NCBI GenBank assembly: GCA_965153455.1
Contig: OZ234493.1
Location: 31,672,213-31,736,212, forward strand
Direction of reading: 5' to 3'
DNA length: 64,000 nucleotides
From: Sphagnum compactum
Lineage: Eukaryota
This document shows, one piece after another, positions 1 to 64,000 of the stretch (position 1 is the first letter of the stretch; the number at the start of each line of letters is the position of its first letter). The position numbers and the translations under genes were made by a program. The notes under the pieces are model-generated. The model did no database searches. It had not been told where the DNA came from and was given only the letters and a program-made list of their open reading frames with translations.

Positions 1-239
1 TTGCTCCTCAATCCCGGAACCCTAATCCTGGCAGCAGCAGATTCCAAGCCCCATGCACTCTTTGCCTCCTCCCATGCTCCTTTCACTCCACAACTGGTCT
101 GCAGGGACGAGATCAAGAGCGAAGTCGACGTAGTAGTAGAACAAGAACAAGAACAAGAGGAAGAAGAAGACGACGAAGAAATAGGAGGAGGAGGAAGAAG
201 AAGGGAAGAGGATGGTGATGAGAAAACTAGTGCAGGCAT
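1..239 (-). CDS. 5' part of an unidentified gene running off the left edge; Ser-rich N-terminus resembling a plastid transit peptide
   Basis: The minus-strand ATG at 239-237 opens a frame with no stop to the window edge: MPALVFSSPSSSLLLPPPPISSSSSSSCSCSCSTTTSTSLLISSLQTSCGVKGAWEEAKSAWGLESAAARIRVPGLRS. A CT-repeat-rich leader (~529-555) lies upstream. It is absent from the ORF track because it has no stop in the window. Confidence 0.6.
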   Translation of the reverse strand, partial: MPALVFSSPSSSLLLPPPPISSSSSSSSCSCSCSTTTSTSLLISSLQTSCGVKGAWEEAKSAWGLESAAARIRVPGLRS

Positions 240-530
240 TGTTATTACAAAAGGCTACCGTAAACCCACAAGTACCACAAAACAGCTACGGCACCCAAGC
301 TTGATATGCGCTTCTTCTTCTGCCAAGCTGCTGCTGTTGCTTTCTGGAGAGAGAACAAGAAACAGACAGAGAGACAGCCAGACAGAAGAGACGAGGGTTT
401 CTACTTTAGGGTTTGCGGATTCGAGCTTTCCTCGACACGGCCCCGAATCCAACGCCGACAAGAGTGCGAGAAAGGCACAACAGTGTCGGAAAAAGCGACA
501 AAAGCCACCAGAAGCTTGTGAGACAGACCC

Positions 531-561
<31 letters not shown>

Positions 562-1887
562 CCTCCCTAGGGCTTAGAGTTTAGGGTCTGTGTCTCTGTG
601 TCTCTTCTTGAGCACCTTCTTCATGTGATGAACTTAAGATCTTATTGCAAATAAATTGCATTCTCGAATAATCTAAGTTCTATTTTGGGATGAAACACCT
701 AAGTTTCTGTACCAAGTTTCTCATAATGAAAGGTGAGGCAATTGTCAGGTCCCTTGACACCAGCAGCCAGAAGAATTGTTGATCACTGAAAAAATAATTC
801 AGTTTTGTAAGCTTCTGCTAGACAGGAACAAACAATCAATCAGACAATGAAATCCAAAGCCCAGAACCAAAGACTTCAGATTTCAGCAAGAACACAATTT
901 AGGGTTGTCAGAAAAGGAAACATTTATATTACAAGTAGAAGTCTTCTCCACACTGCTTGAGAACCCTTTGCTGGTAATGGGATTCTTAACCTTGCAACAG
1001 GAAACCCACTGGTTGTCTCTGTAAACAATTCCGAAAGGCAGACAAGCTGCCAAATAAGATACAAACTAAAACTAAAACCAGTGTCTGCGTGGTACACTAC
1101 TGTTACAGAATCTCAAGAGCAACTTGTGAAGCTGTCATCACTCGAGAGCCCCTGGGAATAGCTGATGTAACTTTCCACCACAGTTACAAAAAAAAAGCGC
1201 ACCCCAAAACCCATAACAGCCCATGAACAATTTCTGTTCCTCTGGGACCAATGGTAGAATTTGAAGCTTGTTGAGCCAAAACGAATCCTCTGTTGCACTT
1301 CAACAATGTAAAGGGTGGTGCTAGAAAATGGAGTCAGGAATGTTCATACTCTCTGCAAAGCATTTGAAACAGAATTTGTTCAAAGCTGATTACTAAAGAC
1401 CCACAGCAGCAGCCACATGAGAAGTTTTAACACAAGATGCTGAAAACATCCAGGGTTTGTAGCTAAGATCTCTTTGACTGAGGATTGCCAAAAATGTCAT
1501 CATGTGGATATAATGATATAGCCGTAGCATATTGGCAGACAGGCAATCCCAAATAGAAGCCCATATAAACCTGTGCCTTCTTTGATTACAAAAGCCTTTC
1601 TTGACCTTAAATTTCATGCCTGCAGAAAAGCTGTGCTCAGTTCTCCATACAAATTCAGGCAAGCATCAAATGACCTGCTTGCCTGTACTAATTCCTTGCC
1701 CTAGAATGAATCCTTCACACTGACTACAGAAACCATAGGGGAGGAAAGATAGGTAGGTGGCAGCATTCTTTTCGTGACAAGAGGTCGGTCAGTCAGTAAG
1801 TTGGTCTCATGCCTCTAACCTAGGTGGAAGGTGTCCCAGGGAGTTGATGAGCTCCATATCCATCAATACATATGAACAAAGTGGATA

Positions 1888-3937
1888 TTAACTGTCACCA
1901 AATATAGTTGAGAGCACCAGCTGTTGCATAAATTTGGCACGGAGCGCTGCATCTTTTGACTTCTGTTCCCGCTCCTCTGCTGTTAATGAGGCATCCTCCA
2001 CACTGTCCCAGGAAAGCCAGAGTACCAAGACAAATGAGAATCATCATCAAACTCCAGGACCTATTGCACAGAGCATGATCTTTGTTGCATGAGTGTGCTG
2101 CTCTTGTACTCAAGAGGTGCATTGTGCTCAAACAGGCTAACAACAGGAAATGGAAAATCTCTTTTAAGACTATTCTACAAGGGTTTGCAGCAGCACTAGG
2201 TGCCAGATCAAGACCCTATTATAGAGGAGAGAAAGTGTGTCAACCTGGAACTTTGCTGATGAATGGTCGTCATGGGTTTGGCAGGAGTATCAACTGTTAA
2301 ACTCGGTTTGAGGGGATCTTCTGCCTCAGAGATGGGGAGGCTGCTGAAATTGAGGTTTGAGAGAAGGGGATGATCTGCAGCATTGGTGCTGACAGAGTCA
2401 ATGCGGGATGTGCCACCCCCAAAAAGGGCTTGCAGTTGCACTTCACGAAGTTCTTTGCTGAGAAGAGAGAGTGTGGTGCTTGATGACGTGCCTCCTCTTC
2501 GAAATCTTCTCCGGCGCTGCATGTAAGCAGCTGTCAAGGCTTTCACTTATTGATCAGAATGAAGTATTTCTGTGCAGGTCTCAATTTGTGTCAGATTCCG
2601 ATGGATGGGCAACTCCGACTACAAACCTCATGCACAGCTAGAATTCAAAATCAAACCCAGAACAGCAAATTCAAAAAAGGATATCTTAAAGAGATTTGCA
2701 TGCTGCATTGTGACATGGCCCACCATGTCCTTTCCTATCTTTGTTGCGCAAACTGGGCAGATCTGTGGAGATCATCCAACATATATATAAGTAACATTTT
2801 AACTCCACAAGAATAGAGCTTTTGTGAAATAGACGGCACCCAAAATAGCTTCAGGTTTGCACAGCTTTTGTCCCAAAGGAAAAAGGAGAGCATGGCCACA
2901 AAGACTCCAAACTCAGGCAGCTGGTTTAAACTCTTAAAATTTCAGGAGACACTAACCTACAAATTAGACAGCCTATGCAAAGAATTGAGTCCTCACAGCA
3001 GGTACCCAGCCTTGTAATCAAATAACAGATCTTGCTGCCACAAATGCTGCAAAGAATCTTTGCAAAATACAAGATTTCTTCAGAAGAATGACTATGTGGA
3101 GAATATTCACACATAAGATGACGACAGTTGTGGAGTTTCCCATAGAAGAAAAAAAACATCATGGTGCCTACATGTGCTCAGAATAAAACACCAGCCCCCC
3201 CTCCCCCCTAAAATAAATTAAAAAAAACAAATTGCAAACATCTGGGTCCTGACCAGGTAAACCCACCCAGGGATGGATGTGAAAAACACCATGATCCTGG
3301 TGACTATAACAAGCGAGGGAAATAGCACTTACAGCGGGTGTAGACTCAAAGCAGTGCTCATCTTCAAGATGATAACACAAGGATGTGATGTCAAAGTCTT
3401 CAAAGCAGTATGGGCATGAGAAATCCAGCTGCTGCTGCCGCAACACAACATCCTGATCCTCACCATCCACGTCATCAAGGAAAATATGTCGATCTGCAAA
3501 AATCCCAACACAATTTCCTCAGCTTCTGACAACAAACCCCAAGACCCATTTCCTCAATGGCAATGAACCAAACCCTTAACCCTCTTTCCCACCCAAATTC
3601 ATCGATCTGTAAGAGAGAGACTTCCATATCCATCTTGTTTGTTGTTCCAACAACAACAGCAGTGATGATAGATAACTGTGAAAGAAAAAAAGAAAAAAAG
3701 AAAAAAAGAGAAAAATCTCTGAAACAATAATATCACTAGCTGGGGAGTGGACTCACTAGTGCTTGGGAACCCTCATAATGATGGACTCCAAACCAAGGGA
3801 AGCTGGTTGAGTACACCAACCAACACCAAAAGCCTAAAAAATCACATACCTAAGTGCGCGGAGGAGTGTGAAGGCTGGAAATTGTGATGCTGTCGCTTGG
3901 AATTGGCCATACGCGCCGCCCAAAGCTCTCCATCCAT
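1888..3937 (-). CDS. DI19: Di19 (dehydration-induced 19) family zinc-finger protein, 5 exons, 239 aa
   Basis: Exons 3937-3850, 3493-3333, 2762-2685, 2522-2245, 2002-1888 splice in frame (720 nt). They give MDGELWAARMANSKRQ..., FSCPYCFEDFDITSLCYHLEDEH, ICPVCATKIGKDMVGHVTMQHANLFK, MQRRRRFRR..LSLLSKELRE and C-terminal RAKFMQQLVLSTIFGDS*, all typical of Di19. Intron 3 is AT-AC. Confidence 0.93.
2523..2684 (-). other. U12-type (minor spliceosome) AT-AC intron in the Di19 gene
   Basis: 5' splice site ATATCCTTTT at 2684-2675; branch site GCCTTGAC at 2540-2533; 3' end ...GCTTAC|ATG at 2523. Removing it joins HANLFK to MQRRRR in frame. Confidence 0.92.
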
Positions 3938-4479
3938 GGTGGTGTTCTAACTTCCTTGACCTCCTCCTCTCTTCCTTCACCCTCAAAAAACTTGCCTGCA
4001 CTTGCGACTTCTTTCTTTTCGCCCCAGAGAGAAGAAGCAAAGGCTTTTCCTTCTGTCAGTTCTCTTTCTTCCTTTCTGGGTTTTCTTGTCTCCCCTCCCT
4101 GAAGCTCCCAACTTCTCCGTAATCCCCAAAACCAACTCTGCCTCCTTGTGGAGCCCCGGGCTAAGCTATTATCTCCCCCACAACCACCCTAATTTTTTTC
4201 CCTTGTTTCTCTCTATTCTTCTTCAATTCTTGGCTTCTTCGAGATCCAAAATTCACTATACAAATAAAAAACACTACTGTTCACGGAATTCTTCCTACCC
4301 GCAAAAATAATCTCTCCCCAATGTCGACCGAATTGGAACTTTCCAAGTGCGAAATTGGCAACTCTCGACCGACCGACCGACCGACTTCTCTCTCTCGAAG
4401 CTGCTCGGGAGCAGAGGAAGCTTCACGGCTATGGCGGCTGGCTAGCTAGCTGGGGGCATTCATCACCGGGTATGTTTAG

Positions 4480-4954
4480 GTTATTAAAAAGGTTATCAAA
4501 CAATCAATACCTGGCTGGTAAACGAGGACCCCACGTTCTCGCCGACGTTGGGCGGTTTTAAGCTCGGTGGGAACATAGAACCGGAAGGTAAGTTAGCGGG
4601 TATACGTCTACCCTTGGCCGCCCACGGCCGTCACAACCGCAGAACGGGTGTGACCCGTGTTGTCGGCCGGTTACTGTGTTTCTACCCGGTTATCATTCAG
4701 GTTATCAGCTGCTGTCGGCCGGTTACCGGGTTTATATCCGGTTCTCTTTCAGGTTATCAATTCGCTTGTTCGTGACCTGTCGGTCCGTCATTGCGTTTCT
4801 TGATAACCGGTTGGTACTAGGATTTCGAGATCTAGTACCCTGCCCGGATGACCGGGTCCATCATCCAGGTGGGTAGGTTATCAACTTAAAAAAACACTCA
4901 ACATTTTTTATGATAGAAAAGAGAAAGACAGGAAAAAAATTTAAAAAATAAAAT

Positions 4955-4985
<31 letters not shown>

Positions 4986-5175
4986 TGTATATATACAATT
5001 TAACTTTGTTAAAACCCCGAGAATCAATCGACTTAGTCACCCGGCAGGATAACAGGCGGTTATCAACTGGTTATCTGATAACCTGCCCCACTTCATAACC
5101 GGAAACCCCAACTGTTGATAACCTGATTGACGCTCCGATGTTTTGATATTGATAACCTAACTGGTGTCCCAAAAA
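4480..5175. repeat. Dispersed repeat rich in GGTTATC/GATAACC motifs (MITE-like), copy 1
   Basis: Many GGTTAT/ATAACC/ACCGG words. Shares blocks such as gtaggttatcaa...aaaacact(c/t)aacatttttatgataga and ttgatattgataa with 33180-33665. Confidence 0.6.
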
Positions 5176-6609
5176 ACCATTTCTTCCCAAAAAAAAAGAA
5201 AAAAAGAAGCCCTGACCAATGGGGGTTCAATGAGAATTGCCAATTTTTTTTTTTTGAAACATTTTCCAAAACTCAAAAAACTTGAGATTGTTATGGTTAT
5301 AATATATATATATATTTTTTCAAGAAATCGGAAATGAGGTTTCGCAAATTTTCATAAAACCTAAAACCAGAAGTTCTTATATATATATATATATATAATT
5401 TTTATTTTATTTTTTATTTTTTAAAATGGAAGATGGATGAAATCTAGGAAAGACGGAATTATGTTAGAACATAAAGTCTAAAGAAACCTTCAAATGTTTC
5501 TTTAACAAGTATTGAAGAGATCAAAGGTGACCAAAGGGGACTACATCATTTTACACATGTTTAGGGTTCACATATAAACCTTCCCAATGCCTCTTCATAC
5601 ATATTATACCTACATTTCCCTCTTACAAAACACTCCAATAATTATAATCAAAATTTCATCTAGAGCAACATAATTGTATGTGTATTTTGTGTTTTCTTTA
5701 TTCAATTTTGAAGTGCGAAACATATTCAATAAAACCCATTTAATATACAACTTTTTCAATGCATTGGCTTTGGGCACATGGGTTTTGGGTTTTATTTCCG
5801 CATTTGGTGAATGTCTCCAAAAAATCAACAAAATTAGTTGAATAATTTAAACTAATTTTTTTTTCCCCAAAAATTCCTCCATTTCTTTTTTTGCAAAAAA
5901 AATGACAAAATTTGTCCCCAAAAAAATCGTTAATTTAATTTGGGTTCAACCTTAAAATAAAACCATTCCCCTTTTGAAAATCGAAAGAATAGAGATCATA
6001 AAAACATTAATTCTTATTACAACCAACCTTAAGATCACACAAATGTTGTTGCGAACTTAGTGATCCACCTTGAGCTCTTCCTTATTGATCTAAATAGGAA
6101 ATGAACACCTCATGCAAATGTTACCTACCCTAGAAGACACATGGATAAGGCCATCATTTTGTGCATTGAGGAATTTCACATTAAACTTAACTTGAGACTA
6201 TTAAAGCCACTCGATGAAACTATTAGGTTTTAGATATTTAAATGAAATAAGAGCAAAAAAATGAACATTTCAATTCTACAATATTAAATAACAAATAGTC
6301 ACAAAAAGTTTATGGAACTGATAGTTCAAATAGATTACAGGTTTTTCTCATGCAAACAATTGAAACTTACCCAAAAAAAAAAAAAAACATACAACTTCAA
6401 ACTTAAAACACAATGAAAAAAACAAATGAAAACAATGATTTCAAGTATACTTTTCCAAATCTTCAACATCAAGATCATAATATTACAACAAACAATGATA
6501 CATCTTCCAACTCCTTAGGTTTCCCCATATAAAATTTTTAAAGGGGTCAAAAACAATGGAAATCTCAAAAAATCAGAAAAATTGTCAAAAATCTCTCTAA
6601 AAACTCATA

Positions 6610-7035
6610 ATAAATTTTCAGTAGTCATTTCTAGTAGTCATTTTCGGTAATGATTTTCAATAATGATTTTTGATAGTAGTAATTTCCGATAATGATATCC
6701 AGTAGCAATTTCTGATAATAGTTTTTAGTAATGATTTTTGGTAGTAATTTTCAATTAGTGATTTTCAAAATAATAATTTCTGATAAGTTTTTTTACCTTT
6801 CAACATAAACATTTAAATAAACTTACTTCATAGTCCAAAAATATTGTACATGTAACACAAATATCTTAAGTAATTATAATTTGATAAAAGTAACTTAAGT
6901 AAATTAGTATAAAAAGTTGATATCCAACAAAGATATTTAAATAAACTTACTTAACATATTTCATAGTTCCAAAAATATGTGCATGTAACACAGAATATCT
7001 CGAGTAACCATAACTTGATAAAAAAGTAACTTGGT
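6610..7035. repeat. Degenerate ~14-bp tandem array followed by a ~125-bp tandem duplication
   Basis: Repeated (t)agta(a/g)tgattttc-like units at 6610-6790. The block atttaaataaacttact...agttgatatccaa occurs twice (~6811 and ~6935). Confidence 0.6.
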
Positions 7036-7916
7036 AAGAAGTTGATATCCAAGAACCTCCATTGAACTTGCCATCACCCAAACAAATTCCAACTACTCCG
7101 CCATTCGTATTTCCATTATACAAATGCACATCGCAAACCTTCTAACATAATCAACTTGCAACAAACAACTCAAAACACCACACACATCCACAAAACAAAA
7201 CAAGAAGAAAAACTATCAAATAACCAATTCTTCGATCGTTTTTTACATTCAACAACTCGTTGCGCTTTTCGTTAGGTCTTTATTTTAATAGCATTCATTG
7301 TGCTTCCTTTCATCTCACACTTCAACTTTTTTCAATGCATTAGGCTTAGGTGGGTTTTTTTATTTTTTTTACTTTTAATTTTATGATATCAAAATTTGGC
7401 AAACAATTTATAATGTGTACTAAAAAAAAAGGAATATTTTTCAAAACTTTCACCTTTTTTCTTTTCCAGAAAAATGACAAAAAAATTTCCCAAAAAAATC
7501 ACTGATTTAATTAGTTTGGGCTCAAGTTTCAAACATTTCAATAATGGAATAAAATAAAATAAACCTTTTTTTTAAAAAAAAAAGTTGAAAAAATTCCGCT
7601 TGATGAAAGTCGGTACATTCATCCATTGTAGATTCATTCGTTGGAAGGAGACCAAGAGCGCTGTCAGGGAAGGTAGAGAGCTAGCGCGAGAGAGAGAAGA
7701 GAAGAGACGAGCGGGTGCCCGCGCGCGAGAGAGCGTTGCGAGGGGAGGCAGAGGTCGAGCGAGAGATTCAGAGAGGATAGTGGATCGAGGAAGGGACTGG
7801 AAAGGATTCGAGATTTGCGGGATCAAGGACGCGAATGCAGGGGAGGAGAGAGAGAGTGAATTCAGCAAAGGAGAAAGGAGCAGCAATAATAAAGGAGTAG
7901 TAAAAGAGAAGAAGAG

Positions 7917-10900
7917 ATGGCGGCGGTGGAAGAGCCCTTGTATCCGATTGCTATACTCATCGACGAGCTGAAGAACGATGATATACAGCTGCGACTCAAT
8001 TCCATCCGCCGGTTGTCCACCATCGCGCGTGCGCTTTGCGAGGAGCGGACGCGTACGGAACTCATCCCCTTTCTTAGCGAGAATAATGACGATGATGATG
8101 AGGTTTTGCTGGCCATGGCAGACGAGTTGGGAGGTTTCATTCCTTACGTTGGCGGTGTGGAGTACGCGCATGTTCTGTTGCCGCCGTTGGAAACGCTTTG
8201 CACCGTTGAAGAGACGGTTGTTCGAGATAAGGCAGTGGAGTCGCTCTGTAAGATTGGAGTCCAGATGAAGGAGCGTGACGTCGTGGACTGGTTCATTCCT
8301 CTTGTCAAGGTGAGAGAGAGAGAGAGAGAGAGAGAGCGCGCGCGCTCTTTGACCTCCCTCCTTTAGGGTTTCAGTCTTTGACCTCCTGCTCCTAGGGTTT
8401 CAATTCAGTTGAGGGGCTCCAGAGCGCAGGATTGCTTAATGTGCATTGGAGGAGCAGAACCTAGTGCGAGAAGGCGGACAGCTCCATCGAAGATTGTTTC
8501 CTGGGGTCTGTTTACTGAATGATGAGCATGACGTACTTTTGTAGCTCCACGTTTGAAGTTGTATTTCTGTTTGATGATCCGGTGGTTTTGTGTAGAGGCT
8601 TGGTGGTGGTGAATGGTTCACTGCTCGGGTATCAGCCTGTAGCTTGTTTCATATTGCATACCCAAGTGCCCCAGATCTTCTCCGGGCTGAGCTGCGGTCT
8701 GTTTACAACCAACTGTGTCATGATGACATGCCCATGGTGCGAAGATCAGCTGCATTGAACCTTGGGAAGTTTGCAGCAACGGTGGAACCCTCATACTTGA
8801 CATCTGACATCATGGCCTTCTTCAGAGATCTTACCACTGATGGTAACCTTCATATCTTTCTCTTGTGTATCAATTGTGCAATGTAAGCACCAGGTGTGCA
8901 CATGGTTGAAAGAGAAGTGAGAATTTCAGTGAATTGAACCTACCGATACTAGGGCATGAGACCACATTCTCTGTGATATGCAGAAACTTAGCACCCTACA
9001 CTAAAGGTTGGATGGACCTTAAGCCAATTGGCACATGATCATGTTCACGATGATTCTGCATTAGCCAAGTACCATACAATGGCGGTTGGATGCGCCTGAA
9101 GCCAATTGGCTCTAAGTGCATGATGATTGCTTGTGTGTGGGTCTTAAAGCTTAATTCTATGCTGTGCAGTGCACATGGCAACACTGGAAAAACCAACATA
9201 TTCTCCTTTTCTATTTTGACCCATGCAAAATTACATCTTCATTCTATTGTTCTATGAATTGGTGAGGATACAGGCTTTCAACTTTGCATCCTGGATCTAC
9301 AGCTGAGTATTCATGTTAGTTCAAGCAATGTCAACAGATCTTAGTGCACAGATCTGTATTGCACTGATACGTGCAAGACTTCACATGCATTGTCATGTTC
9401 TAATGTATGTCGATGTTGGGAGCTGCTGAAGCCAGTGTGCAGTGATAGCACATTGTCAGTGCCATGCATGGTGATAGTGATGGTCATACATTTTGGGACT
9501 GATTATCACAAGGTGAACACAGCACTCTAATTGTTGTGTTGGTCTAGACATAATGTAGATGGATGCCAGTGTGTCTGGGACATTCACATGTGTGTGCTAG
9601 AGTAAACTCTGCAGTGATGTAGATAGACATTTAAATAATGATGCACTTGAGCAACATTTGATGGAGCCTGTGGCATGCCTGCACACCAATGTTTGCTACA
9701 TAATGATTGGATTATCAATCTTGAGAACTGGTGTTTGGGTGCAGATCAAGACTCAGTACGGTTACTGGCAGTGGAGGGTTGTGCTGCACTTGGCAAGCTA
9801 TTGGAGCCTGCAGATTGTGTCACAAACATTCTTCCTGTCATTGTTGATTTCTCTCAGGTGTGATGTGTACTAAACCCTTGTTCATACTTGCATGTAACAG
9901 TAGATAAAAATCCTCTTGTCCATTGTTTTGCCCACTGGTTCACACTGATACTTGAAGTGCCAGCTACCCACTTGGGTAACCTGTTTTAGCACACAAACAG
10001 CATCTTGTGAGGAATCTATCTGCTGGCATGCAACTTATACTAACCAGTGATGCCACCTCATGGCTCCTAGTATGCAAATGCAAGAAGCACTGCAATATGT
10101 GGGCAGATGGATTTGCTCATATTCTGAAGCCACTATTGGAACACAACTTCCACTATCTTCTACCTCTGGATTGCATCTTTAATAATTAGTGGGTGTGGTT
10201 TGCATTTTCTTAGACAAGTTGAATTGTACTGCACTAACTTCTAATCCCTTGTACATGGTCTTCATTATTGTAATGGTCATTAGTCTGAGTAGTGGTCTGC
10301 TAGTAAAACATTCTCATAGTAATGTAGTATCATTCCCCAAGAGGAAAGTGACAAATGCTTGTGTTGTAATCTGCATGAAGTTCTCCTCATGATGGAAGGA
10401 TGATGCTGTGAGGGTTCAGGACAAGTCATGGCGTGTGCGTTATATGGTCGCAAACCAGTTGTATGAGCTCTGTGCTGCAGTAGGACCTGAGCCTACAAGG
10501 TGATTATCTGCATGTGGAAACTATCAAGTTGCAAACTGTTCTTCTATTTTGAATGGAGAGGGATCATTCAATTTCCAAAGATACATGTGCATCTATTAGG
10601 CATGTTCACACATTTGTGTCCATTGAACCTGTATGTGTGTTCATGTATGTTGTCCTTTGATTGGGATGATGGCCTATAGAACAGAGCTAGTACCAGCTTA
10701 CATACGGCTACTTCGGGACAATGAGGCAGAGGTCCGTATCGCAGCAGCAGGGAAAGTGACCAAGTTTTGTGATATTGTTGCACCACAAGTCGCCTCCCAA
10801 CACATTCTTCCTTGTGTCAAGGTGTGTCTTCCAAATGCGTTTTCTTCTGAATGCTTGTGAGGTGTGCATCTGTGTAGTGTAAGTTGAGATCCTAGAGTTT

Positions 10901-13080
10901 TTTTGGTACTTGTTCTTGTTTAGGCAGACTGTTGCACCAATCCATCTTGCCAATTTAAGCCAGGCAAACTCCTTTTGTGGTTCTTTTGAAGGTGATGGTC
11001 TGATACTTTGTGAGTGACAGTCACAAGGTTATGACTGCACTCTTTCTTGGCCTGTTTATTTCAGGGTTTGGCTGGAACTGACATTCTAGTCACCATCAAC
11101 ATATTGTGGAGATATCTCTGCAATCTCACAGATATCTGTTCTGAGACCAACATATTTTGTCCTGGTGATGGTGAGAAATTTGCAGGAGCTGTCAACTGAT
11201 TCATCACAACATGTGCGTGCAGCACTGGCATCAGTTATAATGGGCATGGCTCCTTTGCTTGGGAAGGTTAGTTGTGGGATGGTTATCAGCATTCTGCTTT
11301 TCTGTACATATCATGCTTTAACAGTATGCAGATGTAGGTACTTACACATGAAATTGTGAGTGATTTTCTTCTGCAGGAAGCAACTATTGACCAACTTCTA
11401 CCAATTTTTCTTGCCCTCCTTAAAGATGAGTTTCCAGATGTACGACTCAATATCATTAGCAAGCTTGATCAAGTCAATCAGGTATGTTTTATGGTATTAT
11501 GAGATGACATAATCTGCAGCTTTGTACTGTTGAGTTGTTTCACAGCTGCTGGACTTATGGATTTTCTTACAATATGTTTTATCATGATATAAAGGGTTAA
11601 GTTTTTTTGGATGCAGGTGATAGGCATTGATTTGCTATCACAATCTCTGTTGCCAGCGATTGTTGAGCTAGCAGAAGACCGACATTGGCGTGTGCGTCTG
11701 GCTATCATTGAATACATCCCTCTGCTTGCTAGCCAATTAGGTGTTGACTTTTTTGATGACAAACTGGGGGCCCTATGCATGCAGTGGCTTGGAGATCAGG
11801 TCTATGCTTCTTCCTGACTGATACAGAGATTATCCCGAGTTTACACTCCTTGTCAGCTTTTTCATAGATTTGAGTCAATGTTTTATTGCTGTGTTTTGGT
11901 TCAGGTGTATTCTATTAGAGAGGCAGCAGCCAACAACCTGAAACACCTTGCTGAGGAGTTTGGGCCAGAGTGGGCTTTACAACATATCATTCCTCAGGTG
12001 TGTCTTCCAGTGTCAGTTCTCTCCTCCAGTTGTGTCACTACCGCTTTAGGTTTTTTTGAGGTGGATTCAAGAGGCTGATTTCACCACTGCAGGAATAAGC
12101 TCTGCTTCTTAAGAAAGACTTGGGTGCACCTTGGATGGAAGAGGCTTTGCCATGTGTATGTTCTAGACATTGAATATTTGTAGACAATTACAAACAGGGT
12201 TTTTGGAGATGGAATGAGAGTGGATGCAGGTGATGGAGATAATTAGCAACCCGCACTATTTGTACCGCATGACTGTGCTGGTAGCCATTTCACTTCTTGC
12301 ACCTGTAGTTGGGCCAGAAGCCACTTGCCAGGCCATGCTTCCTGTTGTTATCAATGCTGCAAAAGACAGGTCCATCTCTCTCTGTGCCTTTGGGTATTCA
12401 CACTGAGTGGGTGATAAAGCCAAGTCTTATCAGTAAAGTCTTAATGGCAATCTACATCTGAGGTTTTCTTGTTTGTCTTGGAAGCTTCTGCATGGAGAAC
12501 ATATGAGAAGTCCAAACTTGTCTGTGCTGTAAGTTGATAGTTCCCAGTTTTGCATTATGACCAAGCAGTTGTCTGTTTTATGCTTGATGTTAACAGGGTC
12601 CCTAACATCAAATTCAACGCTGCCAAGGTGCTTCAATCCATGATCCCCATTGTTGATTCTACAGTAAGTAGCACCTTCCAGGAGTTAACAAGTACTTTCT
12701 TGTGCTTTGGTATTGTTTAGCTGGTCCTGAAACATTGATTCTTACTATAACTGTTTCTGACAGCTCTCTCATCCCTGGGAAGAAGTGCATCCCAATTGAG
12801 GCTAGGGTTGTTAGGTAGGACGATAGGGCAATCTATTTAGAGGCCTGTGGTATCCTTTTGGTTTGTTTGGAAGGTGTTTTTCTGGATTCTGATTCCATAT
12901 ACAAATGCAAGTTCCAGATATGTAACCTTAAACTGAAGTGCTTTATCCTTGCATATCCTTCAGGTGGTGGAACAAACTATTCGGCCATGTTTATTGGAGC
13001 TCCAGGATGATCCAGATGGGGATGTGCGTTTTTTTGCTGGACAGGCCTTACAAGCCTGTGATCAGGTTATGTCTGTTTGA
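7917..13080 (+). CDS. PP2AA: Protein phosphatase 2A 65-kDa regulatory/scaffold A subunit (HEAT repeats), 12 exons, 586 aa
   Basis: Exons 7917-8309, 8596-8842, 9745-9857, 10420-10499, 10680-10821, 11186-11266, 11377-11481, 11617-11799, 11905-11997, 12230-12369, 12597-12663, 12964-13080. All are GT-AG and phase-consistent (1761 nt). Hallmark peptides: [76 protein letters not shown]. Confidence 0.98.
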
Positions 13081-14617
13081 TTGCAAATAAAAGAAGTTGA
13101 ATTTCTTTCAATCGACCATGGTACAGTGTCTTTATCTCACATTGAGCCTGAGCTTTTGAGGTTCACAGATTTGTGATTTTCTCATTTTTGCTTTGTGGTG
13201 GAGTGTGAACCTGGTTTCTTCTAAATCCACAGCAGTTATTTGTTAAACTAGGCAAATGATGTGAACAGTTTAAGGTCCTTCATCCCACAAGACTTTTTGA
13301 TGATTGTACCTCCATTCAAATCCACCAACTTCTGCATGTATGCTTTAGTTATTAGCTTTCCCTTATGGTATCTTCTGCACCATTGGAATACTTGATAGTG
13401 TCCTGCAGAACAACCTTCCAACTATCTGCTGGAATTGAGTAGGGTCAGTCAATTTGGAGTCTTCTTCAGTGCCAATTCTGAATGGTTCAGGGAGAGGGGT
13501 CAGGGCAGCACTACAATTATCAACTGTGAGAGAAGGGTTGCAGTGTCATGATGTCAACTCATAAAGTTTCCTCTGTCTACAAGCAGAAGTTTTACAGCAA
13601 GCTAGTGTGTGAACCAGCCAAGATCAGTCTTTTTTGAACAAAGTTTGCAGCTCAACCTTTAGCTGTTCAATGTTTATAAGCGACTACTGCTAATGAATAG
13701 ATCATCTACATATGAGACTAATATTACAATTTTTTCATCCTTTATCACCTAATACAGCTAACACCTAAAGCTTTGTAGCCTCACCTAAATCTTAATGCCT
13801 AAATGTCAGCCCTTTTATGTCAGTTTCTATGTCAACATCATTTTGGTTGTAATACTAGAGTTATAGTCAATATCATTTTACTTCCAACCTTGCTTGCTAA
13901 AAATGTAGATCTATTTTCTTGTATGATACTTTTGTAGGTAGTCTGTCAGATTACACAGACAGTTGTTCTGTAAGAAGATTTTCATCTGGTATCTTCAGGA
14001 AACACCTTCTCTTCTTCATGTGAGTGCTCATGGCATCATTGTCTTCAATCTATCCTCTAAAGTTCTTGTTCTCAATGTTCTCCTTGTTTTTATCTGTTCC
14101 CTTCCTCTTTTTTTGGGTGTTTCCATTTCTTTCCCTTTTTCCTTTCTCTTTCTTTTTTAGGTCCTCCTTTTTATTTTGGGTTTTTGGTCTCCTCCTCTTT
14201 ATGTTTTTGTTGAGATGACCAGCATTATAGCTGAGTTTTTCCACTACTGCTGGTCTTGTGACAGAAACTTGGTTTGGTGGTTAATGCTGGACATTAATCT
14301 CAACCCATTCCTGGAGCGCAAGTTAAGTGGGTATGTTATGTTAGGTTTTTAATACCATACATGTTGCTTTTGAAGGGCCCTCAACATGCGCATGACTATT
14401 GTTGTCCAAAATGTTCCTCAATTTTGTTTGTGGTCTTATTTTCTCTTTTTTCTAAGGTTCCAGGTTTCCTCTTATTCATGCTTGCTGATCAGTTGCTGCC
14501 ACATTGTCAGATCTGAACTGTCCATAATATTATCATTGAGTCATTTATCGATTCTGCATGTTGACTTGTAAAGCACGGTAATGAATGACGGTGTGTGTTG
14601 TGACATTCACACCAAGC

Positions 14618-14912
14618 AGGGGTTTCTTTTTTTAAAAATTTGTGAGGTAGGTGGTCTGATGATCATCCACAAGAGGACTAAACCAAATTTGGCTAGAGGT
14701 CCGAGAGGAGAGTAGAAAAACCGTATGTAGAAATCCTGGTCTATTTTTGGCAACATGCTGGAACTTATTGTCTAAATATGACAATTTCAGATTTTGTTTT
14801 CCCTCAAAATCTGGTGACTTTGGGCCATTTCTCCACAAAAAATCCATTGCAGAAGTTGCACTGGCTTTTTTGTTTGGGTGCCAAGTGAAAAATCGCCAAA
14901 AAAGAAAACGTC
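14618..14912. repeat. Short non-autonomous interspersed element (MITE-like)
   Basis: Sharp-edged ~300-bp block (cagggg tttctttttt...gatcatccacaagaggactaaaccaaatttggcta...aaaatcgccaaaaaagaaaac) unlike the flanking UTR-like DNA. It resembles an abundant moss repeat from recall; not verified by search. Confidence 0.45.
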
Positions 14913-17529
14913 GAGACTGAGTATAGTAAGAGGATGACCACCAGTGGTACTAATGTGCCTGTGAATTTGTTGGGTCTATGAAGGCAGTTGACCTTAGTCT
15001 GGATGTATGTGTAGGTACATCACAGCATTCGGTGAGATCATGTTTGTCTAGGGATGCTAATACTACTACATCAAGTAAGTTTGCAGCATTACAGCTTTCA
15101 GGCTTTAAGATTTTGTCAAGTTAATTTTTTCCAAATACCAAATACTAGGGTTTAAGATTTTTCAAAGAATTGCATGGTAATTTTTATATTTTTCTTCCAA
15201 CCTTTTGTTGATTTGGTTCCACTGTAGCACTTACAAAGAGCCTTGCCTTTTGAGTTGAGTCATTGATTCTTGGCAATCAATCTTCCGCCTTCCTTCCGCT
15301 ATTAAAGAGTTCATTGTGTGCACTTGACTCGATCTTATTTGTTTAAGGGCAAAACGGGAAGGCCCCAACATTTGAGAGAGAGAGTCACTTCATGTAGATG
15401 TTCCACAAGTTGTTAAATTTGAAAGTTTTTGGCATATTAATTAACAGTTAAATTAGACCTTCTCACAGATTTTTTTTTCGAAGAGAGAACGAAAAACTTA
15501 ACTTTGAAGCTCTCCTATCCTTTTATGACTCTTCATTTTTATCATTTTTGGTGCAACCCTAAAGGAGGATTCACACATGATGGTAAGTTATTTATAACTC
15601 AACTTTAATAATGATTCTCTAAATTTTTGTAAGATTCACAAATGAAATGTTAAGCTAACATCAAATATAATGTGCTTGCTTATGTGTCTGGTAGTTAATG
15701 TTAAAAGACTGTTAAGAAAATGTTTTGTTAGGAGCATGGTAACTTAACACCAAAATCAACAAAAATAATTAGGTTTTTAATTAAAATGATAATGTTAGTA
15801 ACTTTTAAAAGGGTTCTTTAATTCAATGTTAGCATTATGAACCAAATGTTCCTTAAGCCATCTTATCTATCTTTTACTTACCTAGCTATCATCTATCCAC
15901 CTAATTATTATCCCCACCTACCCACTCATCTACTTACCTACCACCTATCCATCTACCTACATACACCCCTCTCCTTGCCCCTTCAACTTACCTTCATGCC
16001 TATCACTTATTCACTGAATTGTTCATGTGAAGCCATTTTCGACATCTACACTTCAAAACCTTTCCAACGGTATAAAAAACACTTTACCTACCCACACCTC
16101 CCCTCAACCTACCTATTTACCTATCACCAGTCGGTCAAATGATGGTTTATGACTTGTCCAAAATTGGGAGAGGAATGTTTTGGAAATGTTAGAAATTTCT
16201 AATTTTAATTTTTCTTCCAATGAGAAAATTGTCAAGGGGAAAAGAAGCCCCACATTAAATTCTTTAGAAATGTTAGCTTTCCTTTTTTAATTTCCCCTTC
16301 AATGAGAAATTTGAGTGGAACTAAGTTACAATTGCTACTAATTTCCCCATCACATGCTACAAATTTAGTACAATTGCCGTTTGATATCCCCTCCAATGTA
16401 GAGGCATAAGAGATTGGAAAAAAAAAAAATTCGATGGGCCAAAATTGTTAGGTTTTTGTTGCAACTCGTCAAAACTTTGTGAATATCCTCAAAATGTTGA
16501 AAGTGGAAGGGTTTTCACTAGGGTGTTAAATTCATCACACAAGGATCAAAAACCTAATCGTTGGGGGCACCAATCTCATGACATTGAAGCAAAGTTGACA
16601 ATCCCAAGTTACCAACTATAGAAAGGTTTGTGAAAACGTAATAAAAAGAGCCAAGGATTATCTTGACTACCAAAAACTCCTAATCCCTATGACTTTGAAA
16701 AATGACTACTTGAATTTTAAACATGAAAGGTAATGAAGTTTAATGAATAATGTTTATAATATGTATATTTATGAATTCGCATTTCCATGATTTTTGTCTA
16801 ACATGAAGACGTTTAAATAATCATAAAATGAATACAAATTAGTCGGAACTTGATGCTAATAGGGTATTTTTTTAAAATTTCAAACATGTTTAATTTTGTG
16901 TGGAACTAAACCATTTATTTTCAAAATGCATGGAAAGTCATATAGTGATGATTATGAGGGCATGTTATTGAAAAAACTTGAAATTATATGCTTTAATTTG
17001 GAAATACATAAATGTATTTTGAATGTGCTTTTGATGTCCAAAAATATGTAATTTGAAGAGTGTATACTTATTGTTTTGTAAGGAAGGGCAAGGTTGCATT
17101 TTCATGACAATTGGATGTGTTATGAAAAAAAATTCTATAGTTTACTACTATCCAATTTTGAAACTACATGGATAATTACTAAATTGCAACCTTTAAAGCA
17201 AAACTTTTGTATCATATACAAAAAATATTTTTATTATAATGGAATACATGTCATCTGTTGTTTCAAGATCAATTCACTTAAACATTGAAACACATCAAGT
17301 CAAATTATTTTTATAAGAGATATTCATATTGAAGAACACTATAAGATTAATGGATTGTTCATCAACTGATGAGAAACACATTATATAATATGTTTCCATC
17401 AAATATTGGAAGAAATTATTTGATATTTGAAAGTGACATGAGTGCTTTTGAAAAACAACATTCTAGCCTTGGGTTAGTTGGCTCCTTTTGTTGTGTTTTC
17501 ACCTAGAAAGGTCAATGGCTAAAAAAAAC

Positions 17530-18660
17530 ATCTTGAAACCTTTACATGCCAAAGTGAAATTTTGGAAACATTTGAATTCCACCTCCTTTATATGGGCTGT
17601 TTTAGCATGAATGATGTGAAACCTATATACTTCATCAATGCTCGAGTTATGAGATGCATAGTTTGTTACAATCAGGTGTCCTTGCTCAACACTCAAGATG
17701 CAAGAAATGTTTTATTATTTATTTCAAAGCAAATGGCATTATGACCATGAAAAAACATTCGTATGTTAAACATTCCATGCTTGCACATAAACTATTTGAA
17801 AAGGCGAATAACAACACAAAAGATCCACGTGTCTAATGAGTTTCTAAATAGAGGTCTAGAGTCACTCCGAACATCGTTTATGATTTCTTGGGGTTGTTGA
17901 TCCATTTGAAAATGACAAGGAATAAAAATAAGCATTTCTTCAAGATCTAGTTATCTTCATCACAAAAAGTTGTTTACCAATTCAAACTATAGAAAGCCCT
18001 TAGTTGTAGTGGATGGGGTTCTAATTATATCCTTGACTTATTTTTCCTTTTCAAAAAGTTTCAAGGAAGGAGTTTACTTGTTTGATACAAAAGACCAAGT
18101 TTTTGTATGTGTTACCTCCTGTGTTTGAATGTTTGTCTACCACAACTTTCAATCTTTGGATGTTAATGAATGCAAATGATGTCTTTGCACTTGTTGTGAA
18201 CTTTATTAATTTAGATTGGCAACCAAAGCAAATTATCATAGGATTGTTGAAGCTACCAAAACAATGAGCCAAACAATGGTAATGAAACTCCAAGCTCTCT
18301 TGGATAAGTATGATTAAACGGAAAGAAAATTTGGCATGTGTAAAGGAGAAGGGATCTAACTTAGGGAGCAATGACCATAGAACTTAAAAATATGTGGTGA
18401 ATTGTGACAATTTAAGGTTGGAGGCGCCTTTCCAACGCCCGTGCTTTGGGCATGCCATGTCAAAGACATGTCAATATGCTACAACAAACAAAAAGGTATC
18501 TATTGGACTACATGAAATGTCCATCAAATCTACCCAAACATATTTTTAAAAATACATTACATGGCCAAAGAAATCAAAGAAAGGACACCAAATATGGACA
18601 AAGGTGTATGATGTGAGATGGTGGCCATGTAAATTGAACATGCATGTGAAACAAGGTGAT
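17530..18660 (+). pseudogene. Fossil hAT-superfamily transposase (BED finger + catalytic-domain fragments)
   Basis: Broken frames give MRCIVCYN...KANGIMTMKKHSYVKH (BED-like), FLQDLVIFITKSCLPIQTIESP, TTTFNLWM..NDVFALVVNFINLDWQPKQIIIGL, KGSNLGAM and PCFGHAMSKTCQYAT (CxxH), YITWPKKSKKG. Many stops and frameshifts. Confidence 0.8.
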
Positions 18661-19389
18661 GCATCTTCATTTTTGTTTGTTTCATGAAATTAATTTCTAA
18701 GTGATTTGCTAGTTAGATTGGAAGTTGATAGGGCTTGTGTTTTCAAAATGATGAACTATCCATTTTTTTTCTTATTGCAAAGAAAAAACTTTGGCATTTG
18801 AATTTCATTATGCTAGTTAATGATCTTGAAAGCTCTACATTTCACATACTTCATACCCCAAATTTCACATGCTTAAAAGTTCATATTTTTCATACATTGT
18901 GCTTCTTGGCCCTTTTGATTTGGGCTTGCAATAGTGATAAAAGACCTAAAAACCTCAACAAAAAATAGAATTAATTTAGGTCACATGGTTTTTTGGCCAT
19001 TGGAGCAATGTTGGCAATGGTTGTTTGTTATTTCTTGACAATGCTTCAAATAAATCTGAAATTTTTGACAATTTTTGTATTATTGCAAATAAAAAGTTGT
19101 GTGGCTATTGAATATCCTAATGCAAACTATAGGTCAAGTCTCATTTGATGGCAATGGTGGGAAGTTGAAAAAGATTCATTTTTATGGTCAATGTTATTTG
19201 TTTTATTTCTCCAGACAAATATATATACACCTTCTAAGAATTATCATATTTGTCATCATATGAATTTTTCTTTCATATCTACATTATAGCCTTCTTGATT
19301 TTGGGTTAGATTGTATATATGTAAATAAATTGATTTGTTCAATGCCAAATTTGTAAATTGCAAAAATAAAAAAACATCATAAGATATTT

Positions 19390-19657
19390 GGTTTCAAGGT
19401 CATTTGTTGATGGCTCAATGAACTAGTTTTGACTCTTGAATTAAAACCCTCTCACATGTCAATCACACGTTTTTGATATTGGACCCTCAAATTGGACCCC
19501 AAGCCTTTAGACACACTCAATGTACCATAGGAAAAAGTGTTTTTTTCAATGTGAAGAATGGTCCAATTCAAGGTTGAATTTGGTCCCCAGGCTTTTGGTC
19601 CTTGGACCCTTTGTCTAAAGTGGCCCTTAGATCATCAGTTCTAAAGTGGCCCTAAAA
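19390..19657. mobile_element. Fragment of the MITE family seen at 45564-45992
   Basis: Ends in gtctaaagtggccctta (repeated as ctaaagtggccctaa), approximately the reverse complement of ttagggcgactttagac at 45561. Shares ccaa(g)gcctttagaca. Confidence 0.5.
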
Positions 19658-20068
19658 CCTGTTTTATACAAGGGTTTGGTCTCTTATTTTTTAGAAATTG
19701 AAAATGAAGTTGATTATTCAATATTTAGTATTTTCTGACTGGGTTAAACCTGTTGTTAGTTTGAGAAAAAAAATTCAAAAAGAAATTTTTTAATAAAATT
19801 TTGGTGGTGGGGTGGTGGCTGCCGGTCGGAGTTGCATTAGGCATGTTGTTCTTACTTTGGAACATGTCTCAAGTATTTTGAATATACACTGTATATGGGG
19901 TTTAGGCATGTAGTCAATGTAGGTGGAATTTCACATTTTTATTTGTGATAGGATTTAATAGTACTATTAAGAATAAATTTTCAGTTTTGGATTATGTGTA
20001 GTTAAGTAGGACTGAATTCAATTTGGATCCAGACCTGCCTAAGATTTAAAAGAACCAGGAATGAGTTT

Positions 20069-20095
20069 GGGGGGGGGGGGGGGGGGGGGGGGGGG
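20069..20095 (+). repeat. Poly-G tract (27 G)
   Basis: Directly visible; it produces the spurious poly-Pro ORFs in the track. Confidence 0.9.
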
Positions 20096-23000
20096 TCTTG
20101 AAATGTGAAAAATTGGGTTGGGACCCAGACTGAAGGTTCTATCAAAAATTTTAAAATCCATAAAGGGTTCTTTCCAAATAATAAATAAATAAATAAATAA
20201 ATAAACAAGGGGCTTGTCACACTGTGACCTTGCCATTTGCATTCAAAAGTATGTTAAGGCAAAAGACGAATTATTATGGAAACTCAAATATTTCACCATG
20301 CAAAAATATATAATCTTCAAAAAATCCTCTAAAAGAAACCAAAATCCTTCAAGACATTATAACTCTATTATAACTAATCTTAAGTTTCAACACAAGCCAA
20401 AATATGATCTTTCAAAAAACCTCATATAAAAATAGACCAGGCTATTTATTACCTTGGGGCCAAAATCCCTTAAGCTGATATATACTCTATAATGAATCTA
20501 AACACAATACCCTTGCCTTTCCCTTGTAGGCAAAGCCAATCAAGTTGAAAGGGGACTGGAGGTTGGTTCTCTTGAAAGAGAGAGAACTGGCCAACACTGG
20601 TATGAACTTGTTAGAAGGGGGCAGGGCAGCAGAGTCGTCATTGCCTCATGAGGCGCTTCTTTTGGATAGATAACCTTCACACCACGTGAAGAAGGAGAGA
20701 GACTAGGGATCCATGTAGTTTTTCATTTGGTCCCACATTATATATACAAGCCTTGGTGGCTGACTTGCATGGGAGGAGGAATGAGCCGCTCGTTTGTTTG
20801 TTTGGATAGCCTTCACTCCACGTGTGGGAGAGACTGGGGATCAATGTATAGTTCTCAATTTTAGGTCTTATTTTAACTGTTTCTGGTTTGAAGTTTGAAC
20901 TTGCCATAAAAAGGGGCAGTGATTTCCGCAATGAGCCACGGCTTTCACTCCATGTGTGGGTTCTGGAATCAAAATGAGGGACACATTAAGATTATCTGTA
21001 AAGTCACCCTGTCTTTGGGCCTTCTTTCACCCATTATTCCCTCTTTCACTGGGCATCTGCAAAGTAAAGAAGAATTCATTAAATCGCAACACGAAACGCT
21101 AAAACTCAGCATCTAATGCAAAAGATTCAAGAATTTTTTTAAATCGCAACATAAAATGCTAAAGCTCAGCATCTTGTGCACAAGATTCGAGAGTAATTAT
21201 AGTAGCTATACAGGTTGGAGTGGTGTAAAAAATAAAATGTAGTAGCAGTGGAGGAGGCGTTCAGGAAAAAGGAAAGACAGGATGAAACTCAATTTACCAC
21301 CAATATTAGTCAGTCAGTCATGTAAATTAATGACTGACTGACTAATACTGTAGGCTAAGGTTTGATAATGACATCCCTTGTTGTACAATCATTCTCTTTT
21401 GAATAGAACAATGTCAACACGCAATGTGTGACCTAGTCATCATGATTGGGGATATGGGTTTTGCTCGGAAGAGACATGAAAGTCAACTCTTTAAACAGTA
21501 TTACAAAAGAAAAACATGATCACTTCTTGAATTCATTCATGGGTCCACAATGTAAGATTCAGGGAGATGACACGCCAAAGAAAACATAGATCTGTATATG
21601 GTAGAAAGGTCGATTGCACACACCTTCTGATAACCAAGGACCGAGGATTGGGAAGACAAGTTTCAATGAAAACACGAATGAGTGACCGAACTGAGTGTGC
21701 ATGTGGCAGAATCGGTCACTCATTGCCCATATTCCCTGGCTTTTAAGTGTCAGGATCTAGAAGCAGAATCAGCACTACTGTGGAATCAGTGTCAGTTCTG
21801 CCTCTCAATGAGGCAGAAGGGGTGAGGGGAAACCTCACTAGAAGAGCAGATGAGGAATTACTAAAACTAGGAGCCTGGGGAGGGAACCCTTATATAGCCT
21901 AAGAAAAACATGGAAAGTAGGCAGGAGCACCTATGTCCAGGAAAGACAACAGGAACCCATTAGAACTGGGAAGCAAATGCATCATGTACAGGAAAAATCA
22001 AGAGAAGCAGAAGCAACATTGCAACAACCTGAGAACGCTAGCAATAGAGAGAGAGATCACAGGCAGTGGTACTTGGAAATTGGCAATGTAAAGAAAGAAC
22101 ACTGACACAAAGGGGAGAGGAAGAAAACATAATCTTCACCTCCTTGCTTAAATTTGAGTTAGTTGCATACTGCATAACATGCAAAACATTGCTAAGTCCC
22201 AACAGTGAAGAATGGTCTGATAGATCATCTGAGAATTCAAGGGTTTTAACTCAAGAGTTCGCCTTCTGAGGTGGGCCTTTGTGCAGACTTTGTCTTGTTG
22301 ACATAAGTTGGTCAAATCTTGTAAAGGGTGTTTGCTCCTCCCATACCTGCAAGCTTTTCATCCAATCCAAGGAAGCACCCAGGACAAGACATTAACACAA
22401 TCACAAATACAAAGATTGTTTTCACACATTCCACAATAAGCCAAGAAGAACAAAAGAATGGACCCACACGAATAATGAAAAGACAACTGTTTCACCTGCT
22501 TTAGACAATGATTTTTGTGCATGAAGACAGAGAGTAGAACTAAAAGCCTTGTATAAGACATGTCCCAGAAGACATGCAGGAAGTTACAGAAATAAGCGAC
22601 AACCCTGCAAACCATAGTTCTGTTGTACTAACACTCACCTTAGTCATGGTGATGCAGTGATTCAAGCACAGCCAGGAAAGATTGCAGGTGATAAGATGCA
22701 CAACTAAACAAAACTCGAGAGTTTTATATGTGCTACATATTCCATATAGAGGGCTTATGATTTCCATTCCACAGCTTATGGCCAACTGCATCTGTGATCA
22801 GGAAGCCAATGAATCAGTATGCTGAAAACGAAAATCAACCATGAGTGCAGACACTTGGAGTTCAATGCATTCCAAGTCCATCAGTGTTAATTCACTGAAG
22901 AAAACTGCTACTACTTGACAAACCTTCAGAACAAACAATCAAGAAAATGAATTCACAAGTAAATCTCAGTGCAAAATTACATAGGATGATGATGATGAAG

Positions 23001-23455
23001 AAGAAGCTTACACAAACATGATGAACCATGATGAACCTCCAACCTCATGGCAGATTGTGGATTTGTGCTTCAAACTCTGAAACCCATTCTACTTCCACAA
23101 AGCATCAGCGCTTTGAAGAATGAACAATCTGCAGCTTATTGCAAGAATTGAGAGAACTGTGCGAATTTGCACCTGGATAAAGAAACTCTGCCTACTATTG
23201 GATCCACTCTGAACAAAACTAGAAATGCTCACATGGACTACAGAAATCTGCTACTCAAGAGTAGCAGATGCAAACTGGAAATGTTCAAGAGGACTCTGCT
23301 GCATTTGGGCTGACACCCACACCAGAGAAGTGTTTCTGTATCAAACTACAAAACATTAAACACTGTTTACAAGATGACAAAAGCTTGACAGACAAAACAC
23401 CACAAATCACAGACAGCCCCTCATGGGTGGGGTGTCTGTCTGATGAGAGATCAGA

Positions 23456-24595
23456 TCAGACTGTAGCATCAAAAGAGGGTTCGAAAATAGTCCAAGAATG
23501 GCCAAGCCTGGAAGGAGCAGGCAACCAATGCCAAGAATTTTCCTGCATATTGTAAGCTACAACTCGATCAATGACATCGTCAGATATGTAGAGAAACCCA
23601 TTTCTTCCGACGCAACAAAAATCCTCAAAGCTGATCTTCTTACGAAGCTCTTTCACCATAGGCTTTGGCAGCCTTAGGGTTTCAATCCACTCTCCCTTCT
23701 TCCTATCAAGCTCCCAGATACCAATGCTCTTGGGTGCTGGATAGCAGTTCATGCGCCACAACAGTTTATCCGTGCCCCCTACAAGAAGCAAGCTGCCGTT
23801 CCTTTCCACCAGATGAGGCCCAACTACACCTGCAGGTATTCGCCATCTCGTCTTGCTCCAGACTCCTGTACGCAGGTTGAATCCCACGGCAAAGTAGTAT
23901 CCTCTGAACCCTAGCCAATAGATCCATCCGTTGCATAGCACACCGGCTTTCGCAGCGAAGTCTGAACAACAAAACCTTCGCGGAAGCTGGCTTTTTGTCG
24001 TCCAGCTGCCTACGGCAGAATCGTAAAACCTTGTGGTTCGATCTCGATGTCGCGACAGATTACTCGCCATAACGATCTGGTAACTGTTTGTGCTAGCGTT
24101 GTGCACCATAGCTGTGTATGTTGGCTCAACTCCAAAAGCTTCAGGTAGGAGACTTACTGCATTGAAGAGCCTCCGCAAGGGATTCACAACGTATAATGCC
24201 TTGGCAACCGCTCCAATCCCTGAGAGCTTCACCAGAAGCAAGCCGCCAGCCGATGCCACAAGCTCGAATGATCCTTTATTCCGATCCAAGCAAATACACG
24301 GCAAATCGAACCACCTGTTCATCGCAGGATCGTAGGCGGGAAACGAAACGCATTCCGTATTGCAAGAACTCGGTCCTCTGGAGAGGAACCATGGATGCAG
24401 ATTCGTCGTGCTGATCTTCCTCCGAAGCTCCAGGAATTTCCGTGAGCCGATCCAAGCATTCCATGACTTGCAAACGCATCGCATGCGCAAGAGACTCCCT
24501 ACTGGTACATGGAGCAACATCTTCTCCAGTAGCTCCTTGGGAAGCTGACTCCATATCCCTGGATTCATCGTGGATTCGATGCAACAGAACGACAT
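23456..24595 (-). CDS. F-box protein with C-terminal kelch/F-box-associated beta-propeller, intronless, 379 aa
   Basis: N-terminal F-box WSQLPKELLEKMLLHVPVGSLLRMRCVCKSWN, followed by AYDPAMNRW, LVASAGGLLLV, VVNPL, YDSAVGSW, GVLCNGWIYWL, HLVERNGSLLLVGG, IGIWEL and terminal FEPSF, typical of plant F-box/kelch proteins. Confidence 0.93.
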   Translation of the reverse strand: MSFCCIESTMNPGIWSQLPKELLEKMLLHVPVGSLLRMRCVCKSWNAWIGSRKFLELRRKISTTNLHPWFLSRGPSSCNTECVSFPAYDPAMNRWFDLPCICLDRNKGSFELVASAGGLLLVKLSGIGAVAKALYVVNPLRRLFNAVSLLPEAFGVEPTYTAMVHNASTNSYQIVMASNLSRHRDRTTRFYDSAVGSWTTKSQLPRRFCCSDFAAKAGVLCNGWIYWLGFRGYYFAVGFNLRTGVWSKTRWRIPAGVVGPHLVERNGSLLLVGGTDKLLWRMNCYPAPKSIGIWELDRKKGEWIETLRLPKPMVKELRKKISFEDFCCVGRNGFLYISDDVIDRVVAYNMQENSWHWLPAPSRLGHSWTIFEPSFDATV

Positions 24596-25275
24596 CTTGC
24601 AAGCAAATCATCAGAGAAAAAAATGTGACCTCGTATTCTAGACCGAAACTTTCCAGAGGAAAGTTTCACTAGCCTTCTTCAAGACAAAGAGCAAGCCAGG
24701 TCGACCGCACAAACCAAAATTTTTAAAAACCAAAAAAAAAAACAAAAAAAAACAAGAAAAACTCCAATCCAAACAGAACTCTAGCTATTAAAACAACAGG
24801 AAATTCCAGATGTGAGAGCCTGCCATCGTTCTGCGGCGAGACAAATCAGAATTCCCAGGAACACTAGAAAAAAGAAGAAAAAACATATTCAGCTCCATGA
24901 GCTTTGCCAAACCAAAGCGCAGAGATTTTTCTGAAACAGAGAAAGAAAGAAGAGTCCCCTTAAGAGTTTACGAAATAATCTAATATAATTCCCGTGTATT
25001 GTGGCTGTACATCGAAAGGCGACGCAGATGCGCAGCATATCCAAACACACACACACCGCGAGCGACAGAAGAGCTCCCCTTGTGTATGCGAGAGAAGAGC
25101 GAAAGGAGAGAGACGACGGGTCACCCGGTATCTCCTCGGTCCCTCCCTCTCATTCACCGGGTGCGAGACTCTCGCCCCTTCGATGGTTGGCGGCCTGGAT
25201 CGTCCCCACGTACTCCTAACTACGTCCACATGGCACAGTTACCGTCGTGGTTAGGTCACACCGCGGTAAGTTAAC

Positions 25276-25655
25276 CAGTGTTGGGCGGGTGCCTGGTTTG
25301 AGGGTCAGTTCTGGTTCCAGTTCCAGTTAGTAAACATCAGATCGGAGGTTTGGAACCAGGTTCCAGAAACGGAATACCAACTGGACCTGGAACCGGTTCC
25401 GGTTCTATTGAATGTGTGTGCAACCGGAACTGGGATTTTCCGAATAAAGAAGTTTTCTGGAAGAAAAAGATGAGAAGGTTAACTGGAGGTTTAACTCTCG
25501 GTTAGCTGCTGGTCTGGGTTACCTGGAACTGGACCAGAACCAGGTCTCATTTCTAGAACCAAAATCAGAACCGGAACTGGAAATTGGTCTGTTGGAAGAA
25601 CCGGAACGAGAACCGGATTTCCAGTTCCATTAGGGTTTGGAACTGGAACTCAAAG
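25276..25655. repeat. Interspersed repeat rich in GGAAC(C/T)GG / CCGGTTCC motifs upstream of the F-box gene
   Basis: Dense recurrence of ggaacc, ggttcc, aaccggaac, ggaactgg in both orientations. Confidence 0.55.
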
Positions 25656-26346
25656 CAGTCTACTAAAACCCATCCCCACTTCCTTAACTTTCCCATCCAA
25701 AACAGTTATCGTTATTTACTTTCTCATCCAAAACAAACGTTCGTGTTTGTTGTTTTGATGATGAACTTTTTACAAAGTCGTAGCCAACAATTTGTTCTAG
25801 TAAAAAAGTAAATGTACCTTTTTTAAAGGAAAAAAGTAAATTCTGAGTCCGGTGTTAATCTAAACGAAAGTTATACTTAGGAACTTAATTTTAACTACCC
25901 GTCCTTTCTCCGGGTGAGCCATTGGACCTCCCAAATTGTTTGCTTGCCTGGCTTACTACGTAAGCCCGGGCCATTTTCTTGGACGGGATCTCATCCACAT
26001 CCACCACAGCTGACTCAGCACGTGCATCATCCCCAAGGCTTTTACGTATCAGATCTGTAACCGACTTTGGTGGATTTTGGATGAGGAATGGGACCCACCA
26101 CTTGGGTGGATTTGGATGAGGAATGGGACCCACTACTAAAAATTGGAAGCTTTCCAATTTTAGCAGGCCCACTAGTTTTTTAGTTGGTACTGAGATCCGG
26201 TTATATACGGGTATCTACCATCTACATGTATCTACCCTCTACTTAGCTAATTTCTCCAATTTCGGTGATGCAGAGAAGCAATTGCAAAATGGTTATTGGA
26301 ATTTGAGGCTGAAATGCACATGTAGCCTGAGTCGGTGAAGTGTTGA

Positions 26347-26605
26347 AGGTTTACATTGCTTCCAGCCATCATCACAGTAATGTGCCGTAGTCACAACATT
26401 TGTTTTCATGCGTGTCCCATCTGCTCCACTGCAATGTGCCATAGTCACAACATTTGTTTTCATGTGTGACCCATCTGCTCCACTGCAATGTGCCATAGTC
26501 ACAACATTTGTTTTCATGTGTGACCCATCTGCTCCATTGCAATGTGCCATAGTCACAACATTTGTTTTCATGTGTGACCCATCTGCTCCACTGCAATGTA
26601 AACCT
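26347..26605. repeat. 54-bp x4 tandem array enclosed by a 13-bp inverted repeat (MITE-like)
   Basis: Units start at 26380, 26434, 26488 and 26542 (atgtgccatagtcacaacatttgttttcatgtgtgacccatctgctccactgca). aggtttacattgc (26347-26359) is the exact reverse complement of gcaatgtaaacct (26593-26605). Confidence 0.85.
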
Positions 26606-29290
26606 GAGCAAGCCCTGTTTTTAAAAAACCACAAGCAATCATGTATACAAAGTTGTGCAATTAGCCTCTACGCCGAAGCTCAACCTAACACAGTCAACCC
26701 AAACAAAGTTCAAAGGCATTCAACATATGTACAAATAAAGAATCTCTCTCACAAGAATCAAGAAATTTTCATTCTCCCGATTAAGAAAAAGCAAAGCAAG
26801 GTTAACACTTCTTCAATAAGTCACAGAGAATTCCCAAGAAGGAAAGACAAAAAAAAAAGAACAAAGGACCAAGAAACAGACACCAAAAAAGAACAGAAAA
26901 ACAAAATAAAACACTAAAAAAAGTATGAACAGTGCCAGTCTCACACCTGTTCAGGGACCATTGACAGTAGCATGTATGATAGTGACTTCTCTATCACAAC
27001 TTCCCCACTGACTTCATCAGCTCACTACAATCAGAAAAGACCAGTGAAAACACTAGCCTGCATAATGAGATTCTGCTGCAAATCTGGAAGCAACAGGAAG
27101 ACTCAGCCTTGCTACTGGCTAGCAACAAACAACACAAGGAGATAACAAAAAACAGAAAGACACGACAGGATAGACACACAGGAAAGGACAGCAGGGAAGA
27201 ACAAAGACCAAAGAAAGAAAGAGCAAGAGAAAGGATTTGCTGTTCCTCAGATACTTGAAAGATACCTTGTTGGGAGTGCCGTGCAACACCATCACACCGA
27301 ACCTGCTTTCAGAGGAGTTTCCAGAAGACATGAGAAAGGAGCGGTGTCTTGCAGGAGCTCCTTCCAAGGTGCTCCTTCAACCCTTAAGATAGTAGAAAAT
27401 GGCAATGAACCAGAAGGAACTAGATTGTGAGGCTGTTCAAGTGGCAGTCCAACTTATTTATTCTTCAAAAATTTGACCTCCAAAACTGTCGGAACAAAAC
27501 AATGGGAGATAAGAAGTCTAAAAGGTTTCAATGAAGAGTTTTGATATGCTGAAGTAGTCATCACATCTCTGAACCACGTACTGTGAAATCTCTGCAATGG
27601 GATAAGAGATGGATGATGGATGAAACCTGTGACTCAAGGAAAGATAACATTGACACCTGGGGAACAATAACCAGGCTGCAAATAGAGGCAAGGGCTCTCT
27701 GGATCTTTTCAAGCTCTTGCAAACAAAAAACACCTACTGAAAACATGACATTCAAGACAGAACTTTTCTAGATTCTCCACTCCCTCCCTTAGTATGTCTG
27801 TATGATCAATAACAACAACAAAAGCTATGATTTTGAAAACATGATGTCACACTTAAGTTCCATTGATTAAGCCACTTGCATATAATTGTCATACAATATC
27901 TTAGCTTGCTTGAGAAGAACAAATTTGCAGCTAACAAGGAAGTCAGAAAAGCAGCTCCAACTTCTGTGCACAAAAGCATCAAGTGTGAACTGAGGTATCT
28001 CAAGAGCTTCAACCTTGCCCATGACTATGCCTTTCCTCAACCTGGGTATATGAAGACCACATGCACCCCATCCCCAGACACTTGTAAAGCTTTCAGAAGA
28101 TCTGGCGATCCTTCACCTCGAAACTTATCATGTGTTGAAGGGAACAGTAATCCAGTGTTCCTTCAATACCACAGGTATGTTCACTTGCCAGCTCATATAT
28201 GGAATCTATCCGTCCTGCACACTTACCAGCAGACTATGTCAATGCCTTGGGTACTGTCCAGTCAAGCAACTCTGAACAGCACAGAAAGGAAAGCATCAGA
28301 AGGTAATGATAAGGAAATCCCCAGCCTGAGTAAGGCCAGCATCAGTCATCAAAGCAACTCTGGTGAAGGCAATTTGACTGGACAAAACAGATTTCAAGAC
28401 CCTCCTCATTCTCAAAGGCAAGTCTGATAAGTAATTTATCAAAAGAATAAAGAGAGTTCAAGAACCCTTCATCATTAGAGATCCCCCACTCCTTGAAGAT
28501 GTTGCTTGCAAAAGCCAGATGTTCAGAACATACAGGATAAATAAAAAGATTATCACACCAACCAAGCCAATCGTCCATGTCTTGGTCAAACCAAAACCAG
28601 ACCTCCTCACAGCACACTGCAAGCACCGAGAGTGATCAGATCATGCTCTGCAGCCTCAGAGAATACCTCATCAACCCCTCGGACCATGACAAGACCCTTG
28701 CCCTTCTCAGCACCAGGATCCACCATAGGCCACAACTTGCAACACCTGAGAAGTAATACCAAAACACACGTACCAAGAGCAGCCTTTGTAACCAATATAT
28801 GTTCCACCCAAATAGATTGACAGCTTACTCCAAGTTTACATGGATAAATCACAAGCTTCAAGAAATTCCATTAATGTGTTCCAATTTGGCTTGAAAGCAA
28901 ATAAATAAAAGCTTGAATGCAAAGGAAGCTCCTTAAGAGCAACACTTAGTTATCGCAACTGACAGGCATCCCGAACAAAAGCCAGTAAAGGAAATATAAC
29001 GCACTATTTACTACTTGAGATCACAGCTCACCACACTGAAGACAAAAGCTCAGGAAACCCATCAAGGTCTAGATCTTCATCTCCACATATAGCTTGACAA
29101 AACTCAGCTACAGTGCTTGGCAGCATTCTGCTCAAGTCCTACATTGCAAGGTTTCAAGTGTTGGGTCAATGTCAAATCTATATGATGATGTCCACTATGT
29201 CATTCTGAAAGTGTAAGTCTCATCTTGTCTTGTGTGGTTGGTGTTCAAAGTGTGATCATCAAAACCTTGAACTAGAGAGAAGTTCAAACC

Positions 29291-32228
29291 CTAAGTAACA
29301 ATGGTAGAATCCAATCGTTGCCGCATTTTATGTCCCAATGTGGTTTGTGCACAATCTATTGGTGTCTCTCCTGCAAAAGACATTTTATAGCAGTCAGAAG
29401 CACAACCAGAAATTATGTTGGTGTAGGCCAAAAATTGTTTACAAATCTGGTTCTCAGCTTGTTTTGATAGACATGTAAAATATAATAACATAGAGCAGAT
29501 CCCCACAAATCTATACCAAATACAATGATATACAAACAAGCAACAAGAGCACAGTTACTTGATTCAGACAGTTGCCATTATGTTTGATCAAGTGTACACT
29601 GTCTCTCCCTCTTCCATACCTTGAGCATTTTTTGCTTGCACGTTAGCTCCAGCATCCATCAGCATGAATGTGATCTCTGTGAAGTTGAACATTGCTGCCT
29701 GCAAGATACAAGTAAGGGAGCAACATAAGTACAAGTAATGACAACTCTGTTATCTGCATCACAAAATCCACAAACTCCAAACTCAGTACAAGGAAACAAG
29801 GTCACAAAGATCCTGGAGGACATGTAGAGAAAGGGCCTTACCAAATGAAGCAATGACATGCCTTGTTTGTCAAAGTAATTAGCATCCAGTCCCTGAAAAC
29901 AACACCCATTATTACATACACCATCAAGTATATAAACTGGTCATCAATCTTTAAAAAGCCCAGATGAGAGCTTGTAACAGATAAATACCTGAGAAAGAAG
30001 ATCTTTTACTGCTGCAACATCACCATTCTTAACCGCTTCTCGCAATCCCTGCCATATCACAAAATTTCCTAATCAGGCACATAATTTGATTCACAAATAT
30101 GGCATTAAATCAACAGCAGAATGCTAACAATGACGACCAGCACAGAAGCATTGGAGGCACCAGAAAACTGCTGATCCTGAACAAACCAACATTTCTAGGT
30201 CTAAACTGATATGCTGTACCTCTCCAGTGAGTTCATATGATTTCGATAGGGGATGACTGCTCCTCTGTGAGGTCTGGCCACTTTGGAAAAACAAGCTGCA
30301 CCCATAAAACTCATGATAGTCAGGTCCTATAAGCTCATCTGGAACTGAACAAACTCAACGATTGAGGTGCACAAAACAACATCATAATGGTTGTTTGAAA
30401 CATCATAGCTGGTACATTTTGCAGAAAACCCACACCTAGGCATAGTATTCCCATAAGATGACCCTGTTGACAACGAAGAGGAATCATTGTTTGCTGCCAA
30501 GGACGATCTCTTTGGTTTCACTGGGATGGCTGGTTGTGGCTGAGAAGGCAACACTACCTGGCAATAGAAGGACCAAGTCAGTCTTATTATAGACTATTCA
30601 CCCCAGGAAACTCCATGACACAAAAAGGCACAATACACATAACTATGAGATTGCAGAGAAATCTCCACAACACTTTGAAGGAACACAATAATGTGTACAG
30701 TCTTAACCTTATGACAAAGCTTCAGACCGCTGACTTCATCACAAATAGCAATGACAGGCTTATGACTACCCACCAACTTCATCAGCTCCCAATGGTGAGT
30801 TCATACAAGTACTTATATGAACACAAGATTTTCTGCCCAAAACTTTGGACAAACTAATATACAAAATCTGAATCTTGAGTTTCTGTCACATTTCTGGAAG
30901 CAGTGGGAAGACTTGGTCATGATGTTGGTTAGCAGTACTCAAGAGACATGGCTAAAAAGAACACTCACACTGGTATCCTCGTCTAAAGAGGGTACACTTC
31001 AACTCATTGTAGCTTATCCCTGTACAAGAAAACATCTAAGCCTAAGTCGCAGAAGCCTACATAGAGGGTGGTAGTTGGCAACTCCTGCACACTGAATATA
31101 TCCTTTACAAAAATGGTACAATACACAGTAGAGGCATGGTTCAGGACTTTCAGGATCAGCATTCAAGGTTTTCTTGTTACCACAATTGAGCTCAGTTGAA
31201 GTCCAATACATCATGACCAAAAAAATTGGAAGTTACCTCCGGAGTTGGAGCCGTGCATATACACAAAGGCATCCCACATGTGCAATCAAAGGCTGGGGTG
31301 GCTGGTGGGGCAGGTGCCTCATCTTCCACTTCTTTGTCAACAAAAGACGAATCCTTGGCCAAATTTAGTTTATCAATGGAAGTGCTTAGTCCATCAACAG
31401 CCTTGCTAACAGCCTGTATGTTGGGTTTTGGCTTAATCCTGGTACATATGGAACATGAATGCCGTCAAAAGCTAGCCTCAGTAATTCCATGTTTCTCTCA
31501 ACACCAGCAACACATAGAAAAAGAAACTAAAAAGGAATTGCCACTGCAGCATATGGGAGAGTACTTACTGGGCAGGAGTAGGATTGTAGCAGTTGTCACA
31601 AACTCGAACAGGTGAGTAGATCCCAAACTGAGGAAGAGCCTGCAGCAACAAAAAAAAAATAGCAGTAGCAACAAGCATGAAGAACCGCAACACATCCATC
31701 TGGATCAAGACAACAGCCTAGTAGTTCAGCCTCATGGCCTCGGCCATTTCTCCTTTAAATACTCTTAGATCCATCACAACCTTGGAAATCCGAACCTGTG
31801 AATTTAGTTAGGAAGCAGCAGAAACGGACTTGTACCTTTTGATTCGAGGAATGCTCGCTGCAGAGACTTCGTCCACAGCAACGACAATGATGCTGCACAG
31901 TAATGTGATTGTCAAATTTCTCAATGAAGCTGAACCTATAACAAATCGACTAACTATTCTTACCCTAACCAAATGCGCGAGCAAATGCTTCAAAATAAAA
32001 ACAAAACATCCCGTGCTGCGATTCAAAACGAAGACAAGAACAAAATAACGAACAAGAGAGATCTTCTACATCGACTAAGAAATAAGCGCATAGAGAGAGA
32101 GAGACAGACACACACACACACACACAAACAAACACATGCACAATCCATACCCTGCGCTTGAAGGTTGTGAAGTTACAGTTACAGACGCTGCACTGAGCCG
32201 CTTCCTGGTAAGGCGGAGGGTCGGCCAT
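29291..32228 (-). CDS. FYVE zinc finger + C-terminal ankyrin-repeat protein, 10 exons, 291 aa
   Basis: Exons 32228-32151, 31892-31836, 31639-31569, 31438-31237, 30557-30436, 30295-30220, 30048-29989, 29892-29842, 29698-29620, 29370-29291 (876 nt, phase-consistent). FYVE: CSVCNCNFTTFKRRHHCRCCGRSLCSEHS...VRVCDNC. Ankyrin: GLREAVKNGDVAAVKDLLSQGLDANYFDKQGMSLLHLAAMFN...GANVQAKNAQGETPIDCA. Confidence 0.95.
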
Positions 32229-32499
32229 GACACGCTCCTCTCCCTCGCAAAGACCTCTTAGAACCTCAAGAACCCTCACCACTCTGAGCTTCCGCTATCA
32301 ATTCAAGTTTTCGCCAAAGGAGAGAGCTATGCCTTCTTCAAAACGAATTCAATGCTTCCGATCAGCTCTTCGGTTGAAATCGAGCTTTCTGTATGAAAGA
32401 AAGTCTGCAGAACTCGAAGAGAAAACAAAAGAAATTCCACTGCGAGAGCGAGAGAGGGAAACACCATCGACGCTCGAAAGACGAGCTCTCACCCTACTT

Positions 32500-32885
32500 C
32501 TCTCCCGATTGAGGTCCCAAATCGAGATCCCATAATTAGGTCTTATAATGAGGTCCCATTCGAGATCTCAGAAACCAAGTCTTACAATGAGGTTTCAATT
32601 GAGATGTCAAAACCATTGTACTTTTCCACCACGGGAACTGTCCAGGGTAGATGGCATTCTGCCCAGTGAAATGCCCCCCCCCCCCCCCCGCCGGGTCTCT
32701 CCCGATTGAGGTCCCAAATCACGACTTATAATGAGGTCTCGTTTGAGATCTCAGAAACCAGGTCTTACAAGAGTTTCCTATTGAGATCTCAAAACGATGT
32801 TCCCCAAACATTGAGATCTCAAATCTGGTTGTACTTTTCCACCATGGAACCGTCTGGGTAGATGACGTTCTGCCCCAGTGGAAAA
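32500..32885. repeat. ~190-bp imperfect direct duplication with GAGATCTC palindromes upstream of the FYVE gene
   Basis: tctcccgattgaggtcccaaatc...gagatctcagaaacca(a/g)gtcttacaa...ttgtacttttccacca...gggtagatg occurs at ~32500-32670 and ~32697-32885. Confidence 0.75.
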
Positions 32886-33179
32886 TTCCCCTAAACTTTG
32901 GCGACCCTTTTTTTAAGGGTGAGGAAATTTTCCAAGCAAAAAAGCTAATAATATACCAGGCAGAATGGCAATCTGCGTGGGCAGTTCCGACACGTAATCT
33001 TTCATAAGTAGTAATTCATGTTTTACAAGGGATGAGTGTTTTCCATGTGCATTTTCTGCAAATTAAAGACACATAAAAGTGGCAAAAGTTGCTAATAACT
33101 AACTATTATGGATTAAAGAAAGGGTGTCATAGATGGCCGATTCTGCCACGTAAACCGTTAATGCGGCGAACCTTGACAA

Positions 33180-33665
33180 CTAGGTCTTACGCAAGGTGGC
33201 AACCTAATGCTAGGTTCGGACCAATTTTGGCTAGTTATTGAATTTTGACCTAGTTATCAACCCGGTTATCAACCCATTTATTGATAACCTACCATTTGGT
33301 TATTGAATTTTCAATAATCGGTTAATAACCTAATCGATCGATATTAAAATTTCAAAATTTAAATAACCTTGACAAATGACCTAGTTATCATCCAAGTAGG
33401 TTATCAATCCTAAAACACTTAACATTTTTATGATAGATAATTTTGAAAACATGAAAAATATTAATAAATTTAATTTAGCTAGTAAAAAACCCTATATAAG
33501 CAACTAATAATCAGCAAGATAACTAAGGGTTACCAACCGGTTATTTGGCCTACTTTTGTGCATTACTAGTGTTTATTAATTATCCCAAACTATTGATAAC
33601 CTAATTGGCACTCAAATATTTTACTATTTGATATTGATAATTTAATTAACACCCCAAAAAAAAAA
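33180..33665. repeat. Dispersed GGTTATC/GATAACC-rich repeat, copy 2 (more decayed)
   Basis: Colinear similarity to 4480-5175. Confidence 0.55.
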
Positions 33666-33866
33666 AAAAAAACCTACCTAATGACTATGAAAAAAATTCA
33701 ATAACTAGTGTCAACACTAGTTTAAGGCATGAAGATTGCAACATCATTAAACCTAAAAACAAGAAATAATGTTCAAACAATTATCGAAAGATTCTAAGAT
33801 TATTTATGGAACCTAGCAATCCAACAAATACATCTTTGAACCATTCTCATGGCCAACAACTACCTA

Positions 33867-34048
33867 TAATTACATATTGTAAAATTTTAATTTAAAAAAA
33901 CATAACTACATATTGTAGGATTTTAATTAAAAAAACATAATTACATATTGTAGGATTTTAATTAAGAAAAAAAATTACATATTGTAGGATTTTAATTAAA
34001 AAAACATAATTACATATTGTAGGATTTTAATTTTTTAAAAAAAATTAC
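33867..34048. repeat. ~35-bp x5 minisatellite
   Basis: Unit taattacatattgtaggattttaattaaaaaaaca repeated five times with minor variation. Confidence 0.9.
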
Positions 34049-34266
34049 AACGTATGCACTAGAAGGTTTTTGAACTTGGATTTATATGCAATTGATTGCA
34101 CTACAAATGGATGGGAGGCTACATAATTTTTTGAAACTAACCATGACCTAAAACAAATCATCCCTTCATGGCCATTAGATCTAGCCTTTGAATACTATTG
34201 TTAACAACACACAAATTCATGGAAAACCATATTCACCAGGATTTGTTGTTCACAAACAATTCATTA

Positions 34267-34392
<126 letters not shown>

Positions 34393-37300
34393 TCAACAAG
34401 AATAACAATTATTATTTTGTATTTGCTCTTCTTAACTTAAAGTCTAAGCTTCTTTGTCAATTACAAAATAATCTTTTTGGTAACTCAAATGTTATCAACC
34501 CACCTCTTATGACCATAATATTGTGTTATCAAAACATTTGAATACTATGTGGTTCCCCTTACTTACGTTAACCCAATCCTCAACCTTTATATTCACCAAC
34601 AATTTGAAATTACAAATCAACTTGTATTGTTGCAAAATGATGATGTTCCTTAGCATCAAATAAACATCATATTTGTGCTTTCGATTACCAATAATTTCCC
34701 AGTTCTTGTACTTTTATAATCTCACCTTTTAACACACACATTCAATAGTTCTTACATCTACAAACCCCCCATGGAAGAACTACATAAAAGAATGACCTTA
34801 AGAGGTTGGTTCTCATGGTTGAAAATAAAAGGCATTTATAATAAATGATTTGATACAAAACACAAAACAAAAGACAAATAACACAAATCAATGTTGGGAA
34901 AAAATAAAATTAAATGATGGCATTATGATTGTAACGCTCTTAGAAAACATGAGAGAATAATGAAACAACATTTCAAAGGATGCACAATTATTTAAAACAC
35001 ACATCATTAAAAAAGATAACACTAATGAAAGTTGAAAGCTTGAAAGCACCATGATGAAAACATCAACAAAAAAAACTAAAAAACAATAATGAAAAAAATC
35101 ACAAGAAAACATAGTGTCAACATCAAACATTAATCACAAATCAAAACACGTGAGCAACAGAATATAGAAAGCTTAATGAAACATCAAATAAAATAGTGAA
35201 ATGAAATGCAATGAATTGATGAAACAAGTAAGAATAGTGATGAGCAAAAGAAATCAAGAGCTTTGAAAGCTTTAAAGAGAATTCATGAACATAAGTGAAG
35301 AAGGAAAGGGGAGCTTGGGCTAGTATATGCATTTAATAAACAAAATTATTTTAATGTTCATCATGAACAGAGGTTGGCCTTTGGTGGCACCTAATTTACC
35401 TGTAATTAAAAAGTCACATAAAAATGAATGGTGATAGGTATAAAAATAAAATAGTATTAGTGAATTTTTAAGTGTTAGCAATGTTTTTAAACCCTAACTT
35501 TTAACCTAGTGTTAACTTAACTTTGAACTCTAATTTTGTGGGGCTACGTCAAAGTGTGAATGTAACACAAGTGACATTGGTAAGAAAGACCAAACCTTCT
35601 ACCTATGTTGGTTTTAGTTGCATTAGAAAAAATCTTGTCCATTCCAACCAAATTTTTATGACTATTATATGCAATTGTTGTCCAAACCAACTAAGTTTGT
35701 GACTATGTGTGTGTTAGTCCCACATGTCCATGTAGTTGCAAATAAAGATATTACATATGTGACTTTAGTATGGGTGCATCCACCTCCTAGATGTATTTGA
35801 AACTACATGTTACGACTATTGGACTTTTAATTGAAAATGTACGTAAAAAATTGACATACTTCATTTAGTATTGCTTACACCAATTGATGGATGATAACTT
35901 AATTATATTTGCAAGTACATTAGCATTTTTTGTAATTATTAAAATTTTATTTTCCCAATTGTATAAGGTAGCATACACCATACATGGTAGTACTAAAAAT
36001 TATCAATTTAATCTATTTATCCATGGGTCTTAGATTTGGTATTCCATGGGTTTTCTTTGCTATTTTTTTCATCTTCTTTGCTATTAGATCCATGGCAAAT
36101 AAATTTCAAACATCATTGAATAATTGAATGCAATGGGTATAACCATTGTTTTGAATATTATTCTAACCATTTTTCTAAACATTACCATCCATGTTCCAAT
36201 GTCCATTATCCATTAATAAAAAGACAACTAACCAAATCAACATTTTAACAACATGATATTAACCCGAAAATTGCGATTGCAAGCTTATGAACAAAGAACT
36301 TATGTTCTAAGAAATTGAAAAATTGCCATCAACAAATATATACTTCTGAAAACATAACGGAAAAAAGATGTCTTTTCAATATTGAATATGTTTGAAAATC
36401 ATATTGCAAAAAAACTCTTTGAATACTAAAACCTATTTGAATAGATATTGTTGAAAATTTGAAATCTATCTAAATCTATATGAAAATAATAATGTTGAAA
36501 AGATCTTTGAATACAAAAATGGCTAGGACCCTTATTGATAGTTAATCATTTTCTCAATAGTTGACAAGGTTGGTTTTCATCAATGTTAATATGATATATT
36601 AGGCATGCACTTGGTATCAACATTTGTATCAAGTATCGTACCAAGTTGAGGCAATACCAACAAGTAGTATGAATAATTGTCTAGCCTAAAGTAATATGAA
36701 ATATATATGAGGTAATACAAGCTTTGCACCAATGCATGTATTGTAAAGAGTAGGGACTTGAAGATTATTGGCTTCAAACCATGGCTCTATTAATTTGAAT
36801 ATTAATTTTTATATTTTTCATACTAACCAAAAATCAACATTGGACCTTAAGACTAGTACTAGGTTGCTACGAAAGTTTTAAAAGAAGATTGAATACTAAT
36901 ATTATATTGGTGTGTTCAAAAGTCAATACTAGTCCAATATTGATATATGCTTGTGTTATACCGGCCAAAAATCGGTATTCAACCTGACCCAATAACAAGA
37001 ATAGGCTAGTATGAGTTTTTAAAGACTACCCAAGTACTAAGACTAGGTTCATACGTTCGATACTAGACCAACATTGGTCTTTAGTAAATATTTGATCCAG
37101 GCCTTAAATAAAATTTCAATAAATTCTATTATTTAGTCATCACAATTTAATGGTGAAAAGGGAAGAATATATATATATATATATATATGTTGGAAAAATG
37201 ATGAAAAAATGGTGATTGTGTTATCTTCCAAGAAATTTTATTACTGAAAAAAAAATTCACAAAGGCATTATAATAACCATATGGTTATACGACGTACACC

Positions 37301-39587
37301 CAATATAAAATTATACAATAAATAAACTAACTTATGTTTGTGCTACCTAAATTTATTTTTTTCAAGTCTTTTTGTAATTTTGAAATCTAGCATAAATAAA
37401 TGATAAACTATTGGGAACCATATGGGACATAAGAGAAATAGAAGAAGAGGGGAGAAACCAAAGGTAGTTTTGATCAATTTGGAACCTTTGTAGCAAATGC
37501 ATTGCATGGAGAACATTAAACACCCCCATTCGGTGTAAAGTTTGTTACAAAAAGGACTATAGTTTTAGTACAAAAGGTTTGAGTAATATCTTGAAAAGTG
37601 AAAAAAATAAATACAAAAAGGTCCAAATCTTTTAAGGTATCAAAATTTTGTTAGAATTTAACCTTTTTTCACCATTTATGTATTTTGTCATACATAGGAC
37701 ACAAAGTGTATGACATTGATGGAATCTAAATATGTGCTAGATATGTTGAAGATACTATATTATAAAATATTTGACATTTTTTGATTCATTAATATTGATG
37801 GGCATCAAAATATAAGAAATTTTCTTTTCATAAAGTATTAGGTCCTTTTTCGTCATAAGTGGTACATCTTACAAATTTTTTGAATAAAATTAAACCTTGT
37901 TTTTTTTTCAAGAGATAGGAAGTAGGAAGTTAGATCCTATTTCCTTTCCAATGATGGGTTCGAATCCCATGAAAAGTTGTAAAACATAACACAAATTTTG
38001 TTTTTTTGCATAAAACATTAAAACATGAACCATGCAAGGCAAGAAATGACAAGGCCCATGAAGTTCGATGGGGGAACTATAATAACATCATGACAGATGT
38101 TAAACACTCTTTACCGAGCAAGGTTCTACACAAAGTGGTTAAGAATGCTTAGTTGCTAGGTGTCTAGTAGTTTAAGGCTTGATTGTTTTGACCCCATGCA
38201 CATAATTTAATTTTTAAAAAAAAAATACTCCTTTTTTTTGAATGTTTGGATCTATGTTGTTAGTTACTCTCAAAAAAAGAAAAAGAAATGTTAAATTTGA
38301 ATTCAACCTAGTTCACCAAATTCACCAAATTCTTATTATATGTCACAAAATTGGAAAAGGAGAGGAAAAAAAAAGAAAAATCCCTGCTTGGATGATATAG
38401 TTTGGAATAGAGAAATTTTTAAAAAAAAAGGAAATTCTTGCATCCAATTTCCTATTTACCTCACTGGATTTTTTAGAAATGTTGTAAAGGGTTTTTTATT
38501 TATTTATTTATTTATTTTCCCCCAGTAAAAGGAGTTCTCCAAACCAGCTGACAGCTAGGTGTCCTTTTTTCGCTATCCACCTACCTTTACTAGCCACGTG
38601 GAAAATGGCGTGTCAAAGGATCGAGTGCACTTTTTTGCCACCTGTCTTCATCTCGCGCTTCGCTGTCTTCTCGCGAACGCCGCTTTGTTGCCAAAGTCGG
38701 AAATTCCTTTCGTGATTCTGTTTTTGTGTTTTGTGGCGAAGTGTTTTGTGGGTGGGTTTTGGTTTTTGGCGTCGCTAGCCAGCGAGCGAGCGAGCGAACG
38801 AGCGGGGACGACGCACGCGATTATCTTGTGTCGTTACGAATTCTCGGCAGTTGTTTTTTTTGCAAAAAACATTTGGGGGCTGCACTTTGAACTCGTCTGA
38901 GCGCCCACCCATCAAACCACATCCGACAAAACCTTTTGACGAATTCAGGACGTAAGAGACTTGTGCCCTCCATTAGGGTTCCTGAACAGATCGGTTTCCG
39001 AAAGGATCTCGACAAGGTTAGAACTACTGGAACAAGAACAGGCATTTGAGGAAGCTTGTTGTAATTTGGGTTGGACACAGAAAGCGGTAATAAGAGAGTT
39101 TGATCTTCAAATCAATGCCATTTGGGATTTGACAGGAGGATCCGAGACGGAGGTGGATGGAGCTTTGAAGCAATAAAAGTGTCTACTGGGATCATTGGCG
39201 TGCTGCTGCTGCTGCTGCGGCGGATCCATTTTTGGAGTGAAGTTTTTTTAGAGAGAAAAAAATCATCACTACATGTGAATGGTTTTCTCACAACATACTT
39301 GAGCTTTCCTTCACAATGACGTAATTCTATTCGACAAACCAAAGAGTCGGAAGGCTCTCTGTCTGCAACATTGCGATTAGGGTTGTTTCCCATCTTTCAT
39401 TCTTTCCTTCTTTTTGAAGGGGAGAAGAGTATTAGGGTTTTCCTTTTGTTAAGAAGAAGAAGAAGAAGAAGTTAGGAGTTTCCTCGGCAAGTCTGTGATG
39501 CGTTCGAGTGGTTAAGGAGGAGCAGAAGAAGTGTTGGAGCTAAGCAAGAGTTTTTAATTTTTATTTTACGGGTGGGTTTCTTCTGAA

Positions 39588-41940
39588 ATGGAAGTTGTGA
39601 AAATGTTCACCCGAGTGAGCAGAACATATGGATCCACCTTCATTGCCCTGCTATTCTTAAGCTACTTCACTCAGGGATTGAGGTGCTTCCCATGGCTTGC
39701 CATCACCTACCACTTCAAAGACTACCTGAAGGTAAAAAAAAATGCTGCAAAATCTCCCCCCCTTTGCTGTTTCTTGCTGGTTGTTTTCAAGTACATATCA
39801 AATCAAGAAATGAAGCAAATCTTTGCTTGTTGACAAAGTTACCTCACAATGTCTCTACCAGGGAGGAGTCTTGTCTACAACAGACAGTGTCCCAGTCATA
39901 ATTCTCTTTCGAGTTTTTCTTGCAAAATGGTGCAGCAGTTGGGGATTTAGAATCAAGTACAGAATTTGACAGAGAAACTCTCATCATGTTTCATGGCCTT
40001 CTATGTTGCCACAGTTCAGATCAGCTTTCTGACATCCTAGTGTGTAGCTCAATCAAATTCCTGGGGTTGTTGATAAATGAGATGGATTTCTTTTCAAATG
40101 AATTCCTCTGCTTTGAACATGTGAAGTTCCTCTGTGGGTTTAGGGTTGATAAAGCATCACATTTAGAACCCAAATTCCATGTTTTGAAATTTTTGGATTG
40201 ATTTTGCACGTGAGCTTTGGATTTGTGAACTTGGGAGTTTTGGCGGTGGTGTAGGTGGATCCAGGAACTATGCAGTTTTTGATGGCATCGGCTGGTTTAC
40301 CTGCAATTGCGAAACCAATTTATGGTATAATCTCGGATTCTGTCTACATTCGAGGAGCTCATCGACTCCCATATCTCATCATTGCTAGTAAGGAGACCCT
40401 TACCAGACTTTGATATTGTGAGAATTAGCCAAAAGTTTTGTTTGTCACCTAGTGACAAATCCTAATGCAGCAGCACTTTTTGTCAAAGTAATGCAGCAGT
40501 TGTTTTGCAGTCCTGTTGGTTGTTGCTTATGATTGCCCAAAACTTGCAGATCTACTACAAGCACTGGGGTGGGGGGCAATAGCAATGCACCGCGGTGTCT
40601 CATCATCAGTGCTTGCACTGACTGCCTTCCTCACTGTCACTAATTTGGGGGGAGCAATTTCAGAGGTCATGAATGATGCAATGGTGGTTGAAGCTGGGAA
40701 GAACAAGAAAGGTGGTCAGCAAGGTAGGTTTACCAGTGTTGTCGGTTTAGGATCAGAATCAAGGGTCTTTGCTGTAAGCTTGAGTTTTCAGGATTGAAAG
40801 GTTTTGCAGGATTTTTTTTCTCCATTCTGTTCCAGGCTTCTTGTGATAGAAGTTTGAGTTTTGTTAAAATTCAGGAATTCACACTAAACTCATTCTGGGT
40901 TGTCTGGAACTCCCCAATTATGTGCATGAAGAATCTGGAAGGTGCTTGTGTATGATTTAACATTTTGAGTAAAAACGTTTCATGCAGGTGAGTTGCAGTC
41001 AATCGCATGGCTGGCAATGGCATCCGGTGCCATTGTTGGGAACTTGACGGCAGGTTACGCCATGACGATACTCACCCCTCAGGCAATGCTTACAATCTTT
41101 GTTGCACTCATACTTGTGCAGGTTCTTCTGGCTCTCTTTATTGATGAACGATCTTTTGGTCTAACACCACCCAAGCGGGATACTGATGAAAGTCAAGATC
41201 TCAAAAGCATTGATGGAAAGCAGAGGGGAATTTCAGCCATACGCCAACAGATCTCTATCCTAGCAAGTTTGCTTCGAAAGCCTGAGATTATGAGACCCAT
41301 GTTGTGGTTCCTTTCCTCGTACGCAGTGATTCCGATTCTAGGAAGCTCTGTGTTTTATTTCCAAACACAGAATTTGAAACTAAGTGCATCAGTAATTGGA
41401 CTGGCAAAAGTGGTTGGCCAGTTGGGGCTTTTGATCGGTAGCACACTTTACAACAAATCACTCAAAGGCGTCCCAATCCGCAGATTGTTTGCGATTGTCC
41501 AAACACTTCTTGCAGTTTGCATGCTTTCGGACATAGTTCTTGTGAAGCGGTGGAATCTTGAGCTTGGAATTCCAGATAAGTGGTTTCTGCTTGGTGCATC
41601 AGCATTTGTGGAGGCTATTGCACAGTTCAAAAACCTTCCCTTTGTGGTGCTCTTGGCCGAGCTCTGTCCACGGGGGAGTGAGGGCTCTCTCTTCTCCTTT
41701 TTTGCATCAGCACAGTGTATTGCTGGGTTAATGAGTGGGTACCTTGGAGTCGCATTGGCATCATACCTCCACATATCCACCGAGGACTTCAGTGCATTGC
41801 CACTTGGAATCCTCATCCAGGCATTATGCACTTTGCTTCCTGTTTTTGCTATTACCTTCATTGCCAGGCAACCGAAGAAGATCACTGACAGTCCTCAGCA
41901 GGTTCCAGCCACCGACCTTGATAGCAAAAAAGAGCTCTAA
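39588..41940 (+). CDS. BT1-family folate/biopterin transporter (MFS), 4 exons, 467 aa
   Basis: Exons 39588-39731, 40255-40387, 40550-40723, 40988-41940 (1404 nt, phase-consistent). Motifs: YFTQGLRCFPWLAITYHFKDYLKVDPG, KPIYGIISDSVYIRGAHRLPYL, EVMNDAMVVE, GELQS, LAELCPRGSEGSLFSFF; many TM helices. Confidence 0.93.
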
Positions 41941-42850
41941 GTCTCTAGCTTTTGAATCGATGCTTCTATAAGTTGCCAGAAAGATCTGATCGTGAAGTTC
42001 CAAGTTAACCTGCCACTCACAATCACTTGCTAGGTGAGCTGCTAGTCTGGCCCAGAGTAGGAAATCATCCCTTAGGCTACAGGTGCAACTGTGAATTCAT
42101 TAGGCAGGTGTAGAATAAAATGCCAGCTGCCCTCACAATCCTTGTGATTTATCCAGTCTCAAGCTATCCACATTCCAGGTGTATTGTGATATAGAAGATG
42201 CCATATTGAATCTCTGTTAATACCCATAATTTTGACACAATACAAGGGGGACCTGGGGGGTGCTCTCTCTTACCAGCCATGTGGAAGGAAGTGGAGAGAA
42301 CCTAGGGACCTTCCAGATTTTTCACTTCCACTTTTCAACACCAATCCTAAGTGATTTTTGTAGATTTGGTTGTAATGCAAGATTCAATTGTAATGTGACT
42401 GTATAGTAGCATCCACTAGAGCTTTTATGCATGAAAGTTTGAAGCAAGTTCCAAGCAGAATACACTCACAAGGATCCATGCTTCGCATTGATCTAAAGAG
42501 CACTCTTATATACAAATTTAGATCACAAAGATTTTTTTCCTAACATCAAATTAAGAAAGAAATTGCAGAATGCAGCCTAGGCACTTTTAAATTGTCCAAG
42601 CAATCTTCAAGCATGTACCTTGTTCCTTAACCTTGTTGCAATGTTAATTCTCCTGCATTTGACAGTGGGAGTGCAGTGGATGTGCTTTGTTATATAAAGC
42701 AAATTCCTAACCAAGAATCCTTTTTTTACAGAGGCAATGGTGAGCAAATTGATCCAACCTTAGATATATTGGTGAGACTGATGCACAGACCATCACAGTG
42801 GTGGCCAACCAACATAATGGTTCTCAAAATGAAAATGAAATGGAAAATGT

Positions 42851-44839
42851 TCAAGAACTCAGTGCAGGCCTCTTCAAGTTGGCTTTCAGCCTCTCAACTG
42901 CAGTTCTCAGTGTTTCCTCGTCCTTGCAAAATGCAAACCTCACCAAGTCCTTGCCATTCTTTGGATCAATGTAAAACGTACTAGGAGGAATGGCAGCCAC
43001 CCCCACATCCTCAATCAAATGCTTACAAAATGCCACATCATCTTCATACCCAAATGCTCTATGATCTACCATCACAAAGTAAGTGCCCTCAGGTTCAAAG
43101 ACCTTGAATCCAACACTCTTCAAACCCTCAACAAGGATATCCTTCTTGGTGCGGTAGCCACCAATTAACTCCTGGTAGAAAGAATCAGGTGCTGACAGTG
43201 CAGCAACAGCTCCCCACTGAAATGGTGCTGATGTTGAGAAAGTCAAGTAAGAATGGGCCTGACGAAGCCCCCAAGTAAGATGAGGGGGTGCCACTGCCCA
43301 CCCAATTTTCCACCCCGTCAGAGAGAAAGTTTTCCCCAATGAATTCATTGTGACTGTCCTCTCATACATTCCATCCAAGGAAGCTATTGACACATGCTCC
43401 CCTGTGAAAACAAGCTTGTTGTAAACCTCATCCATAAATGCAAGGGCGTCATGTTTCTTACACAAGGAAGCAATGAGCTCTAATTCCTTCCGAGAGAATA
43501 CTTTACCAGTTGGGTTATGAGGGGTATTCACTAAAATTGCTCGTGTCTTATTTGAAAAAGCAGTGCGAAGCTCCATTTCTGGGACTGCAAAATCTGGAGG
43601 CCGTAAAGTGACAGTTTTGACTGTTGCATCTGCCATAGCCAAAGTGGCTAAATAAGAGTCATAGAAGGGTTCAAACAGGATAACCTCGTCCCCTGGATTG
43701 ATGAGACCTATAATGGTGGCTGCAATTGCCTCAGTGCAACCAGATGTGACGGTGACTTCTGTTTCGGAGTTGACAGTTATCCCACTTTCCTTCTTGAAAC
43801 TTTGTGCAATAGCATAATTAAGCTCAGGAATTCCAAAGCCACGTGCATATTGGTTCATTCCATCCTGAATGGCACGGATTGCAGCATCCTTCACAAAATC
43901 CGGACCATCAAAATTTGGAAACCCTTGGCCCAAATTCACCGCCTTATGCTTCAAAGCAAGGATACTGATCTGTGTAAAAATTGTGGTCTTGAACTGCTCC
44001 AGACGCTTTGACACCTGTTCGGCCAAACCAGATGAGCCATAAAGTATGTGTAGTGGAGCACTTATGTATGTGCTACATAATTGTTCAAGGGGTTGACATT
44101 CTGAACAAACTATGCACATAGTTGGAAATTACACACTAGTTACACACTAAATATTGGATGCTCAGATCTGGAAGGTAGTCTGCCACCACACTTGTCTTCC
44201 CCTCAGTCTTGCAAAGGGAACAATTTTGATCCAGATACACATATCTATAACATTGCAGAGAAAACTCCACAACAACACTTGTAAGGTAACCTGACATCAC
44301 CATCACCTTCATTTATAAGCAGCAGTGATGATGAGCTGCCATGAATCCATTGCTGACTTGATCAGCTCCTGACCAACTGACCGACAGTGAGTGCAGAGAT
44401 AAGTATATATAACAATCTGCCCGATATTGTCAGGAAAACGGTTATACAAACATCTGCATCCCTGAGTTTCTGTCATATTTCCGGATACATAATGCACCAT
44501 CAAGCCATTCCATATGGATATGCACTTTCTGGGCATCCTCAGCTATTTCTAAAACGTTGACCAAACCCAAAAACCCAGGTAGATTGTTCCTGGGAATTTT
44601 GTTCTGCAGCTTTTGAGAAAACGACGAGTATCAGCTTCAAAAGGCAGGTGCTCTTCGAAGATGCAAAACCCTGGGAAGCAAGAAAAAAAACATATAAAAG
44701 CCAAACCCTGAGAGATACGAGAAGACGCAACTGTGTGGTCAGGAAAAATAACCTGGAGTGCAGGAGAAGCGTCCACAGGAACAGGGGACGAAGATGGTTT
44801 GGGAACTCCATTGTCCGTTGCGGTCGACACAGAGGCCAT
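42851..44839 (-). CDS. PLP-dependent aminotransferase class I/II (kynurenine/glutamine/methionine transaminase-like), 2 exons, 416 aa from first AUG
   Basis: Exon 1 44839-44753 (MASVSTATDNGVPKPSSSPVPVDASPALQ|gttatt); exon 2 44014-42851 (VSKRLEQFKTTIFTQ...INLGQGFPNFDGP...NTPHNPTGKVF...DEVY...NSLGKTFSLTGWKIGW with PLP lysine...VRFAFCK). Confidence 0.95.
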
Positions 44840-45108
44840 GGTGACGCGGATTGGCGCTCTCCAAGAAGAGGGCACCGAAACCAGCCCAGACCTCAGCGCC
44901 AGTCCCTTGGCTGTCGCCAGCGTTCTCTCCTCACCTCCTCTTGAAAAAGAAACTCCCGTTTTACAAGAAGAAGCTCGTGACAAACTCCGACATGGGCAAA
45001 AATCCTCGATCTGAGAACTCGCAGTTTTGTGAAGAGAAAACTCGATGCGCAGACGTGCGACGCTACGCCCTCGACGTGCTCGTCCTCTTCACGAGCAAAA
45101 CGCCACAA

Positions 45109-45378
45109 GAATCCAGGTCTTGATTCGAGGTCCGTAACTAACTATTCGGATGAGAATCCAGGTCTTGATTCGAGGTCAGTAGTCAGTACCTACTTATTTG
45201 CACAATAATCCAGGTCGTGATTTAAGTGTGTAAACTATTTGCTCAAGGAATCCAAGTCTTGATTTGAGGTCTGCAACTATTATTTACACAAGGGAATCCA
45301 GGTCGTGATTTGAGGTGTGTAACTACTATTCGCACAAGGAATCCACGTCTGGATTCAAGGTCTGTAACTATTTGGCAC
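45109..45378. repeat. ~45-bp x6 minisatellite immediately upstream of the aminotransferase transcript
   Basis: Six units beginning (g/t)aatcca(g/a/c)gtc(t/g)(t/g)gatt(c/t)(g/a)ag, each followed by a more variable aactatt..gcacaag part. Confidence 0.85.
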
Positions 45379-45563
45379 CTCGATTGTGTCCAGGTTCAGC
45401 GCATCGGGCCCACTTGGGGGCAGGGGATAGCTAGTCTTTTCAGGGGTTTTAACTTTCAAAACTTTTTGGACAGTTGCCCTCTTCTCCCTGTGCAGCAGAT
45501 GACAATGTCCTTTACAGAAAAAGCCTCTGAGATTTTTCTTCAGTCTATTTGGAGTTACACTTA

Positions 45564-45992
45564 GGGCGACTTTAGACGAGGGTCCAAGGTCCAGTGACCA
45601 ATGAATTCAAGCAATCTTATTGGTCAAAAGCTTTAAATTGGTCCCAAGGCCTTTAGACAAGGGACCCAAAAGTGGCAAATTGAGGCCTTGTGACCAATGA
45701 ATTCAAGCAATCTTATTGGTCAAAAGCTTTAAATTGGTCCCAAGGCCTTTAGACAAGGGACCCAAAAGTGGCAAATTGAGGCTAAACCGTACATGGCACC
45801 TCTGTTTTGGAGGGTAACTCAATTGGTTCTGACCAAAAACAACTGTGCTGCTAAAAGGAGAGTTCCTGATTTGGAGAACCAAGGATCAGGCTAGGGCCGA
45901 AGGTATAGTCCAACTCAAGGATTCAATTTGCTTAAAATCAGTCTAAATTGGTTCCTAGGAAATTGGACCCAGACCTTCGTCTAAAGCGGGCT
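45564..45992. mobile_element. PIF/Harbinger (Tourist)-like MITE with internal perfect 93-bp tandem duplication
   Basis: Ends gggcgactttagacgagggtc ... gaccttcgtctaaagcgggct are imperfect inverted repeats, flanked by tta (45561-45563) and tta (45993-45995). 45594-45686 is identical to 45690-45782. Confidence 0.7.
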
Positions 45993-47399
45993 TTAAGGTA
46001 CAAAGCCAGAAAATCCATGGGCAGTGGCAGTAGCTTTGCTGCCGTCGCCTTCTTGAGAGTATCTGTTGTACGGGCAGAAAGCAATACTCTCTGAGTATCC
46101 CATGAATAAATGCTATCGATTTTTACACTCATAAGTAGTACCTTCAAAGTGGGGTGAGTTCTGAAAGTAAAGCACACCTTTGGCTCACCCTTGGGTGTGC
46201 ACTTACTTCTAAAACTCCCTATTACTCACCATGGACGGGCCATATCTGTAGCCTGGGGTCAGTTTCCACATTGACAAAACAAATATTTATTTTTTTAAAA
46301 TAATGAATTCGTTATTAAAATTTGAAATTATATAATTTTTCATCATCTATTAATAATATTTTGATATAAGCAGTCAAATTATTCAAAATGTCACCTACAA
46401 TAATTTGATGATTTTTATATAATAGTTAGGTTTTTTCAGCCTTTTTTATTTGAATTACCCAATTTTTGAACTTTGATTTTTTGATATATTATAGTGAAAT
46501 TTTTTTTTTCATCTGTGAATTATCATATTTTCACAATATTTCATTTCATTATTTTGAGGATTATTTAATGACAAAACTGACCTTAGGGTAAGACATTGTA
46601 TTTTTTCAGTGTAATTCCCTCATCGGTTTAGAGTAGAAGAATTCTTGGGAGAAAACATGAAATTTGTTTGCCTCCCAAGTTAGGAGGAAGAATGTGCCCC
46701 ACTTTTTTTTTTAAAAATCTCTCTAGTGCTCAAAACCCCTAGGTATTAGATATTTCCCTCAGTTTAAAAAAAAAACTCTCCCGGGCTTCCTCTCCCCCTC
46801 GTTTTATTTCCTTCTTTTGTTGGGTAAAAAAAGTCTCAAATGTGACCAATTGTCAAGTCCTCTATTACATTTGCACTTTGTGCTGCTTCGTACTACTACG
46901 AATGATGATAATTAAATTGTTTTGTGTGGAAATAAGAATTTTGTTGTAATTAATTTTTTTAAATAAAATTTTATAAATTTCACTCTATGTCATTTTGTTC
47001 TATTAATATTTTCTTACATTCTTGATTTGCTAGGCAAAATGTCAACAAAAGTTCAATTCATTATAGAAAGTCCACAACTATATATAAACAAACCCAAAAG
47101 AAAAAAACATTGAAAGGATATAAATCAAACAACAAGAAACAAATAGACAAAAACATTGAAAAGGTGCAAAAACACACAACAAAATACAAACAAACCAAAA
47201 AAAAAAAAACCAATTATAAAAATAAAATTTGATCTGTCATGAATTATAATCCAAAATGATTCTGAAATTGTCACAATGACAATCACCAAAATACCCATCC
47301 TACATAAACCAGTTCTAATGAAACATCGTTATTGAAATTCAATTAGTGTAAAAACTAGCCCTGTAATAGAGGTTTGGTATATGGTATGTCAAATTTAAT

Positions 47400-47810
47400 C
47401 TTTAATAAATTTGATGAAAATAATTCATTTTCACTTGATAAAGTCGACTGCAATTCAGATTTATTAAGTTTCATTTGAATGAAAATATTGAATGAATTTG
47501 TATAATGCAACTTGAAGTGAATGCAACTCAATTCAATTTGAATTGAATTTAAATATATTTAATGGAATTCAAGGTCCCTTGAATTAAATTGAATTGAATT
47601 GAATTAATATTAATATTAAAAATTGAAATGAACTGAATAAAATTAATTTAAAAATTCTCTAGATTCAACGAGGTTAGTGTTCTCACTCAAATTTCAATTG
47701 AATTGAATTTGGTTGAATTGAATCAAATTAAAATCAAATTCAATTCAATACAATACAATTGAAAACCAAATTGAATTGAATTGAATTGAATTCTTTTCAT
47801 AATTTCATGC
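47400..47810. repeat. (GAATT)n/(AATTC)n low-complexity satellite-like tract
   Basis: Numerous aattgaattgaatt and aattcaattc runs in both orientations. Confidence 0.75.
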
Positions 47811-49464
47811 AACCTTAGTCAATATTGAAAAGCACATGCTAATTTATCTTTTCGTATCCATGTAGTTAGTGGTGGGTAGGTGAAAAGAGTGAAATAATTA
47901 TGAAATGTTTTACATAATTGTCATATGGATGATCATATATAATTATTAAGTTGACAATCATTATTAATGTTCTCATATTTTGTGAGGATCATCAATTTTG
48001 GTTCTCTCATAATATTTTAGGAATTGAACCAGTTCTCACAAATATAAGACTGGTTGGTTCTCAAAGGTGATTCTCACAAGTCAGTTATCAAAAGGTCAAT
48101 TATTATATAAAATGATTTTATTTTTTAGTTATAATATTTTTTATTAAAAAAAAGAACCAAGTTACAAATAAGAAAAATTATATTTCCAAAAAAAATTTAA
48201 AAATCAACAACAAGAAAAACTGGACAACACAATCGAAAAAATTAAAGTAACACAACAAAAAAAAAAAAGTTGACCATCTACAAGAAAAGCTAAAGCCCAA
48301 ATAATAGCAAAAGGAGCCAAGCAACAACCCAAACAACAATCTTTAAAAAAACTCTCAAACACACTATATTCTTTATTTAATATACTACCTAATTGCACAC
48401 AAACACAATCTCAATTGCAAATGTTATATGCTAGATACAAGGATATCGCAAGGGATATTTACAATATCCTCTGTGTTAGATGGATAGGTGGATGTGTACA
48501 TAGCTCAATATCACACATCCTGGTCAGTGGTTTCTCCAAAGGGATTCAATATCTATCCATGAAGCAAGGTAGTTTTGTTTGTTTTTGTTTTGTACTTATA
48601 AGATCCACCGAACAGGGATGCTTCAGATCGTGCTATTGGTCTCTTTGGAAACCTCTTGAGGAGGACTCGGGGTGCATCAGCCACGTTTCATGGTGTTTGG
48701 ACTTGTGGTGCAAAAGTTTTTGAAATATTGAATGATTTCTTCACTGAAAATTAAATTAAATTAAATTGTAACTGAAATTTTCGGAGGAATTGGAATGTGC
48801 CTTTGGTGTTGTTGGAAAGATCTTGATGAGCAGGATTTTAATGGATTTTTATTTGGTCAGATTTGGATTCAAAATGTGGGAGGTAATTGATTTTTAAGCG
48901 ATTTGTGTTGCTGAAAATTCAAATAAATTCCAAAAAAACCAGGTTTTGGAAGGAAAAATCAGTTGAGAACGCAGTAACACTGGCTGGAGTGAACCAGCAG
49001 GCACCAATGCACCTGTTGAGGATGAGCCCATTGAAGCCGTTTTGGGGATGAACCAAAAATCCATCCTCCTTGCCCGCAAGTATTTTTTTTTTTTCACCTC
49101 TTTTCTGCCCCAAAATTTTCCCCCTCCTACCTCCCCCCTCCTACATACCACCTCCTACCTCTCACTCCATCGCCAGAGCTCGAAAGCCGTCGAATGGGAT
49201 GGGAGGCTGGAGCTGGATCACCAGAGCTCTAGAGCCGTCGAGCAGGAGGGGAGGCTAGAGCTGCCGTTGTTTCAGCCGGGCTACCACTGCAGCTGCCATT
49301 GTTGGAGCCGAAGAGCTGTCATTGTTGGAGCCAGGGAGCTGTCGTTGTTGGAGCTAGAGCCCCTCAAGCGAGACCCACGCGGGACCCAGAGCGGGAACTT
49401 CAGGTAAGCTCCCTCCCTCCCTCCCTTCTTTGTTTTGTTGCAACATCTTCTTCTTTTTTCTTGC

Positions 49465-50160
49465 AACGCAGAAGGCGACGGCAGCAACATTGCCGTCGCC
49501 TTCTTCTTTTTGTTTTGCTGCAGCGCAACGAAGAAGGCTTCTTCTTCTTCTTGTTTCTTCTTCCAGCGCAGAAGGCGACGGCAACAACGGCAACAACAAC
49601 GTTGCCGTCGCCTTCTTTTCGTTCTACTCCAATGCAGAAGGCAACCGCAGCGTTGTTGTTGTCGCCTACTTCATTTTGTTTTTCTTCTTTTTTCTTGCAG
49701 TGCAGAAGGCGACGGCAACTGCCGTCGCCTTCTTTTTGTGTTTTGCTGCAGCGTAGTGAAGAAGGCAACGGTAGCAACTACCATCACCTTTATTTTTTCT
49801 TGCTGCAGCATAGAAGGCGACGGCAACAACTGTTGTCGTCGCCTTCTTTTTTTCGTTTTGCTACTACGTAGAAGGCGATGGCAACATTGTTGCCATCGCC
49901 TTTTGTTTTTTCTTTCTTTGCAGCGCAAAGAAGAAAGCAACGGCAACAAAGCTACCGTTGCCTTCTTCTTCTTTTTTCGTTGTAATGCAGAAGGCGTGTA
50001 GCGCAGGAGGCGACGACAACAACTTTGTATTGAAGAAGAAGAAGACGACAGCTTTTATCACCTTCTTTGATGGCTTTGCTGCCAGGAAATGGCGACCTTC
50101 GCCTTTTTTTGGTGGTTTTGCTGCGAAGAAGGTGACGGTAGCAATGTCGTCACCTTCCTG
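49465..50160. repeat. Array of ~9 palindromic units AGAAGGCGACGGCA(n)TGCCGTCGCCTTCT inside the MULE
   Basis: Units near 49470, 49570, 49636, 49704, 49760, 49812, 49870, 49931 and 50126, separated by T/C-rich spacers. They lie between a donor (cag|gtaagc, 49403/49404) and an acceptor (tttag| at 50255). Confidence 0.85.
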
Positions 50161-50269
50161 TATGGTGGCGGTTTTATTTTATTTTCTTTGTTGGTGCTAA
50201 TGGTTTAGTTCATTAGGATTAACAATTAATAGTGAAATGGTGGTTTTCTATTTAGGGTTGACGGTTGTA

Positions 50270-51865
50270 ATGGCTAAGGGAAGGAGATTGAAGAAAAGTG
50301 GTGGTGGTGAGTTGGAAGTCCAGAAGCAAAATGTTGTTGCGTCAGATGAGGCAATTGTTGGGCCAAATGTTGCTACAAGAGATGATGCAATTGTTGAGGC
50401 AAATGTTTTTGTATCAGATGCAGCAATTTTTGAGCAAAATGTTGTTGCATCAGATGCAACAATTGTTTAGCAAAATGTTGCTACATAAGATGCGACAATT
50501 GCTTAGCAAAATGTTGTTGCATCGGATGCGGCAATTACTGAGCAAAATTTTGTTGCATCAGATAAAGCAATTGCTCAGCAAAATGTTGCTGCATCAGATA
50601 AAGCAATTGTTCAGCAAAATGTTGCTGCATCAGATGACGCAATTGGTGACCAAAATGGTGCTCTATCATAATTGAAACACAAGGATGATAGTTTGTAATA
50701 TAGATTGTTCTAGAATTTATGGACATTAGATTAAATACAGATTAAAAAAATTGTACAAGTTTTTTGAAATTTAATTATATCCGCACCTTCCATCATTTGT
50801 TGGAAGGTGCGGGATTTTTTTTGTCAAAATTTTTCTATTGCAATACCTGAAAACAGTTCATGTTTATAGGAGTCGTGTGTGATTATATGATTTTATGTTT
50901 TGTAATACCTGCATTCTGTTTTTTGAACTCTCACTTTTTGGTTTAGGTCCGAAACTTGAAACTGACCAGGCTTCTCAGCCACTAGCACCCCCTTGTCCAC
51001 CTAATTTGGCTCAGAAGGACAAAGAATGGACGAAGGTCGGGTCGAAATGGAAATGTAAAGTTAGCACTTACATTGTCGCATATTGTGCCAAATGGTTGTT
51101 GACCAAGCATTTGAAGGAGGTGCATGGCTTGGTGGCAAAAAAGGCCAAACCTGGGAGGCCTTCAACTTCTGCAAGAGGTCCTCGACATCAAGACCATGCC
51201 AAAATGAATGCTCGAATCTTGGGAAATGCCATGGTTGTGCAAAGGCGGAATGATCAAAAGGTTGTTAGTCGCGCTCGTGCCAAAGCATAGTGTGAATGGA
51301 ATAACCTGGTAGCTGTTGCAAAACAGTGTCCACCATTCCCAAAAGCAGCTTTGGTCAAATTAGCTTCAAAGTAATTGTTGAAGGTGTTAGCCTTAATGCT
51401 TGGGGCGTGGGCAGTGTGCCTCGAGATGCAACATCAAGGATGGAGAAGGATGAATATTTACAAGGGATGATTTGATCCACCCGTTGTGTGTATGCACGAC
51501 AATTGAAGATGGCATGGGATGTCAAAAATTGGGATCGAGGGTCTAGTAAAACAAGTCGGACAAAACAGTTGGCAGATGTTTTGGATTTTCATGAATTTAG
51601 AATGATTCATGAAAGGTAAGAAATAATAATAATCAATATTTTTTTTTATTATTGTATTTCATCCAAGGTGTGTTAGGGTTTAATTTGGTGGTTTTTGGGT
51701 GTTTATACGGTTCAAGACAAAACAAAGGAAGAGTTTGTTGCAAATGCAGTTCAGGTTGAGATGCGACGCCGCCATTTTTACACTGCTCGTCATGCAGCAA
51801 AGGCTGCAAATGCAGCAGCTGTATACCGAGCTAAACACGGGATTGTAGATACTAATATGGTTAAG
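50270..51865 (+). pseudogene. MULE accessory gene (disrupted): N-terminal 12-aa acidic repeat, C2H2-type zinc finger, GRP motif, unknown helical C-terminus
   Basis: Exon 50270-50657: MAKGRRLKKSGGGELEVQK + ~9.5x EQNVVASDAAIV. Phase-1 GT-AG intron, then exon 50947-51615: WKCKVST[Y]IVAYCAKWLLTKHLKEVH..AKPGRPS..HQDHAKMNARI..; then exon ~51710-51865: VQDKTKEEFVANAVQVEMRRRHFYTARHAAKAANAAAVYRAKHG. Several TAG/TAA/TGA stops and a frameshift near 51390. Confidence 0.75.
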
Positions 51866-52319
51866 GTTTCACTTTATATAATTAGTTAGGATTTTTAACC
51901 CTTTTTTTTTGACTACCCAATTTTTGAACTTCGATCCTTTTATATGTTATAGAGAACCAACGTTTTTTTTTCATTGGGTTCTTTAGTAATTTTTGATGCA
52001 CCCATTTTTGTACATCTTTTATCAATATAATAATATCTTCTACTCACACTTGTTTGATGGGTATATGGTTAATCATATATGTTTTCTTTGTCATAATTTT
52101 TTTAGTACTTGAGATGTAAAAATCAAACCTTAAATAGGCCCATATGAATAGGTAACATTAATTTGTCTAGGGTCTACAAAGATCAAAATGAACATTGTGC
52201 AATATTTACATCTAATATAATAGGATTCACATCACTTAAAGACTTTTAAAACAATACACACATTTTAAACATATAATACCTACATCATTTTCTATTATAA
52301 ATTCCATAAGGTCATTTTC

Positions 52320-53045
52320 AAATATGCAATACCCGCATATAAGTCCTAAAATAACCGTTGGCATTTTGCATTCATTGCAATACCCGCATATAAGTCCTAA
52401 AATAGTCGCTGGCATTTTGCATTCCTTGCAATACCCGCATATGGGCCACAAATATTCGCTGGCATTCTACATTCGTTGCAATACCCACATATGGGTCCCA
52501 TAGTAGTCGCTGGGTTCTTTTACATTCCTTGCAATACCCGCATATAGGTTCCATAATAGTCGCTGGTTTTTTAGATCTCTTGCAATACCTGAATATAGGA
52601 CCTATAATAGTTGTTGGTTTTTTACATTCATTGCAAAACTTACATTTTGTCATAAAATTAATTCAGAATAATAATTAATTTAGGTATATAAAAAGACATA
52701 TTTTGGGTACCCATACCACTTATTAGTTATTTTGAAATGACGTTACATGTGGGTATTGCATTCAGGGTTTAGGGTCTTCACATAAAGTTTGCCTCAACCA
52801 CCTATGGATTATTTCAATATGAACTTGCATGTAGGTATTGCATCTAGGCCTTGGTCTTCATTCAAAGGCGCACCCAAATTACATATTGGGTATTTCAAAG
52901 TGACCTTACATGTGGGTATTACATTTAAGGTTGCCCTTTCATTGTAGGTTTTACGTTATTCACGTATGGGTTATTTTGAAATGAACTTGAATATGGCTAT
53001 TGCATTTAGGGTTAAGGTTTCATATAATTTTGCAATATCCACACA
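52320..53045. repeat. TTGCAATACC-motif tandem arrays (left cluster): ~51-bp x6 forward, then ~80-bp-period reverse units
   Basis: gcaatacc at ~52326, 52377, 52428, 52477, 52531 and 52582; then gg(t/c)tatt(g/a)cat units near 52752, 52834, 52915 and 52996. Confidence 0.85.
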
Positions 53046-54764
53046 CGTACTTACTTTCACCATTTACAAATTTAGCCTTAATTTTTTTAATAATTAAATA
53101 AAATTTGTAACAAAACACAAAAGAAGGTATGTTTTTTACCATTTGTTAATCTCCAAGCTGATTTCTTTCAATTTCTTTTAAAATGTGTATTGCATTGTTT
53201 TGCATATAAAATTCCCCTTATAATGCATCGTAGATTTATTTTATTTACTATGAACTTGTAAAAAAAATGTTAATTAATTTAGGGTTTCCCAAACTCTAAA
53301 TTTGAATCATATTCCAATAGTATATACTTATAACAATTATATGGAAAAATGTGCTTTCTCTTTAATAAATTCTTTTAGTTCAAATTTAAATGTTATAATA
53401 CAATAAAGATTAGACATTAAACTGTCATAAATGCTTATTAGGCTTACGTGGCCTAGGCTAGTATATTACCTATATAACTAGTATGTTTACTTAATAAACT
53501 CAACCACCTTCAATACCTACATAGACCATCTAAAATATTAACCTAGAAGGCCTACACTAATGAATAAACTACATAATAGGCCTATATTACGTAGGTAGCC
53601 TATTAGGTAGTTAATTAGGTTACTTAACAAATAGTTTACTAACCTATTACTCATGTTTAGGTTAGGTTGTTTAGTTTGGTCAATGTTGAAACTTTAGTCA
53701 ATCTGACAACCTTAGGTTTGAACTTTTGTTGAAGCTAGTAATTTGTCAAGGCTATAGATTCTTAGTTGTTTTTTTATGAACACTATTGTGTTTTTTGGAT
53801 AGTCAAGTCATTTTTCAACTTCTGAAGGTGTCGAAAACATTACATAACAACTTGGCCCTCACAAAACTTTTAAAATCCACATAAACTCTGGCATGACGTC
53901 TAAGAGCTTATGAACAATTTTCATAGCTAGCTATTAATTTTTTGGAATTTTTAAATTTGCATTGAAAACAAAGTTCATTAAAAAATAATTGCAATATACG
54001 TAACCATAGGTGTTTATATATATATACTATAAATAAATATGAAAATATTATATGTATTGAAATGGATCAACAGTATAATTCCATAATATCATTACTTATA
54101 TATTATGTGGTATAAAATATAAAATATTTTTGACCCACTATATGATTATTTTAACCAAAAACTTATTTACTATATATCAAAAAAATACAAAATAAAATTT
54201 CAATCAAACATAGGATTAATATGTGGGAGAGATCATTTTTATTATTATGTGAAACAGGAAAAAAAAACTAAAAAATTATGTGCTTTGATTTTTTTTTAAA
54301 CATAGTTTAAAATCTTATTAAATTAGAGACTTTATATTTATGTTTTTTGAAATGAGTATACAACTTTAAAAGGGGAAAAAATATATATGAACATCTTTGA
54401 AGAAATTTTAAGCTTGAACTTTTTATTTTTTGATCTCGACAAACTTTGTATTGTATTCACAGTTGGGTTTTCACATAAGGTTTGTTTCTTACCTTTGTGT
54501 GATAACTTCAACTTAATTTTCCCAATCTTTTTGAAAAAGATATAGAATGAGATTGTATTGTTTCACATATGTCTAAACCCAAAAAATTCCCCCCCAATTT
54601 AATATAAAATATTTTTGATAATTAACGAATTATCAACAAATTTTGTCATATAATTAAATAATTAATATACCATTATTTCAGATAATTTAAATGATTAATT
54701 ATCAAGAATTAGATAATCATTTATTTATTTAAAATAATTAACTAATCATTTGGCTTAACTTGGA

Positions 54765-55262
54765 GTGACCCAAAATGTAGGTATTACATTTAGGGTAGGA
54801 TCTTCATTTAAAGAGGCTTAAACCCCACATGCGTACTTTCAAAGTGACCCAAAATGCAAGTATTGCATTTAGGGTAGGATCTTCGTAGAAAGAGGCTTAA
54901 ACCCCACATGCGTACTTTCGAAGTGGCCCAAAATGCAGGTATTGCATTTAGGGTAGGGTTATTTCAAAATGACTTTGCATGTGCATATTGTGTTTAGGGC
55001 TAGGTCTTCACTTAAGGGTATCCAAACCATTTAGATGGGTTTTTTTGAAGCGTGGATATTGCATTTAGGCTTGTTTTTTCATTTAAACTTGCAATACCCG
55101 AACTTATACTTACCTTTACCAACTAGATTTTTGGGGTTTCATTGCAATACCTACATCTGTACTTACTTTTACCAACTGGAATTTTGGGGCATAATTGCAA
55201 TACTTGCACTTGTACTTACTTTTACTAACTGGGATTTTGGGGCCTAGTTACAATACTTGCAT
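54765..55262. repeat. TTGCAATACC-motif tandem arrays (right cluster): ~80-bp reverse units then ~52-bp forward units
   Basis: gtgacccaaaatg(t/c)a(g/a)gtatt(a/g)catttagggtagg x3 (54765-54960); tt(g/a)caatac x4 at ~55089, 55142, 55195 and 55248. Confidence 0.85.
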
Positions 55263-55481
55263 TTAACACTAATATTATCATTATCCTTGTGTTTTTGCAT
55301 TTCACACTTTTTGTGCTTATTACTTGGAAACAATAATAACCTTTGTGCCATATTAGACTTCATGTGTGTGTTGAATACATGATGTTCAAAGAATTTGGAC
55401 ATGGTTTCCTCCATACAAAATTGATTCTAAAACAAAATTCTTAGTGCCAATGGCTACAATCTTGATTAGTAATTGAAACAT

Positions 55482-58176
55482 TTATTCGTGACATCGTTTA
55501 GTACGTACATTTGTGTGATTAAGCATTGTTTCATGCCAATCTTTGAGCCATTTGACATTATTTCCCAATCCATCTTCTATACGACATAACACCAATCTTG
55601 GGTGTAAAATGGCATTTGCCTTTGTGAGGCGTATGTTACGAATATTACATGCCAATACTCTCATGTGTGAAGTGGCATGTTCACAAAGTGTCACATCGCC
55701 TTCTTTACGTTCATTTGTGATCTCTTGCATTGTAGTGACCAATTGTGCAAGAGCCCTTTCCATTGGGGTTGATGAATTTATTGTGTCATTAGACCCTACA
55801 ATGGCACCCATAGGGAGATCATTTTGCTCCATGTTCATGAGCCCATCAAATTCCATGATCCCATCATCACCTTAAGATGATCATTTTCGTCATCATCATT
55901 GGACTCCATATCATCTGGAATATGTCGTGGGTCTGCAAACATGTGACCCAACCCTCCACGATGTGATCCATACCATGTTCCACAGTAATGAATGATATCC
56001 TCTTGAGAAATGTCTATGCATGTGAGAATGACCACAATTTGGTGTTTACACATGTTCCCTCGCAATGCCCATTCGCATGTGCAACAAAACATTTCGGTGA
56101 ATGGGAATTTCACCGTGTAAATAACATTGGGAAGGCGTTGGCTCCATACGGCCCAAGCTCCATCATTTTCAAGGGTTGGTTGGTACACATGGGTGAGTGG
56201 AATAAGGGCTGTCTTTTCCACACTTCATGTAATAATGGCCTCCATAACCTTGTTTTTTATGAAACCCTTTTTTTTCATTTCCAATGTGTGCATGTAGTGG
56301 CGTGTAATGGTTGTTGTTAATCACCACACCAACCAGTCAATCCTACACCCTCTAAGGCCTTTTGTGTCAAGAGCAAGCCAACGTTTCAATGCACCATGAT
56401 ATGATTCAATGCTCGCTTGGGTGTCTTGGTTGGAATGGAGCACTCTTCGAACACCCACCATCCATAATTCTGCAAACATAAACACAATACATAAGGATGA
56501 ATAACATTATACAAAGTAATTTTGAATGTTAAACCATGAGAAATATTATCAATTACCAAACTGATGGTAATAAGTCCAGAAATAATTTGTCCACACATCA
56601 CCAGGCCTATGTTTATGAAAGCTTTCTCTCACAGCAACCCTCCCACGCTCTTTGAAGTCATCAATTGTTTCTCCATGATTGATGGACATGTACATCACAT
56701 CATGAAGGTCTTGGAGGATTCCACCCTGCACTTCCACATCTTTGATTTTTTCAGTACCACGTAAGCGCCATGCTTTGAGAACATGCCAACAACAAAGGTA
56801 GATGGGAACCTTGTCCATACCCCATACGACCCTAGTAAGGACACATATGCAATAAAATCTCCATGAATGGATGGGGTTAGTACAACATAAAATGCATTTG
56901 AAGTAATCAAGAATTTTATGAAAGATATTAAAAAACATTTAAGGAGATAAACACAAAGTCGATACTAGGTATGAAACTAACCGTAATGCCTTCAATTCTT
57001 GAGGTGCATCATCAACGAAAAAACATGATGGTTTCCAATGTGGCATGTGTGATAACATCTTCTCTTTTAATGGTTTCAACCATTCGATCAAATCTTGAAC
57101 TGTTTGCCTACTTGTAATGATCCAAGTTAAAGGGACACCCGTGCGATGATCATCAAACCCCATCAAGGTGAATAGATGGAATTTCATGTCATTTGTGCCA
57201 AATGTGGCATCCATATAAATGGCACCATTATGACCATATGATAGCATGGACTCACGTTGAGTTGGTGTTTGAATACCTATGGTGAATGGGACTTGAGTCC
57301 CGTTGATTTCACTAACATTTTGGAAAAAGAACATATCTTCCGGATGTTGGAGAGCCCAAGACTGACTTGAAATTGCAGGATTGGTGTGTAAATGCCAACT
57401 CCTTTTCTTATGTTTCCAATCCAAATATGCAATGTCTTGAAGCCGAATGAAATCATCTCGTGTCATGCTTTGACCCGCATTCACACGTTCCCACCAAATT
57501 GCTTTATGTTTGTCATATATTTGTTTGGTCGTGTAACTTAAGCTTAGTTGGGCCCATATGTGGTCCTTCAATGCTTGTGACATGCATGGAGCATAACGAG
57601 ACATAGGAGAAATGGACTCCGGGTCATGCTCACCATGTGCGAATGACCCATCAATTCGTGTATGGGCCTTATGATAAATTGTGATCTCAGCCACATTAGG
57701 TCGTGTGTATAAACGTTTGATTGATAATGACGCTAGGCATCCTCGTTTAATAGATCGAATGTGGGTTGAATTTTCTTGATAGTCCTCTGGTCCATATCCG
57801 CATTGATACCTAGACCAAAAAACTTTCAAAACGTAAATGATTACATCTTTGGTATATGAATTAAAGAAATTAAAAAGGTTAATGCCATAAATGTTTACCA
57901 TGTATGCCCGAGGTGGTTTTTGATAGTTGGTTGCTTGACATCCGTTTGGCTTGGAAAGTTTTTGTAAACATTCCATTCCACAGGGGTGCTTGTATCCCCT
58001 CGTTCACCTTCCAAGAATTCCGAGATGCGAGCATATGGAACATAAGCAAATTGAATGGTCACTTTATTTTGCCCTCCATGGCGTATCCCAGACGTCCACA
58101 CCAAATCTTTGTTTGAGAAAGGGGACTTGGTGGGGTTTTGGACATGAATGGAATGGGACTTTGGAACCCTTCCCAT
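55482..58176 (-). pseudogene. MULE transposase with N-terminal Cys/His domain, DDE core and SWIM finger (4 exons; 2 nonsense mutations + frameshift)
   Basis: Exons 58176-57899, 57809-56982, 56831-56557 and 56469-55482 join in phase. Motifs: WYQCGYGPED..KRGC..YHKAH, YMDATFGTN (D1), FFVDDAPQE (D2), LCCWHV (CxxH), DTQASIESYH (E), CTCEWALRGNMCKH (SWIM). In-frame TGA at 56323-56321 and 56227-56225; frameshift near 55870. Confidence 0.9.
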
Positions 58177-58494
58177 GATTGAAGGAAGTAGGACAAATTC
58201 CTGCACCAAGAGAATTTATAATTCTATAAACATTCATCATTGAACAAAAACCCAAAATGCAATACACACATGGCTCCTTTAAAATCAATGTTGTGACTTG
58301 GAATTCCCATTCCAACACCCATATCATGATATAAAATACCTATTGTTCCAATGTACATAATGTACAATACTTGCATTATGAACCCATATACTAAAACAAA
58401 CTTTAGCAATACCCACATTGAGCTATTAAACCTCCCATCATTGAAAATGTTCACATATGCAATACCGGATTGTACTTTAAACCCATAATGTCTG

Positions 58495-59743
58495 AAAACC
58501 CCATGTAGCAATACCCATATAATGATAATGATAATTAATGCACATTGTTTGAGAGGTGCAAAATGCACTACCTGCCTTAAGCCATAAAACCCACACTGGT
58601 TGTGGGTAGTCAATGCATTATTCGCATATGGGTATGAAAAAAAAACTACAAAGAGATATTGAATATGAAATATCCGTGTAAAGGTATAAAACCTTTATTT
58701 ATGGTTGTATACTTAATGAAACTTGACGCCCTTTCTATATCCAATAACTACGAAATGAAAAGAGGTTGAATTGTGAAAATATAAACAAAAAAACAAAAGA
58801 AGTAACATGAGACAAATGTATACCTTTAAGAATAAAAGATGACAACGTTCCACCAAAGTTTATAGTCCTAATTAAAAATGCAACCCTAAAAAATCATAAC
58901 TCGTACAAAAATGGGTTAGAAAACATTAAATTCTAGCAACTATGAACATATGGAAACAAAGGAGATTCATAATTATGGTATAGATCTAAACAAGTGAAAA
59001 GATCAAAAATCAATACAATGAGCAAAATTTAGAGTATAAACCTTAGGTTCTGAAATATATGAACCAAATTCCTATACACTAAATAATAAAGCATAACCCT
59101 AAAAATCCAAATGATATTTTGTAAAACCCCATGTAGCAATACCCACATAATGATAATTAATGCACATTGTTTGAGAGGTGCAAAATGCAATACCTGCTTC
59201 AAGCCATAAAACACACACTGGTTGTGGGTAGTCAATGCATTATTTGCATATGGGTATGAAAAAAAAACTACAAAGAGATATTGAATACGAAATATCTGTG
59301 TAAAAGTATAAAACCTTTATTTATGGTTGTATACTTCATGAAACTTGATGCCCTTTCTATATCCAATAACTAGGAAATGAAAAGAGGTTGAATTGTGAAA
59401 ATATAAACAAAAAAACAAAAGAAGTAACAAGAGACAAATGCATACCTTTAGGAATAAAAGATGATAACGTTCCACCAAAGTTTGTAGTCCCAATTGAAAA
59501 CACAACCCTAAAAAATCATAATTCATACAAAAATGGGTTAGAAAATATTAAACTCTAGCAACTATGGAACATATGGAAACAAAAGAAATTCATAATTATG
59601 GTATAGATCTAAACAAGTGAAAAGATCAAAAACCAATATAATGAGCAAAATTTAGAGTATAAACCTTAAGTTCTGAAATATGTGAACCAAATTCTTATCC
59701 ACTAAATAATAAAGCATAACTCTAAAAATCCAAATGATATTTT
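58495..59743. repeat. ~625-bp tandem duplication upstream of the transposase
   Basis: aaaaccccatgtagcaataccca...aaaaatccaaatgatattttg occurs at ~58495-59121 and ~59123-59743 with scattered substitutions. Confidence 0.9.
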
Positions 59744-61358
59744 GACATAAGCCTTATTACAACCCTAATAAAAAAAAGTCTTAGTGATATATGCCCTGAA
59801 CCCAAAAAACTATAAAAACTATACAAATTATATAATGCAAAATACGTTAATCTTTAAAAACAATCAAATAAATTTCATACAAAACCAAAAGAGAAGATAT
59901 GTCTTTTGCCTTTGTGTGATCTCTCCAACTTAAATTTTTCCACTCTTTTTGAAGAAGATATAGAATGCTATTGTATTACTTCACATATGTGTAAACCCTA
60001 AAAATTTCCCCCCAAATTTAGCCTACTTTAGATTAATTACTATACATTTGTGAAAAATTTATTAATTGACTTATGTGTCTCAGCCCTAAACTTAAACCAT
60101 AATCCAATAGTACATACTTATAATAATTACATGAAAAGAGTATTGTAATGTCCATTCATAAATTAGGTAAACAAAATTTAGTAGGATTGAAGGGGGGGGT
60201 GGGGGTGGAAAAAGTGAGTAGGTAGTTAGCTAGGTGTTTGGCTATGTAAAAAACATAGATAGATAGGTAGTTAGGTAGATAAGCAAGTTAGTAATAAGAA
60301 ACAAGTTACTTTATCAAGGTGATTAGGTTTGTAAAATACTTATGTCAATAGGGTGGTTGTGTATGTAGGGAGGTAGGTCAATAGGGTAGGTAGTTAGTAT
60401 AGTGGTTAAGTTAGTAGGGTACATAATTAATAGGGTAGCTAGGTTAGTAGGGTAGGTGGTTAGTACAATAGCTAGGTCAATAGGATAATTAGTTATTAGG
60501 GTAGCTCTGTCAATAGGGGATAATAAATAAGGTACCAAGGTTGGTGCAGTACTTATGAGGGTAGAAAAGTGAGCAGGGTAGCTATGTGTGAGGTCAGGTC
60601 CAGGGAAAAACGGCCAAGAACCAAAAAAAAAAGTACAATGGTCAGCAGCAAAAAGAAATGGATTGTGATGAACCCCATCCGGCGCCGAATGAAAAAACGC
60701 AAGGCATCCAATGGATAGAACGGCCAACTGGTGCATTGGTGGCTGCTAGTTCACTCTGACCGGTAACACTTGGGCCAACAGCACAGGCCACACTAGTTGG
60801 TAACTATTTTGGAGTCTTGGGATGGTGAAACAGTTGGCCGTGTAGGTGACATATGGTATTGTAGTTTGACATTAGCTTAATATAATTTGCAACTCAAATG
60901 TCAAACCATGATATATATATATATATATAACATAAATTTCAAATTGCAAATGAAATTGTGACAGATGACAAATAATATAAAAGTTTATTTATGCAAAAGA
61001 TGAGTGTTTAAGAAGTTTAATGTGTGGCATAATTTCATGGACTTAGAATTAATGAATGATAATTTATGTTCAATATAAATGAAAAAGATGAATAATTCAT
61101 CCATTCTCCTTTCAAATATTGAAGAGGTTGTGCGAGGAGGAGCTTTGAGCTCATTCTCCTTTTTCATATCTTCATGTTATTAATTTATCATTGAGCATTA
61201 TAATAAGACTTTTGCATGTAATGAATGTAATATGTAAAAAATTTATTTATTGTTATGATTGTGAAGGCATCCCACAAAGGAAAGGTAATATGAATTTAGC
61301 AAGAGAGTGATCTCCATAAGGCCCAGGTCTTTAGGCATGATGTGTGTGATGAGCACAT

Positions 61359-61359
<1 letters not shown>

Positions 61360-61390
<31 letters not shown>
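61360..61390. repeat. (TC)n microsatellite
   Basis: Directly visible. Confidence 0.9.
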
Positions 61391-61394
<4 letters not shown>

Positions 61395-62465
61395 GGGAGC
61401 TAGCTCATCACATGTGTCCAAAGACCTTGCTTTATGGGGATCACAAAAGAAACTCGCATAAGTTTTTTCCTTTGAATTTATAATATAATAATTCATGAAT
61501 GGAGCTTTAGTTTGCACCAATAATCCCAGTGGACGTTTCCAGCCTCCCGAGGGCGCCATTCCAGACCAGAACGGCAAACGGAATGGAGCCGGTAGCTGGT
61601 CGTTTCCGAGAACGGTGATGGCGGTGTCTGATTCCTCTTCTTCCTCGGTTTGGTCTTTTGGTACGTGAATCCCTCTTCCTCGCCTCGGATCGGATCGCAT
61701 TTTGTTTTTTTTTCAAAAATTCTCTGCGGCAATTCCTACTTCAATTCTCTTGTTGTGATCCGGATGAAACCTGTGATCTCTACTGTTTGTTTGTTTGTTT
61801 TTTTTCTCGATTCCTTCTTCGCAGGAAAATTGAGGGTGAATTTGTGTACAATAGCGAGCTCCTGTTTCTTTTCCCTTCTTGTTCGGGTTGTTGTCGTTGT
61901 CGTTGCGAAAGGAGGAGAAGGACAACGCCCTGACACGCGGCAGAAAAGCAGTAGGACTTCTTGATGTTGCAGGTGATGATGGTAGAGAGCGAGAAAGAGG
62001 AAAGTGTCTAGCTTTCTCGAGAAGCAAAATCCGAGATGCGAAAGAGTGCGAACACTTGCACTCGGGATTTGAGATGCGAATTTGAGATTGAAGAATTTTG
62101 CGGGAAGAGGAGGATCGATCTTTCTTTGTTTCTTTTTTCTGAGGAGATCAGTGAGATATCGAAGGTGCTGTTACCAGAATCAAAGGATGATGCCTTCTTG
62201 AACGTCATTGGCGCTCTTTGCAATGCGATCTTTGCAATCCTTCGTTGTTCTCCAGAATATTGTTACCATTTCCGTGCCGCTGCATCGTTGCCTCCTCCTC
62301 CTCCTCCTCCTGCCTTTGGTTTGTTTTTCCATGACGACGACGACGATCCGATGCGCGGATCTGGAAAGCCGGATCCGGACAGAAAGTCAGGAGTCTTGAC
62401 CAGAGGCGCGCCTGCAATGTTGCGCTCTTGGAATTGGAGCTGAATTCGCGGTGAGAAGCTTGGAG

Positions 62466-64000
62466 ATGGCATGGAGAGGCCCTGCGAATAACAACCTCGG
62501 AGACGATCTCTGGAGCCTGTCTTCGTTGCTGTTTGCATCTGTAGACCTGCTCTTGGTTTCCTTAGTGTTCCTGAGCGCTGTATTCACTTTCTTCACCTCA
62601 AGCTTCATACGAATATCTGGCCTGCACATTCCTTGCTCATGCTTTGCTGCTCGTCACCGTCTTAAGCACAGACGACATCGGGAGATGATGACAGCAGTAG
62701 CAGCCCGGCGAAGCAAGTCATCGGTCAACAATAGTAGCGGCAACCAAAGCGGCGGAAGTCGGCAGCAATCCTCTGCGGGAAGAAAAATGGAAGAAGTCTC
62801 CTCCAATGCAAGTTCTGGACTTGACAACAACAGAGAGCTTGAAGAGAATGATGAGAATGAACGCCTATTGAAAGCTCTTCGAGATGAGCGTGAGGCGCAA
62901 GCTGCGTTGTATCACGAGTTGGAGAAGGAGAGAAACGCTGCAGCAACGGCTGCAAACGAAGCGATGGCAATGATAACGCGTCTTCAAGAAGAGAAGGCAC
63001 TTGTGCAGATGGAAGCGCGGCAATTCCAGCGGATGGTGGAGGAGAAGACGGCTTACGATCAAGAAGCGATGGAGATTCTCAAGGAAGTCCTTGCAAGAAG
63101 GGAGGAGGAGAAAAATCAGCTTGAAGACGAGATGAGGAAGTGCAAAACAAAGCTACTTGGGAGGGACCAAGCTACAGTTCCAGAAAGAAGAAGAAATGAG
63201 ACAATGCAGCCAGGGTGCAGCAGCAGAGATACTGAAGACAGTGAACTTTTCCCAATCACAACTGCTGGTGTAACAACCAAGAGGTCGACTGCAAGAGCAG
63301 CAGCAGCAGCTAGGGAGACCGAGAAACCACAAGAGGCAGACTCGGTTATCAGCCTCAAGAAGAAATGGGACTCTCAGGGTACTACCGAAGAAGAAGTATT
63401 CCCTGATCAGAACAAAGGTAAGGAACCCCCTCTTCCTCCAGCAAGTTTTTCAGAACGAGAAATAGAAGAGAAGAGGCTGTCAGTGTTAGAGTATGTGTGG
63501 AAATTCGAGGAGCAATTGCATCATCATCAGCAGGGAGGTAGACAACCTCCTTCAGCTCCAACTGGTAGTAGACCTAAAAGTGCTGGTGATGAGCAAAGAT
63601 CTGAAGATGAAAGGAGAAGAACCATGTGCCACCACTCAGAATCATCACCACAGAAAGCTGCAACAGTTGTCTCTGGCAAACTAGAGAAAGAGGAAAATCC
63701 GGGCGAAGATGGTGAAACATGCAGGTCGATGGGTTTAGGGTTCCTAGCAGAAGCTGTTCATGGGGAGGAAGATGATCTGTTCGTGCAGGATATTTATGAA
63801 GTGCATAATGCATCTCATCATGAGCCTCCTAGTGTTGTCATGCAAGACACAGAGGAGGACTGTTGGGGTTGGGACTCCAGGATAAGACATCAATCAGACT
63901 TGGATCGACCAGGGAAGCTCGACCTTTTGATCTTGCATGAGGAGGAAACACGAGATAGTACCAGAGAAGATACCCACTGTCATCACCGGAGTCAAAATGT
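62466..64000 (+). CDS. GTD-binding (Zein-binding/DUF593) myosin-binding protein (MyoB-like), 3'-partial
   Basis: ATG 62466 opens a frame with no stop to the window end. N-terminal TM segment WSLSSLLFASVDLLLVSLVFLSAVFTFFTSSFIRISGLHIPCSC; GTD-binding coil LYHELEKERNAAATAANEAMAMITRLQEEKALVQMEARQFQRMVEEKTAYDQEA; later VQDIYEV. Absent from the ORF track because it has no stop. Confidence 0.92.
   Translation, partial: MAWRGPANNNLGDDLWSLSSLLFASVDLLLVSLVFLSAVFTFFTSSFIRISGLHIPCSCFAARHRLKHRRHREMMTAVAARRSKSSVNNSSGNQSGGSRQQSSAGRKMEEVSSNASSGLDNNRELEENDENERLLKALRDEREAQAALYHELEKERNAAATAANEAMAMITRLQEEKALVQMEARQFQRMVEEKTAYDQEAMEILKEVLARREEEKNQLEDEMRKCKTKLLGRDQATVPERRRNETMQPGCSSRDTEDSELFPITTAGVTTKRSTARAAAAARETEKPQEADSVISLKKKWDSQGTTEEEVFPDQNKGKEPPLPPASFSEREIEEKRLSVLEYVWKFEEQLHHHQQGGRQPPSAPTGSRPKSAGDEQRSEDERRRTMCHHSESSPQKAATVVSGKLEKEENPGEDGETCRSMGLGFLAEAVHGEEDDLFVQDIYEVHNASHHEPPSVVMQDTEEDCWGWDSRIRHQSDLDRPGKLDLLILHEEETRDSTREDTHCHHRSQN

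Follow-up and report, generated by a model that had tools for sequence, protein, structure and literature searches.

It is accessory genes that determine how a DNA transposon interacts with its host. In the maize element MuDR, mudrA and mudrB are convergent, and both TnpA of En/Spm (CACTA) and the Myb-like ORF1 product of PIF/Harbinger are accessory DNA-binding proteins that recognize repeated motifs in their own element. To our knowledge, only a handful of accessory genes are understood: those for MURB, VANC, TnpA, and the Harbinger Myb-like protein. Sections of PMC6446971 name mudrA, mudrB, and a role in integration, and ascribe a DNA-binding role to mutB of the yeast Mutyl MULE, on whose orientation the text and a table of that source disagree. 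In parts of PMC13547354, VANC is described as resembling MAIN and as dicot-specific, and TnpA is called an accessory factor.

The 64,000-nucleotide stretch of Sphagnum compactum DNA analyzed here (the window) contains a degraded copy of a transposon gene, the second of the two carried by an autonomous Mutator-like family of Sphagnum. An earlier note on this DNA had proposed a transposon-borne second gene, encoding a zinc-finger protein and convergent with a MULE transposase, and the fixed position of this gene in many independent copies of the element bears the proposal out. A literature search combining Sphagnum with Mutator-like, MuDR, or MULE found no description of the element; Repbase, Dfam, and the supplements of the Sphagnum genome papers lay outside its scope and may list it.

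The carrier element and its motif arrays

The gene is carried by a Mutator-like element of 11,780 bp (11.78 kb) at 48982-60761 (unstranded), which has terminal inverted repeats, a 9-bp target site duplication, and a MULE/SWIM transposase. The left terminal inverted repeat (48982-49018, plus strand) begins GGCTGGAGTGAACCAGCAGG, and its counterpart on the right occupies 60725-60761 on the minus strand; an inverted pair search matched the arms over 32 nt at 91% complementarity, so that the terminal inverted repeats expected of a Mutator-like element are present. The target site duplication, 48973-48981 (AGTAACACT) and 60762-60770 (GGTAACACT), is identical at 8 of its 9 positions in the window and at 9 of 9 in the related locus L062, and its length falls within the range of 8-11 bp that sections of PMC6446971 give for Mutator-like elements. 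Homology to 21 related loci stops at 48981-48985 and at 60761-60764, the terminus GGCTGGAGTGAA being common to 21 loci with 19 distinct flanks. Also, joints 48972>60762 occur in RNA and in contigs, in which the element is skipped. The regions adjacent to the terminal inverted repeats carry repeats of their own, with units of 58 bp at 49.4-50.0 kb and of 16/33 bp at 60.37-60.52 kb.

The two genes of the element are convergent, the zinc-finger gene lying on the plus strand and the transposase gene on the minus strand. The main coding part of the latter, recognized from Pfam domains and open reading frames, spans 55482-58199 and contains an in-frame stop at 56939-56941. Its introns at 56470-56556 and 57807-57895, together with a further one at 58200-58822, are backed by RNA contigs (CT..AC joints), and an RNA contig runs continuously across the gene from 56822 to 57806. 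Pfam matches are to MULE (E 1e-7), a ZSWIM RNaseH-like domain (1.6e-6), and SWIM (0.013). PF10551 (MULE) scores 32.7 bits, above its cut-off of 27.6, and so establishes a MULE transposase domain; the SWIM score of 15.4 is below its cut-off of 19.6.

Three arrays of tandem units lie in the central part of the element, not in subterminal positions. One, on the plus strand at 52325-52636, consists of 51-bp units, each of which contains TGCAATACCCGCA; the other two, with units of 79 and 53 bp, fill 54764-55261 (unstranded), between the 3' ends of both genes. The differing units of the three have only the TGCAATACYYGCA core in common. This 13-mer motif occurs 18 times in the window against 0.76 expected, every time within the element, and all 16 window matches to TGCAATACY, against 1.2 expected, are likewise inside it. 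Across loci, motif density is 0.96 per kb in elements versus 0.02 per kb in flanks. The sites are confined to non-coding DNA: the intron of the zinc-finger gene, the intergenic region, and the 5' part of the transposase. In 131 units taken from 33 sources, conservation is highest at the core TTGCAATACCCGCATAT, a result that is partly circular because the profile was built from the window's own units.

The zinc-finger gene, its relatives, and its protein

Inside the terminal inverted repeats, a three-exon gene on the plus strand (50270-51864) converges on the minus-strand transposase. Exon 1 (50270-50657) starts with an ATG and the basic motif MAKGRRLKK, just as had been read at 50270, followed by acidic 12-residue repeats. 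The acidic repeat noticed earlier corresponds to a coding tandem repeat at 50325-50662, in which Tandem Repeats Finder counts 9.4 copies of a 36-bp unit (12 amino acids, about NVxASDxAIxEQ) with 82% matches. Intron 1 (50658-50946) is bounded by GT..AG and contains the element motif twice, at 50839 and 50901. Exon 2 (50947-51615), as aligned to 80 loci, encodes a C2H2 finger, KPGRPST, a basic helix, and a helical region. Intron 2 (51616-51708) has a GT donor and, at 51707-51708, AC as its acceptor, where most relatives have AG. Exon 3 (51709-51864) encodes a helical C terminus that in relatives ends in ...DTDMG-stop.

The window copy is a pseudogene, able to make no protein. Six in-frame stops interrupt it, three in exon 1 (50468 TAG, 50486 TAA, and 50504 TAG) and three in exon 2 (51288 TAG, 51372 TAA, and 51473 TGA); a 1-bp deletion lies near 51391 in exon 2, another near 51859 shifts the frame of exon 3, and the intron-2 acceptor is lost. 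Furthermore, the finger at 51054-51126 reads C-x4-Y-x12-H-x4-H, in place of the C-x4-C-x12-H-x4-H of the family. The exchange of Cys for Tyr at the second zinc ligand (51069-51071) had been suspected from the letters, and the Cys is indeed kept in 67 of 80 related loci. What had been described as a spliced, phase-consistent gene pointing toward the transposase is thus upheld in its location, its convergence, and its phase-consistent junctions (exon 1 ending at 50657, exon 2 at 50947-51615, exon 3 starting at 51709), but not as an open reading frame. The exon 1-exon 2 junction is present in the annotated Sphagnum balticum model P0029, and the Sphagnum jensenii models P0051 and P0052 terminate within exon 3; the splicing of intron 1 is predicted from annotated gene models only.

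Relatives abound in Sphagnum and in peat metagenomes, where the proteins fall into 785 clusters and 344 DNA matches were confirmed. At least 52 of 179 candidate proteins match at E<=0.01, mostly with 74-84% identity, and tblastn confirmed 344 of 596 pattern matches on metagenome contigs; on these grounds, the feature is far beyond chance. In a sequencing-run index, no run contained as much as half of the sampled words. The gene is part of the element. It sits at a constant place beside the left end in 21 loci with 19 different flanks, and its position is collinear across 80 loci. A convergent transposase is present in all three loci with more than 4.7 kb of downstream sequence, which may be one insertion seen three times. 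A deletion derivative of 6,168 bp with a perfect target site duplication has kept the zinc-finger gene and lacks the transposase. That the gene is a transposon-borne accessory gene is, in our view, very probable.

Most copies are dead, with exon 2 intact in 5 of 70 loci and exons 2 and 3 together in 2 of 59. Exon 1 is open up to its donor in 15 of 68 loci (89-194 amino acids), and the number of 36-bp repeats varies among loci. Of 68 loci, 67 have the ATG, and most loci retain GT/AG splice sites. Open frames of 200-250 amino acids span exon 2 in related proteins, and over exons 2-3 the majority sequence forms an open frame of 274 codons with its stop kept. The gene was under purifying selection during the spread of the family: dN/dS is 0.36 (0.28-0.46) on internal branches and 0.65 on terminal branches, with internal-branch values of 0.77 and 0.79 in out-of-frame controls. 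Pairwise estimates, at 0.48 in frame versus 0.55 and 0.67 out of frame, offer a contrast too small to decide alone. The earlier note had named a dN/dS of about 1 among copies as evidence against such a gene, and both the internal-branch value and the open majority frame speak the other way.

The gene family is transcribed in the sense orientation. In polyA RNA over exons 2-3, the first mate is always on the minus strand, which is sense for this gene, and over the transposase it is always on the plus strand. Most of the RNA reads are 85-95% alike to the window copy and therefore come from other copies. Exon 1 has almost no RNA reads. In RNA contig X1, the fit of record 4 starts at 51709 with 29 unplaced letters ahead of it, and record 3 is unspliced up to 51680; among the 15 of 70 RNA and contig joints listed, there is none for the zinc-finger gene's own introns.

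Intact members are predicted to encode a protein of about 400 amino acids with four parts. The conserved basic N-terminal motif, M-[AG]-[RK]-[GR]-RRL-[RK]-K, is probably a nuclear targeting signal. It is followed by the copy-number-variable array of acidic 12-residue repeats, by a single C2H2 finger of canonical spacing with a basic helix after it, and by a helical C-terminal region. In loci with an open exon 1, five or six of the first 12 residues are K/R, and after residue 20 there is 17% D+E against 2% K+R. The family spacing, C-x4-C-x12-H-x4-H, lies within the C2H2 range C-x2-4-C-x12-H-x3-5-H, and the four ligands are kept in 78 (Cys), 67 (Cys), 80 (His), and 78 (His) of 80 related loci. 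Finger ligands and recognition helix are the best-kept features there, the most conserved block being CAKWLLTKHLKEVHG (0.97). Even diverged subfamilies, at about 30-37% identity, retain the finger, KPxxPST, QDHAxMNA, and WGVGS.

Profile and structure searches returned little. The family protein fits no Pfam family above cut-off, and no curated finger profile exceeds its cut-off: zf-C2H2 is hit in 3 of 18 members (best E 0.0063), Zap1_zf1 in 2 of 18 (2.2e-4), and the window exon reaches E 0.24 against zf-C2H2. An AF2 model of low overall confidence (pLDDT 63.7) places strands at 43-48 and 51-56 and a helix at 58-83, hairpin and helix having a pLDDT of 64-68 only. Foldseek gave no match in the PDB (best E 2.1), a PDB sequence search with the family profile gave one chance row (E 0.6), and the best ESM Atlas score, 0.89, is below the lead level of 0.9, with vague C2H2 leads only.

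The proposal of an AT-hook-like AKPGRPS was right in that KPGRPS directly follows the finger in the window copy. We reject the AT-hook reading itself: the KPGRPST of the close family becomes KPKHPST, KLERPST, and KSRHPST in diverged subfamilies, so that GRP is replaced by KHP, ERP, or RHP, and Pfam AT_hook has no match in the window exons or in 18 members. Likewise, an internal duplication of the exon-2 helix is not significant, with 43% of shuffles scoring equally high. Family proteins compared with the rest of the window gave one weak match (23445-23540, E 0.007-0.058), judged to be chance, which sits antisense to a 383-residue minus-strand open reading frame.

Possible roles of the encoded protein

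The domain architecture and the element-specific motif arrays suggest that the protein may act in DNA binding, in anti-silencing, or as a helper. Our preferred reading, advanced tentatively, is that it activates its element, or shields it from silencing, by binding the motif arrays there. In essence, a family protein would enter the nucleus, its finger and basic helix would recognize the TGCAATACYYGCA motifs arrayed in the element's own non-coding DNA, and the acidic repeats would provide activation or anti-silencing and so maintain the transcription of cognate copies. Against a binding role, a single C2H2 finger reads few bases only, and the arrays may just as well be sites for the transposase or simple satellites. 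A somewhat unlikely alternative has the protein aid excision or reinsertion, for example by recruiting the transposase to the element or by bridging DNA, with MURB of maize MuDR, TnpA of En/Spm, and the Myb-like protein of PIF/Harbinger as parallels. The two-gene convergent layout is that of MuDR, a DNA-binding finger would suit transposase recruitment, and the selection and expression evidence serves such a cofactor as well as it serves an activator. However, the arrays are central, with other repeats next to the terminal inverted repeats, and an array of acidic repeats would be unnecessary for this task. The transposase-less deletion derivative, which retains the gene, also tells against it, although it is compatible with either reading. 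The placement of arrays between the convergent genes and in the 5' part of the transposase would also suit a protein that binds them to repress the transposase or the element and so limits damage to the host, and sequence-specific binders may repress as well as activate. Acidic repeats are, however, more typical of activators, and unsystematic inspection showed no repression motif; self-restraint is improbable.

MULEs often capture host sequence, as sections of PMC6446971 record, and the protein has no transposon-specific domain; it could therefore be a passenger, a host gene or fragment captured long ago in the manner of a Pack-MULE and of no service to the element. The chance of this seems slight. 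The gene is complete, running from a start codon through two introns to a stop, and it has a fixed place in every copy seen of an element with its own transposase. No host parent appears among the matches listed, which is weak evidence, and the only ones with a name are 'unnamed protein product' models from Sphagnum that belong to this family itself. No longer fused forms of the protein were found, again weak evidence, and nothing else in the window matches. Selection on internal branches would also be unexpected for a useless passenger. There is no obvious Pack-MULE capture, in which a non-autonomous element carries part of an identifiable host gene, and it is such a capture that the earlier note had set down as fatal to its proposal. 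It is hardly credible that there is no gene at all, only frames open by chance or a spurious annotation of repetitive DNA. Stop codons abound in the window copy and most copies are broken, but the majority sequence is open and keeps its ATG, splice sites, and stop, selection is frame-specific, polyA RNA is strand-specific, and diverged subfamilies keep the same motifs.

Comparison with described accessory systems

Hundreds of 'hypothetical proteins' annotated in Sphagnum and in peat metagenomes are fragments of this transposon gene. The family would add to the known accessory genes an abundant, well-defined, and expressed one from outside the seed plants, for which a candidate DNA target is evident, and would open convergent sequence-specific self-recognition, possibly anti-silencing, to study outside the angiosperms. 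Independent origin relative to VANC and MURB, as suggested earlier, is plausible, because profile searches found no VANC or MURB-type domain. A bolder and unlikely version of this idea is that a bryophyte MULE arrived on its own at a VANC-like system built of unrelated parts. A C2H2 protein with expandable acidic repeats would recognize multiplied TGCAATACYYGCA arrays and activate or demethylate cognate copies only, the protein repeats and DNA arrays co-evolving.

Of the described systems, TnpA and Harbinger ORF1 belong to other superfamilies and have other DNA-binding folds and subterminal sites, whereas the Sphagnum arrays are central. mutB of Mutyl is likewise the second open reading frame of a MULE, but of another kingdom, and it is likened here by description, not by sequence. 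MuDR is likewise a MULE with two convergent genes, the second restricted to a narrow host group; the Sphagnum protein differs in its C2H2 finger and acidic repeats, and no maize-named match is among those listed in the protein searches. VANC carries DUF1985 and DUF287, both of which are absent from 18 members of the Sphagnum family at E<=0.1 and from the window exons. Motif binding and hypomethylation have been shown for VANC, whereas for the Sphagnum protein the arrays in the element are known from sequence alone. Nevertheless, VANC of the Arabidopsis VANDAL MULEs (Hiun/VANDAL21) is likewise an accessory protein encoded beside a transposase, and like the Sphagnum protein it combines conserved domains with variable regions of tandem peptide repeats.

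The zinc-finger gene and its carrier

The zinc-finger gene lies on the plus strand at 50270-51864, 1.29 kb inward of the left end of a Mutator-like element (MULE) of 11,780 bp (48982-60761), which is delimited by inverted-repeat ends (32 nt, 91% complementarity) and a flanking 9-bp duplication, AGTAACACT and GGTAACACT, 8/9 identical. Its model, based on three-frame translation and alignment with relatives, comprises exon 1 (50270-50657), intron 1 (50658-50946), exon 2 (50947-51615), intron 2 (51616-51708), and exon 3 (51709-51864), all on the plus strand. The features described in the earlier note are present, namely the MAKGRRLKK start, a 36-bp repeat (9.4 copies), a finger with Tyr, KPGRPS after the finger, and a helical tail. 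The spliced, phase-consistent gene that it reported is real, with a Gly codon split after its first base by intron 1 and an Arg codon split after its second base by intron 2, but the window copy is a pseudogene. It carries six in-frame stops (50468, 50486, 50504, 51288, 51372, and 51473), 1-bp deletions near 51391 and 51859, an intron-2 acceptor reading AC rather than AG, and Tyr in place of the expected Cys zinc ligand at 51069-51071. No further copy of the gene was found within the window; a weak family match at 23445-23540 (plus strand), antisense to a 383-codon open frame at 23456-24607 (minus strand), was taken as chance. By sequence reading, the latter frame has an F-box/kelch-type look and is a candidate only. 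The 36-bp repeat can also be read through 127 codons in a second frame (50292-50675, plus strand, +2 relative to the ATG, in KMLLHQMRQLLS units), the annotated frame over the repeat having three stops in the window copy; the repeat probably generates this alternative frame incidentally.

The transposase gene, on the minus strand at ~55.5-58.2 kb, was recognized from Pfam domains: MULE (E 1e-7, above the cut-off), a ZSWIM RNaseH-like domain (1.6e-6), and a weak SWIM match (0.013). RNA-library contigs skip 56470-56556, 57807-57895, and 58200-58822, and the CT..AC ends of these stretches mark them as introns of a minus-strand gene. An RNA contig spans, free of gaps, the stretch containing an in-frame stop at 56939-56941, so the transposase of the window copy is also broken. 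The 5′ part of its region is duplicated in tandem (58495-59121 and 59123-59744, ~628 bp, 93.5% identity), the first copy being overlapped by the RNA-supported intron at 58200-58822. The left subterminal region (49400-50000) consists of G+C-rich, ~58-bp units that contain internal palindromes, GAAGGCGACGGCAACA...TGTTGCCATCGCCTTC. These units, possibly sites for the transposase, are unrelated to TGCAATAC. Repeats of 16/33/66 bp, TAGGGTAGCTAGGTTAA, occupy the right subterminal region (60366-60518) and are unlike those of the left end.

The element is inserted in repeated and transcribed sequence, its flanks (48500-48981 and 60762-61085) having the greatest read depth of all that was mapped; several RNA and contig joints, from 48958, 48967, or 48972 to 60762-60766, bypass the whole element. 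The host genes on either side of the element encode a BT1-family transporter (40969-41940, plus strand, E 2.6e-76), a class I/II aminotransferase (42851-44128, minus strand, a single open frame of 425 codons, E 2.4e-66), and a Zein-binding domain protein (62400-63998, plus strand, E 8.5e-32).

A selected and expressed component of the element

The zinc-finger gene is transposon-borne, selected, and expressed, and it encodes a C2H2 protein. When the exon-2 reading served as query in a word-indexed protein search, at least 52 of 179 candidates matched, most being open frames of 200-250 aa at 74-84% identity, with no Pfam domain among the matches listed; named proteins from Sphagnum balticum and S. 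jensenii matched at 79-90% identity, and peat moss is the most likely origin of the window. A profile search for the family returned 785 clusters and an exhaustive HMMER search 369 representatives (E ≤ 0.001), including subfamilies at a mere 30-37% identity that retain the finger, KPxxPST, QDHAxMNA, and WGVGS. Of 596 pattern matches in JGI metagenome contigs, 344 were confirmed, and 80 loci were retained. Around the gene, all 80 align collinearly with the window, and 21 reach the left terminus, GGCTGGAGTGAA, with 19 distinct flanks, which indicate separate insertions. The convergent transposase is found ~4.6 kb away in all three loci that extend far enough downstream, and these may represent one insertion sampled three times. 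Locus L062 (1224-7391) is a non-autonomous internal-deletion derivative of 6,168 bp that retains both termini, is flanked by a perfect 9-bp target duplication, GGTGGGCAG, and has kept the zinc-finger gene and lost the transposase. In another deletion form, seen in locus L079 (~5316), the 53-bp array is fused to the region upstream of the transposase (55228>59761, also read as 55225>59771), and the same joint is present in contigs of two metatranscriptome runs. The gene is integral to the element rather than a one-time capture, and the proposal in the earlier note of an accessory gene is upheld by the collinear loci and distinct flanks.

The ATG is retained in 67/68 loci and the GT and AG splice ends in most, and the majority base per column of exons 2-3 gives a reading frame open for 274 codons up to a terminal stop. 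Individual copies are rarely intact: exon 1 is open in 15/68 loci, exon 2 in 5/70, and exons 2 and 3 together in 2/59 (L039, plus L060, which has lost 18 nt in frame). Mostly dead copies are the usual condition of an old transposon family, and selection was therefore sought on the branches joining copies. From 59 sequences covering exons 2-3 with <60 gap columns (58 loci and the window copy), 4 near-duplicates were removed. Nei-Gojobori distances were computed for each of the 1,485 pairs among the remaining 55, and non-negative least squares was used to fit dN and dS lengths to the branches of a maximum-likelihood topology, with 100 codon bootstraps. By this rough method, in-frame dN/dS was 0.36 (0.28-0.46) on internal and 0.65 (0.54-0.78) on terminal branches, against 0.77 and 0.42 out of frame by +1 and 0.79 and 0.56 by +2. 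These values indicate that amino-acid changes were filtered during the spread of the family, and solely in the true frame. In plain pairwise comparison the contrast is small (0.48 in frame versus 0.55 and 0.67 out of frame).

In one polyA RNA-seq run bearing the same species label as the window, exons 2-3 were covered at a depth of 4.5-9.7, with the first mate on the minus strand in all reads, and the transposase at 1.7-3.5, with the first mate on the plus strand in all reads; under the usual stranded protocol, both genes are thus transcribed in sense, toward each other. Only 7 of 456 mapped reads were ≥99% alike to the window, and the RNA therefore derives from other copies. Exon 1 was nearly free of reads, perhaps because its repeats are too divergent for mapping. 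The fit of one RNA contig starts exactly at 51709, with 29 unplaced letters ahead of it, and another crosses the intron-2 donor unspliced. The sole support for the exon 1-2 junction is an annotated S. balticum model (P0029), and an S. jensenii model (P0052) supports that of exons 2-3. A second S. jensenii model (P0051) passes from the repeat region straight into KKSKPGRPST, without the finger, and also lacks most of the helical region. Either it is an alternative isoform, or the prediction was made on a damaged copy.

The encoded protein and the motif arrays

The protein begins M-[AG]-[RK]-[GR]-RRL-[RK]-K, with 5-6 basic residues among the first 12, and continues into 12-residue repeats (Asp+Glu 17%, Lys+Arg 2%), exon 1 of open copies encoding 89-194 aa. 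The finger, C-x4-C-x12-H-x4-H, retains its ligands in 78/80, 67/80, 80/80, and 78/80 loci, respectively, and its helix block is the best-conserved stretch (0.97). AlphaFold2 with 51 sequences modeled the finger as a hairpin plus a helix (pLDDT 64-68) and 99-144 as one long helix (pLDDT >90), and it predicted other helices as well (mean pLDDT 63.7). Pfam C2H2 matches of the family are sub-threshold only, none was found to DUF1985, DUF287, or PMD, and no usable match came from PDB sequences, Foldseek, or the ESM Atlas. The AT-hook-like GRP core proposed in the earlier note was abandoned because GRP after the finger is lost in diverged subfamilies; the conserved motif at this position is K-x-x-[RH]-P-S-T.

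The element also contains motif arrays specific to it. TGCAATACY occurs 16 times in the window (1.2 expected), always inside the element, and TGCAATACYYGMA, allowing one mismatch, 18 times (0.76 expected), always within 50839-59198. Copies lie in intron 1 of the zinc-finger gene, in three arrays of unrelated 51-, 79-, and 53-bp units between the 3′ ends of both genes, and in the 5′ duplication of the transposase region; TIR-adjacent regions carry different repeats. Over the 80 loci, motif density is 0.96/kb inside elements and 0.02/kb in 48 kb of flanks beyond a recognized end. The core, TTGCAATACCCGCATAT, is best kept (0.93 versus 0.84 for the remainder; 131 near-full units from 33 sources), a weak comparison made with a profile from the window's own units.

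Possible function and known accessory proteins

The role tentatively preferred for the protein, with somewhat less than even confidence, is that of a nuclear, motif-reading activator or anti-silencer of cognate copies. The basic N terminus would carry it into the nucleus, the finger and the basic helix that follows would read the motif, and the acidic repeats would activate cognate copies or protect them from silencing. A role as a transposition cofactor is considered less likely, for two reasons: the arrays are central rather than subterminal, and activators typically combine acidic repeats with a DNA-binding domain, as this protein would.

The status of the gene as an accessory gene is solid, and the interpretation in the earlier note is supported in part. 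We regard the product as a new protein family within an established class of roles. No literature on a Sphagnum MULE or on this zinc-finger protein was found, and repeat databases or supplements to Sphagnum genome papers may list the element. Additional open reading frames reported from MULEs are mudrB, mutB, vanB/vanC, and an antisense PMD (PMC6446971), and accessory transposon proteins are characterized as lineage-specific and fast-evolving (PMC13547354). Variable regions made up of tandem peptide repeats are a feature of VANC proteins, and the parallel to the protein described here is close in logic. The two are unrelated, however, and their likeness would thus be one of convergence rather than membership.

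Follow-up and report, generated by a model that had tools for sequence, protein, structure and literature searches.

The 64-kb window of Sphagnum compactum DNA analysed here (the whole stretch, 64,000 nucleotides) contains a decayed Mutator-like element (MULE), in whose non-coding DNA one short core motif, W-TGCAATACC-YRCAT, about 14 bp long, is repeated in arrays. We propose that these core arrays are putative clustered binding sites for a regulator encoded by the element, which would make it an analogue of the VANDAL/VANC system standing outside that family; judged from the sequence pattern, we give this reading a probability of roughly 45%. We infer from the same pattern that a protein binds the core, which protein this is and what its binding does.

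The available parts of two reports describe Arabidopsis transposon regulators with amplified targets, namely VANC of the VANDALs, TnpA of Spm and the AtMu1c transposase (PMC5735166; 10.64898/2026.08.24.746577). If our proposal is true, a moss uses the same architecture with an unrelated zinc-finger protein, so that the strategy would arise repeatedly, and the moss element would provide a second independent system for transposon self-specificity and for the role of tandem-repeat turnover. To our knowledge, such regulator/array systems are known beyond Arabidopsis only from a few other angiosperm cases.

A dead MULE with a transposase and an accessory gene

The host element is a MULE, as the original prediction had it: it encodes a transposase with the MULE domain PF10551, carries terminal inverted repeats (TIRs) and is flanked by a 9-bp target-site duplication (TSD). 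Its parts, arrays apart, are the following.

48973..48981, unstranded: left target-site duplication, AGTAACACT; homology to related copies begins at 48982
48982..60761, unstranded: whole Mutator-like element, 11,780 bp, a decayed copy, delimited by related-locus coverage
48982..49035, + strand: left terminal inverted repeat, beginning GGCTGGAGTGAACC
49400..50000, unstranded: palindromic repeats of the left subterminal region, AGAAGGCGACGGCA...TGCCGTCGCCTTCT; core motif absent
50270..50672, + strand: accessory exon 1, starting MAKGRRLKK, with 3 in-frame stops; end approximate
50945..51617, + strand: accessory exon 2, with C2H2 finger, KPGRPS basic stretch and helical domain; 5 in-frame stops
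51700..51860, + strand: accessory exon 3, limits approximate; the ORF 51677-51889 is conserved in related loci
55482..58200, - strand: transposase coding exons, ATG at 58176-58174, introns 57807-57895 and 56470-56556; two in-frame stops
58201..58823, - strand: probable transposase 5'-UTR intron, containing the U cluster of cores
60366..60518, unstranded: right subterminal array of 33-bp TAGGGTAG-type units, without the core motif
60708..60761, - strand: right terminal inverted repeat
60762..60770, unstranded: right target-site duplication, GGTAACACT

The related copies used for comparison are the best 80 of 526 transposase relatives found in one scan, from which 61 non-redundant loci were analysed; these loci are metagenome contigs, possibly mixing several moss species. 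Their coverage rises from 4 to 20 at the left end, 48982, and past 60761 it falls from 27 to 10 and then 2. Empty-site forms occur as contigs with 48958-48981 joined straight to 60762-60773. The two TSD copies of the window, AGTAACACT and GGTAACACT, agree at 8 of their 9 positions. For the five loci whose two ends could be paired, the match is 9/9 in L052, 7/9 in L054 and 5/9, 3/9 and 1/9 in the others, and at least one of these three poorly paired loci (L058) lacks a TIR at the inferred right end. Each TIR arm is some 50 bp long; a 32-nt stretch of the left arm is 91% complementary to 60725-60756, and the element ends GGCYAGAGTGAAC are common to related loci. A word of the left subterminal repeats, AGAAGGCGA, was counted 69 times where 1.0 was expected.

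The window copy is dead, with in-frame stops in the accessory and transposase genes, and therefore nothing works at this locus today. Besides the 526 transposase relatives, the family comprises 460 accessory-protein clusters, and intact ORFs occur. Transposase introns of the family are spliced (GT..AG, minus strand) in RNA-library contigs from two independent data sets. Since the family is abundant, with intact ORFs and spliced transposase transcripts, the hypothesis is directly testable.

The MULE domain of the transposase was recognised at E = 1e-7 (32.7 bits, cut-off 27.6; 56939-58003, minus strand), and in the moss homologue P0048, which UniRef names a SWIM-type domain protein, at E = 8.1e-12. 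A SWIM-like CxCxnCxH pattern, CCTCEWALRGNMCKH, is visible in the transposase, with no Pfam SWIM match at E <= 0.01. The 5'-UTR intron is called probable from a joint of 58199 to 58823, GT..AG on the minus strand, found in runs X15/X16 and X17 with anchors of just 27-30 nt.

The element also codes for a zinc-finger accessory protein, as had been anticipated. This protein consists of a basic N-terminus, a 12-residue tandem repeat, one C2H2 finger, the KPGRPS stretch and a helical C-terminal domain. In the window, exon 1 holds about nine of the 12-residue repeats, corresponding to a 36-bp array at 50325-50662. The finger of intact members, CKVGTC-IVAY-CAKWL-L-TK-H-LKEV-H, fits C-X4-C-X3-Y-X5-L-X2-H-X4-H, with the conserved aromatic and leucine positions in place; in the window copy the second cysteine has become tyrosine. 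Seven of 44 accessory relatives match zf-C2H2 (PF00096; best E 1.8e-4) and two of 44 match Zap1_zf1, while a Pfam search of P0075, the window ORFs and distant relatives (E <= 0.1) gave no accessory-protein match. In the AlphaFold2 model, residues 41-80 have pLDDT values of 91-96 and include two strands (45-48, 51-54) and one helix (66-77). Foldseek against the PDB returned nothing for this model at E <= 0.001, and weak C2H2-finger rows at E 3 to 8. The predicted DNA-contact residues of the finger helix, which in our alignment are A, W, L and K (Zif268 numbering), are more hydrophobic than those of typical base-reading fingers.

The core motif and its arrays

Cores and arrays are arranged in the window copy as follows.

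50839..50909, + strand: two cores in the accessory-gene intron, just 5' of exon 2; 50839-50847 exact, 50901-50909 reading TGTAATACC
52325..52636, + strand: A51 array, TRF 51 bp x 6.1, with 6 exact + cores
52709..53082, - strand: B80a array, ~81-bp units (52709-53013) with - cores, then one 53-bp-type unit at 53030-53082
53100..54760, unstranded: middle segment between the duplicated array blocks, with no exact core
54764..55070, - strand: B80b array, 79-bp units with - cores; TRF 54764-54957, 79 bp x 2.5
55089..55261, + strand: C53 array, TRF 53 bp x 3.3, with + cores
58258..58572, + strand: U cluster, cores at 58258, 58311, 58405, 58458, 58507 and 58564
59117..59745, unstranded: 622-bp tandem duplication, second copy (the first being 58495-59120), with cores 59135 and 59186

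Part of the middle segment, 53130-53700, is similar to the right subterminal region.

Exact TGCAATACC occurs 14 times in the window, always within 50839-59194, where 0.53 would be expected and none of 100 shuffles reaches 14. Exact TTGCAATACC occurs eight times (0.23 expected), all at 50838-55151. With up to one mismatch to TGCAATACC the window holds 43 sites against 16.6 expected, and the element, at 18% of the window length, accounts for 30 of the 43. The claim of more than 20 copies is thus right for sites with at most one mismatch (30 in the element) and too high for exact ones (14 in the window). The remaining 52,221 bp, which are genic sequence, contain no exact core, in agreement with the original remark that no clustering of the motif was noticed elsewhere in the window.

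The same preference is seen across the family. An unguided scan of the 61 related loci ranked GCAATACC first among 8-mers, with 260 occurrences (8.5 expected) spread over 53 of the loci, and GCAATACCC first among 9-mers, with 162 (2.2 expected). Core density is 0.62/kb in element-homologous DNA and 0.057/kb outside it, an 11-fold difference, so the motif is indeed commoner within the family than outside. Nearly all mapped core sites (255 of 258) lie in seven non-coding site classes, and an exact core is present in the consensus of 33 of 134 TRF arrays inside elements, against 2 of 78 outside. The core-bearing array types keep constant positions among copies, with ~2 to 12 units. The A51 position is occupied in 16 locus arrays of ~2 to 12 units each, C53-type arrays number 36 (148 units), and the L060 copy has a different, 206-bp core-bearing array where B80b and C53 stand. 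In the diverged L054 element just 14% of 9.2 kb could be aligned to the window by blastn; it has 4 exact and 8 one-mismatch cores; of these 12, 11 share a strand and one occupies the corresponding intron of the accessory gene.

TRF and repeat alignment recovered all the predicted arrays (~51-bp, ~80-bp reverse and ~52-bp units) near the positions proposed for them. The two ~80-bp arrays, described as separate, are both real, but their spacers align (z = 5.6), and B80a and B80b are paralogues from one segmental duplication. The accessory-gene intron site foreseen at ~50838 is the exact core at 50839-50847, and a second one follows at 50901-50909; both are exact in the majority sequence of related copies. 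Sites had further been placed upstream of the transposase. Cores do occur there, at 58258-58572, but within the probable 5'-UTR intron 58201-58823, while 59135 and 59186 are present as mere doubles of 58507 and 58564 through the 622-bp duplication. This duplication is private to the window copy: the segment is single in 38 of the 38 related loci that hold it. Core 58311 is present in the family majority sequence only. In the U cluster neighbouring cores stand 49-57 bp apart, in one case 94 bp, and the flanks are mutually unrelated, so that cores and a ~53-bp phase are kept with spacers randomised. The nearest cores to the element ends are 50839, 1,857 bp from the left, and 59186, 1,567 bp from the right.

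The original observation that spacers differ while the core is retained was borne out. No alignment could be made between the spacers of four unit types, namely the 51-, 53-, 80- and upstream 51-bp ones (z 0.1-0.8), and the 28 window cores fall into 10 flank groups whose likeness to one another is at the level of random pairs (null 0.288 +/- 0.064). Beyond the selected 8-mer, these groups agree at T or W (-1) and at YRCAT (+1 to +5).

Conservation of the core and candidate binders

Arrays without binding function would be slippage-expanded, satellite-like repeats, with a core shared through common descent or gap-repair patch copying. Such an origin is in line with conservation inside the arrays, where neither A51 (82 units) nor C53 (148 units) shows higher conservation in the core columns than in those of the spacer. 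The original prediction expected the core to outlast its surroundings among copies too. In the multi-copy alignment this holds at A/T positions, where retention shows a slight excess (0.960 in the core, 0.917 elsewhere), but not at C/G positions (0.809 and 0.809), so that the expectation came close to failing. Moreover, decay is uniform along the element, B80a and B80b are plain paralogues and the 59117-59745 duplication is a private accident. Neutral decay is what dead copies should show, and thus the weak core-versus-spacer conservation does not discriminate in favour of this neutral origin. What speaks against it is that the 9-mer and further positions are common to ten flank groups that are otherwise random, and that the core reappears at equivalent places in largely unaligned L054 DNA and in the novel 206-bp array. 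Retention of the 9-mer, with 0-1 mismatches, across ten random-like flank groups suggests that the active lineage has been under selection for the core, or else that the same 14 bp were repeatedly seeded by an unknown route. We consider a purely neutral origin of the arrays improbable.

Local hypomethylation over the arrays, also anticipated, found no support from CpG and transition decay, which is an evolutionary proxy for methylation in copies that may simply have been silenced. In A51, B80b, C53 and the U region CpG retention lies at 0.36-0.41, and in the transposase exons at 0.44 (B80a offers 3 consensus CpGs, mostly unalignable); in A51 it is 0.41, with non-CpG transitions at 0.153, the latter being 0.091 in the exons. 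Transitions are not reduced in the arrays. As CpG retention and C-to-T decay in the arrays match those of the exons, there is no trace of long-term protection from methylation.

This result would also fit arrays that are enhancer-like clusters of host-transcription-factor sites, amplified for expression in a favourable tissue or condition. Tandem cis-elements in some retrotransposon LTRs are a precedent. The same sequence signs of a constrained cis element apply to such clusters, and the core has stayed constant while the accessory proteins of the subfamilies strongly diverged, as predicted if the binder is a slowly evolving host factor. However, outside the family the core is near-absent, also in the 52 kb of genic sequence of the window, although counting a 9-mer tests this point weakly. 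Most cores lie between the 3' ends of the genes or in introns, with none in the left subterminal DNA, 5' of the accessory gene, and the element's own DNA-binding-type protein would be left without another proposed role. Host-factor clusters seem to us unlikely, if less so than a neutral origin. If the arrays were neutral or host-factor sites, the element would be an ordinary MULE with internal satellites, well annotated.

The core might instead be bound by a putative N-terminal DNA-binding region of the transposase, the arrays being an auto-regulatory or trans-activating platform or an aid to assembly of the transposition complex. A MULE transposase alone binds and activates cognate copies sequence-specifically, according to the available part of one report (10.64898/2026.08.24.746577), and in the moss element the U cluster lies within the transposase gene's own probable 5'-UTR intron. 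The transposase is better conserved than the accessory protein, and the core is constant among copies whose transposases are 64-92% identical. The inner TIR holds CACCAATGCACCTG, which is core-like with 3 bases missing and may be chance. But the AtMu1c peaks described in that portion are at TIRs (10.64898/2026.08.24.746577), whereas here no core is found less than ~1.5 kb from the ends. The subterminal repeats are other sequences than the core, and a Pfam search of the transposase N-terminus detected no DNA-binding family. We regard the transposase as the least probable of these three alternatives.

We favour the reading in which W-TGCAATACC-YRCAT would be a cis element for a sequence-specific DNA-binding protein acting in trans on the copies of the family, most likely the element's own C2H2 accessory protein. 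Its putative sites are concentrated in the probable transposase 5'-UTR intron, accessory intron 1 and the 3.5 kb that separate the two convergent genes. Local site density could move up or down as the ~51-53-bp and ~80-bp units duplicate in tandem, cognate copies would be singled out by a high density, and binding would activate the transcription of these copies or counteract their silencing.

In a stronger version, which we find doubtful, a bryophyte MULE would have independently evolved a VANC-like module. Its single-finger C2H2 accessory protein, with a fast-changing tandem peptide repeat, would read W-TGCAATACC-YRCAT arrays in introns and intergenic DNA of the element and derepress or demethylate cognate copies only, with KWLLTK and KYNLVQ/KYNLVW helices paired with different motifs in sister subfamilies, as part of a convergent, ancient strategy of plant DNA transposons. 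The finger helix reads KWLLTK in the window family, KWLFT* in the motif-keeping L054 element and KYNLVQ or KYNLVW in distant subfamilies, the finger-versus-motif comparison covering one subfamily pair. If this version were true, anti-silencing with co-evolving arrays would not be peculiar to eudicot VANDALs.

Comparison with known transposon regulators

VANDAL21 and its protein VANC21 form an Arabidopsis anti-silencing system, as far as the available texts describe it (Hosaka et al. 2017, PMC5735166; Sasaki et al. 2023, PMC10398659). VANC targets lie in introns and upstream DNA and undergo tandem-repeat gain and loss, and the protein carries tandem peptide motifs, according to the accessible part of the first report (Hosaka et al. 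2017, PMC5735166). The moss element resembles VANDAL21 in being Mu-like with a transposase and an accessory protein, the latter composed of a conserved domain and a variable tandem-peptide part. In both, a motif on the 9-bp scale is enriched in the family, in introns, near the 5' end of the transposase gene and in intergenic DNA, and is tandemly repeated with a repeat number that varies between copies. The suggested VANC-target-like pattern therefore stands as far as it is family-specific, non-coding, arrayed and variable in copy number, but does not extend to the protein, which has a single C2H2 finger and lacks DUF1985/DUF287. The moss host, the different motif and the occurrence of cores in both orientations (reversed in B80) are further differences. 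The moss element also has TIRs, and its decay proxy lends no support to hypomethylation. VANDALs are described as lacking TIRs. Membership in VANDAL/VANC was ruled out, the recurrent Pfam matches of the accessory protein being only zf-C2H2 (7/44) and Zap1_zf1 (2/44).

In PIF/Harbinger elements the second ORF encodes a Myb-like DNA-binding partner, which attaches close to the element ends and brings in the transposase for transposition. The moss element is likewise a DNA transposon with a second ORF of DNA-binding type, its site recognition being putative, but internal tandem arrays like its own are not known from the PIF/Harbinger system.

The En/Spm (CACTA) protein TnpA recognises a 12-bp motif arrayed in both orientations in the subterminal regions, beside the TIRs. 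The moss element shares with this system an element-encoded regulator apart from the catalytic transposase and a short motif repeated both ways, although here binding is putative; superfamily and protein differ, and the subterminal repeats of the moss element are other sequences. Subterminal arrays of CACTA type, which lie no more than a few hundred bp from both ends, were ruled out, as the nearest cores stand 1,857 bp (left) and 1,567 bp (right) from the ends. The available part of one report treats TnpA as a regulator (10.64898/2026.08.24.746577).

The same text, as far as it is available, describes the AtMu1c transposase as binding and activating cognate copies, with peaks at TIRs (10.64898/2026.08.24.746577). 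AtMu1 has its sites in the TIRs and, in that account, no accessory protein, while the moss element has internal sites and a finger protein. Common to both would be a MULE whose own protein binds and activates cognate copies, putatively so in the moss, and non-autonomous relatives share the sites.

Core motif arrays in the window and in the element family

A family-wide system of non-coding motif arrays is real in this moss Mutator-like element (48982-60761), and from its sequence features it is probably a protein-binding platform. The 9-mer TGCAATACC, the core of a form of about 14 bp (W-TGCAATACC-YRCAT), occurs 14 times exactly in the window against 0.53 expected, a number reached by none of 100 shuffles; TTGCAATACC is found 8 times (0.23 expected). 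All 14 exact sites lie between 50839 and 59194, where the original prediction had located the motif. Allowing one mismatch raises the number to 43 (16.6 expected), 30 of them within the element; the motif is thus present more than 20 times, as had been claimed, at one mismatch but not as exact matches. TRF and a repeat finder recovered the same arrays that had been listed by eye.

Core arrays in the window
52325-52636: A51, 51-bp unit, 6.1 copies (TRF)
52709-53013: B80a, reversed units of about 81 bp (repeat finder)
54764-54957: B80b, 79-bp unit, 2.5 copies (TRF)
55089-55261: C53, 53-bp unit, 3.3 copies (TRF)

Both of the expected arrays of about 80 bp are present, but they are paralogues arising from one internal segmental duplication. 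Similarly, the sites at 59135 and 59186 exist, but they are second copies of those at 58507 and 58564, produced by a tandem duplication of 622 bp that is private to the window copy (the segment is single in 38 of the 38 related loci that have it). To our eye the 51-bp and 53-bp units seemed homologous over their full length, but this was rejected, as their spacers aligned with z = 0.1 and 249 of 500 shuffles scored as high. A hairpin or siRNA precursor formed by the opposed B80 and C53 cores was also discarded, the complementary stretches being just about 31 nt at 77%. No Rfam match in the window came near its gathering score, and the weak miRNA-like rows fell in the left palindromic repeats and in a coding 36-bp array, outside the motif arrays.

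Relatives were collected from metagenome contigs with the largest transposase exon as query. The best 80 of 526 were kept, and 19 of these were dropped as near-duplicates, since a longer locus contained over half of their 31-mers, leaving 61 loci. The proposed concentration of the k-mer in the element family was borne out on these metagenome loci, with 204 copies of TGCAATACC in 327 kb of element-homologous DNA against 14 in 246 kb of other DNA from the same contigs. In an unguided k-mer scan of the 61 loci, the highest-ranking 8-mer was GCAATACC (260 against 8.5 expected, present in 53 loci) and the highest-ranking 9-mer was GCAATACCC (162 against 2.2). Nearly all mapped sites (255 of 258) fall within seven non-coding classes, namely the accessory-gene intron, A51, B80a, B80b, C53 and two in the transposase 5' region. 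According to TRF, array types and positions are constant across loci and unit numbers differ; the consensus contains the exact core in 33 of the 134 arrays within elements and in 2 of the 78 elsewhere. Same-strand cores are spaced by 50-53 bp in 180 of 415 cases, by 101-106 bp in 49 and by 79-81 bp in 40.

Short stretches of the window at 46400-46500, 21000-21300, 35600-36000 and 16000 also align to related loci. The first of them, to which 23 loci align, resembles 51902-51956. These stretches are probably fragments of the element's family or other repeats.

Constraint on the core

The core stands out from its spacers in the comparison between site classes, but barely if at all among copies and within arrays. 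In A51 (82 units) and C53 (148 units) the core columns are not the best conserved, and variation falls at C and G. Measured against the family majority, retention of C/G in the core is 0.809, equal to that of other non-coding C/G, and retention of A/T is 0.960 against 0.917 elsewhere; the higher core identity seen in one comparison is partly an ascertainment effect. Copy-to-copy conservation would therefore be weak evidence at best for constraint, and the test is low in power because the copies are dead and expected to decay neutrally.

The local hypomethylation predicted over the arrays left no trace in CpG and C-to-T decay, which we used as a proxy. The CpG retention of A51, B80b, C53 and the upstream region is 0.36-0.41, B80a having too few alignable CpGs to be included, against 0.44 in transposase exons, and C-to-T decay is uniform over the element. 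Since arrays and exons decay alike, long-term methylation protection of the arrays is not indicated. In all parts of the family, C-to-T and G-to-A changes strongly exceed A/T transitions (9-16% against 1.5-6%) and CpG retention is about 40%, a pattern that is the signature of long-standing cytosine methylation of the copies.

Between site classes the result is the opposite. Sorted by flank, the 28 window cores form 10 groups, between which flank similarity does not exceed that of random pairs (null 0.288 +/- 0.064, threshold 0.444). Nor do the spacers align between A51, C53, B80 and the upstream 51-bp unit (z 0.1-0.8), which agrees with the original prediction that spacers differ while the core stays. 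The 9-mer is kept with 0-1 mismatch in all flank groups, which also have in common positions outside the selection, W at -1 and YRCAT at +1 to +5. In the cluster upstream of the transposase (58258-58572), cores keep a phase of 49-57 bp and the spacers are randomised. A diverged element in the related locus L054, with 14% of its 9.2 kb aligning to the window, carries 4 exact and 8 one-mismatch cores in that length, 11 of the 12 on one strand and one in the equivalent accessory intron. Another locus (L060) bears a different core-containing array of 206 bp where B80b and C53 would be. We take this comparison between classes as strong sequence evidence for constraint. This leaves selection on the core in the active lineage, or some other process that repeatedly seeded the same 14 bp; that the arrays are neutral satellites seems quite improbable.

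Element genes, candidate binders and the VANC parallel

Transposase features
55482-58200, minus strand: transposase coding exons (spliced forms in RNA-library contigs)
57807-57895, minus strand: transposase intron, GT..AG (spliced RNA-library contigs)
56470-56556, minus strand: transposase intron, GT..AG (spliced RNA-library contigs)

Spliced transposase forms were found in RNA-library contigs of two independent data sets, of which one was apparently filed twice (runs X15 and X16) and the second is run X17. Contigs also join 58199 to 58823, with anchors of just 27-30 nt; this is probably a 5'-UTR intron of the same gene, and it would hold the upstream core cluster. Among the RNA-contig matches listed, there were no accessory-gene splice joints. 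The host is a moss: the closest named homologue of the transposase is from the moss Ceratodon purpureus (39% identity), and 35-39% of the sampled words occur in runs labelled 'moss metagenome'. Two angiosperm proteins, from Lonicera and Punica (P0052 and P0054), show 31-33% identity over about 80% of the exon, the latter without a MULE Pfam match, and may be domesticated derivatives.

The accessory and transposase genes are convergent, the former being on the plus strand. Accessory exon 1 codes for MAKGRRLKK and then for some nine repeats of 12 residues, which correspond to a 36-bp array (50325-50662) that is open in two frames; TRF counts 9.4 units here and 2-4 in related loci. From exon 2 come a canonical C2H2 finger (C-X4-C-X3-Y-X5-L-X2-H-X4-H), a basic stretch (KPGRPS) and a helical region. 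Relatives of the protein number 460 at cluster level, with 65-92% identity, and 272 in the 50% library; Pfam gave no family except zf-C2H2, in 7 of 44 relatives. An AlphaFold2 model is confident over the finger only (pLDDT 91-96), and Foldseek returned nothing for it at E <= 0.001. The ESM Atlas pointed to DUF6589 clusters (score 0.92), for which the 44 relatives gave no HMM support. One hit of the representative search, a 1,818-residue PAS histidine kinase (P0323), was a spurious match. The window copy is dead, because both genes carry in-frame stops (two in the transposase, three in accessory exon 1, five in exon 2) and the second finger cysteine has become tyrosine.

We propose that the arrays would be clusters of sites bound by a sequence-specific protein that acts on cognate copies, the most likely binder being the element's own finger protein. 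We give a probability of roughly 45% to binding of the core by this element-encoded accessory regulator. The finger helix reads KWLLTK in the window family and KWLFT* in the diverged L054 element, which keeps the motif; it reads KYNLVQ or KYNLVW in distant subfamilies. A tblastn search with 149 diverged accessory proteins against window and related-locus DNA yielded one diverged element, that of L054. The constancy of the core across diverged subfamilies speaks for a host factor as the binder, which we nevertheless consider unlikely. Binding by the transposase is very improbable, since the core sites are internal, unlike the peaks at the terminal inverted repeats (TIRs) of AtMu1c.

The parallel with VANC, the accessory protein of Arabidopsis VANDAL Mu-like elements, extends to architecture and not to membership. 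According to Hosaka et al. 2017, the VANDAL21 motif lies in introns and upstream DNA, tandem repeats are gained and lost among copies, and VANC21 contains tandem peptide motifs. The moss element matches this architecture in motif placement, repeat turnover and peptide repeats, and its 36-bp coding array, which varies in unit number, is reminiscent of the variable peptide repeats of VANC proteins. However, the moss accessory protein has neither the DUF1985 nor the DUF287 of VANC, the element has TIRs, which sets it apart from VANDAL, and its cores stand in both orientations, a difference from VANDAL21. For these reasons we do not place it in the VANC family: by this analogy the system is to be likened to VANC but is not a VANC system. 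VANC is not known outside eudicots. A literature search for the motif string gave only unrelated primer-type matches, and no relevant paper turned up on zinc-finger accessory genes in MULEs of mosses, in both cases among the matches listed.

Element ends and insertion site

A 32-nt inverted repeat, 91% complementary (48987-49018 and 60725-60756), suggests that the element ends at 48982 and 60761, where it is flanked by AGTAACACT and GGTAACACT. These ends are confirmed by three observations. In blastn of the window against related loci, homology begins exactly at 48982 (coverage 4 to 20) and stops at 60761 (27 to 10 to 2). Contigs from public runs join 48958-48981 straight to 60762-60773, and are empty-site forms of the repeat that received the element. 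Finally, a 9-bp duplication is also seen at two other copies, perfect in locus L052 and 7/9 in L054; three other end pairings gave 5/9, 3/9 and 1/9, at least one of them (L058) without a TIR at the inferred right end. Together with a Pfam MULE match above cut-off (PF10551, E = 1e-7), the confirmed ends identify an 11,780-bp Mutator-like element.

The element is inserted into another repeat. Its flanks (48500-48981 and 60762-60850) show very high contig depth, many contigs link them without the element, and the left flank is matched by 3 loci. Both TIRs have an inner part (49005-49018 and 60725-60738) that reads CACCAATGCACC(T/A)G and resembles the core AATGCAATACCTG minus ATA, which may be a chance likeness. 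The left subterminal region (49400-50000) consists of palindromic repeats, AGAAGGCGACGGCA...TGCCGTCGCCTTCT, with weak MIR821-like Rfam rows far under gathering; AGAAGGCGA stands second among the family's over-represented multi-copy 9-mers (69 against 1.0 expected, 22 loci). If the ends bind transposase or form hairpins, these repeats would be likelier than the core to do so.

In the right subterminal region, a 33-bp array of TAGGGTAG type (60366-60518) is conserved across many loci, and a similar stretch lies inside the element (53440-53660). The resemblance of 53130-53700 to 59894-60520 suggests that part of the right end was duplicated into the interior. One contig joins 55225 to 59771, an internal-deletion derivative with the arrays kept and the transposase gone, and a 4.3-kb copy (L054:7314-11618) leads from the transposase directly to the left end, the arrays and accessory gene being lost. 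Beyond the element, two regions noted by eye look like flanking host genes: an aminotransferase-like intron-less ORF of 425 residues (42851-44128, minus strand) and a gene whose product has a coiled-coil region of myosin-binding (GTD-binding-like) type (62400-63998, plus strand).
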